Positions 1 through 44,564 of a stretch of 44,564 nt of DNA are shown here, in pieces. The translations under genes were made by a program, and so were the position numbers. The first letter of the stretch is position 1; every line of letters starts with the position of its first letter. The notes under the pieces are model-generated. The model did no database searches, was not told the origin of the DNA, and saw only the letters and a program-made list of their open reading frames with translations. This DNA is from an uncultured Bacilli bacterium (GTDB lineage: Bacteria; Bacillota_I; Bacilli_A; RF39; UBA660). The stretch covers positions 1-44,564 of the forward strand of contig CALVIR010000006.1 in assembly GCA_944331915.1 (NCBI GenBank), read 5' to 3'.

Positions 1-54
1 CATACATACTACTACTCCTTGTATAATAAGTATATCAAAAATTCATTATCTTAC

Positions 55-279
55 CTACAAAAAAAATTTACACCCTAGTCCACATGTAGCAACTATATTT
101 TCATCAATCATATTAAGAAAAATATATAAATCTTTATTTAAATGATTTATCATAAATTTTTTTGTAGTATTATACAAATCAAATCTATCAACATATTCTT
201 CCTTCCAATCATCTTTTTGTTGTAAGACTCTCAATTTACAAATCTCTTCAACATCTGAGGTTGTTGCTATTTTTATCAT
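55..279 (-). pseudogene. Truncated GNAT-family acetyltransferase (N-terminal half only)
   Basis: MIKIATTSDVEEICKLR...ENIVATCGL resembles a GNAT N-terminus. GAGGTG RBS precedes ATG 279. The ORF ends before the acetyl-CoA-binding motif A. Confidence 0.6.
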
Positions 280-488
280 AAGATCACCTCTACAATTTAC
301 TATTAGTATTATATCATGTATCTGGTTGATAATTACAACTTTTTTACTATGATATAGGAGTATTGCTAGCCTAATCATGAATAAATTTCCACTAGCTTAA
401 CTAGTGATTTTTATTTTTCGCCTAAAAGGCTATACTAATGGCACTCACTAAAGTGCCTAACACGACTGCCAAAAGCATCTATTACTTA

Positions 489-952
489 CTACCCTTTAAA
501 AGGGTCAAAATCTTCAAGGGTCATCTGACAGCTTAATTGATCTTCTTTTAACTGATTTGCTATATATTCCTTTATTTTTTTTGTATTTTTTCCAACTGTA
601 TCTACATAATATCCTCTACACCAGAACTCTCTATTCCTATACTGATATCTCATATTTGCCCATTTACTATATATCATCAAGCTACTCTTTCCTTTTAGAA
701 ATCCCATGAATGATGACACACTATATTTTGGTGGTATTTCCAATAACATATGTATATGATCAGGACAAACCTCTGCTTCTATTATTGTTACCCCTTTCCA
801 TTCACATAATTGTCTTAATATTTGTCCTATTTCTAATCTTTTACTAGCATAAAAAACTTTTCTTCTATATTTTGGTGCAAATACTATGTGATATTTACAA
901 TTCACGTTGTATGTGCTAAACTTTTAATGTCATTTATTTTGATTTCTTTCAT
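489..952 (-). pseudogene. tnpA: IS200-family Y1 (HUH) transposase, frameshifted near 903-905
   Basis: CKYHIVFAPKYRR, HIH (HUH) and YIANQ motifs. The start MKEIKINDIKSLAHTT (ATG 952, AGGAGG RBS) is one base out of frame (ACG TG- AAT for the expected ACG TGG AAT). Could be a real lesion or a sequencing indel. Confidence 0.85.
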
Positions 953-962
953 TATAAATGTC

Positions 963-1022
963 CTCCTTCTAATATATATGGTTGCTTCTTGGCAGTCGCA
1001 ACACATATTATATTAGAAGGAG
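963..1022 (-). promoter_or_regulatory. RBS-sequestering hairpin in the tnpA leader
   Basis: CTCCTTCTAATATA...GTTGC / GCAAC...TATATTAGAAGGAG long inverted repeat covering the Shine-Dalgarno, as known for IS200 leaders. Confidence 0.75.
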
Positions 1023-1085
1023 TTTTTATTTTCAACTCATCGCTAAAGCTTTACTGAACCCCTAGACTATCTAGGGGTTTTCCCT

Positions 1086-1123
1086 AACAAAAAGCGAGAG
1101 CCATAAGGCTCTCTTCAGGGGGT
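1086..1123. repeat. Left att site of the integrated element (displaced original sRNA 3' end and terminator)
   Basis: AACAAAAAGCGAGAGCCATAAGGCTCTCTTCAGGGGGT is an imperfect direct repeat of 11638-11673. Identical core CTTCAGGGGGT at 1113-1123. Confidence 0.85.
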
Positions 1124-1229
1124 CAAATAAAATTAGTCATGCAAATTTATAAATATTATATAATTTCTTATAAAATAAGACTTTTATTACTATTCACTTT
1201 TAACTATACAATGACTATTTTTAATACTT

Positions 1230-1280
1230 TTGGTACCTAGCTGGGTACCTATTTTTTTTGTATGAACTTTTGGGTACCTA
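1230..1280 (+). repeat. Putative integrase arm-type sites (3 copies)
   Basis: TTGGTACCTA 1230-1239, TGGGTACCTA 1242-1251 and 1271-1280. The same motif occurs at the other end of the element. Confidence 0.75.
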
Positions 1281-1308
1281 AACAAATATTAATAATTTAT
1301 ATATTTTT

Positions 1309-2487
1309 TTAAATAAATTCTTGTTCTCTCTCTAATCTTTTTATTTCATATTCTACTTTGAAAATAATTTCGTTATTACATTTTTCAGCATGATCTTTTA
1401 TTGTTGTTGCTTTATATTCTCCATAACTATCAAAATTGTCAAAATAATATATTAACTCTATAAACACAACAAACAAGTCAAAATATATGCTGACAAAACT
1501 TGCGTAATACAAATTCATATATTTTTTTATAAATCTTGCTACTTTTTTATATAAATAAAACTGTTTCTCATTGACACTAAACCATTCTTCAGGTAGTAAA
1601 TGCCTTTCTTTATATGGAATATCTGGATTATTATATGTTGCTTCATATATGGCTCTCATCATTCTAGAAATAAATCCGCAAAACAAATCTGACATTCGTA
1701 TTCCTGGTGATGTTTTCGAATCCATTTGTTTACTATTTAAAAATCCTGCTTGTTTTGCACATCTAATAATCTTATTACTTCCCTCTTTATCAATTATTAA
1801 ATCAATTGATTTAATATTTAATTCTTTAGTTAATAAATTTAAACCTATATAAGTAGGCAAATAATTAAATTCAAAAGTGATTGATGCAGTATCAATCATA
1901 TTTAAAAACATAATAATCTCATTCATAGCATTATTTTCTAATTCTTTTAGCGGAATATTGCCATTAATTTTCATTTGATTTTTAAAGAAATCTATTAAAT
2001 CATTAAGTAGTTGATTATTTTTTTTCATTATATCATCTATAACATTTTGTGGCTTATAAACATTTATTGCTTTAGTAATGCTGTAGATAACTGCTTTTGT
2101 ATTTAAAATACACGAACTCTTAAATTTACATTTTGAAAGCAAATATTCAAGTTTATCTATTACAGATATATAATATATAATGTTATATTGATTTAATAAT
2201 TCAAAAAAATCACTATACATTTGGGTAGCATTATTGTTAAATGATGCTAAACCATATTGGTAATTTTTATGTTTAACAATATCACTTTTTAATTCTTCTA
2301 CTGTAAATAAACTTTTATATTTATTTTCGAACTTCTCATAGTGCTTAAAAATTTCATGTTTATTTATTTTTTCAAATCCTAATCCCGTACTAACATAAGA
2401 ATTAAAATAATTTGTGTCTTTTAAACTGTTTTTTGTAATATTTCTAGTATGAAAGGATTCATCGAAATAAAAATAACAATTTCTCAT
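1309..2487 (-). CDS. DUF3800-like protein (predicted RNase H-like fold)
   Basis: N-terminal YFYFDES, central IIDKE and C-terminal DSKTSPGIRMSDLFCG match the DUF3800 pattern (DES...DS...QxxD). Confidence 0.65.
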   Translation of the reverse strand: MRNCYFYFDESFHTRNITKNSLKDTNYFNSYVSTGLGFEKINKHEIFKHYEKFENKYKSLFTVEELKSDIVKHKNYQYGLASFNNNATQMYSDFFELLNQYNIIYYISVIDKLEYLLSKCKFKSSCILNTKAVIYSITKAINVYKPQNVIDDIMKKNNQLLNDLIDFFKNQMKINGNIPLKELENNAMNEIIMFLNMIDTASITFEFNYLPTYIGLNLLTKELNIKSIDLIIDKEGSNKIIRCAKQAGFLNSKQMDSKTSPGIRMSDLFCGFISRMMRAIYEATYNNPDIPYKERHLLPEEWFSVNEKQFYLYKKVARFIKKYMNLYYASFVSIYFDLFVVFIELIYYFDNFDSYGEYKATTIKDHAEKCNNEIIFKVEYEIKRLEREQEFI

Positions 2488-2497
2488 ACTTTACCAC

Positions 2498-3529
2498 CTA
2501 TTTCTTAAGTTTTATCGTAGTATAAACATTTTTCTTTGTTCTAGTTATAGCAGTATAATAATTTTTAACATTTAAAGTATTTCCAATTATAACTATATCA
2601 TTTTCTATTGTACTTCCTTTTGCTGATCTAATTGTATTTTTTGGTCCTAACCAATTATTCACTATGTCTGCAATTTTTCCACTTTTCTGACTATATAAAA
2701 GTGTTCTCTCTCCATCATCTAATTTATGGATATTTTCAATTTCAATTTTTTCCACCTTACTATTGTTATCAGTTCCATAAATTTGAATACCCAAATTATT
2801 CCTAATCCATTCACAATTAGCTTCTGGACATCTATAACTTTTATTTTGGGTACAATCTGCATCTAATGTTGCAAACCAATCTCCTCCACAATTAATATTT
2901 TGATTGTCATCACCTAATAAAATTAATTTTATATCTGTATTATATATAATCTTAGCAAAAACTTCTCTATATCCATTTAAATCTTGTGCTTCATCAATTA
3001 ATATATAAGAAAATCTAGAGCTTATTAAATCTAATATCTCACTTTCATAATTTTTTAATAAATATAGGGATAATTCCTCTCTAAGCTTATCTGTTAGTCT
3101 TAACTCTGTTTTTGCAAATATATATTTTATAGTTTTACTATTTGGAAAATTTCCCATCATGTGTAATTGTTCATTTGTAACAGTCAAGTCAATACCTGTT
3201 TCCTTTCCATGATTACAAATCTTGCCGTCTTCTTTTATGTGTATATTTAAAATACCAATTAAATGTTTTGGTAAATTTTTTGTATCAATAAATTTCACTT
3301 TAGAACCTGATGCAACCAATGGAATAACAGAACTAAATTTAGGAAGCAGGAAGCTTAAAAAAAACGAATCTATTGTTTTTGCCAAAAAGCCACTATTTTT
3401 TACATCTTTAACTACACTATTGGTAAAAGCCAAATATATTCCATTTTTGTTTTCTTTTAAGTATTTTTGAGAGTATGTTGTTTTGCCACCACCAGCAACA
3501 AATTTAATTACCTTTGAACTCATCTTCAA
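2498..3529 (-). CDS. gajB: Compact UvrD/SF1 helicase-like protein, Gabija B-like
   Basis: AGGGKTT Walker A, LAFTN, IDEAQD, LGDDNQNI, SYRCP, TIRSAKG, YTAITRTK motifs. Overlaps the upstream OLD-family gene. Start may be ATG 3523. Confidence 0.75.
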   Translation of the reverse strand: MKMSSKVIKFVAGGGKTTYSQKYLKENKNGIYLAFTNSVVKDVKNSGFLAKTIDSFFLSFLLPKFSSVIPLVASGSKVKFIDTKNLPKHLIGILNIHIKEDGKICNHGKETGIDLTVTNEQLHMMGNFPNSKTIKYIFAKTELRLTDKLREELSLYLLKNYESEILDLISSRFSYILIDEAQDLNGYREVFAKIIYNTDIKLILLGDDNQNINCGGDWFATLDADCTQNKSYRCPEANCEWIRNNLGIQIYGTDNNSKVEKIEIENIHKLDDGERTLLYSQKSGKIADIVNNWLGPKNTIRSAKGSTIENDIVIIGNTLNVKNYYTAITRTKKNVYTTIKLKK

Positions 3530-4958
3530 TATCCTTCATTATATGCCAATCCGAAAGATTAACATTATTTTCTATTAATTTTTCAACTATTTCTGTTTTT
3601 TTATGTTCTTTTGCTATAAAAATTGTTGAGTGCTTTTTATGTGGACATAACAAACTGGTATACTCATCTAAATATCCATTATTATATAAATCGGTTTCTA
3701 ATGTATTTTCTATTTCCAATAGTTTAATTCGTTTAGAGCCGCATAATTCTTTTAAGTGATTAAATCTTGGTGATGATTCTAAGTTATCAGATAACGCTTT
3801 ATCATTATCACTTACTACTATTATTTTTTTATCTAAAAAACTTGCTAATTCAATATATGGCTCAAACATAACACCTGAAACGTTCACTATAGTCCAATTT
3901 CTATTATTTTTGTATAAATAATTGTTTAATAATAATTCTTCTGTATATCCTTCAACCAATATAACATTATCAGAAAGTATTAGTTCACTTCTACCAGGAT
4001 GTAAAAAGATATTTAATTTTTGCTGATTTTTTGAACTTAATTCTGATAATCTTTTCCCAGAGATATCCAATAGTTCTTCCATTTTCAATTCATTAATTAC
4101 TACTGCAGAATGTGTTGTAGCAATAATCATCGTATTAGTAATTTCTCGTAATTCTCTAATAAGAGTTCTGATTAATGAAGGGTGTAAATGGTTTTCTATT
4201 TCATCAATTAGTATAATATTATATTTTTCACTCAAAGTATTAAGAATTATATTAGCAATACTTTTATATCCTGATCCAATTTTATAGTTATGAGCTTTAT
4301 CTCCCATACTATTATCAACAATATATACTCTTTCATTGGAAAACTTTGGGTCTGTTATTTCTATATCCAAATTTTGATTAAACTTACTACAAAAGGCTTG
4401 AAATTCATCAATTTTTTTACTCATTTCTTTTCTAATTGCTGCTTTAGATTCTTTTTTTAATTCTACATATTTTTCTTCTGAATCAACAAAATTTGAAATA
4501 CCTGTAGTTAAGTCATCAGTATATATATCTTCTATGCGCAATAATGGAATAGTATATAAATTAGGAATTTTAGGATCATCTCTTAAAATATCAAAATCTA
4601 TATTGCTTCCATTTAAATAATTAATTTCCTTTACATATCTATCACTTTGAGTTTTTCTAATTATAACCATAAATCCACATTTTTTTTCTAACTTTTCATC
4701 TTCAAAATTTAAACTAGGAATAGAATCTGGTTCTAATTCTATTTTAATGATAATGGGCAAATTATCATTACTGTCTTTAAAATCGCTTTTACTTATTCTG
4801 TAATAATCACTAGTAATAGTGGAAAATGCAATTTTTATTCCATCTAATAAATTTGTTTTCCCCGAATTATTTTTTCCCACTATTACAGTTAAATTTTTAT
4901 TAAATTCATATTTTCCTTCCAGATTTCTAAAATTTTTAAATTCAATACTTTTAATCAT
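3504..4958 (-). CDS. gajA: OLD-family ABC-ATPase/TOPRIM nuclease, Gabija A-like
   Basis: GKNNSGKT, IDEIENHLHP, TTHS and TOPRIM motifs LVEGYTE and SDND. Paired with the helicase. Confidence 0.8.
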   Translation of the reverse strand: MIKSIEFKNFRNLEGKYEFNKNLTVIVGKNNSGKTNLLDGIKIAFSTITSDYYRISKSDFKDSNDNLPIIIKIELEPDSIPSLNFEDEKLEKKCGFMVIIRKTQSDRYVKEINYLNGSNIDFDILRDDPKIPNLYTIPLLRIEDIYTDDLTTGISNFVDSEEKYVELKKESKAAIRKEMSKKIDEFQAFCSKFNQNLDIEITDPKFSNERVYIVDNSMGDKAHNYKIGSGYKSIANIILNTLSEKYNIILIDEIENHLHPSLIRTLIRELREITNTMIIATTHSAVVINELKMEELLDISGKRLSELSSKNQQKLNIFLHPGRSELILSDNVILVEGYTEELLLNNYLYKNNRNWTIVNVSGVMFEPYIELASFLDKKIIVVSDNDKALSDNLESSPRFNHLKELCGSKRIKLLEIENTLETDLYNNGYLDEYTSLLCPHKKHSTIFIAKEHKKTEIVEKLIENNVNLSDWHIMKDIEDEFKGN

Positions 4959-4990
4959 ACTGTACTACTCCTATCTTTTATATAAGAAAT

Positions 4991-5037
4991 AAAAAAACGC
5001 CAACACAAAAACTTATTAAATAATCCTGTACTAGCGC
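4991..5037 (-). terminator. G-U-rich hairpin plus U-tract between the RM genes and Gabija
   Basis: Minus strand GCGCUAGUACAGGA...UUUUGUGUUGGCGU followed by a U run. Confidence 0.5.
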
Positions 5038-5055
5038 TTATATATATTTTTATAA

Positions 5056-5892
5056 TCATTTTAATTTTATAAAAATTTGATTATCATAAAATCTCCATAG
5101 TGCTTTTTTGCTTGTAATAACATTTTCACTTGAAATAAGTCCATAATCTCTATACATTTTAGAGATTCCTCCTGAAAAATAATTTCGTCCTTTAATAAAG
5201 ATTGAAAAAAAGGCTTCATCTTCAAATAAGATTTTATACTTTTTTCTATCCTCAAGTAAATTTGCTATTTTTGATGGTACTGATAATATTCGAGCTCTTA
5301 CATCATTTTCCGTTATTTCTTTTTCTATAAATTCTTGATTAACAAATTGCCTATTATCTATATTTATATTTTCTGACTCTGCTGAAATTAATTCTTCTTC
5401 ATTGATATAGTCTTTTAATTCTTCTGGACTAAACTTAGGCTCAAAAGTGAAACCTATGCCATTTTCAATACAACTTCTTAGTAAAGTTTTTCCATCAACT
5501 AATGTTACCGGTTTTGACGGATCATTTGAGGCTTCGTTTATAACATCTTTTGTAAATTCAGAAGTGGTTATTAACATCCCTTTATGTCCGAATGGAATTA
5601 CTCCTTTTAACTCACGAAGTACATTAACATTAACTTTGTTTGTTTTATACCTTTTAGCCTGAATATAATATTCTATAGAGTCAGAATTACTAAAATCTCC
5701 AATTCCATTACGTAAAGCCTTTAAATCTATACCACCATCTTTACTCCTTTTTGTAATTTGAATTTCATCTAATCCCAATTTTCTTAAATATAATTTTAAA
5801 AAATCTTCAAATTCATATCCTGTAGCAAAACATTTATAAAATTCACTTAAATATTTTTCAATCTTGGCATCATCTAACTCATTTATTTTCAT
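5056..5892 (-). CDS. Mrr-like (Mrr_cat) PD-(D/E)xK endonuclease with an extra C-terminal domain
   Basis: FEDFL...LG, SKDGGID, IQAKRY, GMLITTSEFT and LVDG are hallmark Mrr catalytic motifs. Confidence 0.8.
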   Translation of the reverse strand: MKINELDDAKIEKYLSEFYKCFATGYEFEDFLKLYLRKLGLDEIQITKRSKDGGIDLKALRNGIGDFSNSDSIEYYIQAKRYKTNKVNVNVLRELKGVIPFGHKGMLITTSEFTKDVINEASNDPSKPVTLVDGKTLLRSCIENGIGFTFEPKFSPEELKDYINEEELISAESENINIDNRQFVNQEFIEKEITENDVRARILSVPSKIANLLEDRKKYKILFEDEAFFSIFIKGRNYFSGGISKMYRDYGLISSENVITSKKALWRFYDNQIFIKLK

Positions 5893-5907
5893 ATTTGATA
5901 CTCCTTA

Positions 5908-7686
5908 CTATACATATAGCTTTTTCCATTCTTTGATTACCTTAAAACAATTATTATTCCATTCTTGATAATTAGCTGACTCTTTTGCTTTAATATGAAT
6001 TTGCTTTATTAATTCAATAAAATTATTTATATTAAGATTTTTATCATATATAAAACTTGTAATATCCTTATATTGCTCAATTGTGAAAGGTATTACTGGA
6101 ACAGGTTTACCCATCCAACTTTCTTTGTTTAATATAAAAAATTGCCAGTTAGTTCTAACATTTATTGCTTTTGAAATAAATAATCCATATACATTTTTAT
6201 TTTTTTCTTTATCTATAAATTTTAAAACATGATCTATAACACTTGATCCTTCATGTTCCCATTGTTGAACACCGCTCATTAATGAAACTTCTGGAATTAA
6301 TACATCATCGCTAGTATATAACTCTATATCTGGTGTATTATTTTTTCCCGGAGCAAAACTTTTTGGAGTTAAATCTTCTTCTATATCAAAATTCCTTTTT
6401 ACAACTTTTTTTCCATTTATTGCCACTAATGATTTCCAGGTATTACATTCTAGCCATAATGCAGCCATATCTTCATTACCAGAAACAATATCATTAAATT
6501 TTTCAATTATTTCTTTTCTACTTTCAAATCCTTGTGATAAATATTTTACAAAAATATTTTCATTTAGACTTGTTATTTGCTTAATCAAATCTTCTTCAAA
6601 CAATTTTAATTCGCTTGATGTGTTTATTGATTGAACTTTAGAATATAGCTCATTTTCATTTAATTTTAACTCTAAAGAATATTTTTCGTTTACAATGTGT
6701 ATAGTTTTATTTAATAAATCAATTTTATCGATTATTAAATTTTTCCTTTCATCTTCATTTTCCCATGGCAAAATAATATTATCCGTATTTCCAAACCAAT
6801 CCATATATTCATCTAAGCTTGATGTTTCAATTGTATGATAATTGTATTTCTCATTTAATAACTCAACTTTTTTTCTAGAATGTTCTGCAATTCTAATTTT
6901 AGAGTAATTTCCTCTACCAGAAACATCAAATAAATTAGTAAATTCTAACGATCTACTAATTGCATCACCCATAGTAAATAAGGTTTTTATGTCTCCATCT
7001 TTTGGAAAATTAAAATTAGATTCTGCAATATTTCTAAATATTACTTCACATTTTATTCTATCGTTTTTGTTTTCTAATTGATTATATTTTTCTCTAAATT
7101 GTGTAATAGAATCTTGTAGCAAATTGTAATCTGAATTGTCGTCACATAAAAATAAATAGGCCAATTCATATCTATTTATGTATTCTAAATTAATTAATAA
7201 CTTTATTATTAAATTTAGTGGATAAACCCTTTTACCTTTTTCTATTTTTCTTCCAAAACCTGTGCATAATGAAGGAAAATTTATTTTTAATAATTGCTTT
7301 AGTAACATTTCTCCATCAAATCTATCAATTTCAATTAACTTTCCTGCTTTAGTAATTTTTATGTTACCACTAGTATCTACGTAACCAAAGCCAAAAAATT
7401 TATAGGTTGCTAAGTCGTTTCTTGCGTTACTTTCTGAATCGGCAGAAGCATCTAGAGTACCATTTAAATAATCAAAATATGTTATTCCATATATTGGTGA
7501 TGAAATATCCTCGTTTTTCTGCGCATTAAAGTAATATTCTCTGCGTATAGGATGTATTTTATATCCATTTCTACTAAGTTTACCATTAGTATAATTCCAA
7601 TTTTCATTTTCCAGATTTGCAAAACTTTTAAACCATTGCAAAGTTTTTATTATACTTCTTGGCTTTGTTCTCCATCCCCAACTCAT
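5908..7686 (-). CDS. AlwI-family type IIS restriction/nicking endonuclease
   Basis: FFGF...ITKAG, LKQLLK, PDIE...EVSLMSG..Q..HE catalytic region. Directly downstream of the methyltransferase. Confidence 0.75.
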   Translation of the reverse strand: MSWGWRTKPRSIIKTLQWFKSFANLENENWNYTNGKLSRNGYKIHPIRREYYFNAQKNEDISSPIYGITYFDYLNGTLDASADSESNARNDLATYKFFGFGYVDTSGNIKITKAGKLIEIDRFDGEMLLKQLLKINFPSLCTGFGRKIEKGKRVYPLNLIIKLLINLEYINRYELAYLFLCDDNSDYNLLQDSITQFREKYNQLENKNDRIKCEVIFRNIAESNFNFPKDGDIKTLFTMGDAISRSLEFTNLFDVSGRGNYSKIRIAEHSRKKVELLNEKYNYHTIETSSLDEYMDWFGNTDNIILPWENEDERKNLIIDKIDLLNKTIHIVNEKYSLELKLNENELYSKVQSINTSSELKLFEEDLIKQITSLNENIFVKYLSQGFESRKEIIEKFNDIVSGNEDMAALWLECNTWKSLVAINGKKVVKRNFDIEEDLTPKSFAPGKNNTPDIELYTSDDVLIPEVSLMSGVQQWEHEGSSVIDHVLKFIDKEKNKNVYGLFISKAINVRTNWQFFILNKESWMGKPVPVIPFTIEQYKDITSFIYDKNLNINNFIELIKQIHIKAKESANYQEWNNNCFKVIKEWKKLYV

Positions 7687-7697
7687 ACATTCATCTC

Positions 7698-8816
7698 CTA
7701 TATCTCATAATTAGTTATTAATAAATGTTCAACATCTTTGTCATTTCTATTCATAAAACTTACTAAATATCTTTTATCAAACTTTTTTATATAAAAACCA
7801 TTATCTTTATACAAATTATATATAAAATCTGTATTTTTTATTATTAACATAAATTTTGCCTTTGTATGTTTCAAATAATTAGCTAACCTTACTTGATCAT
7901 TTTTATCAAAGTCATTTTGTGCATATGTAGAAAATTCCGTATCATAAGGTGGATCTAAAAACATAAAATCTGTATCCGTTAATTTTATTTGATTACAAAA
8001 GCTTTCAAAATCTAGGCAATATAATTCTGTTTTCTTCATATAATTTCTTAATTCATCAGAAGTAACATATTCAATTTTTTTAGAAAAATCTTTTCTATTA
8101 TAACTTATACCCCCATATGGAACATTGAATTCTCCATTTGCATTATATCTAAACATTGACGCATAACAGTAATCTCTCACAAAATAAAATACTGCACAAT
8201 AAAATTCATCGCTTAATTTTAATTTGCTTTTATTATTATATAAATATCTAAAATACATATAATATGCACTTTTAAAAGCGCATTCTATATTATCCATAAT
8301 ATCTGAAATGTTCATCTTATTTCTTTGAATTTCAATTTTTTTCATTCTCTTAAACTTTGAAATTAAATTCTTTTTTATTTCTTTAATAAAATTATATAAA
8401 TTGATATCAAAATCATCTTTTAATAAATTATTTAACTCACTTGAGTGATTATCAATAAAACTATCAACTAATTTTTCTGCTTTTTTATCGTCTTTTTTTA
8501 TTTTATTATAGATTTTAGTTAATTCATTAGAATTATATTCAACCAATTCTTGTAATGATATCCAATTTTTGTTTATTTCATTTAAACTATCAATAAAATC
8601 TTTATTGTGTTCCTTTATTAATTTATATAATAGCATTAACTCAGTTGATTTATCGTTAATTAGTGAATTTTCACAGTTAATATTTAAATATACAGCACCA
8701 CCACCAACAAATGGTTCAATGTATCTTTTAAAGTTTGAAGGCAAATTCTTTAATATAATTGGTAACTCTTTTTCTTTACCACCAGCCCATTTAATAAATG
8801 GTTTCCTAGTTTTCAT
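7698..8816 (-). CDS. Dam/D12-class N6-adenine DNA methyltransferase
   Basis: [28 protein letters not shown] and FLDPPY motifs, plus a large helical insertion. Confidence 0.92.
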
Positions 8817-9050
8817 TTTTTACCTCCCTCTTGTAAATCTCTATACATGACTAATTATAACATAAAATTTTTTTTTATCATATTACTTAACTATACTTTT
8901 CTTTATAAAAGTAAAAACAAATTAGAAAATTCTACTAGTCCAAACATCTAGGGATTGGGATTTATCCCATAACAGGAAATTATAGCAGATTCTTTGGTGC
9001 TATACATTTCCATTGCTTGCTAATAACCTAAATTTATAAAAATGAACGTT

Positions 9051-9077
9051 AACTTTTTCCCCATTGGGGAAAAAGTT
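9051..9077. repeat. Perfect 13-bp inverted repeat
   Basis: AACTTTTTCCCCA-T-TGGGGAAAAAGTT in the divergent intergenic region of the element. Confidence 0.85.
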
Positions 9078-9284
9078 GTTAAGATTTTTAAAAATAAAAT
9101 GGGAAAAATTCGAAAATTTTTGGACTACTTTTAAGAAAATAAAATGAGATAATTTAGGGTATTGATTTGTCTACTTGCTATGTTAAAATATAGTAGAATA
9201 GCAAAAATTATAAAATTTAGTGAAACAAAGTAGATTTTGAGAAGTTCATGACTTCTCTTTTTTGCTTTATAGGAAGGAGCGTTT

Positions 9285-9554
9285 ATGGATAACTTTGTGA
9301 TGATTCCAACATGCTTAATGAAATCTAAGATACCTAGAAGTGCAATGTTACTTCTAGGTATTTTAAATTCTAATGCTATGCAATTAGGTTATGCTTATGG
9401 AACAAATAAGTATTATGCTAAACAATTAGGTTGTTCGACAAGAACTATCACTAACCTACTCAAATATTTAGCTGATAACAATTATATAACTATTATTAAT
9501 GGTAATAGCTTTAAACGAAGAATCTATATTAGAAATAAAGTTCTAATTACTTAG
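9285..9554 (+). CDS. Small winged-HTH protein resembling phage replication-initiator N-termini
   Basis: GYAYGTNKYYAKQLGCSTRTITNLLKYLADNNYI. AGGAAGGAG RBS. Confidence 0.7.
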   Translation: MDNFVMIPTCLMKSKIPRSAMLLLGILNSNAMQLGYAYGTNKYYAKQLGCSTRTITNLLKYLADNNYITIINGNSFKRRIYIRNKVLIT

Positions 9555-9589
9555 AAAATAATTTCTATATATGTAGAACTATATTTCTT
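9530..9589. repeat. Three palindromic iteron-like sites, 22-bp period (putative origin)
   Basis: TAGAA-N6-TTCT(A/T) at 9530, 9552 and 9574, followed by a nearly pure A/T tract. Confidence 0.6.
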
Positions 9590-9667
9590 ACATAATAAAT
9601 AAGTTAAATATATAAATTAAAAATATAATGATAAGATCTTGCAAGATGAGATCTTTGGGAGGTGTTT

Positions 9668-10117
9668 ATGAAAATTAATGATTATATTTTAGTGCATGGT
9701 AAAATAATTAACATTAAAAATAATGTTGATGATAAATATATTTGGTTTGACATAGTAAAAGATGAGTACTTTAAAGATAAGGATGGAAATTTAAAAAATT
9801 ATCCATCCTTTTTTAGTGCAAGAATATCAAAAACAATTGCAAATAAATATATCCTTGATATGAATATTGAAATTGTTGTAAAAGGTATTCCTAAAGGTTA
9901 TTTAGATAAAAATGGATATAGACAAAACTATATACATGCTACAGAAATTAATGGTGTAGAAACTAGCGAAGATATACTAAATCAAGTTATTAGTTATGAT
10001 ACCGATGGAATAATGTTATGGAATGGAAAAAGATGTGAGTCTATTCCTACTACTAAAGAAGAACAAGTAGAACTTCAGAAAATGATAAACGAAATATGTG
10101 GAAAGGATGATGAATAA
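9668..10117 (+). CDS. OB-fold/SSB-like protein
   Basis: VHGKI...FDI...YFKDKDG...FF...IVVKG pattern resembles SSB. GGAGGTG RBS. Confidence 0.5.
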   Translation: MKINDYILVHGKIINIKNNVDDKYIWFDIVKDEYFKDKDGNLKNYPSFFSARISKTIANKYILDMNIEIVVKGIPKGYLDKNGYRQNYIHATEINGVETSEDILNQVISYDTDGIMLWNGKRCESIPTTKEEQVELQKMINEICGKDDE

Positions 10118-10353
10118 TGAACGCTAAAGAAACATTAGAATTAATTTCTAAACAATGGTGTAATTTGGATGATTTAATGAAATTATCTAATCTTGGAATT
10201 AATAATGCTTTCAAGTTAAAGAAAGAAATAAAAACACTTTGTGAAGAAAAAGGCTACCTCCTTCCAAAAGGTTTATTACCTATGTGTGAAGTGGTAGCTT
10301 ATTTAAAAATAAATATTGATTACTTAAAAGAGATGAGTAATAACAAATCGTAA
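10117..10353 (+). CDS. Small protein, putative excisionase/DNA-binding
   Basis: 78 aa, coupled by TAATG to the previous gene and immediately upstream of the integrase. Function inferred from position. Confidence 0.45.
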   Translation: MNAKETLELISKQWCNLDDLMKLSNLGINNAFKLKKEIKTLCEEKGYLLPKGLLPMCEVVAYLKINIDYLKEMSNNKS

Positions 10354-10431
10354 ACTAGCAAGACATTTTATTTTGTTATACAATTGGCTCGCATGATTGA
10401 TTTATTTGTGTGGCCAGTAAAGGAGGATTAT

Positions 10432-11544
10432 ATGGCTGTTAAACAAGTAAGTAAAGAAGAAGCAACTAAAGATGGTCGCAGGTGGATATTTTATAATTAT
10501 TTATATTTAAGTGATGGAACTAGAAAAAAATATAAATCTAAAAAGTTTGCGACTAGAAATGAAGCTATTAAAGCCGAACAAAATTTTATGTCTAAAGTTG
10601 AGAAAAAAGAAATTAATGTTACAGACATGACTTTTAAAGATTTATATGAAGAATTTTACGCTTATAAATCAGATAAAGTCAAATCTACAACCATGAGAAC
10701 ATATCGTGAAAGAATTACTTCTTTAAAGATGCTAGAAAAAGTAAAAGTAAGAGATTTTAATATTACTCATTATTTAAAATGGCGTACTATGATTTCCAAT
10801 AAACCAGTTGCTGTTAAAACTAAAAATCATTATCATAAGTTTTTAAAAGAAATTCTAAATTATGGAACAAAGTGGCATGACTTTAATTTTACTTCTGTGT
10901 ATAACAGGATGGAAAAGTTTACTGATCCTAATGCTGTACCAAAAGAAATGGATTATTATACTTATGAAGAATTTAAAAAGTTTATTGCATGTGAAGATGA
11001 TTTAAAGTTTATTTGTGTATTTGAAATATTATATTATTGTGGTCTTCGTAGAGGAGAACTTAGAGGTCTTACTTGGGATAACATTGATTTTGAAGACAAG
11101 ACTTTATCTATCGTTAAAAATGTTGTGAATGAAAATGGTGATGGTGGTTATTGGAAGATTACTACTCCTAAAACTCGTACTTCTACTAGAACAATACCAA
11201 TGCCAGATATTTTAGTTAATCACTTAAAAGAATATAAAAAGCAAGTTTCTAAATATTATAACTTTAATCAGAAATGGTTTGTCGTTGGTGATGTTTCTCC
11301 CCTACACCCCGATGTTCTTAGAAAAAGAAAAAATAAAAATGCAATGAGTGCTGGTTTAAAACAAATTAGAATTCATGATTTTAGACATTCTTGTGCATCT
11401 TTACTCATTAATAATGGTGCTAATATTATGATTGTTGCTAAGTATTTAGGACATGCTAAAATTGATGAAACATTAAATACTTATGCTCATTTATTTAAAA
11501 ATAAAATGGATGATATTGTTAATATGATAAATCATTTAAAATAG
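10432..11544 (+). CDS. int: Tyrosine recombinase/integrase
   Basis: GLRRGE (R), TPKT (K), HDFRH, LGH, TY catalytic residues and an N-terminal arm-binding region. AGGAGG RBS before ATG 10432. Confidence 0.95.
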   Translation: MAVKQVSKEEATKDGRRWIFYNYLYLSDGTRKKYKSKKFATRNEAIKAEQNFMSKVEKKEINVTDMTFKDLYEEFYAYKSDKVKSTTMRTYRERITSLKMLEKVKVRDFNITHYLKWRTMISNKPVAVKTKNHYHKFLKEILNYGTKWHDFNFTSVYNRMEKFTDPNAVPKEMDYYTYEEFKKFIACEDDLKFICVFEILYYCGLRRGELRGLTWDNIDFEDKTLSIVKNVVNENGDGGYWKITTPKTRTSTRTIPMPDILVNHLKEYKKQVSKYYNFNQKWFVVGDVSPLHPDVLRKRKNKNAMSAGLKQIRIHDFRHSCASLLINNGANIMIVAKYLGHAKIDETLNTYAHLFKNKMDDIVNMINHLK

Positions 11545-11580
11545 TGATTTATAAACAAAAAAAAGACTTTTTCAAGTCTC

Positions 11581-11602
11581 TGGGTACCTAATTGGGTACC
11601 TA
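11581..11602 (+). repeat. Putative integrase arm-type sites (2 copies)
   Basis: TGGGTACCTA at 11581 and 11593, with the same 12-bp period as 1230/1242. Confidence 0.75.
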
Positions 11603-11637
11603 AAATATATTTTAAAGGCTACAAACCCTTTGATATC

Positions 11638-11673
11638 AACAAAAAGTGGAGCCTTGCGGCTCCTTCAGGGGGT
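11638..11673. repeat. Right att site with element-supplied terminator
   Basis: AACAAAAAGTGGAGCCTTGCGGCTCCTTCAGGGGGT. Core at 11663-11673. Confidence 0.85.
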
Positions 11674-11742
11674 TCGGTTGAATATAAATCCACACTTAGA
11701 TCGTGGACTATATCACCATGATAAGTAAAATACTTACCATGT
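11640..11742 (-). ncRNA. Unassigned ~100-nt structured small RNA (integration target)
   Basis: Near-consensus promoter upstream, two hairpins (11717-11741, 11680-11714), single-stranded C-rich tract, GCAA-loop terminator with U-tract. No obvious protein-coding role. Confidence 0.65.
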
Positions 11743-11748
11743 ACTTAA

Positions 11749-11777
11749 ATCATATCGAATTTTTTTCTTATTGTCAA
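11749..11777 (-). promoter_or_regulatory. Sigma-A promoter of the small RNA
   Basis: TTGACA (11777-11772), 17-bp spacer, TATGAT (11754-11749). Confidence 0.8.
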
Positions 11778-11809
11778 TTTGATTTTTAAAATTTACAAAT
11801 ATTTTACAA

Positions 11810-13804
11810 CTAACTATGTATAATTGTATTAATAAGTTTAAGTTTTAAAGCATCATTTTCCCCATTTTTTAAGTACTCATATGAATCTTCTCTAGCTTGT
11901 AATAATATTTTATAATCTGCTTTTAAATCTGCAATCTTAAAAGTCATATCACCACTTTGTTTTGTTCCAAACAAATCTCCATGGCCTCTTAATTTAAAGT
12001 CTTCTTCACTAATAACAAAACCATCATCACTTTGTTCCATTATCTTTAACCGTTTTGTATCATTATCACTAATTAAAATACAAGTTGATTGTAAACTACT
12101 TCTTCCTACTCTTCCCCTTAATTGATGTAGCGTAGATAAACCAAAGCGTTCGGCATCAAAGATAACCATCATTGTCGCATTAGGAACATCAACTCCTACC
12201 TCAACTACAGTAGTACTAATTAGAATTTGAATTTTATTTTGTAAAAACTCACCCATAATTAAATCTTTAGCAGCACTAGCCATCTTACCATGAACTAAAT
12301 CTATTTTATATTTACTACCAAAAGCTAAATTCATTTTCTCTTTTAAATCATTAACACTAGTTAAATCACTATTATCACTATCTTCAATTAAAGGAGCAAT
12401 AACATAAATCTGATGATTATCTTGTAATTCTTTATACATAAGCTCTAAAACATCTTTTATTTCTTTGGTACCTTTAACAATGGTTTTAATCTTTTTTCTT
12501 CCCTTAGGTCGTGTCTTAATAGTTGATATATCCATATCTCCATATATTGTTAAAGCATAAGTTCTAGGAATTGGTGTTGCACTCATATAAAGAATATCAG
12601 GCTTATGACCTTTATTTTGCAAGTTAGCTCTTTGATTGACCCCGAAACGATGTTGTTCATCAGTAATAACTAAACCAAGATTATGGTATTTTACATCTTC
12701 TTGAATTAACGCATGCGTACCAACAATCATATTAATAGAACCATCCTCTAGTTCTTTATAGATTAAATCTTTTTCTTTTTTCGAGGTAGATCCTGTTAAT
12801 AAAGCAATATCAATATTATAATCAGCAAAGAAACTTTTTAAATTATTATAATGTTGGGTTGCTAAAATCTCTGTTGGAGCCATTAAAGCACTTTGATAAC
12901 CACTTAAATAATTAGCATACATCGCAATAAAAGAAACAATAGTCTTACCACTACCAACATCACCTTGTAAAAGTCTATTCATTCTATTTTCACTTTCTAA
13001 GTCTTTAATAATATTATCAGTAGCAGTTAATTGATCTTTTGTTAATTCAAAAGGTAGTTTACTAATAAATTCTGTTATCTTTTCATGATCAATTTCTCTT
13101 TTAATTCCCCCATTAGCTTTTTTGTTTTCTTCTTTTAAATAGTTAATCTTAAACATAAACTCAAATAATTCTTCATACTTTAATCTAATCATCGCTTCTT
13201 TAAGTTTCTCTTTACTAGGGGGATTATGAACAATATTTAAAGCTAATCTTTTATTAGAGAAATTGTATTTATCTTGATAATATTTAGGAATACTATCGCT
13301 AATTTCTTTCGCTTGACTAAGTAAAGCCATATTTATATATAAAGCCATATTTTTATTAGTAATACCATTAGTCAAATGATAAACAGGCTCTATCTTTACT
13401 TTATTAGATAAAGGTTCTAACTTTAATTCTGAAGCTGTGATAACGTTTTTCTTTTTATCATATTTACCAATAACCGTAATTCCCGTTCCCACAATTAAAT
13501 GACTTTTCAAAAAGGCTCGATTAAAAATAGACACACCAACTACCCCACTATTAGTTACTAAACGAAAGTTCATCTTATTAAGTCCCGCTTTAAATCTTAC
13601 TAGAATTGGACTACTTTCTATTTTCCCATCTATAATAATATGATCCCCATCATTAGTTTCTTGCAAATTACCTCTTACTAAAAATTCATATCTAAAAGGA
13701 TAATGTGTCACTAAGTCATCAACAGTATTAATACCCATCTTAGATAACAAAGTTAAAGTTCTTGGACCTACTCCTTTAATATCTTTTAATGCCACTAGTA
13801 CCAC
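11810..13804 (-). CDS. recG: ATP-dependent DNA helicase RecG
   Basis: MNRLLQGDVGSGKT, DEQHRFG, MSATPIPRT, QLRGRVGR, EEDFKLRG.GD.FG.KQSG. Confidence 0.97.
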   Translation of the reverse strand: MVLVALKDIKGVGPRTLTLLSKMGINTVDDLVTHYPFRYEFLVRGNLQETNDGDHIIIDGKIESSPILVRFKAGLNKMNFRLVTNSGVVGVSIFNRAFLKSHLIVGTGITVIGKYDKKKNVITASELKLEPLSNKVKIEPVYHLTNGITNKNMALYINMALLSQAKEISDSIPKYYQDKYNFSNKRLALNIVHNPPSKEKLKEAMIRLKYEELFEFMFKINYLKEENKKANGGIKREIDHEKITEFISKLPFELTKDQLTATDNIIKDLESENRMNRLLQGDVGSGKTIVSFIAMYANYLSGYQSALMAPTEILATQHYNNLKSFFADYNIDIALLTGSTSKKEKDLIYKELEDGSINMIVGTHALIQEDVKYHNLGLVITDEQHRFGVNQRANLQNKGHKPDILYMSATPIPRTYALTIYGDMDISTIKTRPKGRKKIKTIVKGTKEIKDVLELMYKELQDNHQIYVIAPLIEDSDNSDLTSVNDLKEKMNLAFGSKYKIDLVHGKMASAAKDLIMGEFLQNKIQILISTTVVEVGVDVPNATMMVIFDAERFGLSTLHQLRGRVGRSSLQSTCILISDNDTKRLKIMEQSDDGFVISEEDFKLRGHGDLFGTKQSGDMTFKIADLKADYKILLQAREDSYEYLKNGENDALKLKLINTIIHS

Positions 13805-13879
13805 CTCGTTTACTGTCTCATATTATAGCACATTCTAAAGGAATTTTAAAGCTTAAAAAAACATAAAATTAACTGGAGT

Positions 13880-14617
13880 GTGAATAATATGAAAGTTATT
13901 GCTGATGGTGGTGCAGCTACTAAAAATGTCGCTAGTAATACAATGGATGCTATTATGTTAGGTCTTAAAGCTCCATATATTGATGGCTTTAAATTTAAAT
14001 TATATTTAACAAAAGATAATGAAATAATTACTTTAAGTGATAGAATTGTCAACTTTTTTACGAAAGATCTTAATAATATTGATGACTTTACATTAAAAGA
14101 ATTTTTATATTTTAATGTTGGGAGTAAAGTTCAAAAACAACAGATTCTAACATTAAAAGAAATATTAACGATATTTCAAAATAAAAACAAGTATTTAATA
14201 TTAGAATTATCTAATCAAAATGATAAGAATGCCCTTTTTACAGATTTAGTTTTAAATATGGTAAGAGCCTATTCTAATAGTATTAATATTTATTTAGAAA
14301 GTGAAAGTGAAGAAATAGTCGCTTATTTAAAAGCAACTGATAACTCCTATCCTATTGGGATTAGAGTAACAGAAGAAAGTAGAAATAATTGGTATATTGA
14401 TGTTGATTTTTATGATATAAATACTACTTTATTAGATGATTTTAATATTAGAGATAAAGTTAGAGAAAATAAACTTATTATGATTGATCAAGTTAATAGA
14501 ATGGAGGTTTTTAATCTAATTTATAACGAATATAGTGATATTTTTAATTATATTTATATTATAACTAGTGAAATTTCTAATATTAATAGTAGTGAACAAA
14601 TAAAGAATAGAAATTAA
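13880..14617 (+). CDS. Glycerophosphodiester phosphodiesterase-like protein, degenerate active site
   Basis: VIADGGA...NTMDAI...DG...LTKDNEII...TLKE follows the GDPD scaffold, but HRG, ExD and HD are absent. Confidence 0.6.
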   Translation: MNNMKVIADGGAATKNVASNTMDAIMLGLKAPYIDGFKFKLYLTKDNEIITLSDRIVNFFTKDLNNIDDFTLKEFLYFNVGSKVQKQQILTLKEILTIFQNKNKYLILELSNQNDKNALFTDLVLNMVRAYSNSINIYLESESEEIVAYLKATDNSYPIGIRVTEESRNNWYIDVDFYDINTTLLDDFNIRDKVRENKLIMIDQVNRMEVFNLIYNEYSDIFNYIYIITSEISNINSSEQIKNRN

Positions 14618-14661
14618 TTAAGCAAAATAAAATACTAAGATATTGGTTATCATAGTATTTT

Positions 14662-15198
14662 TTATATTTTACCTTCTTTAATATATTCCTCTATCTTTAA
14701 TGTTATAGCATTATCAAATGTTTTATCATTAATTTCTCCATCCCAATTATTGGCATATTTTTGAAATATATCCTTATCTACATCTATGGGAATTTTATTT
14801 ATAATGTTATCTTTATATAGTTCATAAAAGATTGAACTTTTATAGACAGCCATTGTTTTAACAATTTCTCCTGTCATTTCATCTTTAGTAAATATATTTA
14901 TCTTTTTATCTTTTAAATTAGAGAAATAAACAGTTCCGCTATCAAGCTTTCTTAAATAAAAGTCTTTAGCTTTATAATCGACGCCATCTATCTTAAAAAT
15001 AGGATTATCACTTAACTTAGCAAAATTAAGATCAAAACTTTTACCTCTTAATTCATTAGTAGCTTTATTATATAACTTAGTTCTTGTCTTTTCATCTTCA
15101 AAAATTAAAGCACCATTAAGATCAAAAATATGAGTTCCTTTAGAAATGACATTCTTTGTTATTATCTTATTATCACCAGTATCTTTTAGATTATTCAT
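14662..15198 (-). CDS. Hypothetical protein
   Basis: 178-aa ORF with RBS, 12 bp downstream of the HEXXH protein gene. Confidence 0.7.
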   Translation of the reverse strand: MNNLKDTGDNKIITKNVISKGTHIFDLNGALIFEDEKTRTKLYNKATNELRGKSFDLNFAKLSDNPIFKIDGVDYKAKDFYLRKLDSGTVYFSNLKDKKINIFTKDEMTGEIVKTMAVYKSSIFYELYKDNIINKIPIDVDKDIFQKYANNWDGEINDKTFDNAITLKIEEYIKEGKI

Positions 15199-15210
15199 TA
15201 CCTATCACCT

Positions 15211-16524
15211 CTATTCAACCGCAATTTTACCAGTTTCTATCGCTTCTATAAAATCATATAAATCAGTATAATGAATACCACTATTTTTATCATAATAATT
15301 TATTTTGATTCCTTGAAGGGCCGCTGGCTCTTGATAATAAATACGACTTAATTCAGTAAATATTTCATAGTCAAGATCTTTAATTGCTCCCCAATCTTCT
15401 TCATTAACAATGCGATCACTATAAGTTATTTTAGAAGTTTCACTACCATTAAGAGATACTCTTCCTTCTTCTCCATTACCTAATTCTTTTAAGTAATTAA
15501 CAATTTGCGGATAAACTTTTTGCCATGCTCCTTGGAGAGCAAATCTTTCTCCATCATCATTTGTTAAAGAAATGTCAAAAGCATGTCCTAATTCGTGGAT
15601 AAGCGCTCCAACTATGTACGAATCAGGAGTAATTATTTTTCCATTAAGAGGATCATAATTATTTAAAATAGAATAGGTATTAATAGCTGTACCACGAACA
15701 CCAGTATCTAAATGGACAGAAAGTCCTGCCCAATAATAATTACCATCAGTTTTAGAGTCTACTAAGCAAATAACAGCATTACCATCTTTATCTTTATTAA
15801 CTACAGAAAGGGCATTTTGTTTAAAAAACTCTGTCATATCTTGATTAATAATATCTTGGACTGTATTGACATAACTGATAGTTCCATCTACGTATCTCAT
15901 TAGCTCATCATCACTATAACTAGAATAATTTATCACCCCATTTACCTCTTCAACTTTACTAAGACTAACTACATAAGAAAAGCCATTATCTCCTACATAT
16001 TTAGCATATAAACCATTATAATCATATTCACCAGTAAACCAACCATCAGCAGCACTAACCGTACCATATTCTAGAGAAAATCCTTCTGCTTTAAGCTTAT
16101 CATAGATTGTTTGAACCAATTCTATATTCATATTGCTTTTCTCTGCTATTAAAGCAATTTTTACTGTATCTTTAAGTTCTTCAACAGCCATTCCAAAAAT
16201 ATTATCACCTGAATTACATTTTTCTAATATTTCAAGAAGCGCTTCTAACTTTTCAACATCAGTAGTGATATTTTCATACTCATTGGTATCAGTCTTTTCT
16301 GTCAAACCAAATTTCTCTAAAATAACTAGAAAAGGTAAAAATAATATTTTATTTAAAAAATCTCTAGCATTATCTCCAACTTCTTCCGTTAAATCTAAAT
16401 TAATAGTATCAACACTATTATCACTAGAAATCTTAGTAATATTAAAATCCTGCTTATTATTAGTAAAACTTTTCAAAGTATCAAAGTCTTTAATATTAAC
16501 GTTAATATTTTTTATCTTCTCCAT
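15211..16524 (-). CDS. Putative zinc metallopeptidase (HEXXH)
   Basis: ALIHELGHAFD and a downstream EIFTE third-ligand-like motif. Confidence 0.55.
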   Translation of the reverse strand: MEKIKNINVNIKDFDTLKSFTNNKQDFNITKISSDNSVDTINLDLTEEVGDNARDFLNKILFLPFLVILEKFGLTEKTDTNEYENITTDVEKLEALLEILEKCNSGDNIFGMAVEELKDTVKIALIAEKSNMNIELVQTIYDKLKAEGFSLEYGTVSAADGWFTGEYDYNGLYAKYVGDNGFSYVVSLSKVEEVNGVINYSSYSDDELMRYVDGTISYVNTVQDIINQDMTEFFKQNALSVVNKDKDGNAVICLVDSKTDGNYYWAGLSVHLDTGVRGTAINTYSILNNYDPLNGKIITPDSYIVGALIHELGHAFDISLTNDDGERFALQGAWQKVYPQIVNYLKELGNGEEGRVSLNGSETSKITYSDRIVNEEDWGAIKDLDYEIFTELSRIYYQEPAALQGIKINYYDKNSGIHYTDLYDFIEAIETGKIAVE

Positions 16525-16601
16525 AAGTTGTCACCTTTACCTTTATATATATTGTAGCATTTTACGGAGAAAAAAAACAGATAATATTCAAAATCTGTCT
16601 T

Positions 16602-17048
16602 TTATCTATTTTCTAAACTAATAGTATCACGCAATTCCATCATGGCACTAGTTATTTCTCGTTCAATCTCTGTTAGAGCTCTTTTATCTATATTACTTAA
16701 TATAGTAAATTCCTTAACTGTATCTATTTCTATTTTTCCCCAAATAATACCACTTTTAACTTTTAAGTCATTAAACATATCTGGAGTAATACTATCAAAG
16801 AAATAACCAATAACTACTCTATCTCTTCCTATAATTAATCTTTTATTAGTAACTGCAACAACAGCAGTTCCTAAAATATTAAAAGAACTAGCATTTTTTT
16901 GCGCATAAAATGCATATTTTATTTCTTCATCATCATGAAGATGTTCTAAAATAATTCGCGAATTCTTATCAAGTCTCCATCCCACAGTCATTCCATATTT
17001 TCTTTTAAAACTTGTTAACTGCTCTTTTAATATTTGTTCATTATTCAT
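16602..17048 (-). CDS. Bacterial PH-domain protein
   Basis: HLHDDEEIKYA...VAVTNKRLII...GIIWGKIEI pattern. Confidence 0.75.
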   Translation of the reverse strand: MNNEQILKEQLTSFKRKYGMTVGWRLDKNSRIILEHLHDDEEIKYAFYAQKNASSFNILGTAVVAVTNKRLIIGRDRVVIGYFFDSITPDMFNDLKVKSGIIWGKIEIDTVKEFTILSNIDKRALTEIEREITSAMMELRDTISLENR

Positions 17049-17058
17049 AAACTATCTC

Positions 17059-17619
17059 CTATTCATCAATAAAACCATATTCTTTAAAGAAATTAACTAT
17101 AGTATCTTTTTCTTGTAGTCCTTCTAATTTATCGACAATTTCATCATCTTGAACTACCATTAAGATTGGTGTCCCAAAACCATCACTAAAGTAATCATCT
17201 GATTGAACTAAATCAGCTAAACCATCACTATCTAATTCATCAGTATTTAAATAATTAATTTTAACTCCATATTCATAAACAATATTTTTTACAAGGGGTT
17301 CTTCTTGTTGACAATAATAACATGTAGGTCTTGCTATATAAATTATAGAAGCATCTTTATCACTTTTTAAATCTAAATATTCATCAATATCAATCTCATT
17401 TAAATCAGCTTGTTCACTTTCTGGAATATCACTACTTGTACTACTACCACTACTAGAATCATTATTGCTAGAATTATTTTCATCAGTAACAGTAGAACTA
17501 CTACCATTATTATCACATGTTTGTAATTCTGATGTAAAGTAGCTAGCACCAAAAACAATAATTAGAACTAAAGCAACAATTACACCACTCTTTATTTTTT
17601 CAATCGTTTCTTTTTTCAT
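17059..17619 (-). CDS. Membrane-anchored thioredoxin-fold protein
   Basis: N-terminal TM, Ser-rich linker, RPTCYYC and GTP cis-Pro motif. Confidence 0.85.
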   Translation of the reverse strand: MKKETIEKIKSGVIVALVLIIVFGASYFTSELQTCDNNGSSSTVTDENNSSNNDSSSGSSTSSDIPESEQADLNEIDIDEYLDLKSDKDASIIYIARPTCYYCQQEEPLVKNIVYEYGVKINYLNTDELDSDGLADLVQSDDYFSDGFGTPILMVVQDDEIVDKLEGLQEKDTIVNFFKEYGFIDE

Positions 17620-17771
17620 TATAATACCTCCCGAATGTAATTATATCATTAATGTTATTAAAAATTAAGCTTTATTAGATAATTTCTTCTAATTTTCACT
17701 TTTTAATAAATTTCTTGTCGATAAAATTAAATATAAATACCGCTTCAATATCATAGAGTATAAGGAAAGGT

Positions 17772-18686
17772 ATGGTATTTATGAAAATAGGACTTCCCAA
17801 AGCATTACTTTATCATTATTATGCTCCCTTATGGAAAGCATTCTTTGATGAGTTAAAAGTACATTATATTGAAAGTGAAGACACAACCTCAAAAACAGTT
17901 CTTTTAGGAAAAGAAAAAAGTATTGATGAAGCTTGTCTTGCTCTAAAGATATATTTAGGACATGTTGAAGAGTTAAAAGATAAGTGCGACTATATTTTAG
18001 TACCAAGAATTTACTCTTTAAAAAAGACAGAGCAAGTATGTACAAATTTTAATTGTTTATATGACTTAGTTAGAAACACTTTTAAAGATATAAAAATATT
18101 AAATTACAATATTGATGTAAAACATCATAAAAGTGAAAAAAGTGCTTTCTTAAAAATAGGTAAAGATTTAGGTTTTAGTGTTATGGAAGCAGCAAGAGCC
18201 TATAATCTAGCGAAAGAAATAGAAGATGCTTACTATCTTAATGAGGTAAAAAAAGCTAAGAAGGTACTAGCAAGTGAAAAAACAAAAATACTTTTAGTAG
18301 GACATCCTTACATTTTAAAAGATAATTTAATTGGTAAAAGTATTATTAACTACTTAGAAAAAAACAATATCGCTCTTATTTACAGCTATCAAATAAAAGA
18401 AGACTTAATTGAATATAATGCCAATAAAATTTCTCCACGAATTCATTTTACGATGAATAAACGTGACTTAGCAGCCTTTAACTATTTTCATGATAAAGTT
18501 GATGGCACTATTATTTTAACCGCTTTCCCTTGTGGACCTGATTCTCTAAGTAATGAGATGATTTTACGCAAAAGAGGAAAACACCCTCTCCTCTTATTAA
18601 CCTTTGAAGATTTAACTAATAATACTGCTGTTATCACAAGATTAGAAAGCTTTTTAGATATGTTAAAAGGAGGAATTCATCTATGA
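17772..18686 (+). CDS. Acyl-CoA dehydratase activase-related protein (DUF2229-like)
   Basis: KIGLPKAL, EACLALK..LGH, GHPY, FPCGPDS. Confidence 0.8.
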   Translation: MVFMKIGLPKALLYHYYAPLWKAFFDELKVHYIESEDTTSKTVLLGKEKSIDEACLALKIYLGHVEELKDKCDYILVPRIYSLKKTEQVCTNFNCLYDLVRNTFKDIKILNYNIDVKHHKSEKSAFLKIGKDLGFSVMEAARAYNLAKEIEDAYYLNEVKKAKKVLASEKTKILLVGHPYILKDNLIGKSIINYLEKNNIALIYSYQIKEDLIEYNANKISPRIHFTMNKRDLAAFNYFHDKVDGTIILTAFPCGPDSLSNEMILRKRGKHPLLLLTFEDLTNNTAVITRLESFLDMLKGGIHL

Positions 18687-19759
18687 GACAATTAATCGCT
18701 TTTCCCCAGATGGGAAATTACTTTCATCCGTTTAGAAAGTTAATTACTAATACTACCCATTTAAAAGTAATAGAGATGCCTAGAATTACAAAAGAAACAA
18801 TTACCTTAGGAACTAAGAATAGTCCTGACACCGTATGTATTCCGTTTAAATATAATTTAGGAAACTTTATTGAAGCTTTAAATAAAGGCGCAACTATTCT
18901 CTTTCAAGCAGGAGGTGGTTGTAGATATCGTTATTATGCTGAGGTTCAAGAGACAATTCTAAAAGATATGGGATATGATTTTACAATGTATCAAATCTTT
19001 GAAAGAGATCATGTTAGATTTAAGGAAGCATATAATACGATGTTAAAGCTTAATCCCTACTTAACAAGACGAAAATTAATTAAAGAAGCATTAAGTGCTC
19101 TTTTATACATATATTATTTAGATAAAATTGATATTTATATTAGAAAAAAAGTGGGATTTGAAAAAGAAAAAGACAGTTTTAAAAAGATTAAAGATGAATT
19201 TATTAAAAAAGCGAATAAAGAAAATAGTATCGTTAAACTAGCAATTCTTTATAAAAAGACAAAAAGAAAATTACGACAAGTAAAAATAGATAAACCAAAG
19301 AATTGTTTAAAAGTAGGAATTATTGGTGAACTTTATACCTCGATGGAACCATTCGCTAATTATGAACTTGAAAAGTTACTAGCATCATATAATATTGAAA
19401 TAAAAAGATTTACAAACTTAAGTTATTTATTGTGGCAAAAAAAATTAAAGGAAAAGTATATGAAATTTAAAATTAGAAAATATTGTAAATATACTTTAGG
19501 AGCAGATGGTTTAGATAATGTTTATCGTGTTTACTATTTAAAGAAACATAAATATGATGGAATTATTCATATTAAACCAACGGGATGCACCCCAGAAATA
19601 GGAGCTATGCCAATTATTATGAATATTGCTAAAGATAATGATATGCCAATTATTTTCTTATCCTTTGATGAACAAACAGGAACGGAAGGATTAAATACAA
19701 GAATTGAAGCATTTTATGACTTATTAAAAATTAAAAAGGAGGCCGATAAAAATGCGTGA
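18683..19759 (+). CDS. 2-hydroxyacyl-CoA dehydratase family protein
   Basis: SPDTVCIPFK, GCRYRYY, VGIIGELY, P.GCTPE, TRIEAF. Confidence 0.8.
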   Translation: MRQLIAFPQMGNYFHPFRKLITNTTHLKVIEMPRITKETITLGTKNSPDTVCIPFKYNLGNFIEALNKGATILFQAGGGCRYRYYAEVQETILKDMGYDFTMYQIFERDHVRFKEAYNTMLKLNPYLTRRKLIKEALSALLYIYYLDKIDIYIRKKVGFEKEKDSFKKIKDEFIKKANKENSIVKLAILYKKTKRKLRQVKIDKPKNCLKVGIIGELYTSMEPFANYELEKLLASYNIEIKRFTNLSYLLWQKKLKEKYMKFKIRKYCKYTLGADGLDNVYRVYYLKKHKYDGIIHIKPTGCTPEIGAMPIIMNIAKDNDMPIIFLSFDEQTGTEGLNTRIEAFYDLLKIKKEADKNA

Positions 19760-20705
19760 AGCCTATCTTGGAATTGATATAGGATCTATTTCAACTAAAG
19801 GTGTAGTTATTGATAAAGATAATAATATTTTAGCAAGTAGTTATCTATGGACTGAAGGAGATCCCATTAAAGCTGTGAAAAAGGTTTTAAAAGAATTAGA
19901 AGAAAGTTTAGATGATGATATCAAAATTGTGGCCATAGGAACAACAGGATCAGCACGAAAATTAATTGGAACTATGTTAGGTGCAGTCAGTATTAAAAAT
20001 GAAATTACTGCTCATGCGATTGGAACCTTATCAAGACATAATGATGTTAGAACAATTTTAGAAATTGGAGGACAAGACTCTAAGATTATTTTACTAGATA
20101 ATGGTATCGTTACTGACTATGCCATGAATACTCTTTGTGCTGCTGGTACTGGTAGTTTTTTATCTAGTCAAGCTAAAAGACTTGGTATTGCGGTTGAAGA
20201 CTTTGGTCCTATCGCTTTAACGAGTAAAAATCCTACTACAATTGCTGCTAGATGTACAGTTTTTGCCGAAAGTGATTTAGTTCATAAAATCCAAATGGGA
20301 TATAAGAAAGAAGATATTATTGCCGGTCTTTGTTATAGTGTCGCTAGTAATTATTTAAATAACGTTGGAAAAGGCAAGAAAATAGTTGGTCCCATTATCT
20401 TTCAAGGCGGTGTTTCTAAAAATGTTGGTGTAAAAAAAGCCTTTGAAGATTTATTACATGAAGATGTCATTGTTGATGAAGATGGCCATTTAATGGGAGC
20501 ATTAGGTAGTGCTATCTTAGCTAGAAAACAAGGTATAAAACAAGAATTTAATTTTAAAGTTAAAGATGCTAAATTTGAAACAACCGGTTTAATGTGTGAT
20601 AATTGTCCAAATCACTGTGAGGTAATTATTGTTAAAAAAGATAATAAAATTTTAGATACTTGGGGCAATAGATGCCCTAGAGGTTTAGAAAAAATAAAAG
20701 AGTAA
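19752..20705 (+). CDS. Acyl-CoA dehydratase activase (BadF/BadG/BcrA/BcrD ATPase)
   Basis: GIDIGSISTK, EIGGQDSK, CAAGTGSF, RCTVFAES, C-terminal CxxCxxxC. Confidence 0.9.
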   Translation: MREAYLGIDIGSISTKGVVIDKDNNILASSYLWTEGDPIKAVKKVLKELEESLDDDIKIVAIGTTGSARKLIGTMLGAVSIKNEITAHAIGTLSRHNDVRTILEIGGQDSKIILLDNGIVTDYAMNTLCAAGTGSFLSSQAKRLGIAVEDFGPIALTSKNPTTIAARCTVFAESDLVHKIQMGYKKEDIIAGLCYSVASNYLNNVGKGKKIVGPIIFQGGVSKNVGVKKAFEDLLHEDVIVDEDGHLMGALGSAILARKQGIKQEFNFKVKDAKFETTGLMCDNCPNHCEVIIVKKDNKILDTWGNRCPRGLEKIKE

Positions 20706-20718
20706 CACAAAAAATTTA

Positions 20719-21486
20719 TTACTCTTTTACTCTTGAGATAAACGTATATAAGCCATCACTATCAATGTTAAAGGTATAAACATAATTAGTAGTCTCTAAT
20801 AACTCATTAGTATTATTTTGATAATTATTAACCTCTTCATAAAGTAATATTGTCTTATCACTTTTTAAAGCTCTAGTAAGATGACTAACTAAATAAGAAC
20901 TACTTGTCCCTCCACCTTCCGTTATATAAGAAATATAACCATCAAGATCAGCATTATAGACATAGTACATAACGTTATGAATATCAGTTCTAATAGGGAT
21001 ACTTTTATCAATTGTCTCTTCATTACCAAATAAATCACGATAAGCAAGCTCTAACTTTTCATAAGGGATAAAAGAAACTACTAAAGAATTACTAGTAGTA
21101 TTAAGATTATATTGATAAGAAAAGCCTTCAATCATAGTTGTAACTGGTAAATTAACAGTACTAACCATTTCAAAGTCATCATTTTTTAAATTAAAATACG
21201 CTAAAGTAAGTTTACTCTCTAAAGAAGCGGTACTAACATTATAGTTATCACTTTCATACATAAAATACTTATATGCGGTATTATCATTTAAAATAACTTT
21301 ATCATATAAAGACTTAACTAACCTACTATTAATATCTAACTCTTCTACATTTATATTATTATCAGTCTCTTCATCACTAACAGTCTCTATAACAAAAAAT
21401 TCATTATAACCTATATAAATAGCTCCTACTAAAGTAGTTAGAAAAAAAATAACTACTAATATACTTAAAGTTTTATTCTGCTGCAT
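20719..21486 (-). CDS. Hypothetical membrane-anchored extracellular protein
   Basis: N-terminal hydrophobic helix, acidic body. Confidence 0.7.
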   Translation of the reverse strand: MQQNKTLSILVVIFFLTTLVGAIYIGYNEFFVIETVSDEETDNNINVEELDINSRLVKSLYDKVILNDNTAYKYFMYESDNYNVSTASLESKLTLAYFNLKNDDFEMVSTVNLPVTTMIEGFSYQYNLNTTSNSLVVSFIPYEKLELAYRDLFGNEETIDKSIPIRTDIHNVMYYVYNADLDGYISYITEGGGTSSSYLVSHLTRALKSDKTILLYEEVNNYQNNTNELLETTNYVYTFNIDSDGLYTFISRVKE

Positions 21487-21596
21487 CCTCTACTCTCCCT
21501 TGCAGAATAGATTATAACATGTTCAGAGTTATATAGTCAGAAAAAGACATATTGTTAAGATATGTCTATAGTTAGCAAAAGAAGACAAAACATCTT

Positions 21597-23186
21597 CTAT
21601 TTTGATTTTTGATCATAGTATTCATCAAAAGTTAATCTACGGTCAATAATTGAACCATCATCTAATATTTCAATAACTCTATTACAAACTGTTTGATTTA
21701 ATTCATGATCACGACTTGTTAAAATAAGTTCCCCACCAAAGTTTTCTAAACCTTTATTTAATGAGGTAATACTTTCTAGATCTAAATGGTTAGTAGGTTC
21801 ATCTAATAGTAGAAAATTAGGTTCTTCTAACATTAATAGACTTAACATAAGGCGAGCCTTTTCCCCTCCTGATAAAACTTTAACATTTTTAAAAACATCT
21901 TCACCTGAAAATAACATTCGCCCAAGAAAGCTTCGTAGATGAGTTTCATCATCAACCTTATAAAACTTAGAAAGCCATTCCATAATATTTTCATCATCTA
22001 AAAAGTAATTACTATTATCTTGAGGTAAATATCCTAAAGAAATTGTTTTTCCAAAGTTAATCTCCCCTTTATCATATTTAGTTATCCCTGCTAAGATATT
22101 AAAAAGTGTTGTTTTTGCTAAATCATTATTAGATATAAGAGCAATCTTATCTCCTTTTAACACCGTAAAAGATATTTTATCAAGAATCTTTTTACCATCT
22201 ACCTCTTTAACTAAATTAGTTACTTTAAGAATCTCTTTCCCAATTGGTTTTGTAATTTTAAAGTCAATAAAAGGATATTTTCTTGAAGAAGGTACAATCT
22301 CTTCAAGTTCAATTTTCTCTAACATTTTCTTTCTAGATGTTGCTTGCTTACTTTTAGAAGCATTAGCACTAAATCTAGCGATAAACTCTTGCAACTCTTT
22401 AATCTTCTCTTCTTTCTTTTTATTAGCATCTTTCATTTGTTTTAGCGCAAGGAGACTAGATTGATACCAAAAGTCATAGTTACCAACATATATTTTCATT
22501 TTACCATAATCAATATCAACAATATGGGTACAGACTTTATTTAAGAAATGTCTATCATGGCTAACAACAATAACCGTATTAGAATAGTTAATTAAAAATT
22601 CTTCTAACCAACTTATCGCTTCAAGGTCTAAACTGTTAGTAGGTTCATCTAGTAATAGGATATCAGGATTACCAAATAAGGCAGAAGCTAGTAGGACTTT
22701 TACTCTTAGTTTAACGGGAATATCTTTCATATCTTTATCAAAGTACTTATCACTAACTCCTAAATTAGTAAGTAAAATAGAAGCATCACTTTCAGCATTC
22801 CAACCATCCATATCAAGAAATTCTGCTTCAAGATCAGCTAGACGATATCCATCTTCCTCAGTAAATTCAGTATGAGAATAAAGTTCTTCTTTCTCTTTCA
22901 TTATTTTATATAGTTTCTCATTTCCCATAATAACAACATCTAAAACTCTAATATCATCATACTCATAGTGATCTTGTTTTAAAATGGAAACTCGTTCCCC
23001 TTTACTAATCGTAATATCTCCTGTTGTTGTTTCAATCTCTCCTGTAAGTAACTTTAAAAATGTACTCTTTCCGGCACCATTCGCACCAATAATACCATAG
23101 CAGTTACCATTTGTGAATTTTAGATTAACATTTTCAAAAAGCGTTCTTTTACCAAATTTTAAACTTACATTATTTACTTGTAACAT
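21597..23186 (-). CDS. ABC-F family ATPase (YbiT/YkpA-like)
   Basis: Two ABC domains (GANGAGKST, LDEPTN twice), linker FSANASKSKQATSRKK, no TM domain. Confidence 0.9.
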   Translation of the reverse strand: MLQVNNVSLKFGKRTLFENVNLKFTNGNCYGIIGANGAGKSTFLKLLTGEIETTTGDITISKGERVSILKQDHYEYDDIRVLDVVIMGNEKLYKIMKEKEELYSHTEFTEEDGYRLADLEAEFLDMDGWNAESDASILLTNLGVSDKYFDKDMKDIPVKLRVKVLLASALFGNPDILLLDEPTNSLDLEAISWLEEFLINYSNTVIVVSHDRHFLNKVCTHIVDIDYGKMKIYVGNYDFWYQSSLLALKQMKDANKKKEEKIKELQEFIARFSANASKSKQATSRKKMLEKIELEEIVPSSRKYPFIDFKITKPIGKEILKVTNLVKEVDGKKILDKISFTVLKGDKIALISNNDLAKTTLFNILAGITKYDKGEINFGKTISLGYLPQDNSNYFLDDENIMEWLSKFYKVDDETHLRSFLGRMLFSGEDVFKNVKVLSGGEKARLMLSLLMLEEPNFLLLDEPTNHLDLESITSLNKGLENFGGELILTSRDHELNQTVCNRVIEILDDGSIIDRRLTFDEYYDQKSK

Positions 23187-23240
23187 TATACCACCTCACA
23201 AAACAATTAAATTTTAACAAAAAGCAAAAGAAAAAGAAAG

Positions 23241-23888
23241 TTATTTTAAGACTTTCTGATAACCAATTGAGGCTTCCATTGGATAGGCTTCAAAAGCTTT
23301 AGAATGTTCTACTAAGCCCACTAATTTATAAAACTTTTTACATTCTAAGTTATCTGATATAAAGAAATGATTTAACATCTTGTGACCATGTTCTTGATGA
23401 AAGCTTTGACCAACTGTACTAGATAAATCTTTTAGACCAAACTTTTCACAAAATCGAGTTATATTTATCCCTTCAGGAAATCTTCCTGCTACAATTCTTG
23501 ATCTTATATAGTAAGGAGAATCTTTATCACTATATTCACTAGTCATGTCCACAAATCTTTTAAAATCTGTAAGTTGTTTGCAATTAGTATTCATAATTGA
23601 TAAAGGTCTATTACCATAATAAATAACTATATTATTTTGTAAAGCGCTCCCCAATGAATTTGCCCGAAAACTCTTGCAGTCTTTACTTATTAATGTTACT
23701 AACTTATTATTGTCATTAATAGCATTATAGTTAGAATCATCAAAATTAAAACTAATATTATTTCCTTGTAACAAGATAATATCATAATCTTCTTCTAATT
23801 TTTCTCTTAAAATCTCTTTTTTCTTTTTGTCTTTAATAGGAATAAAGCCTGTTCCTAGGTTCATACTAAGTATTTTTAAATTTTTCAT
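23241..23888 (-). CDS. Endonuclease/exonuclease/phosphatase (EEP)-fold protein, degenerate
   Basis: LKILSMNL, DIILLQG, IVAGRF, LNHFFIS and AYPM align by eye with EEP motifs but with altered catalytic residues. Confidence 0.55.
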   Translation of the reverse strand: MKNLKILSMNLGTGFIPIKDKKKKEILREKLEEDYDIILLQGNNISFNFDDSNYNAINDNNKLVTLISKDCKSFRANSLGSALQNNIVIYYGNRPLSIMNTNCKQLTDFKRFVDMTSEYSDKDSPYYIRSRIVAGRFPEGINITRFCEKFGLKDLSSTVGQSFHQEHGHKMLNHFFISDNLECKKFYKLVGLVEHSKAFEAYPMEASIGYQKVLK

Positions 23889-23930
23889 AATTTTCCTCCA
23901 AATGTTCTTTTATTATAATACAAATAATAT

Positions 23931-26543
23931 CTAAACACAACCAAGTTTGCCTTTTCTCTTTAAATAAAGTTTCCTTAGAAATTCTATAGGGATAACTGAA
24001 AAGGCACAGAAAAGCATTATATCTATTTCTTTTAAACTTAAAGATGTCGTTCTAAAGACATTACCTCCATAGTAGATTAAAAGTATTTGAATAACCCCAA
24101 TTAAGATAATGATGAAAAGAAAGACTTTATTACTTTTTAAATTGGCAAAGATATTTAAACGACTGGTTCTTGCGTTAAAACTATTGAAGATAGTCATGAA
24201 GATAAAAAGTCCAAAAAAGGCACTCATGAAATAAATATCATCTTTACCATTTCTAAAGAAGGAATGAATAAAGGGACTTTTTAAGAAAAAGATACAAAGA
24301 CTAAACGAATAGATACTCATAAAAATTATTTCATGAATCATATATGAGTTAAGAATCTTTTCATCACGTTTTTTAGGTGGTTCTTCCATATATTCTTCTA
24401 ATGGTGCTTCATAAGAGAAAGCGATACCTGCTAAAGTATCCATAACCATATTAACCCAAAGCATTTGAATAACAGTTACAGGGTTAGCAACACCGATAAA
24501 AGGACCAATAATAGAAAGAAAAACTGCACAGAAATTTACTGTTAATTGAAAGATAATAAATTTGCGGATACTTTTAAAGATTGTTCGGCCATAAAGAATA
24601 GCTTTAACAATTGAATTAAAATTATTATCTAACAAAATTATATCACTAGCTTCTTTGGCCACCTCTGTTCCACTTCCCATGGCAAAGCCAACATCACACT
24701 TTTTTAAAGCGGGAGCATCATTAACCCCATCACCAGTCATTCCCACCACTAGAGCTAATTCTTGACTAATTCTTACTAATCTACTTTTATCAGTAGGTAA
24801 AGCTCTGGCGACAACTTTAATATTATTAATTTTTGTTTTAAGTTCCGCATCTGTTAAATTCTCTAATTCTTTACTTGTTAAAATAATATCTTTATCTGAC
24901 TTTATAATACCGGCATCTTTTGCAATCGCAGCAGCTGTTTTTTTATTATCTCCTGTAATCATTACAACCTTTATACCTGCATTTTGAACTAAAGAAACAC
25001 CCTTTTTAACCTCTTCTCTTAGTTCATCCTTAATAAATAGTAAAGCTAGAAAAATAAAGTCATTATCTTCTTTTTTAGCTAACATAATAACTCTAATCCC
25101 ACAACTTGCATAATCATCTATTACTTTTAAAATTTTGCTCTTATCTACAAAAGTTATTTTTCTACCATTAGGTAATAAATAGTACTTACATTTATCAAGT
25201 AATATCTCAGGAGCTCCTTTATAATAAGTTACCTCTTTATTATTTTCTAAAACTTTTGTATATGAATATTTATTCTTACTATCAAAAGGAACCTCTTTTA
25301 ATTTTTTTACTGACAAATTAGTTGGTCCTACAAAATTAACTGTCGCTTTATCAGTTGCATTACCACCAAGATAAACTTTTTTAATCTCATCATATTTACA
25401 ACTAGTGTTAGAAATAATTGCTCTAGATACGTTATCATAATAAGTACCATGTCTTTTAAGACTATCTTTATCTTTATAGTAATCTAAATTACCAAATAAA
25501 ATTCCCGTTACTGTTAGTTCTCCTTTTGTTAAAGTTCCAGTTTTATCAGTAAAAAGAATATTTAAGCTTCCTGCTGTTTCAATACCCATTAATTTTCTTA
25601 CTAAAACATTATCTTTAAGCATTCGTTTCATATTACTAGATAATACTAATGTAATCATCATCGGTAAACCTTCGGGAACAGAAACAACAATAATGGTAAC
25701 AGCAAGAGTTAAAGCATGGATAAGATAAGCGAATAATAAAGAGGTATCATTAAGAGTGTTTAGTATATTTGTAATGTCAAAGTTATTATTAATGATAATC
25801 ATCTTAAAAAGATAAGAAAAGGCGACTAAAAAAGCTCCACAATAACCTATTTTACTAATTACTTTAGCTAGATCTCTAAGTCGCAATTTTAAGGGACTTT
25901 CTGGTTGTTTCTCTTGTAATTCTAATGATATTTTTCCATAAAAAGTATTAACCCCTACTTTTGTTACCACCATCTCGCCAACCCCATGATAAATAACACT
26001 ACCTCGCAATAGTTCATTATTATTACTAGGATTAATTCCCTTAGTAAAAGGAGTTTTATATATTTCTTTACTTTCACCTGTAATTGAGGCTTCATCTACA
26101 GTTAATTCCCCTTTTATTAAAATACCATCAGCAGCAATTTTATCTCCTGAGTCTAAAATAATAATATCTGATACGACCACCTCATCGACATTTATTAAAC
26201 TAACTTTACCATCTCTTCTAACTTTAACTTTAGTTTTACTCGCTTCATTTTGTAATTTTAGAAAAGCTTTTTCACTCCCATACTCTGAAATAGTAGAAAT
26301 AAATGTTGCTAAGAAAACAGCAATTAATATTCCTATTGTTTCATACCAATCAAAATCTTGAATTAAAAAGATAGTTTTAATACCTAGAGCAATTAATAAA
26401 ATCTTAATAATTGGATCTCCTAAACTCCTTATTAAAGACTTAAAAAAACTATCTTTTTTTACTTTTACTAAAGCATTGCTTCCATATTTTTCTCTTGATT
26501 TTACTACCTCATCTTTACTAAGACCATTAGTATTATATTTCAT
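23931..26543 (-). CDS. Calcium-translocating P-type ATPase
   Basis: TGES, VPEGL, DKTGTLT, KGAPE, MITGD, TGDGVNDAPAL. Confidence 0.93.
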   Translation of the reverse strand: MKYNTNGLSKDEVVKSREKYGSNALVKVKKDSFFKSLIRSLGDPIIKILLIALGIKTIFLIQDFDWYETIGILIAVFLATFISTISEYGSEKAFLKLQNEASKTKVKVRRDGKVSLINVDEVVVSDIIILDSGDKIAADGILIKGELTVDEASITGESKEIYKTPFTKGINPSNNNELLRGSVIYHGVGEMVVTKVGVNTFYGKISLELQEKQPESPLKLRLRDLAKVISKIGYCGAFLVAFSYLFKMIIINNNFDITNILNTLNDTSLLFAYLIHALTLAVTIIVVSVPEGLPMMITLVLSSNMKRMLKDNVLVRKLMGIETAGSLNILFTDKTGTLTKGELTVTGILFGNLDYYKDKDSLKRHGTYYDNVSRAIISNTSCKYDEIKKVYLGGNATDKATVNFVGPTNLSVKKLKEVPFDSKNKYSYTKVLENNKEVTYYKGAPEILLDKCKYYLLPNGRKITFVDKSKILKVIDDYASCGIRVIMLAKKEDNDFIFLALLFIKDELREEVKKGVSLVQNAGIKVVMITGDNKKTAAAIAKDAGIIKSDKDIILTSKELENLTDAELKTKINNIKVVARALPTDKSRLVRISQELALVVGMTGDGVNDAPALKKCDVGFAMGSGTEVAKEASDIILLDNNFNSIVKAILYGRTIFKSIRKFIIFQLTVNFCAVFLSIIGPFIGVANPVTVIQMLWVNMVMDTLAGIAFSYEAPLEEYMEEPPKKRDEKILNSYMIHEIIFMSIYSFSLCIFFLKSPFIHSFFRNGKDDIYFMSAFFGLFIFMTIFNSFNARTSRLNIFANLKSNKVFLFIIILIGVIQILLIYYGGNVFRTTSLSLKEIDIMLFCAFSVIPIEFLRKLYLKRKGKLGCV

Positions 26544-26616
26544 CGAAGATTCCTCCTAAGAAATAATATGAGAAAAAATCTAAAGATAAACTTATTACAG
26601 AGGAACAAAATACAAC

Positions 26617-26637
26617 AAAAAAAGAGCCGAAGCTCTT
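26617..26637 (-). terminator. Intrinsic terminator
   Basis: AAGAGC-UUCG-GCUCUU plus U-tract directly after the stop codon. Confidence 0.75.
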
Positions 26638-27385
26638 AATTATTTCTTATTAAATCAATATAATAATTTACTTTACTAGCCCAAGTAGTACTAGCTGCAT
26701 ACTTTGGACCAATTGTTTCTACAGTATTTAAACCTACAGCATAATAATTACGATATAAGTTATCTAAATAACCTATAATACCTTCATCTAAAGTAGGATA
26801 TGCTTTATAAGAACCTCCTCCACATGAAGGTCCACCTTTTTGACCACCAACATTATTACATTCTCTGACTAACGTACTACAAGTACCATTACATCCCGTT
26901 TCATGTAACATAATAGCAGTCGCTAAGTAAGGATCAACTCCTAGTTCTAAGGAATAACTAGCAATTAAATAACCTTTACCTGCTAAAGTGGATTTTAATG
27001 ATCTATCTAACTTTTCAGCTAACTGATTTAAGGTCATATTATCATAAACAATTGGTTCAACAGGAACCGTTGATATTTCTTCATAAGTCTTAACATCTTC
27101 TAACTCTTCTGTTATTTCTACCTCTTCAACCACATCTGTTACCTCACTCGTTGTATCAACTGTATCATTAGTTTCGGTATTTTCATTTTCGTTCTTATCT
27201 TCTAAAACATTATTATTTATTTCCTCAACATGACCAGTATTTACATCTTGCATAGATATTTTAAGAGTAGAATTATTATTATTGTTTTCTAATTTAAAGG
27301 CATGATACTGTAAAATTCCAGCTAAACTTATCATAAATACTCCTAAAGAAGCAAGTAATAAGCTCAGCTTACTAACTTTTTTCAT
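26636..27385 (-). CDS. Membrane-anchored glucosaminidase/lysozyme-like cell wall hydrolase
   Basis: GVDPYLATAIMLHETG, NNVGG, KYA...WASKV. Start ATG 27385 with GGAGG RBS. Confidence 0.8.
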   Translation of the reverse strand: MKKVSKLSLLLASLGVFMISLAGILQYHAFKLENNNNNSTLKISMQDVNTGHVEEINNNVLEDKNENENTETNDTVDTTSEVTDVVEEVEITEELEDVKTYEEISTVPVEPIVYDNMTLNQLAEKLDRSLKSTLAGKGYLIASYSLELGVDPYLATAIMLHETGCNGTCSTLVRECNNVGGQKGGPSCGGGSYKAYPTLDEGIIGYLDNLYRNYYAVGLNTVETIGPKYAASTTWASKVNYYIDLIRNN

Positions 27386-27484
27386 AGTTCCTCCTTCACA
27401 TAAGAACAATAAAATTGTATCAAAAAAACTGTCACTTGTCAAATTTGACAGTCTTTCTGTTATATTATATGCATTTTTTATTTT

Positions 27485-30400
27485 TTATCTTGACAATACG
27501 GAACTTTTTCTTCGACTAATAATAACCAAAGTGCCTCCTACCATAATAATAAGTCCCCCAATTATATAAACAGCATTTGAATTACTACTAGTATTAGGTA
27601 CATCAATTGGTTTACTATTAAACATTGTCTCTGTTTGAATATCACCAGTCTCTAAGACTCTAAAATCTACTGTTGCTGTATTAACAACATAGCCATCAGG
27701 AGCATTTATTTCTTTAAGAGTATAATAACCAATTGGTAATCTTTCTATATAATGTGGTGTATCAGTAGAGGTCCATTCTTCCACTATCTCACCTTTATCA
27801 TTATATATTATTAACTGAGCCCCTGGTAATTCCTCACTATTAGCCATATCTTTTTTACTAATCATTACTTTAGTATAGTCATTAACAAAATTAACCACAG
27901 TAACATTATTATCATCAGTAATACTAAAGTATAAAGGATTATTATTAACAACAAGTCCCTCTTTCGCTTCTAATTGTCTTAAAACATAATCTCCATTATT
28001 TAAAGGATCACTAACATATTTTTCATTAGTTGTTGTAAACTCTGTTACCTCTTCTCCATCTCTAGTTTCAATTCTAAATTTAAAGCCTTCTTCTGCTTCT
28101 ATTTCTACTCTTTTATTATTAATAACTACTTTTAAAACATCATTTACAATATTAACAGTTTGCATTTCTCCAGTTTCTTCTAATTCAAAAGTAATTTTAG
28201 AATTAGATAAAACATATCCTGCTGGAGCTTCTATTTCTTCTAACTGATAAGTACCTGCTGCTAGTCTTTTAATTATATGAGGACTATCAGTTGTTACAAA
28301 GGTAATTGGTTCCATTGTTCCATCTACCCTAGATAATTTTAAAGTAGCTCCACTAATATACTCCCCAGTACCAGCATCTATTTTACCTAAAGAAACCTCA
28401 GTTGGTTTATTTTCAAGAGTAATTTCATAGTTATAATTACTAGCATCAACAGTAAATTCATGTAACGATGTATCTAAAATATAACCATCTATAGTCATAG
28501 TCTCTCTTAAGTAATAAGTACCTTCTTCTAATATATTTAAGGTAAGAGGTGTATCACTAGTAACATAATTACCAATTACCTCTTTCTCACTATTTAAAAG
28601 TTCATATCTAATACCTGCAAGAGGCATCTTTGTCTCTGCATCTATTTTATTTAAAGTTATATTAATCTTTTCATTAGGCATATTATAGGTAATAACAGAA
28701 TCTGTATCTTTAATTGTAATTGTCTCTATATGTGTATTTCTAATATAACCAGCAGGTGCTTTAGTCTCTTCTAATTTATAAGTACCACTAGCTAAACCTC
28801 TAATAACATGAGCTTCATTACCACTAGTAAACTCTGCGACTGGTTCTCCAGCACTATTAGTAAGTTTTAACTCTGCTCCTGCCATAAACTTACCATCACT
28901 ATCTACTTTCCCAAGTCTAAGTTCATTTTTCTTATTTTCAAACGTAACATTTATATTTGTTGTTTCATTAGTTACCACAAAGGATACTGGTTCTTCACTT
29001 TTAACATAACCACTAGGTGCTTCTGTTTCTCTAACATAATAAGTACCAGGATCTAATTTAGAGATAGTATAAGGACTCTTACTAGAGGTAAAACTTTCTA
29101 TCACCCTACCACTACTATCAACTATTTCCATTTTAGCTCCAACAACTGCCTCTTTTGTCTCACTATCAATCTTATTAATAGTTATTTGATTTTTACTATT
29201 ATAGAAAGTAATAGTCAAGTTCTCTGTCATTGTATTTGTAATCGTAAAGGTTAATTCTTCACTGCTAAGTGAATAACCACTAGGTGGAGCTATTTCAATA
29301 ACTTTATAATTTCCTACTGCTAAACCTGTAATACGATGTGCTTCCCTACCTGTAACCCATTCATCAACTGTACTATTAGTATCAGTATTAACAAGTCTAA
29401 GTGTCGCTCCTTCTACAAAGTTATTATCACTAGCATCTCTCTTTTCAATAAGAATTTCATTCTTTTTATCAGCATAATCCACAGTAACCCTTGTATGATC
29501 TTTATCTATGGTAAACGTCTTAACCTCATCACTAACTAGATAACCACTAGGTGCAGATATTTCGACTACTTTATATGTTCCTTCTGATAAATTAGGTATT
29601 GCTACATAATCAGTTCCTGTTGTAATAGTTGCCACAGTAGCATTATTATTATCAAGAATTCTAAGCACCGCTCCACTAACAACAGATCCTGTATCACTAT
29701 CTACTTTTCTAATATAAGCTTCAAACCTAGAATTAGTAAGAGTTCTAGAAATATTTAAATTACTACTATCAATCACCACTGTTGTTTCAGCATTATTAAT
29801 ATAGTAACCATTAGGAGCACTTGTTTCTCTAATCTTATATTCACCTGGTAATAAGTTAGAAGTCATATGACTAGTAGTAGTTGTCGTAAAGCTATCAACA
29901 ACTGTATTAGTCGCTACTCTTACAATCTCTATACTAGCTCCTGCTAAAGGACTATTACCATTACTATCGACTTTATTAACAGTAAGGCTTCCTGTCGGCA
30001 TAGTTACACTACTACTTATTGTTTTCTCTTTAGGAGTTGCTGCTAAAGTACCAGATATTGCTTGCTGCATATTACTAGCATCTTCTGCTGGAGGATCATA
30101 ACGATATGCTTCATATTCTGTATAATTTACAACAACACTTATATTAACAGTAATAGGACTACTTATTTTAGCAAGATCAACTCTAAGTTTAAATGGTTGT
30201 CCACTATTTATCGTATTACTACCTATCACATTATTATTACTATCAAGTATTTCCACTGCACTATTATTAACACTAACTTTGTAATTTTGAAAACTTACAT
30301 TAGAATTAACTGTAATATTATCTGTTATTAAATATTTATGATCACTACTCAATTTAAAGTCACTACTACTAATACTAAAACTAGGATTAATGGTAACCGG

Positions 30401-30967
30401 ATTATTTTTAGCATTAACCGCTCCATTTATAAGCGATTCTATATATTGATAATAATTACTTGCCCTAATAACATTTTTCTGATTAGTAGTCAAATTACTT
30501 TTACCTTCCGCTAAATCTTGATACCACCATAAAGCTATTTGCGTTAAGTAATCATCATAAGCATCGTTTCCTGTTAATGATTTATTAGGATATCCATTCT
30601 GTAACAAATAAACATATCCAGCATCTAATGGAGTAGCATTTTTAGTTATTGTTCTAGGACTATCATTACTAGGCCAACCCTTATCTTTTTCAAGACAATA
30701 AACGGTATATCTAAATCCCGTAGAATCAGTCGCATAATATGGAACCAAAGCAATAATTTCATCACCATACAAATTATCAAAAAGACTAACTCTATCTGTC
30801 AAAATATTTCCCATTCCTGTCGTTAAAGTATCAGGAAGCTCTGTAGGAGCCCCATATGTAATTAATGGCCCTTTAACTAAAACAACAAAGAGAATAAAGA
30901 ATAATGCTCCCAAAATAGCATTTTTAACAACATTTTTATCTATCACTGCTACATTACTATATCTCAT
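27485..30967 (-). CDS. Sortase-anchored thioester-domain adhesin with SpaA/CnaB-type repeats
   Basis: YCLE, TQIALWW (TQXA-type), multiple KxD...GA...GxY..ExxAPxGY...N repeats, VPNTS + TM + basic tail. Confidence 0.88.
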   Translation of the reverse strand: MRYSNVAVIDKNVVKNAILGALFFILFVVLVKGPLITYGAPTELPDTLTTGMGNILTDRVSLFDNLYGDEIIALVPYYATDSTGFRYTVYCLEKDKGWPSNDSPRTITKNATPLDAGYVYLLQNGYPNKSLTGNDAYDDYLTQIALWWYQDLAEGKSNLTTNQKNVIRASNYYQYIESLINGAVNAKNNPVTINPSFSISSSDFKLSSDHKYLITDNITVNSNVSFQNYKVSVNNSAVEILDSNNNVIGSNTINSGQPFKLRVDLAKISSPITVNISVVVNYTEYEAYRYDPPAEDASNMQQAISGTLAATPKEKTISSSVTMPTGSLTVNKVDSNGNSPLAGASIEIVRVATNTVVDSFTTTTTSHMTSNLLPGEYKIRETSAPNGYYINNAETTVVIDSSNLNISRTLTNSRFEAYIRKVDSDTGSVVSGAVLRILDNNNATVATITTGTDYVAIPNLSEGTYKVVEISAPSGYLVSDEVKTFTIDKDHTRVTVDYADKKNEILIEKRDASDNNFVEGATLRLVNTDTNSTVDEWVTGREAHRITGLAVGNYKVIEIAPPSGYSLSSEELTFTITNTMTENLTITFYNSKNQITINKIDSETKEAVVGAKMEIVDSSGRVIESFTSSKSPYTISKLDPGTYYVRETEAPSGYVKSEEPVSFVVTNETTNINVTFENKKNELRLGKVDSDGKFMAGAELKLTNSAGEPVAEFTSGNEAHVIRGLASGTYKLEETKAPAGYIRNTHIETITIKDTDSVITYNMPNEKINITLNKIDAETKMPLAGIRYELLNSEKEVIGNYVTSDTPLTLNILEEGTYYLRETMTIDGYILDTSLHEFTVDASNYNYEITLENKPTEVSLGKIDAGTGEYISGATLKLSRVDGTMEPITFVTTDSPHIIKRLAAGTYQLEEIEAPAGYVLSNSKITFELEETGEMQTVNIVNDVLKVVINNKRVEIEAEEGFKFRIETRDGEEVTEFTTTNEKYVSDPLNNGDYVLRQLEAKEGLVVNNNPLYFSITDDNNVTVVNFVNDYTKVMISKKDMANSEELPGAQLIIYNDKGEIVEEWTSTDTPHYIERLPIGYYTLKEINAPDGYVVNTATVDFRVLETGDIQTETMFNSKPIDVPNTSSNSNAVYIIGGLIIMVGGTLVIISRRKSSVLSR

Positions 30968-31041
30968 CTAAATCACCTATCCACCTATCTTAATAAGATT
31001 ATAGCACGCTAAGAGAAGAAAAAAAAGAAGTATTTAAACTT

Positions 31042-33189
31042 CTAATTATTTATAAGTGATAAACTAACTTTTTTCTTATCTAAGTCTATATCATCAACAT
31101 AACAATCAACAATATCCCCTACACTAAACAAGTCACTAGGATTTTTAAGATATTCTTTAGTAAGTTTAGAAATATGAGCAAGTCCATCATTTTTTAGACC
31201 AATATCAATGAATAGACCAAAATCAACAACATTACGAACCGTCCCTTGTAACTTATCACCTTTCTTTAGATCTTCAATATGTAAAATATCATTTCTAAGT
31301 ATAGGTTGCGGATATGTATCACGTAAATCTCTTAATGGTTTTTCTAAAGCTTCTATAATATCAGTAAGAGTATATTGATCTATTTCTAATTCTTTACTTA
31401 TTTTATCAATATCTAAAGTATTTAATTTATTAACTAATGCTTCTGTTCCTAAATCATTTTCTGTAAAGCTCAAATAAGTAAGAAATTCTCTTGTCTTATC
31501 ATAACTCTCTGGATGAATAGATGTCTTATCTAAAGGATTATCCCCATCAACTATTCTCATAAAACCTATCGCTTGTTCATAGATTTTATCACTCATTCCT
31601 TTTATTTTAATGAGTTCTTTTCTATTTTTAAATTTACCAAACTCTTCTCTCATCTTAACTAAATTATCTATAACTTTTTTATTTAGTCCTGACACATATT
31701 TTAGTAGTGATGGACTTGCCGTATTAACATTAACTCCGACACCATTTACCGCTTTACTAACAACAAAGTTTAATGATTCATCTAATTTTTTTACCGGAAC
31801 ATCATGTTGATATAACCCAACTCCAATACTTTTAGGATCTATTTTTACAAGTTCTGACAAAGCATCTTGAACTCTTCTTCCAATACTAACAGCGCTTCTT
31901 TTTTCAACAGTCAAATCAGGAAACTCTTCTATTGCAAGTTTACTAGCCGAATATACTGATGCTCCCGCTTCACTTACGATTATATAGGATACATCTTTCT
32001 TACAATCTTTAATAGTATCCGCTACAAAAGCTTCACTTTCTCTTGATGCTGTTCCATTTCCAATAGCAATAACATCGATATTATATTTATCAATTAATTC
32101 TAATAATTTCTTTTTAGAACCCTCAATATCATTATGAGGTTCTGTTGGATAAATTACGGCAATCTCTAAGACTTTACCCGTTTTATCTAAGACCGCAAGT
32201 TTACACCCTGTTCTAAAAGCGGGATCAAACCCTAACACTGTTTTATCTTTTAAAGGAGGAGTTAACAAAAGTTTCTCTACATTAGTAGCAAAAGTATCAA
32301 TCGCTCTTTCTTCCCCTTTTTCTTTCAATTCACTCCGTACCTCTCTATCAACACTAGGTAATATCAATCTCTTAAGACTATCATTAATCGCTTCACTTAT
32401 TATTTCTTTACAGAATGATTCTTTATTTTTAATAACTTTATTCTCTAAATAAGCAGTTATTTTCTCTACATCATAATCTAACTTAACACTAAGAACATCT
32501 TCTTTTTCCCCACGATTAATCGCTAGTATTCTATGTGGTTTAATATATTTAACTGCCTCAGTAAAGTCATAATAATTACTATAAACTTTCTCTTCATCTA
32601 CAGCATTTTTCTTTAACTTACTAACAATAACCCCTTCTTTAAATATATAGCTTCTAATCCATTTTCTATAATAAGCATTATCACTAATCCATTCTGCAAT
32701 AATATATTTAGCTCCCATAACAGCATCTTCTACTGTCTTTACCTTATCATTAATAAATTTACTAGCAATAGTATTAATATCTCCCTTCACAGGACAAGAC
32801 ATAATAATCTTAGCAAGAGGCTCTAACCCATTATTAATCGCATCCGTTGCCTTAGTCTTTTTCTTCTCCTTATAAGGACGATACAAGTCATCTACCTCAA
32901 CAAGCTTAGTACAATTCATAATAGATGTTTTTAACTCATCGGTAAGTAATCCTTTCTCATCAATAAGTCTAATAACATCCTCTTTTCTCTTAAGTAAATT
33001 AACTTGATACTGATATACATCATCAATTGATTTAATAACCTCTTCATTTAAAGCTCCAGTCGCTTCCTTACGATATCTTGCAATAAAAGGAATAGTATTT
33101 CCTTCTTCTAATAGTTTTAACACTGTCATAACTTGTTTTTTACTTATATTTAAATCTTTACTAATACTTTCAATAATTACATCATTCAT
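31042..33189 (-). CDS. tex: Tex-family RNA-binding transcription accessory protein
   Basis: TIPFIARYRKE, DPAFRTGCK, IGNGTASRE, C-terminal S1 domain. Confidence 0.95.
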   Translation of the reverse strand: MNDVIIESISKDLNISKKQVMTVLKLLEEGNTIPFIARYRKEATGALNEEVIKSIDDVYQYQVNLLKRKEDVIRLIDEKGLLTDELKTSIMNCTKLVEVDDLYRPYKEKKKTKATDAINNGLEPLAKIIMSCPVKGDINTIASKFINDKVKTVEDAVMGAKYIIAEWISDNAYYRKWIRSYIFKEGVIVSKLKKNAVDEEKVYSNYYDFTEAVKYIKPHRILAINRGEKEDVLSVKLDYDVEKITAYLENKVIKNKESFCKEIISEAINDSLKRLILPSVDREVRSELKEKGEERAIDTFATNVEKLLLTPPLKDKTVLGFDPAFRTGCKLAVLDKTGKVLEIAVIYPTEPHNDIEGSKKKLLELIDKYNIDVIAIGNGTASRESEAFVADTIKDCKKDVSYIIVSEAGASVYSASKLAIEEFPDLTVEKRSAVSIGRRVQDALSELVKIDPKSIGVGLYQHDVPVKKLDESLNFVVSKAVNGVGVNVNTASPSLLKYVSGLNKKVIDNLVKMREEFGKFKNRKELIKIKGMSDKIYEQAIGFMRIVDGDNPLDKTSIHPESYDKTREFLTYLSFTENDLGTEALVNKLNTLDIDKISKELEIDQYTLTDIIEALEKPLRDLRDTYPQPILRNDILHIEDLKKGDKLQGTVRNVVDFGLFIDIGLKNDGLAHISKLTKEYLKNPSDLFSVGDIVDCYVDDIDLDKKKVSLSLINN

Positions 33190-33431
33190 ACATATCCTCT
33201 TTTCTAACAATATCTATTTTATTACAAAGACCAAAGAGAGAAAAGAAAAAAAGTGCAATTTGACACTTTTTTCTATTGTAACAACAGCAATGCCTTATAA
33301 TTTTTGTTGTTCACACACAAAACATTTGACGAATAAGATGGTAATTTCCTACTATAATATATTCTAATCTAATTATAGCCAAATTAATTTAGTCATCAGT
33401 CTAGGTAATACATTCCCTAGAATGCTGACAT

Positions 33432-35264
33432 TTAACTTACTAACTGTATTTCAAATGGTGAATTCAAGGTCCCATCACCATTTACAATTTGCACGTTAGA
33501 TTTTAGATTTATAGATGGCCGGACGCCGTACACAGTGGACGGATTGTAGCTGGCCGCGTTGCCAGTGCTGTACACGCTCCACACGTAAGACGCACTATAT
33601 GGTGTTATGGTCCAATAATATGTATTGTTACCATATCTATCAAATTGTCCTGCCATTAATTCTCCTAAGCGTAGTAATCCTACCTTTGCTGTTGTCGTAC
33701 TTGATGTCAGAATATTATCCGTAGTATTTGTATATTTGGCTAGTTTATATGAGGCACCACTTCCTGCTGTTCCCAAATACCATGTTGTCGCATCTTCTAT
33801 CATTGCTATATCTTCATCAGTCAAATAGCCATTTCCCGTATTCAAATAGTCATTATTCAAAAATGTTCCTATTGTATTAGTACTTGAAAATGTTGCATTA
33901 CTACCAAAAGCATTTGTTACAAACGTCCCTTCACTCTTTAACGGTTCTGCACTGACTATTTTAGTACCACTACCATTTTCATGACTTACTATTCGATATA
34001 GATTATTTTCGCCACTACCAAATCTTATGTATTCTCCACTATATCTACTGGAAAGTAGTGTTCCTGATAGATTAGTATCATTATCGCCATTTAAGCGATA
34101 AGGGTTATCTATCGTTCCATCACCATCTACGATACGAACGCTAGATTTTAGATTTATAGATGGCCGGACGCCGTACGCAGAGGCCGGATTGTAGCCGCTG
34201 CCCGCGTAGCCATTGCCGCCCACGTCCCACACGTAAGACGCACTATAAGGAGTGATACTCCACCAATAAAGTCCGTTGTTTAAATAACCATTACTATAAG
34301 TAGTACCACTATAACTCATAGTATATTCATATATATTTAAAAGCCCTACCGCATCAGTTACCACTATAGTAGACTCAGGCTTACTTGTAGATGTAGTTAA
34401 TGTAGCATTCCATACGCTATCCATCTTTATAAATTTCTCTGGTTCTCTTAAATTACCCAAAAAACCATCCACACTCGTATCATTTAACCACTCTTCCATA
34501 TAACTACCTTCAAAAGCAGTACTACCACTTGAATAAGTAATTGTACTTATATTCCACTGAGTCACCAACTTAACACTATTATCAGCAGGATCTATACTTA
34601 CTGCTCTCCATAACTTTCCACTATACCAGATATAATTATTTGGATCTGTTCCTGTTATAAATGTTTGATCTGGATCTGTTGTATTTATCGCTCCATTTTC
34701 TCCTACTCCTGCAAGTAATACCTCTGCTACTGTTGGATCACTCATTTCTTCAAACAAATGCCCATTACTAGGTAGTGCTAAATCATTATAATCTAGTCCT
34801 ACTTGTACTCCTAAGGTAACTGTTGCATTACTACCAGAATTATTAGTTACCCTTATCTTATAAACATTACTAGCTCCGACACTACCATCTGCTTCCAAAT
34901 TAACCCCTGTTGCTGCAGGTGGTGTACTTAAGCCATCCCCTGTTACATATCCAGCAGTTACTCCATCAGGTAATGCTCCTACGTAATAGAAATTAAATCT
35001 TGCTATTCTACTATTAGGATTACTTAGAGTAACTGTAAACTCTTTAGTCTCTCCACTATTAACACTAAGTATATTTCCACTAGCTCCATCAATACTTAAA
35101 TCATATGACAATGTTCCTGTTACAATACTAATAGCATTACTCTTTTCTTTACTAACTGTAAACATCGCATATGAATAATATCCACCTACTATTAGTAATG
35201 TTAATATAATCACTACTAACATATAAATCTTACTAAATTTTGTTTCTAACAGTATTTTTTTCAT
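33432..35264 (-). CDS. Surface protein with SipW-type-like signal and two tandem C-type-lectin-like (DUF6273-like) domains; DGR target
   Basis: N-terminal TM ending GGYYSYAMF. Two domains, each with WR/YRIV, VGLL, W.ITP and YGVRPSINL motifs. Confidence 0.8.
   Translation of the reverse strand: MKKILLETKFSKIYMLVVIILTLLIVGGYYSYAMFTVSKEKSNAISIVTGTLSYDLSIDGASGNILSVNSGETKEFTVTLSNPNSRIARFNFYYVGALPDGVTAGYVTGDGLSTPPAATGVNLEADGSVGASNVYKIRVTNNSGSNATVTLGVQVGLDYNDLALPSNGHLFEEMSDPTVAEVLLAGVGENGAINTTDPDQTFITGTDPNNYIWYSGKLWRAVSIDPADNSVKLVTQWNISTITYSSGSTAFEGSYMEEWLNDTSVDGFLGNLREPEKFIKMDSVWNATLTTSTSKPESTIVVTDAVGLLNIYEYTMSYSGTTYSNGYLNNGLYWWSITPYSASYVWDVGGNGYAGSGYNPASAYGVRPSINLKSSVRIVDGDGTIDNPYRLNGDNDTNLSGTLLSSRYSGEYIRFGSGENNLYRIVSHENGSGTKIVSAEPLKSEGTFVTNAFGSNATFSSTNTIGTFLNNDYLNTGNGYLTDEDIAMIEDATTWYLGTAGSGASYKLAKYTNTTDNILTSSTTTAKVGLLRLGELMAGQFDRYGNNTYYWTITPYSASYVWSVYSTGNAASYNPSTVYGVRPSINLKSNVQIVNGDGTLNSPFEIQLVS
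33497..33599 (-). repeat. DGR variable region VR2
   Basis: GC-rich 103-bp near-copy of 34142-34247. Substitutions fall only at codon positions 1-2. Confidence 0.82.
34142..34247 (-). repeat. DGR variable region VR1
   Basis: GC-rich 106-bp near-copy of 33497-33599 with one extra NNC codon. Confidence 0.82.
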
Positions 35265-35368
35265 TTTTTACTCCTTTTTAAATATAGATATTCTTGACAT
35301 TATTTACATTATACCCTGTTTTTTAAGTTCTATACATCTAGTTATATAACCAGTTTACAAAACACACT

Positions 35369-35397
35369 AAAAAGAACAGAATACGCCTATCCTGTTC
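35369..35397 (-). terminator. Intrinsic terminator upstream of the DGR target gene
   Basis: GAACAGGAUA-GGCG-UAUUCUGUUC-UUUUU. Confidence 0.75.
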
Positions 35398-35421
35398 CAT
35401 TATCATATTGAAAGAAAGTAC

Positions 35422-35487
35422 TTATTTGTTTAAAACTACCCCCCCCCAGTTAACACATTGTGAACTGAATACTCTTGCCATTTTCAT
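35422..35487 (-). CDS. Putative 21-aa leader peptide containing a G9 tract
   Basis: AGGAAAGAAGGT then ATG AAA ATG GCA...AAC TGG GGG GGG GTA GTT TTA AAC AAA TAA. C9 at 35439-35447 on the plus strand. Confidence 0.45.
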   Translation of the reverse strand: MKMARVFSSQCVNWGGVVLNK

Positions 35488-35739
35488 ACCTTCTTTCCTA
35501 TAGATTGACGAATTAATTTACCCTGGAAATTTAAATTAGTCTATCTACTATTCTTTTCTTACCTTGATATCTTTTAGTTAATTATATACTATATTTAATC
35601 ATTTCGACAATACTAAATATTAGAATAGACAAACTCTTTACACTTATTATCCATAGCTAAAAAACTAACTTTACTACTGACAAAATCAGTATATACGATA
35701 TAATTATATTGATGGCGACTTTATAACTATATAGAAAGG

Positions 35740-36670
35740 ATGATTAAATTGGAAAATAATAATGTAATAGAAAATAAGTTTTTAATATACGAGGCAGAAA
35801 ATAATATTAAAGTTGAAGTTATTTTAGAAGAAGAAAATGTTTGGCTTACTCAAGAACAGATAAGTAAATTATATAATAAGGCTAAGTCTACAATTAATGA
35901 ACATATCAAGAATATATTTGAAGAAGAAGAATTAGATAAAAATTCAGTTATTCGGAATTTCCGAACAACTGCCAAAGATGGTAAATCATATAATATTAAT
36001 TATTATAATCTTGAAATGATAATTGCTATTGGGTTCCGTGTAAAATCGAAAGAAGGCACTAAATTTAGAATGTGGGCTAACGAAAAATTAAAAGAATATT
36101 TAGTAAAAGGATATAAGATCAAGCGAAAAAGTCTTTTGGAGAAAAATATTAGATATATATGCTACCTCAATTGATTATAATCCTAAGAAAGAAATTACAA
36201 TTAATTTTTTCAAAACTATCCAAAACAAAATGCACTATGCAGTTTCTAATAATACTGCTGCAGAAATAGTTTATAATAGAGTTGATAGTACTAAAGATAA
36301 TATAGGTCTTACAAATTTTAAAGGAGATATGCCTACCAGAAAAGAAACAGAAATTGCTAAAAATTATTTAACTCATGAAGAGCTACAAGTTTTAAATAGA
36401 TTAGTGTCTGCTTATCTTGAGCTTGCTGAGATTAATGCTTTAAAAAGAAAAGCAATGACAATGCAAGATTGGATTAATGAATTAGATAATTTCTTAAAAT
36501 TGACACATAATGATATATTACATACTAAAGGTAACATTTCACCTGAAGAAGCTTTAAAAAAGGCTTATGAAGAATACGATAAATATATGCAAAATCATTT
36601 AACTAAAGCTGAAAAAGATTATTTAGAGATTATGAATATCGAAATAAAGGAAATAAATAATAATTATTAA
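35740..36670 (+). pseudogene. RhuM-family protein split by an internal deletion/frameshift
   Basis: VWLTQ..I..LY, YYNLEMIIAIGFRV, FRMWA; continues out of frame as IRSSEKVFWRKILDIYATSIDY...QNKMHYA. Confidence 0.85.
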
Positions 36671-36850
36671 TGCCATAATAAAAACTTAGGCTATTCATTA
36701 TACCAATGTTCTCTATAATGATATTGCTTTTTTAAAACATACTTTTAAATCTCATCTTTACACTAAAGAATTAATTTATTATTTTCTTTAGAACTAATGA
36801 CTTTTAGAAAGAAAATTGATACAATATAAATAATAAAACGAGGTGATAAG

Positions 36851-37843
36851 ATGAATGATTATATTCCGCCATTTAAAATTACAAATGAAATGTTAAAATT
36901 AGTTTCAAATATTATGGAAAAAATAGGAAAACTAGATAATTACTCTAATTTAGACAAAACTCCATATTTAAGAAAACAAACTAAAATAAACTCAATTCAC
37001 TCTTCTCTAGCAATTGAAAATAACAGCCTAAGTCTAGGGCAAGTAAAAGATGTAATTAATGGTAAAATAGTTATTGGTAAACAAAAAGATATACAGGAAA
37101 TTAAAAATGCTTATAAAGCTTATGAGATGTTAAAAGATATCAATCCATATTCTATTGAAGATTTAAAAAAAGTTCATGGAATAATGACATTTTTAACAGT
37201 AAAACAATCTGGAGAGTTTAGAAAAGGTCCAGAAGGTGTATTTGATGGTGATAAATGTATCTTTATCTGCCCACCAGAAGAAATGGTTAATCCATTAATG
37301 AATAATTTATTTTCCTGGCTAAGAAAAAATAAAGAAATTATTCACCCCTTGATTTTATCTAGTGTTTTTCATTATGAATTTGTTTTTATTCATCCTTTTA
37401 GCGATGGAAATGGTAGAATGGCAAGACTATGGCAAAATTCACTATTATATCAATGGAAAGATATTTTCGAATATTTGCCCATTGAATCTAAGATTCATAA
37501 ATATCAAGAAGAATATTACAATGCAATTGCTGAAAGTCACAAAAATGGAAATTCAAATTGCTTTATAAATTTTATGTTAAAAATGATAGATGAAACACTA
37601 GATGAAGCTATAGAGACATCTTTTTTACCTATTACTAATGAACTTATTAATATAAATAGATTATTAGAGGCAATGGAATTAAATACCCCCCTAACTGCAA
37701 GTGAAATAATGGCAAAATTAGGAATAAAATCTAAAGAAACGCTAAGAAGTCAATATTTAGATCCAGCTATTAAACAAGGACTTATTAATCTTACTATTCC
37801 AGATAAACCTACAAGCAAAAACCAAAAATATTATAGGAATTAA
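36851..37843 (+). CDS. Fic-domain protein
   Basis: HPFSDGNGRMAR canonical Fic motif, N-terminal SSLAIEN inhibitory-like motif, C-terminal HTH. Confidence 0.92.
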   Translation: MNDYIPPFKITNEMLKLVSNIMEKIGKLDNYSNLDKTPYLRKQTKINSIHSSLAIENNSLSLGQVKDVINGKIVIGKQKDIQEIKNAYKAYEMLKDINPYSIEDLKKVHGIMTFLTVKQSGEFRKGPEGVFDGDKCIFICPPEEMVNPLMNNLFSWLRKNKEIIHPLILSSVFHYEFVFIHPFSDGNGRMARLWQNSLLYQWKDIFEYLPIESKIHKYQEEYYNAIAESHKNGNSNCFINFMLKMIDETLDEAIETSFLPITNELININRLLEAMELNTPLTASEIMAKLGIKSKETLRSQYLDPAIKQGLINLTIPDKPTSKNQKYYRN

Positions 37844-37873
37844 TTTTAAGTAGCATTTAAGCAAGATTTAAGC

Positions 37874-37903
37874 AAGATAACTATCCATTTAGTTATCTTT
37901 TTT
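37874..37903 (+). terminator. Intrinsic terminator
   Basis: AAGATAACTA...TAGTTATCTT followed by a T run. Confidence 0.65.
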
Positions 37904-37940
37904 ATAAACAAATGTCCCTCATTCACATATCCTATAATAG

Positions 37941-38711
37941 GTGTTGCATATGACTATTAAATATAAAGATATTAATTTAAACTATGAGAAATATGGTGAT
38001 AATAAAAATGTTGTTATCATATTACCAGGTTGGGGAGAAACCCGTAATACTTTTCTAGAAATAATTAATATTTTAAAAATAGATTATACTGTTTATATCA
38101 TTGATTATCCAGGCTTTGGGAAAACTAATTTTCCTAATTATGATTTAACATTAGATGACTATGCCCATTTAATTATTCATTTTCTAACTGAATTAAACAT
38201 CAAAAAGCCTAATATAATCGCTCATTCTTTTGGTGGTAGAATTGCTATTCTTTTAAATAGCACTTATAATATCATATTCAAAAATCTTATCTTAATTGAT
38301 AGTGCTGGTATAAAGCCTAAAATGACTTTAAAGAAAAAATTACGCTTAAAGTGTTATAAAACTTTGCAAGCTTTTGCTAACCATCTTCCTAAGAAACTAA
38401 AAAAGAAATTTAAGACTTATTTGTTTAATAAATTTTCATCAAGTGACTATCAAGCTCTTAACCCTAAAATGCGTAATACATTTAAAAATATTATTAATAA
38501 AGATCTAACTAATAACCTTCCTAACGTTAATGCCAATACCTTAATACTATGGGGAGAAAAAGACCTAGATACTCCTTTAAGAGATGCTAAAATAATGCAC
38601 AAAAAAATAACAAAGAGTGAGCTTATTATTTTTCCTAATTGTACCCACTTTTGTTATTTAGAAAATACTTATGTCATTATCAGAATAATTCTCTGTTTCT
38701 TAGATGATTAG
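37941..38711 (+). CDS. Alpha/beta hydrolase
   Basis: LPGWG, DYPGFG, AHSFGG nucleophile elbow, WGEKD, late His. Confidence 0.9.
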   Translation: MLHMTIKYKDINLNYEKYGDNKNVVIILPGWGETRNTFLEIINILKIDYTVYIIDYPGFGKTNFPNYDLTLDDYAHLIIHFLTELNIKKPNIIAHSFGGRIAILLNSTYNIIFKNLILIDSAGIKPKMTLKKKLRLKCYKTLQAFANHLPKKLKKKFKTYLFNKFSSSDYQALNPKMRNTFKNIINKDLTNNLPNVNANTLILWGEKDLDTPLRDAKIMHKKITKSELIIFPNCTHFCYLENTYVIIRIILCFLDD

Positions 38712-38722
38712 AAAGAAACGAC

Positions 38723-40648
38723 TTAGAAACGGCCGCCTCCACCTCCACCACCGAAGGAACCTCCACCACCAATAGAGCCTCCTCCAAAACCAGTTCCACT
38801 AAATCTTTGACTAGCTGCAATTGATGATCTTGATGAAGCAATTGCTGTATGAACACTATTATTAATACTTGAATAAATACTTGATGTTACTAAATAATGA
38901 GTAAGGAATGGATCATAACCCATATAAACTGTACTTGTATTAGTATCAATAGAAGCTACTTTTATTTCCATTTCTTTCGACAATTTATCTGCACAATCTA
39001 AGACAACTGCATATACCAAATATTTATCCCATAAAGCTACCTCTGGTAATTCTTTTTCATCAAACCTACTAAAATCCTCTAAGAATCTCTTATGAGCCAT
39101 CCATTCGGCATAATGTAAAGCCCCTTTCTTAGTATAAGATCGTCTTGTTAAAACAAATATTATTAAAATAAAAATAAGAACAAAAATAATACTAGCTAAT
39201 ATTGAAAGTTCAAGAGAAAAATTAACAAATAATAACAATATTCCCAAAATGCAAAGAATAACTGTTGGAACTATCATACCAGAGTTAGTATTATAGAACC
39301 CTTCTTTTTTCCCAAGTTTCGTAGCTGTTTTTATAAAGTTATTATAAATATTCATAAAACTTTTAGCATTATTTAAACTAGAACAATGTTTCTTTATTGA
39401 AGATAAAATAACCTCTTTAGAATTTCCTACCTCGTTAATAATTAAATTTAAAGCAATCTTCTCTACATCAGTTAAACTATTTTCATCATATTCTTGTAAT
39501 ACTAGTTTATAGTCTGCTTTTTTCTTGCTTTCAACCTTTTCAACTTTTAGTACTTTTTTATAAATTAAATTCAGTATTGTTGCTGATAAACTTTTTTCAG
39601 TAACATTTACATCTAACAAATATTCTAAAACATATGGACCATAATCACCTGGAAAATCTCTAAAATATTCCATATTAAAATTAGTTTTCTTTGTACTTTT
39701 TTCTTTTAAATAAGCAACAACAGCAATAAGTATAGCTACTATAATCCAAATAATACTTACTATTGTCATAATAGTATTAGTTCTATTTATCGTCTCTCTT
39801 TCCGCATTCGCTTCCTCACTAAGTTTAGTCTGATAAGAAATAATAGCATCTTTTGCTTCAAAACCACTATATTTACTAGCATACGGTACTAAAGTTTTAT
39901 TAAAGATTAATCTTACACTAACAGGATTATAAGCTCCCAGAAAATTAAATGTACCCACCGCTTCTTTATTAGTAGTTCTTTCAATATTACCATTTAAAGG
40001 TCCATGCAACCAGACTCTATAATCATCATCACTATTAGGTAATACAACTTTAACCTCAAAGTCATCTATATTTTCATTATAGCCATTACCTAAAACATTC
40101 CAAGCAAACTCCGCAATATCATCATGAACGACAACAACATTTGTAACTGTATATTCTATATAGAATATCTCATCTAAACTACTAGGATTATAAAGTTTTA
40201 AGTAAGTATCACTTCTTGAATCATAATTAATATACTTACCACTTTCCCCATCGCTAGCATAACTAACCTCATCAAAATAGTTGATATTATTATTAAAATC
40301 ATCAAAAGTAAGTTCTCCATCATCTAAAATTGCACCAGCTCTTACATTAATAATACTATCACCGTTATATAAGGTACTATCTCCTTCTACATCTTTAACC
40401 GTCCCTGTCGCATAACTAGCATTAGAATTAGCAGCGAAAACTATTCTCTCTAATCCATTATAATCCCCATTTAACTTAATGAGCTCTCTTACTCTAATAG
40501 AACCATCCTCTTCTATATTTATTAAACTCAAGAACTTTTCAGTTGGTTCACTATCAAAAGCTGTAAGTAAAATTGATAAACCAAAAATAGATACTAATGC
40601 AATAAGTGTTACTACTATAACATTCTTATTTTTACCCATATAATTCAC
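38723..40648 (-). CDS. DUF2207-family membrane protein
   Basis: WLHGPL, ATILNL..K, WDKYLVYAVVL and Gly-rich C-terminus. Downstream of lemA. Confidence 0.85.
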   Translation of the reverse strand: MNYMGKNKNVIVVTLIALVSIFGLSILLTAFDSEPTEKFLSLINIEEDGSIRVRELIKLNGDYNGLERIVFAANSNASYATGTVKDVEGDSTLYNGDSIINVRAGAILDDGELTFDDFNNNINYFDEVSYASDGESGKYINYDSRSDTYLKLYNPSSLDEIFYIEYTVTNVVVVHDDIAEFAWNVLGNGYNENIDDFEVKVVLPNSDDDYRVWLHGPLNGNIERTTNKEAVGTFNFLGAYNPVSVRLIFNKTLVPYASKYSGFEAKDAIISYQTKLSEEANAERETINRTNTIMTIVSIIWIIVAILIAVVAYLKEKSTKKTNFNMEYFRDFPGDYGPYVLEYLLDVNVTEKSLSATILNLIYKKVLKVEKVESKKKADYKLVLQEYDENSLTDVEKIALNLIINEVGNSKEVILSSIKKHCSSLNNAKSFMNIYNNFIKTATKLGKKEGFYNTNSGMIVPTVILCILGILLLFVNFSLELSILASIIFVLIFILIIFVLTRRSYTKKGALHYAEWMAHKRFLEDFSRFDEKELPEVALWDKYLVYAVVLDCADKLSKEMEIKVASIDTNTSTVYMGYDPFLTHYLVTSSIYSSINNSVHTAIASSRSSIAASQRFSGTGFGGGSIGGGGSFGGGGGGGRF

Positions 40649-40680
40649 TCCTTAGAAAAAAAGCTTGCTAAACAGCAAGT

Positions 40681-41244
40681 TTAAAATGATACTTTTGGTG
40701 CTTCTTTATCTTTATCATCTATTTCAAAGAATTCTTCTTCTTTAAAATGGGCTATACTTGCCACAATATTACTTGGTATAGATTGTACTTTATTATTATA
40801 AGTAAGTACCGTATCATTATAGAATTGTCTCATTGTACTTATTTTATCTTCAGTATCTCTTAAATCATTTTGCAAAGATATAAAGTTTTGATTAGCTTTC
40901 AAATCAGGATATGCTTCTGCTAAAGCAAATAAACGACTTAACATATTAGTAAGTTCTCCATTCGCTTTCATTTCTTCTTCTTTAGTTCCTGCTGTATTAA
41001 AACTATTTCTAGCACTAATAACATCATCTAAAGTAGATTTTTCATGAGTTGCATAACCTTTAACTGTTTCAACTAAATTTGGAATTAAATCCGCTCTTCT
41101 TTTAAGTTGCACATCAATTTGACTCCATTGATCTTTAACTCTATTTCTTAATGAAATTAATGAGTTATATGTAGCTACAAACCAAAGAACAATAATTACA
41201 ATAATGACTACTACAACTATCGCAATAATTAAACCTGTTGACAT
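40681..41244 (-). CDS. lemA: LemA family protein
   Basis: [36 protein letters not shown]. Confidence 0.95.
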
Positions 41245-41339
41245 ATTTTCCCTCCTTAAATTAATTATATATGAAATTAAAAAAAAATTATAGTATAAAT
41301 TAATAATTTATGGTAAAGATATGTCTAGGAGATGATTTT

Positions 41340-41540
41340 ATGAATATAGAAGGTTATATTATAAATAATTTTAAGAATGATAATAAGGAAGAAATATGTC
41401 AAGCTATTGAAGAATCTATAAAATCTAATGATGAGGTTACTCTTCCTGGTATGGGGGTATTCATGAAAATAATTTGGTCTCATTCTAATCAAAAGTTAAA
41501 AGATGAAATGTTAAGTATTCTTGAAAGTAATTTAAAGTAA
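41340..41540 (+). CDS. sspI: Small acid-soluble spore protein SspI
   Basis: IINNFK...IEESI...DEVTLPGMGVF...W matches SspI. GGAGA RBS before ATG 41340. Confidence 0.8.
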   Translation: MNIEGYIINNFKNDNKEEICQAIEESIKSNDEVTLPGMGVFMKIIWSHSNQKLKDEMLSILESNLK

Positions 41541-41542
41541 CA

Positions 41543-41573
41543 AAAGAACTGTTAGAAAAAATCAACAGTTCTT
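41543..41573. terminator. Bidirectional terminator between convergent genes
   Basis: AAGAACTGTT...AACAGTTCTT inverted repeat. Confidence 0.65.
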
Positions 41574-42779
41574 TATTCATTTTTTAATAACCAATCTATT
41601 ATATTAATAACCTTAATACCATTATAATCATTACTAAATGGTCTATCCATCGTAAGTATTATCTTCTCATAATTATCTTCAATACTCTCTAAACTACGTA
41701 TTTCTCTTTCTTTAACCTCTTCTGTTGCTAAAGTTTGCGTTACTTGATAATACTTTATAACATTAAAGTTTTTTGCCACAAAGTCAATTTCATAATCATT
41801 AGATTTACCTATATTAACCCTATATCCTCTTCTTAATAATTCTAAATAAACTACATTTTCAAGTAAATGTCCCTCATCTATATTTCTAAACCCTAATATT
41901 ATATTTCTTATTCCTATATCTGCTATATAATACTTACCTAATGTTTTTAATAATGATTTATTTCTTATATCAGTTCTATCTGCTTTATACATTATAAATG
42001 ATTTTTCTAACATATTTAAGTAATTATCTATTGTTTGATGATTAGAATTTACCGTTATTTTATTACTATTTAAATAATTACTTATCTTTGTAGATGAAAT
42101 AGGACTACCAATATTATTTGCTAAATACTTTATAATATTTTCTAACAAAGCGGTATCTTTTATATTATTTCTATCTATGATATCTTTTTTACAATAGTAT
42201 TATAAATATCATTCAAATAAGATAATACTAATTCGTCATTATATTTAATTAAAGTTATCGCTGGTAATCCACCATATTTTAAGTATTCTCTAAACTTATT
42301 ATCTAAATTACTAGTATCATCATATTTATTAAATATTAAATATTCTTTAAATGATAAGGGATACATTTTTATTTCTATATATCTACCTGATAGCAAAGTT
42401 GATAACTCTGAAGATAAAAGATAAGCATTAGATCCAGTTATATATATATCTATATCAAAGTCAACATTAAACGAATTAATTGCTTTTTCCCAAGATTCTA
42501 CATTTTGAACCTCATCTAACAACAAATAAACTTTATCTTTTTTATTTTTTCTTTAACATAGTTATATAAATCTTTATAATTCTTTATATTATCAAATAAA
42601 GCAGACTCAAAATTCATATGTATTATATTATCTTCAGCAATATTATTATTAATAAGATAATCTTTAAACATTAGCAAAAGCGTTGATTTACCACAAGTTT
42701 TAACACCCGTTATTACTTTTATAAAAGGCTTATCTTTTGCATCTATCATTTTCTTTAAATAATTCTCTCTTACTATCAT
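41573..42779 (-). pseudogene. AAA+ ATPase (AAA_14 + DUF4143-type) in three frames
   Basis: Walker A GVKTCGKST, LLDEVQ, ITGSNA, GGLP, KYY.D.G, EIDFVA. Two single-base frameshifts in A6 runs near 42540 and 42188. Confidence 0.85.
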
Positions 42780-42877
42780 AGCTAATCACCATTAAAGAAT
42801 ATTTTAAAATTTGTATTTTGTAAAGTTTTGCAAACAAACTTGCAAAACTTATTTTTTTTAGCATTTTTGCAAACGTA

Positions 42878-43297
42878 CTAAAATCTTTTTTTCTTTAAAA
42901 CTTTAGTAAGCATATCTCTATTATCTTGATAATCACTGGACATCATATATTCATCTAACTTTTTATTAAAAATATCATATATGACTAAAACATTATCATT
43001 TATTAATGGCATTACACTGTTTAATTTAGTTAATTGATATATTCCAACATTTTCAGGAATTGCCATTAATAACCATGGTGTTGATATTACAAAAGATAAA
43101 AAGGAAGCATAAGCAAAATCTATTGAAAGATTAGTAACATCTGCAAAACTAACATTTAGATGATTCTCACTATTAATAAGTCTAAAACCATTATCATGAC
43201 TACCACTAACACTAAGTTCTTTAACAAAAACTCCTACATTCGTTTTCTTCACAAAAGAATCACTTGGATATACTTCAACCCTATTTCCCTCTATCAT
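42878..43297 (-). CDS. Hypothetical protein
   Basis: 139-aa ORF starting 3 bp after the SDR stop. Confidence 0.65.
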   Translation of the reverse strand: MIEGNRVEVYPSDSFVKKTNVGVFVKELSVSGSHDNGFRLINSENHLNVSFADVTNLSIDFAYASFLSFVISTPWLLMAIPENVGIYQLTKLNSVMPLINDNVLVIYDIFNKKLDEYMMSSDYQDNRDMLTKVLKKKRF

Positions 43298-43300
43298 TTT

Positions 43301-44089
43301 TTACACTCCCACTGTCATCGTTTCTGGTAAAGTTGAACCACCATCAATAACAATACTAGTACCCGTTATATAACTAGATAAATCACTAGCAAGAAAACAT
43401 GCAAGTTCCCCTAATTCTAGCGGTGTTCCTAATCTTTTCATAGGAATAAATCCTGCTATTCCGTTAATAACACTCTCTGGATCACTAGGATTACTCTCTT
43501 TAGCCATTCCTTCGACCATAGGAGTTCTAATATATCCTGGTAATATAGCATTTACTCTAATACCATGATCTACCTCTTCCCTAGCTAAAGCTTTTGTAAA
43601 TCCAATTAAAGCTGCTTTTGTCGTTGCATAAGCTACCTCACCACTATCTGCAACCATCTCCCCTGTAACACTAGATAAATTAATAATACTTGCTTTCTTA
43701 CTAGCTCTTAACATTGGTAATAATACTTTGGTTACATTCCAAGTTCCTTTGATATTAATATCAAAATGTAAATCTCTAAGTTCTAAAGACATCTTCTCAA
43801 ATGTTTCTAACTTACAAATACCCGCATTATTAACAAGAATATCAATATGATCATAATATTTTTTAATAATATCAACAGTCTGTTCTAAAGCTGTAATCTC
43901 ACTAATATCAACTCTAATACCTAATACTTTTTTATTTAAAGCTGCAAATTCATTAACTGTCTCAGTAAGACTTTCAGCTTTATCTAAGATAATAACGGAA
44001 GCTCCATAATTAAGTAAGGCTTCTACAATTCCTTTACCATTACCCATCGCTCCCCCAGTCACTACGGCAATTTTTCCTTCTAAATTCAT
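43301..44089 (-). CDS. ucpA: SDR oxidoreductase, UcpA-like
   Basis: TGGAMGNG, NNAG, SSVTGEMVADSGEVAYATTK, DGGSTLPET. Confidence 0.85.
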   Translation of the reverse strand: MNLEGKIAVVTGGAMGNGKGIVEALLNYGASVIILDKAESLTETVNEFAALNKKVLGIRVDISEITALEQTVDIIKKYYDHIDILVNNAGICKLETFEKMSLELRDLHFDINIKGTWNVTKVLLPMLRASKKASIINLSSVTGEMVADSGEVAYATTKAALIGFTKALAREEVDHGIRVNAILPGYIRTPMVEGMAKESNPSDPESVINGIAGFIPMKRLGTPLELGELACFLASDLSSYITGTSIVIDGGSTLPETMTVGV

Positions 44090-44090
44090 C

Positions 44091-44429
44091 TTAATCCTCT
44101 TTTCTATTACTCATATTTTTCATTTTATCATACTGCTTATACATATATTGTACACTATTTTCTAAGAAAAAGTAATGATAGACATAAAAGCCATCAAAAA
44201 TTAATAAGATAAAGAAAATAAGAAACAACATAAAGATGTATTGTGTTAGATATAAAATAAAGATTGTAAAAAGAACATAAGTTAAAGTTATAACTAAGTG
44301 AATAATTCTCTCTTGTTGAAATAACTTAATCTTTAAAAGATGTTCATCTCTATCTTCTTTCGTAAATTTTTCTTTATTTTTAATCCTCAAATCTATTTTA
44401 TTTATATACTCTCTCATATATTCCCTCAT
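44091..44429 (-). CDS. Small two-TM membrane protein
   Basis: FQQERIIHLVIT...YVYHYFFLENSVQ with two hydrophobic helices. Confidence 0.7.
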   Translation of the reverse strand: MREYMREYINKIDLRIKNKEKFTKEDRDEHLLKIKLFQQERIIHLVITLTYVLFTIFILYLTQYIFMLFLIFFILLIFDGFYVYHYFFLENSVQYMYKQYDKMKNMSNRKED

Positions 44430-44564
44430 AATAACTCCTCTCTTACCTTAAGTTTATCAAAAAAAGTAAAAAAAAGAAACATAAATATATTTGAGTTTAG
44501 GTTTTTTACAAAAAAAGCATCAAAAATTTATAAATTTTATATTCAAACACAATAATGTACCAAA

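Follow-up and report, generated by a model that had tools for sequence, protein, structure and literature searches.

A predicted small-RNA gene downstream of recG as an integration site of defence islands and mobilisable elements in uncultured Bacilli

Results

A structured small RNA predicted downstream of recG

The stretch of DNA analysed here, hereafter the window, comprises 44,564 nucleotides (G+C content ~27%) from an uncultured Bacilli bacterium (GCA_944331915.1, CALVIR010000006.1:1-44564). Domain annotation and the comparison of recG loci place recG on its minus strand (11810..13804), as the conserved upstream neighbour of a short unit whose TTGACA promoter lies downstream of the recG stop codon on the same strand, at a distance given as 66 nt. 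A sequence-only reading of this region had proposed that a TTGACA-17-TATGAT promoter drives a unit of ~100 nt made of two hairpins, an unpaired tract and a terminator, and all of these elements are found. The promoter (11749..11777, minus strand) consists of the -35 hexamer TTGACA at 11777-11772, a 17-nt spacer and the -10 hexamer TATGAT at 11754-11749; it agrees with the consensus at 11 of 12 positions and ranks first among the 10 promoter-like sites returned by a scan of 1.8 kb (10800-12600). The number of such sites does not exceed chance (10 vs 10.8 in shuffled sequences), so that the case for this promoter rests on its conservation, reported below.

The predicted RNA, which we call sRNA1, is ~105 nt long (11638..11742, minus strand) and is delineated by its fold, by a covariance-model score of 126.5 bits and by covariation. 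Folding of 11742-11638 gives an energy of -34.4 kcal/mol (z = -4.3), equalled by none of 200 shuffled sequences, and yields the expected plan: hairpin 1, of 11 bp, at the 5' end (11741-11717), hairpin 2 (11714-11681), an unpaired C-rich tract ending in AACCGAACCCCCUGAAG (11680-11664), the terminator stem-loop GGAGCC-GCAA-GGCUCC (11663-11648), which the fold and the alignment with relatives indicate to be an island-borne replacement, and a U-tract directly after it (11647-11638). A nearly invariant block of 21 nt, AUUCAACCGAACCCCCUGAAG, extends over 11663..11683, and its 3' 11 nt coincide with the att core described below. The scan for terminators returned no candidate between the recG stop (11810) and the RNA, suggesting that the hairpin of the RNA probably ends the recG transcripts as well. 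The model that emerges is that of a chromosomal gene for a structured small RNA, predicted to possess its own sigma-70-type promoter just downstream of recG.

We compared sRNA1 with the catalogued RNAs. At gathering score, its site matches no Rfam 15 family, RsaE, SRP, RNase P, 6S and the riboswitches included, and gathering-threshold scans of the window and of five related loci returned nothing credible for sRNA1. When the scans of the window copy and of two divergent homologues (L014 and L015) were relaxed to E-values up to 10, they gave scattered weak matches of at most 23.5 bits to unrelated families, none of which was common to the three copies. ARAGORN finds no tRNA or tmRNA gene in the window, in keeping with the earlier statement that the unit resembles neither of these, nor SRP or RNase P, and the suspicion that it might be an undescribed non-coding RNA holds as far as Rfam 15 is concerned. 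Searches of the RNA region with blastn produced only chance-length matches, both in the phage collection (two Flavobacterium phage records, 16% query coverage) and in the plasmid collection (six Klebsiella plasmids, 27% query coverage). The literature searched, whose coverage excludes subscription journals, contained nothing on this RNA or on the RNA biology of the lineage; the papers found on Onthousia deal, going by their titles and the openings of their abstracts, with taxonomy or microbiome composition. sRNA1 represents a new and well-supported small-RNA family, previously uncatalogued.

Conservation of the RNA among relatives

Relatives were gathered by a RecG search of the genome collection, which yielded 19 loci, and the homologues described here are thus drawn from recG-syntenic loci. 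All derive from metagenome-assembled genomes, assigned to uncultured Bacilli or Tenericutes, Candidatus Onthousia and Erysipelotrichaceae; RecG identity to the window protein is 58-87% in the loci of the lineage and 38% in an Acidobacteriota locus (L019). A covariance model, R1, built from the aligned region downstream of recG, detects the RNA in all 17 assessable Bacilli-type loci with scores of 36-126 bits, L007 being left out of this count since its contig ends inside recG, and finds no match in L019. The proposal that the RNA would be conserved in the lineage, downstream of recG, is thereby borne out, both hairpins showing compensatory changes. The RNA directly follows recG in 16 of the 17 relatives; the exception is L004, in which the two are separated by the gene of an IS66-family transposase, with promoter and RNA still intact, suggesting that the unit does not depend on recG.

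Sequence conservation is concentrated in the RNA and its promoter. Among close relatives the RNA body is 96% identical, vs 81-82% for the recG DNA and 74-81% for the spacer between recG and the RNA. All 16 aligned relatives retain both promoter hexamers (-35 and -10) at a spacing of 17 nt, whereas the spacer sequence itself drifts. The 21-nt block AUUCAACCGAACCCCCUGAAG is identical in the window and in 13 of the 16 aligned relatives, and differs in L015, L018 and also L016, the most distant, only by a change of G to A and one inserted A; the tract AUUCAACC(G/A)AACCCCCUGAAG is thus nearly invariant even at RecG identities of 58-66%. The 3' 11 nt of the tract also travel with the islands described in the following section, and the uniformity of that portion could be due in part to repeated integration.

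The hairpins follow another pattern, their sequences being largely different in L014, L015, L016 and L018 with the pairing retained, and each of these four RNAs, folded alone, adopts the same plan of two hairpins, tract and terminator (z from -4.9 to -7.0). In an alignment fitted to R1, which for that reason leans towards the model, 98.2% of 433 cells pair and two-sided changes occur in 14 of 27 pairs, values reached by none of 500 shuffles; slid controls, in which the partners were shifted by 1-3 columns, gave at most 48% paired cells and at most 7 pairs with two-sided changes. A plain MAFFT alignment still shows two-sided changes in 12 of the 27 pairs. The covariation draws on some four or five lineages that can be counted as independent, namely the main cluster, L014, L015/L016 and L018, and we regard it for this reason as good support and not as statistical proof. 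In seven of seven homologues the tract is predicted to be unpaired, whichever terminator follows it, with a mean probability of 0.67-0.84 that rises to 0.87-0.97 for the C5 run. The retention of the promoter, of the covarying hairpins and of the tract gives good support to the view that the RNA is under selection, as far as comparison of the sequences can tell.

A defence island bounded by two copies of the core

The RNA-proximal junction of the island is marked by an 11-bp core, ACCCCCTGAAG, at 11663..11673 (minus strand), inside the tract, as had been anticipated, and a second copy on the same strand (1113..1123) marks the distal junction. The core occurs exactly twice in the window, also when one mismatch is allowed, vs an expectation of 0.13 by chance, and two matches were obtained in none of 100 shuffles. 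At the distal copy lies what appears to be the displaced 3' end of the resident gene (1086..1113, minus strand), the stem-loop GAGAGCC-UUAU-GGCUCUC (1113-1096) with a U-tract after it, found where the sequence-only reading had located it. A search of the window with R1, even with its filters off, returns one full copy and this 3' remnant, a partial match of 28 bits at 1086-1176, and over 38 nt the displaced terminator shares 94.7% identity with the RNA 3' ends of L001, L003 and L006.

Between the two core copies, the ~10.5 kb of 1124..11662 have the gene content of an integrated island. Closest to the RNA and convergent with it is a gene for a tyrosine integrase (10384..11544, plus strand; Phage_integrase, E = 3.3e-28), whose likely true start is the ATG at 10432 and whose end is separated from the core by 119 nt. 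The residues R206, H315-x-x-R318, H341 and Y351, which we take to be the catalytic signature of these enzymes (Arg, His-x-x-Arg, His, Tyr), are invariant in all five integrases aligned, those of the window and of four related loci. A repeat search detected two copies of GGTACCTA between the integrase gene and the core (11583..11602, plus strand) and three at the other island end (1232..1280, plus strand). These five copies, against 0.59 expected, are the only ones in the window; they share one orientation and are confined to the island ends, which is how arm-type integrase sites are laid out.

The gene for a small helix-turn-helix protein (HTH_36; 9285..9554, plus strand) encodes a candidate regulator or excisionase, and for the two ORFs located 3' of it, at 9662-10353, no family was found. 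The remaining genes are on the minus strand and comprise a Type II restriction-modification pair (5908..8816) made of a D12-class methyltransferase (7698-8816) and an AlwI-like endonuclease (5908-7686), an Mrr-like restriction endonuclease (5056..5892) recognised by domain and defence-system searches, and a Gabija-like pair (2498..4958) made of an OLD-family ATPase with a TOPRIM domain (3504-4958; PADLOC GajA, 2.6e-30) and a short UvrD-like helicase (2498-3529; PADLOC GajB, 5.4e-10). A DUF3800 protein (1309..2487, domain annotation) is encoded by the last cargo gene. No relaxase is in view in the island of the window, whose cargo is solely defence. The element is, judging by its junctions and genes, a defence island apparently inserted in the RNA gene.

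An IS200-type insertion sequence lies directly outside the displaced terminator. The sole Rfam match in the window, STnc490 at 966-1079, corresponds to the 5' end of this adjoining element, and STnc490 has been linked to IS200 (PMC4513863). The IS200 end has no match in the plasmid collection.

An integration hot spot across relatives

In every relative whose contig continues past the RNA, the sequence is the same up to ...ACCCCCUGAAG, with the exception of L016, which reads ...CUGAA, and it differs beyond that point. Ten different terminator stem-loops follow the same core when the displaced one of the window is counted, all of them GC-rich and followed by a U-tract: GGAGCC-GCAA-GGCUCC in the window, GGAGCC-GAAA-GGCUCC in L008, L009 and L014, GGAGCC-UUAU-GGCUCC in L001, L003 and L006, GAGAGCC-UUAU-GGCUCUC displaced in the window, GACGGAC-UUAU-GUCCGUC in L011, GAGAGC-GAAA-GCUCUC in L005 and L015, GGCUACC-GAAA-GGUAGCC in L017, GUUCCCUC-GAAA-GAGGGAAC in L002, L004 and L012, GAGACGC-UAC-GGCGUCUC in L010 and UCCCAGC-UUCUC-GGCUGGGA in L016. 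At least five kinds of paired direct repeats are present after the stem-loops, namely GGTACC-type repeats (window, L011 and L016), TTAGGTGCT (L008 and L014), CTACCCATCA (L005 and L009), TAGATACCAA (L002, L004 and L012) and TTAGGTGG (L010).

Integrases convergent with the RNA and 40-51% identical to that of the window are encoded in 7 of the 19 loci: they are complete in L005, L009, L012 and L014, run into the contig end in L004 and L016, and are reduced to a 79-aa fragment adjoining a DDE transposase in L002. L009, L012 and L014 encode, after the integrase, both a Mob_Pre relaxase and a replication-type ATPase (AAA_25 protein), which together with it form the module set of integrative mobilisable elements. 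Arm-like repeats are kept without an integrase in two further loci, together with a type I restriction-modification system in L010 and with a methyltransferase and a TdeIII endonuclease in L011; the latter remnant is 88% identical to the island of the window over 1396 nt, its integrase region being deleted.

The three loci that share GGAGCC-UUAU-GGCUCC (L001, L003 and L006) show neither integrase nor arm repeats adjoining this terminator, which is the one that resembles the displaced copy of the window at 94.7% identity, suggesting that it represents the resident 3' end, or the oldest one visible. The genes downstream of the RNA differ among them: zeta toxin, AAA_21/RloB and TOTE in L001, unknown ORFs in L003 and an AAA_21 ATPase in L006. 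An ABC-F gene is shared by L003, L006 and L011 beyond their differing downstream genes. No second core copy was found in the 6 kb of downstream sequence examined in each relative locus, and both junctions are visible only in the window.

The earlier proposal that the element rebuilds the terminator of the RNA is substantiated at the locus itself by the direct repeat, the integrase, the arm repeats and the displaced terminator, all in place, and by the ten stem-loops across relatives; the terminator variants co-occur with different arm repeats, integrases, mobilisable elements and defence cargo. We consider it nearly certain that the RNA gene serves as an integration site with terminator replacement. 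In comparative terms, the gene is an integration hot spot that parallels the tRNA and tmRNA genes used as targets elsewhere.

The C-rich tract and a second small RNA

The C-rich tract had been suggested to pair with ribosome-binding sites, and we looked for complementary sequences in the window and in the related loci. When the tract was compared with the 47 start regions of the window, 68 of 100 shuffled seeds did as well as its best duplex or better. That duplex, in which 10 nt upstream of the ORF at 15198 match the 5' half of the tract, is treated as a chance match. No G5 run of the window lies at a start site, and the only hits of an 8-mer complement scan across all loci, other than the terminator of the second small RNA described below, were AT-rich words attributable to chance. 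The search for targets covered 44 kb of this genome, and the missing targets are for this reason weak evidence. The motif CCCCCU is itself a poor match to the canonical GGAGG ribosome-binding site, the C5 run being better suited to G5, and the invariant tract, at 21 nt, is longer than typical sRNA seeds, which could point instead to a protein partner or to a conserved RNA partner.

In relatives, a second conserved small RNA is found upstream of recG. It has a C-rich tract of its own, and an 11-nt sequence exactly complementary to the core sits at the apex of its terminator; an Rfam scan of its region at E-values up to 10 gave nothing credible. When the two small RNAs were paired at full length, shuffled sequences gave duplex energies as good as theirs in all five genomes (54-171 of 200 shuffles), and most of the complementary 11-mer is taken up by pairing within its own RNA at the apex. 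For these two reasons, we treat the complementarity to the core as an unexplained coincidence and not as evidence.

Discussion

Proposed mechanism

In the mechanism that we propose, the crossover catalysed by a family of arm-binding tyrosine integrases falls in the final 11 nt of the tract, and the mobile element would thereby insert immediately 3' of it. The resident terminator would be pushed to the far end of the element (1096-1113 in the window) and the GC-rich hairpin and U-tract brought by the element would take over termination. Since the element brings its own terminator, the RNA, and probably also recG transcription, would still terminate correctly, and the likely sharing of this hairpin by the recG transcripts would put added pressure on elements to bring one that works. 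The RNA itself would be expressed from its own promoter and may act in trans, its accessible C-rich tract pairing with G-rich sequences that resemble ribosome-binding sites. That sRNA1 is a real, functional non-coding RNA we judge very probable, and the joint claim, that such an RNA is the site of integration with terminator replacement, remains likely.

Comparison with known systems

The integration logic is itself known from tRNA and tmRNA islands; the RNA family and the hot spot in its gene are new. A precedent exists in islands that interrupt an RNA gene and then reconstitute it (PMC4383910). As in Islander-type islands of tRNA and tmRNA genes, the window holds a tyrosine integrase at one junction and a short identity block at both ends, the target is the 3' part of a gene for a small, conserved, structured RNA, and the island regenerates this gene, with the displaced 3' fragment marking its far end. 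In contrast to those islands, the target here is neither a tRNA nor a tmRNA, and, whereas an island in tDNA restores the sequence of the target itself, only a generic terminator is restored here, free in sequence as its ten variants show.

Small-RNA genes have been described as phage integration targets in enterobacteria, with ryeB of Salmonella and ryeE of E. coli as examples (PMC3603311). sRNA1 resembles them in being a small-RNA gene used as a site-specific integration target and hot spot, and differs from them in phylum, in the RNA, which is undescribed here, in the integrases and in the elements, which are defence islands and mobilisable elements instead of prophages. The association of an integrase, a Mob_Pre relaxase and AAA_25 next to the RNA in L009, L012 and L014 is like that of the integrative mobilisable elements (IMEs) of Firmicutes; unlike these, the window island has no relaxase in view and defence cargo only, and the integration target is new.

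Regarding the RNA, Firmicute sRNAs of Staphylococcus and Bacillus combine a 5' hairpin, unpaired C-rich motifs that bind Shine-Dalgarno sequences and a terminator (PMC2790875). Compared with RsaE/RoxS and the other Rsa RNAs, sRNA1 has a similar size (~100 nt), a 5' hairpin, an unpaired C-run in its most conserved segment and an intrinsic terminator. It differs from the Rsa RNAs in having no Rfam match to RsaE or to any Rsa family, even at E-values up to 10, and in carrying one C5 run inside a 21-nt invariant tract where Rsa RNAs have repeated UCCC motifs.

Alternative explanations

Our best guess on function is that sRNA1 is a base-pairing regulator acting through the C-rich tract, a possibility that we would place a little short of an even chance. 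Given the lack of target support, the length of the tract and the better fit of C5 to G5, a protein-binding or RNA-partner role is a serious rival. The RNA would then be real and would bind or titrate a protein or a conserved cellular RNA, its tract forming a binding platform instead of occluding ribosome-binding sites. The length of the invariant tract, well beyond usual seeds, speaks for such a platform, as do the failure to see an mRNA target in the start regions of the window or in the 8-mer scan of the loci and the existence, in relatives, of a second small RNA whose terminator tip is exactly complementary to the core; the data allow no protein partner or motif to be named, however, and the duplex energies with the second RNA do not improve on shuffles, so that we hold this explanation unlikely, if serious. 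It is decidedly improbable, in our view, that the unit is mainly the 3' untranslated region of recG with its terminator, from which a small RNA would arise by processing or read-through, the promoter being incidental. The location of the RNA directly after recG in 16 of 17 relatives would suit this explanation, and recG transcripts, which meet no terminator between the stop at 11810 and the RNA, should end at the terminator of the RNA; the hexamers and their 17-nt spacing are nevertheless kept in all aligned relatives despite the drift of the spacer, the IS66-family transposase of L004 separates recG from an intact promoter and RNA, and covarying hairpins and an invariant tract would be needless in a plain terminator region.

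The layout of a promoter, a structured RNA and a terminator is also that of transcription-attenuation leaders, and sRNA1 could in principle be the cis-acting leader, attenuator or riboswitch, of a former downstream gene from which islands have uncoupled it. No conserved downstream gene exists, though, the next genes being different in every locus, no alternative antiterminator fold is apparent in the predicted folds and no Rfam riboswitch or leader matches, which makes this very improbable. We give equally little credence to the idea that the conservation is a by-product of an att site repeatedly overwritten by islands carrying the same core: the islands do carry ACCCCCTGAAG and everything 3' of it, replaced at each integration, but this leaves unexplained why AUUCAACC(G/A)A, which lies chromosome-side of the crossover, is invariant, why the hairpins covary and why the promoter is conserved, and the explanation is disfavoured on these grounds. 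Finally, inspection by eye reveals a short reading frame that opens with an ATG in hairpin 1, runs slightly past this hairpin and comprises 10 codons, mostly for hydrophobic residues, which could suggest a tiny peptide or a type I toxin encoded in the hairpin 1 region. This frame lacks a ribosome-binding site, it is shifted in L001, L003, L004 and L005 by a 1-nt indel located in the loop of the hairpin, and its sequence is entirely different in L015 and L018 though the hairpin is kept; because of the frame-shifting indels and the lack of conservation we reject the peptide, which we find scarcely credible.

Implications for the lineage

Returning to sRNA1 as a trans-acting RNA, a broader and rather doubtful proposal would see in it a lineage-wide, indispensable regulator, whose 21-nt tract is a hub and whose partner is the second small RNA, the two forming a new C-rich/G-rich riboregulator pair. 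If this were true, the indispensability of the RNA would explain the convergence on this site of mobilisable elements, defence islands and integrases from at least four diverged lineages, and in these reduced-genome Bacilli the RNA would have the role that falls to tRNA and tmRNA genes elsewhere.

The natural swaps of the terminator suggest that only the RNA body and the tract are constrained. The pairs of integrase and att site are candidate site-specific tools for organisms carrying this RNA, and the RNA gene may serve as a ready marker for defence islands and mobilisable elements in these genomes. The locus further suggests that integrases exploit small RNAs other than tRNAs outside enterobacteria too, and it adds a small-RNA family to an uncultured gut lineage, Candidatus Onthousia and its kin.

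A second candidate small RNA upstream of recG

Many of the recG loci from related metagenome-assembled genomes carry a second predicted small RNA in addition to the first RNA, the predicted small RNA downstream of recG. In locus L001 it maps to positions 4630–4740 on the minus strand, about 1.3 kb upstream of recG and on the strand opposite to it, and it occupies the equivalent position in L002, L004, L005, L007–L012 and L017, with diverged copies in L014 (~5023–5176) and L018 (~5802–5882). The window does not contain it. This candidate shows a TTGACA-17-TATTAT promoter and, besides a pair of hairpins and a long terminator, the stretch CCAACCCCUUUUUAUUCUUUU, which is unpaired and invariant; it has no match in Rfam.

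At its apex this terminator carries CUUCAGGGGGU, which is exactly complementary to the att core, the 11-bp sequence at which islands integrate in the first RNA. The complementary 11-mer occurs twice in L001, against 0.00 occurrences expected by chance, and UCAGGGGG is retained in the diverged copies of L014 and L018, where the terminator stem covaries. Duplex energies calculated between the second small RNA and the first were no better than those of shuffled sequences.

Within the window, a perfect complement of the 5′ half of the first RNA's invariant tract, CGGUUGAAUA (10 nt, in the stretch 15198–15225, minus strand), lies a short way upstream of the ribosome-binding site of an ORF of 178 amino acids with no assigned function (14662–15198). 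The match is not significant when compared with shuffled seeds, and the gene for this ORF is absent from L001.

Other features of the window

An IS200/IS605-family insertion sequence (489–1079, minus strand), composed of a Y1 transposase (489–905) and a 5′ structured region (966–1079), has its hairpin end 7 nt past the last T (1086) of the U-tract of the displaced terminator, the resident 3′ end of the first RNA at the far junction of the island. The structured region matches Rfam STnc490 with 64.5 bits; it is an IS200 leader/antisense RNA region of proteobacterial type, here in the low-GC genome of a member of the Bacilli.

Nine consecutive G residues (~35443–35451, minus strand), in a genome of 27% G+C, precede by about 180 nt a 610-amino-acid DUF6273 ORF (33432–35264, minus strand) and could be a slippage-prone, phase-variable tract. 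Two genes are seemingly split, each into two ORFs: a RhuM-family gene (35740–36670, plus strand; profile positions 1–70 and 126–248), after which comes a Fic-domain protein (36851–37843), and an AAA_14/DUF4143 ATPase gene (41573–42525, minus strand). Together with the Fic-domain protein, they may mark a second variable or decaying region. A surface protein of 1160 amino acids (27485–30967, minus strand) is LPXTG-anchored and contains a thioester domain as well as nine SpaA-type repeats, a make-up that suggests it serves this gut bacterium as an adhesin.

Insertions and cargo at the hot spot in relatives

Secondary insertions were observed at the hot spot, the integration site of mobile islands around the first RNA, in L004 (4673–6166) and L002 (8263–9584). 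L004 has an IS66-family transposase between recG and the first RNA; in L002 a DDE transposase adjoins a 79-amino-acid integrase fragment, and this island is therefore decaying. Downstream of the first RNA in L001, where no integrase was seen, conflict genes are stacked (8214–13616), encoding a zeta-toxin-domain protein, AAA_21 paired with RloB, and the primase-helicase of a TOTE system. The hot spot gathers defence genes even without a visible integrase.

Follow-up and report, generated by a model that had tools for sequence, protein, structure and literature searches.

A poly-G leader and terminator upstream of DUF6273 surface-protein genes in gut Bacilli: a candidate slipped-strand expression switch

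The closest described system is the leader of the pil1 and pil3 operons of Streptococcus gallolyticus, in which a leader-peptide gene with GCAGA repeats works together with the terminator that follows it (Danne et al., 2014; PMC3894217). In pil1, the OFF peptide ends 39 bp before the hairpin, while long peptides end in or after the hairpin and transcription rises (PMC3894217). As given in the excerpted text of that report, the mechanism was put to the test in mutants of the start and stop codons and in terminator deletions, and the switch also works in Lactococcus lactis (PMC3894217). SSR contingency loci are described more widely in Neisseria, Haemophilus, Campylobacter and Helicobacter (PMC3894217), and Campylobacter carries poly-G ON/OFF genes (PMC11955535). 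The E. coli trp leader is cited as a case of ribosome-mediated transcription attenuation (PMC3894217).

The locus considered here lies in a 44,564-nt stretch of DNA from an uncultured Bacilli bacterium, which was analysed whole and is called the window. All leader and target features are on its minus strand, and the plus strand shows the tract as C9 (Table 1). As in the excerpted description of pil1 and pil3, the parts run in one order, from a promoter (a candidate one here) through a Shine-Dalgarno (SD)-led leader ORF with a simple repeat and an intrinsic terminator to a surface-structure gene; tract length shifts the leader stop into the hairpin, and the host belongs to the class Bacilli. 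The OFF stop falls tens of nucleotides before the hairpin in both systems (39 bp in pil1, 21-46 nt here), and the long peptide, predicted here from sequence, would likewise stop in the hairpin and place a ribosome where it blocks the terminator. Unlike the pil1 repeat as described there, the tract is a G homopolymer rather than a GCAGA pentanucleotide, and one of the three frames is long, whereas both out-of-frame states are long in pil1. The module also precedes many paralogues per genome rather than two pilus operons, and 11 of the poly-G leaders among the related loci come from one MAG. A conserved SD:anti-SD helix is predicted to enclose the leader ORF here, and the gated genes encode DUF6273 proteins, some with DGR variable regions. 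The pil1 system is proven experimentally, whereas the present one is proposed from sequence.

Other systems share single elements of this arrangement. Besides trp, the pyrBI and antibiotic-responsive leaders use ribosome-mediated attenuation, and in Clostridioides difficile recombinase-driven, site-specific inversion in the cwpV 5' leader decides whether a terminator forms before a surface-protein gene. As in attenuation leaders, the position of the leader-ORF ribosome would decide whether the terminator hairpin forms, but the input would be a heritable frame change instead of amino-acid supply, nucleotide pools or a drug, and no separate antiterminator hairpin is evident in the leader. As in cwpV, a heritable DNA change in the 5' leader would decide the fate of a terminator before a surface-protein gene, although repeat length read by a ribosome would take the place of recombinase inversion. 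With SSR contingency loci, as far as the excerpted accounts describe them, the locus shares a G tract of 7-11 residues that is otherwise avoided, interrupted copies, and one-base changes that would alter surface-protein expression. There the repeat sits inside the coding sequence of the gene itself or separates the two promoter hexamers, whereas here a separate leader ORF and a terminator intervene.

Table 1. Features of the leader and its target gene in the 44,564-nt window.
Feature	Coordinates	Strand	Basis
Candidate sigma-70-type promoter: TTGTCG, 18 nt, TATAAT	35610..35581	minus	consensus scan, 10/12 matches
Shine-Dalgarno region GGAAAGAAGGT, also 5' strand of putative helix P1	35498..35488	minus	read from sequence
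Leader ORF in the G9 state, 21 codons, MKMARVFSSQCVNWGGVVLNK then stop	35487..35422	minus	translation
Poly-G tract G9, candidate slipped-strand site	35447..35439	minus	sole G/C run of at least 7 in the window
Extension frame SFKQISTFFQYDNGTG then stop, read only with G7 or G10	35437..35387	minus	translation
Pyrimidine tract TACTTTCTTTC, anti-SD-like, 3' strand of putative helix P1	35420..35410	minus	inside extension frame
Intrinsic terminator: 11-bp hairpin (35398..35373) and U-run	35398..35368	minus	consensus scan, fold
Window-specific insert, about 75 nt, between terminator and target SD	35358..35283	minus	BLAST
Gated gene: 610-aa membrane-anchored protein with DUF6273-like domains	35264..33432	minus	ORF list, translation
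VR-like GC-rich repeat, middle copy, ending in IMH-like GGCGTCCGGCC	34268..34114	minus	repeat families D3 and D5, alignment
VR-like GC-rich repeat, C-terminal copy, ending in IMH-like GGCGTCCGGCC	33620..33469	minus	repeat families, alignment, GC, motif

The first-pass annotation had described a G9 run, rare in the window, inside a short ORF led by a ribosome-binding site, and both points are borne out. The three overlapping G7 matches in the 44,564 nt form a single G9 run, against a mean of 0.38 in shuffles. The leader ORF opens at ATG 35487, rather than at 35486 as first given, and has a second in-frame ATG at 35481. In the G9 state its TAA falls 23-24 nt ahead of the hairpin, in agreement with the 24 nt proposed initially, and in the G8 state the next codon after the run reads TAG, again as annotated. 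The extension frame begins one base after the tract and, by frame arithmetic on the unaltered window sequence, joins the leader ATG at G7 or G10; its TAG (35389..35387) sits at the top of the terminator 5' arm, as had been claimed. Going by frame, the window copy reads OFF with its G9, as first proposed, and is one G short of ON. No second copy of the leader was found elsewhere in the window. Rfam 15 gave no match in the leader region when the whole window was searched at the gathering score, and at E values up to 10 over 35200..35800 it returned nothing relevant, only weak matches at E = 3.9 and 5.9.

The terminator placed at about 105 bp before the target ATG in the first reading is likewise present. 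Its hairpin closes on a GGCG loop and has a folding energy of -12.5 kcal/mol (z = -3.07); the U-run behind it ends near 35368, 104 nt ahead of the target ATG at 35264. The consensus scan picked up this terminator, with two terminator-like sites in 1 kb compared with 0.1 in shuffles.

The leader was compared with 79 related loci from gut Bacilli MAGs (1,071,060 nt), retrieved by means of a 30-sequence alignment of the target. In these loci, 45 of the 46 runs of at least seven G or C residues are poly-G tracts (G7-G11) that precede a family gene and lie on its coding strand. After removal of one exact duplicate, 43 of 44 distinct runs have the leader motifs in common. At 45 of 46 sites, a hairpin with a T-run behind it is found at a distance of 36-62 nt past the tract, and one site (L048) lacks the terminator. 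RNAalifold on 30 terminators yields seven consensus pairs, three of them with compensatory changes, including a U-A to C-G replacement in nine sequences. A strong SD followed by ATG is found at 38 of 45 homologous sites and is missing at six. Extra ATGs at -20 and -9 occur in the two remaining frames of many leaders, and the effective leader start may not be unique. The poly-G leader is a property of the whole surface-protein family.

The module also shows a constraint on reading frame. A conserved ACT TTC TTT sets the long frame, which has no stop between this anchor and the tract in any of the 44 leaders and runs from the tract into the terminator 5' arm in all 44. Between the tract and ACT+21 there are 234 stop triplets, none of them in the long frame and 91 and 143 in the other two. 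In 34 of 44 leaders, the spacer from tract to anchor measures 21, 24, 30, 33 or 39 nt. Spacer indels that mostly come in steps of three and a long frame free of stops form the pattern expected if the long frame is translated. Of the SD-led leaders, 34 read OFF, with the stop 21-46 nt upstream of the stem (median 33), and four read ON, with the stop 10-16 nt inside the hairpin.

Tract length differs between loci. The 44 distinct leaders (43 loci and the window) comprise two G7, four G8, 24 G9, 11 G10 and three G11 tracts, as read from MAG consensus sequences, some of them long-read assemblies, in which a one-G miscall would change the state. Every spacer-length class with at least two members holds at least two tract lengths, and interrupted or shortened tracts occur at seven loci (L027, L045, L046, L041, L035, L038 and L071). 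A pairwise comparison of tract differences with flank indels found no leader pairs at 95% flank identity or above, and at 90-95% identity the tract differs in 4 of 13 pairs. By eye, the 30 top-ranking pairs include six without a flank indel, of which three differ in tract length, which is suggestive only. Leaders that read ON number 4 of 38 when SD-led leaders are scored and 6 of 44 by codon anchors. This share is well below the one third expected under neutrality and needs either selection for mostly OFF families or another start or direction. The gated genes are intact (at least 550 aa) in 41 of 45 cases although most leaders read OFF, which argues for intermittent expression.

Folding suggests a further element, helix P1. 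The leader SD of the window pairs with 35420..35410 in both the MFE and the centroid folds. The pyrimidine tract is nearly invariant across the leaders of relatives (alignment A3), in which its best upstream partner is the leader SD, wherever the SD sits. Averaged over 44 leaders, the predicted duplex energy of the pyrimidine tract is -10.7 kcal/mol for pairing to the leader SD, -7.7 kcal/mol for the target SD region and -5.6 kcal/mol for poly-G. No compensatory changes in P1 were found among the leaders, because both strands are constrained by their likeness to an SD and an anti-SD. A pyrimidine tract such as this one, which resembles the 3' end of 16S rRNA, would find a partner in any strong SD.

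We consider it likely that the tract is a slipped-strand ON/OFF switch that acts through the leader ORF and the transcription terminator. This mechanism, put forward in the first-pass annotation, is supported by the conserved module with its long frame, by the G7-G11 range between leaders, with decayed or interrupted tracts in some copies, and by the pil1 precedent. Transcription would start at the candidate promoter, which lies 139 nt ahead of the tract and some 95 nt ahead of the leader ATG, and give a transcript led by a strong SD and a short ORF through the G tract, with the intrinsic terminator about 40 nt past the tract and the surface-protein gene beyond it. In two of the three tract-length classes, including that of the G9 window copy, the ribosome would stop 21-46 nt before the hairpin, the hairpin would form and transcription would end (OFF). 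In the remaining class, which is G7 or G10 for the window copy and G8 or G11 for most relatives, the ribosome would cross the pyrimidine tract and stop in the 5' arm; if it stands there while RNA polymerase passes the U-run, transcription would enter the gene (ON). One G gained or lost at replication would flip the state in a heritable and reversible manner. The pyrimidine tract would pair with the leader SD as P1 and, more weakly, with the target SD, and P1 probably shuts the leader behind the first ribosome and gives the OFF state a second lock. The worry that transcription-translation coupling is weak in some Bacilli is answered by the pil1 switch, which is proven in another member of the class and works in L. 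lactis.

The same anatomy would fit a physiological, non-heritable attenuator, in which the leader senses translation, the GGG codons are slow or frameshift-prone or RNA polymerase slips, and the length differences are drift. Homopolymer runs are slippery for ribosomes and polymerases, and the finding that 34 of 38 leaders are OFF, one step out of frame, yet 41 of 45 genes are intact would suit frameshifting or slippage. We nevertheless regard this reading as unlikely, given the variation of tract length inside every spacer class and the contingency-locus signature of the tracts, with a G/C run of at least seven found elsewhere only once among 46 in 1.07 Mb; the proven pil1 system, moreover, works at the DNA level (PMC3894217). 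Physiological and heritable modes are not mutually exclusive. Action of the tract without translation is very unlikely in our judgement, whether the tract sets a spacing within a promoter or regulator site or pairs as RNA with the pyrimidine tract further down and so alters leader folding and termination. In favour of this reading, RNAalifold on 44 leaders picks a nine-pair poly-G : CUUUCUUUC helix, substitutions in CUUUCUUUC stay pyrimidine and a TTTACA that resembles a -35 element directly precedes the G run. The helix is weak (-3 kcal/mol in the consensus, and about half the SD duplex energy given above) and shows no covariation, and it was rejected as the main structure and retained as a minor rival only. 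By inspection, TTTACA has no -10 element at a workable distance, and the promoter matches come no closer to the tract than about 70 nt on its upstream side. A promoter-spacer switch was rejected in turn, since no -10 hexamer lies 16-18 nt from any -35-like site spanning the tract. Action without translation would also leave the indels in multiples of three, the 0/234 in-frame stops and the conserved SD-ATG unexplained.

A different doubt concerns the window copy in particular, whose leader and terminator might be a separate small transcript or a relic, with the gene driven from the insert and the tract irrelevant here. The insert has no homologue in the 79 loci by BLAST of the leader, and it holds both a TATAAT (35313..35308), 44 nt before the target ATG, and a TTAAAA-16-AATAAT match (9/12, consensus scan). 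The upstream part of the leader, furthermore, shows relics of a longer leader form. The TATAAT with its poor -35 is present as the first-pass annotation claimed, but it has no TG extension and occurs at chance level, with 164 copies in the window against 173 expected from shuffles; promoter-like matches in 1 kb show no excess either (11 against 8.0 in shuffles, sd 2.7). The SD, ORF, G9, pyrimidine tract and hairpin of the window are all intact and one G from the long frame, and we hold this reading to be quite unlikely. The insert sites could still feed the window gene independently of the leader, and the internal-promoter caveat stands for this copy because the TATAAT sits in an insert unique among the loci. 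In most relatives the U-run lies about 30 nt or less from the target ATG, which would leave no room for a bypass promoter, and TGnTAnnnT extended -10 matches occur in the 205 nt upstream of their leaders at 31 of 45 sites, of which 22 have them between -72 and -87. That the G run is a sequencing or assembly artefact is scarcely credible: poly-G artefacts occur with some sequencing chemistries, but the run is internal, has conserved unique sequence on both sides and takes the same position in 44 distinct leaders from many independent assemblies.

The gene behind the proposed slipped-strand switch matches Pfam DUF6273 (E = 1e-7, residues 246-374) and has more than 3,000 full-length relatives; a PDB sequence-profile search with it gave no hits. 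DUF6273 has been linked to a C-lectin-like fold and to VRs (PMC10743442; PMC11792537). Like the DUF6273 and C-type-lectin-like DGR proteins in the excerpted text of those reports, the target has GC-rich VR-like segments, one at the C-terminal end of the DUF6273 domain and one at that of a second, similar region. The richest 90 nt of the middle copy reach 66% GC, and 45 nt around the GGCGTCCGGCC motif are identical between the two repeats. The same motif closes the verified VRs of a relative with the same two-VR layout (L068), in which TR/VR mismatches fall at 16 of 26 A, 0 of 22 C, 1 of 17 G and 0 of 12 T. In two further relatives (L076 and L066), RVT_1 ORFs adjoin the TRs in target-TR-Avd-like-RT cassettes. 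The two window copies differ from each other at sites that correspond to AAC-type codons in the TRs of relatives. TRs of other species are not cognate to the window VRs, and outside the core the mismatches between the two therefore involve all bases. Another family gene (L012), whose leader is cut by a contig end with the G tract outside the locus, is not cognate to the TR found in its own MAG.

Unlike the DGR variable proteins in those excerpts, the window gene has no RT or TR in the window and belongs to a chromosomal multigene family instead of being a phage tail protein. RVT_1 was found in none of the 41 window ORFs, including all those of at least 250 aa, and the window contains no third copy of the repeat that could be a TR, although a TR may lie elsewhere in the genome. 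With neither RT nor TR in the window, the DGR-target label that the gene first received rests on homology. The module stands before 44 related genes, and GC-rich VR-like segments mark only 12 of 41 gated genes as DGR-target-like. Family members linked to DGR cassettes lack the poly-G leader.

A literature search, with most matches given as title and opening of the abstract, returned no homopolymer leader switch of this kind and no repeat-gated DGR targets. Relative to pil1, the homopolymer, the modular use across a multigene family and the additional, putative SD:anti-SD helix are new. If the switch operates as proposed, the leader-peptide switch of S. gallolyticus would be a portable module, spread genome-wide in uncultured gut Bacilli, rather than a curiosity of one streptococcus. 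The ON/OFF state of every such surface-protein gene could then be taken from tract lengths in metagenomic reads, and expression repertoires could be deduced for organisms without culture. Should the switch prove wrong, the conserved module would still be a new and easily recognised 5' leader family in these genomes.

To our knowledge, the DGR field has no handle on how or when targets are expressed, and the poly-G switch, if real, would provide one. It would also join two systems of fast variation in one gene, slippage for display and retroelement mutagenesis for specificity. A more tentative reading, possible but somewhat short of an even chance, is a bank of at least ten paralogous lectin-like surface proteins, each with a poly-G switch, of which a subset that includes the window gene is also rewritten by DGRs. 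Silent copies could be mutagenised without selection and then shown singly by a one-base slip, in a two-tier scheme of "diversify, then sample"; none of the papers searched describes such a scheme. The hosts of such a scheme would be gut Bacilli with reduced genomes, and its parts would be a pil1-type attenuator and an SD:anti-SD lock.

The leader upstream of the gated gene, which encodes a 610-aa DUF6273-like membrane-anchored protein, most likely forms with its terminator a switch of the kind described for S. gallolyticus pil1, here with poly-G slippage as the input and one of three frames ON. Leader and terminator occupy the minus strand of a divergent intergenic region of 475 nt (Table), whose other flanking gene, of the rhuM family, is in two ORFs and is therefore probably disrupted. 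Apart from the G9 run inside the leader ORF, the 44.5-kb window has no G or C run of at least 7. A terminator scan recovers the hairpin (2 sites in the 1 kb scanned versus 0.1 in shuffles), and the isolated hairpin folds at -12.5 kcal/mol (z = -3.07). The frame one base past the tract translates as SFKQISTFFQYDNGTG and ends, at the top of the hairpin's 5' arm, in a TAG (35389..35387). By frame arithmetic on the unaltered window sequence, this long frame is linked to the leader ATG at G7 or G10, and at G8 the next codon is TAG. The first-pass annotation had described the ORF, the G9 run, the terminator and these frames, and every statement is borne out, with 35487 as the first ATG.

Table. Positions of the leader elements and other features in the window, and of DGR cassettes or TRs in related loci (L handles) from gut Bacilli MAGs
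Feature	Position	Strand	Remark
Promoter-like site TTGTCG-18-TATAAT	35610..35581	-	
Purine-rich Shine-Dalgarno (SD) region	35498..35488	-	GGAAAGAAGGT
Short leader ORF	35487..35422	-	translation MKMARVFSSQCVNWGGVVLNK, then stop; contains G9 run
G9 run	35447..35439	-	inside leader ORF
Pyrimidine tract	35420..35410	-	TACTTTCTTTC
Terminator hairpin, 11 bp	35398..35373	-	then U-run, end near 35368
Target's GGAG and ATG	ATG at 35264	-	
Gated gene	35264..33432	-	610-aa ORF; one flank of intergenic region
rhuM-like gene, two ORFs	35740..36174 and 36230..36670	+	other flank, divergent
Fic/SoFic-like gene	36851..37843		3' of split rhuM-family gene
IS200-like Y1 transposase ORF	489..905	-	Pfam Y1_Tnp, E = 6e-39
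STnc490 match	966..1079	-	just upstream of Y1 transposase; Rfam, 64.5 bits vs gathering score 56
Short UvrD/GajB-like ORF	2498..3529		adjoins GajA-like ORF
GajA-like OLD/ATPase	3504..4958		defence-island-like stretch
Tyrosine integrase	10384..11544		defence-island-like stretch
DGR cassette/TR, L066	11381-13313		
DGR cassette/TR, L076	8681-10650		
DGR cassette/TR, L068	6831-6940		
DGR cassette/TR, L057	5280-5402		
DGR cassette/TR, L072	7981-8100		

The protein collection holds more than 3,000 full-length relatives of the target, of which 30 were aligned as the query for a single scan of species-representative genomes. Relatives are encoded in 424 of the 500 matched stretches, and the best 80 of these 424 matches form the comparison set (79 loci, 1,071,060 nt). 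Their sources are uncultured gut Bacilli and 'Tenericutes' MAGs, Candidatus Onthousia (Bacilli incertae sedis per NCBI) and Clostridium sp. CAG:451; a genome often contributes several loci, and some lie in tandem arrays. The set contains 46 G or C runs of at least 7, and 45 of them are coding-strand poly-G shortly upstream of a family gene. Side-by-side comparison and alignment give a common module: an extended -10 promoter (TGnTAATAT) in many sites; AGAAAGAAGGT, with ATG ~7 nt further on; ...TGTTTACAA-NNN-GTTACCT followed by G7-11; a spacer and then ACT TTC TTT CAT TAT G...; a hairpin whose 5' arm contains a stop codon, followed by a U-run; and ~30 nt leading to GGAG and the gene ATG. A hairpin and T-run follow at 45/46 sites (the window and one exact duplicate counted), the exception being L048. 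RNAalifold on 30 terminator segments yields seven consensus pairs with compensatory changes in three, for example U-A to C-G in nine sequences. In two loci, tandem family genes each have their own leader, four in L024 (~2 kb apart; G9, G10, G10, G9) and four in L038 (G6, G9, G9, G9). The one remaining run in the 1.07 Mb, a G7 in L023 (18043-18049, minus strand), lies downstream of a TATAAT, at the SD position of a gene outside the family, and may likewise be sensitive to length.

Reading frames were anchored on the conserved ACT TTC TTT, a marker independent of stop codons, in 44 leaders; L048 was left out because it has no ACT anchor. In all 44, no stop interrupts the anchored frame between the tract and the anchor. 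From the tract to ACT+21, the 44 leaders, which are related and so not independent trials, contain 234 stop triplets, none in the anchored frame and 91 and 143 in the other two, which stop within ~20 nt of the tract. The tract-to-ACT spacer is 21, 24, 30, 33 or 39 nt in 34 leaders, and the ten exceptions reflect tract-adjacent changes, such as flanking bases changed to G, or interrupted tracts. There are 38 distinct spacers in at least five length classes. The leader peptide is not conserved apart from the nucleotide-conserved TFF, and this points to translation itself rather than to its product.

This design is that of an established switch, and the same mechanism is adopted here. As outlined in PMC3894217, GCAGA repeats in the leader-peptide gene upstream of S. 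gallolyticus pil1 and pil3 shift the frame; the short peptide ends 39 bp ahead of a terminator at which most transcripts stop, and longer peptides end in or after the hairpin, so that the ribosome blocks its formation. Start-codon, stop-codon and terminator-deletion mutants support this mechanism for pil1, which is functional in L. lactis too (PMC3894217). The SD-led leader ORF with a repeat, the terminator and the frame-dependent stop position are all found here, and promoter-like matches lie upstream in many relatives. Unlike in pil1, the tract is a homopolymer, a single frame is ON, an SD:anti-SD helix is predicted, the module is spread over a multigene family and there is a link to DGR-type variable proteins. 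Slippage would alter the tract length and shift the leader frame; in one frame of three the ribosome would reach the hairpin and prevent terminator formation (ON), and in the other two it would stop ahead of the hairpin and the transcript would terminate (OFF). We read the window copy as OFF at G9 and one added G from ON. Of the slipped-strand ON/OFF switch proposed in the first-pass annotation, the comparison shows the anatomy and its conservation, the constraint on the frame, the covarying hairpin and the tract-length differences from locus to locus; slippage within populations and the direction of switching are what we infer. The annotation's caveat that transcription-translation coupling is weak in some Bacilli loses weight because S. 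gallolyticus also belongs to the Bacilli. No published report of a poly-G variant of the pil1-type switch was found in literature surveyed mostly at listing level.

To assign switch states, the start was set at the ATG following the SD that pairs best with the pyrimidine tract. A strong SD followed by ATG is present at 38/45 distinct sites; six have none by this rule, and the motif is absent at one more. Of these SD-led leaders 34 are read as OFF, their stops falling 21-46 nt short of the stem (median 33; 23 nt in the window copy), and four as ON (L018, L024 at 4373, L033, L034), where translation would end 10-16 nt into the hairpin. The codon-anchor method places 6/44 leaders in frame. Tracts in the 44 leaders are G9 (24), G10 (11), G8 (4), G11 (3) and G7 (2), and every spacer-length class with at least two members has at least two tract lengths. 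In most leaders the long frame requires G8 or G11, from which the two common lengths, G9 and G10, each differ by one step. A profile search returned 54 leader homologues, ten of them without a run of at least 7: G6 in L038 and L035, G4 in L071, interrupted tracts in L041, L045 and L046, a lost tract in one L033 copy, and three copies partial or cut by contig ends. The L046 tract appears to be fixed in the long frame. The L027 tract is G7TGG.

The low ON share is the main internal tension of the switch model. It fits a family with most copies silent in most cells, much as the majority of S. gallolyticus cells are Pil1-low. Most leaders read OFF, yet 41/45 gated genes are intact (581-644 aa), which argues for expression at least some of the time. 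The low share could also reflect the use of other leader starts. In many leaders (e.g., L005, L024:2323, L026:2638), ATGs occur at positions -31, -20 and -9 relative to the tract, one per frame and only the first with an SD; at G9 or G10 one SD-less ATG is in frame with the long ORF, and such starts might make the output graded rather than binary. Additionally, consensus tract lengths in MAGs, some from long-read assemblies, may be off by one. For the window gene itself, a bypass promoter is a candidate. The U-run lies 104 nt from the ATG, compared with ~30 or fewer in most relatives, and the ~75-nt extra stretch (35358..35283), for which no homologue was found in the 79 loci, holds the TATAAT noted at first pass and a 9-of-12 promoter-like match. 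Promoter-like matches in this 1 kb occur at chance level (11 versus 8.0, sd 2.7, in shuffles), as do TATAATs in the window (164 versus 173 expected), so sequence favours a bypass promoter neither way. Two gated genes look broken, L056 at ~1290-1310 (early in-frame TGA versus TTA in the closest relative) and L040, where the ORF after 16063 is just 119 aa.

The window copy also stands apart in its 19-nt tract-to-ACT spacer, which would make its ON lengths 7 and 10 rather than 8 and 11. A longer leader form, still intact in some relatives, survives as a relic upstream of its SD. A unit of ~24 nt (GGGTAAAWTAATTCGTCAAT...), single or two in tandem, lies upstream of the tract in the window (35501-35525) and in L008, L013, L016, L021, L022, L034, L039, L041 and L069. 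In some loci it falls within a longer leader ORF (e.g., MANLTYQDKIICQFLGKLIRQST...) that runs into the same frame ahead of the tract; a single unit is left in the window, where the upstream ATG has been lost. The unit may represent a second repeat in the leader, in this case an in-frame one.

For the 311-nt leader of the window copy, the predicted folding energy is -58.9 kcal/mol (z = -2.36). In both the MFE and centroid structures the SD region pairs with the pyrimidine tract in a 12-pair helix, P1, which encloses the leader ORF and precedes the terminator. By inspection of the listed partners, the SD is the best upstream partner of the tract in nearly all of the 44 leaders, and pairing holds with the SD ~48, 61 or 93-127 nt upstream. 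Mean duplex energies of the tract in these leaders are -10.7 kcal/mol with the SD, -5.6 with poly-G and -7.7 with the target SD region. Since no P1 covariation was found across the 44 leaders and a tract of this kind would pair with any strong SD, we infer the roles of P1 from modelled pairing: it would restrict the leader to the first, polymerase-coupled ribosome and may mask the target SD in OFF read-through RNA.

The gated gene had been labelled a DGR target. It has a weak match to DUF6273, a C-lectin-like domain that is described as a DGR target and carries the VR C-terminally (PMC10743442, PMC11792537), and two GC-rich VR-like repeats (34268..34114 and 33620..33469) that have 45 identical nt in common and both end in GGCGTCCGGCC. 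No RT was found among the 41 ORFs of the window, nor a third copy of the repeat in the window. In relatives, AAC-rich non-coding TRs lie 3' of family genes in L066, L068 and L076, and the L072 TR precedes one; RVT_1 ORFs and a weak bAvd match adjoin the TRs of L076 and L066. Mismatches between the L068 TR and the middle VR fall at A 16/26, C 0/22, G 1/17 and T 0/12. A second TR from the L068 MAG seems to lie in L057. The TR-adjacent genes have a plain promoter (TGnTATACT type), and the profile search found no poly-G leader at them. A 90-nt stretch of at least 50% GC at VR positions occurs in only 12/41 full-length gated genes. Thus, the leader belongs as a module to the surface-protein family at large. 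The window gene has the strongest VR-position GC of the 41 (66% and 59%), and on the strength of homology a switch layered on DGR diversification is plausible for it. L012 is a family gene with a leader truncated at a contig end; it does not match, as a cognate VR would, the TR examined from the same MAG.

Two genes downstream of the gated gene, past tex, is a 1160-aa LPXTG-anchored protein (27485-30967) with nine SpaA-type domains and a thioester domain; its gene has no G tract of its own. The stretch at 1309-11544 resembles a defence island and also encodes an Mrr-like nuclease, an AlwI-type endonuclease with a D12 methyltransferase, and a DUF3800 protein. An AAA_14/DUF4143 ATPase (PADLOC PDC-S01; 41573-42779) is spread over three consecutive ORFs and is probably a pseudogene. 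Positions 489-1079 look like an IS200/IS605-type element with a 5' RNA in a Firmicute context.
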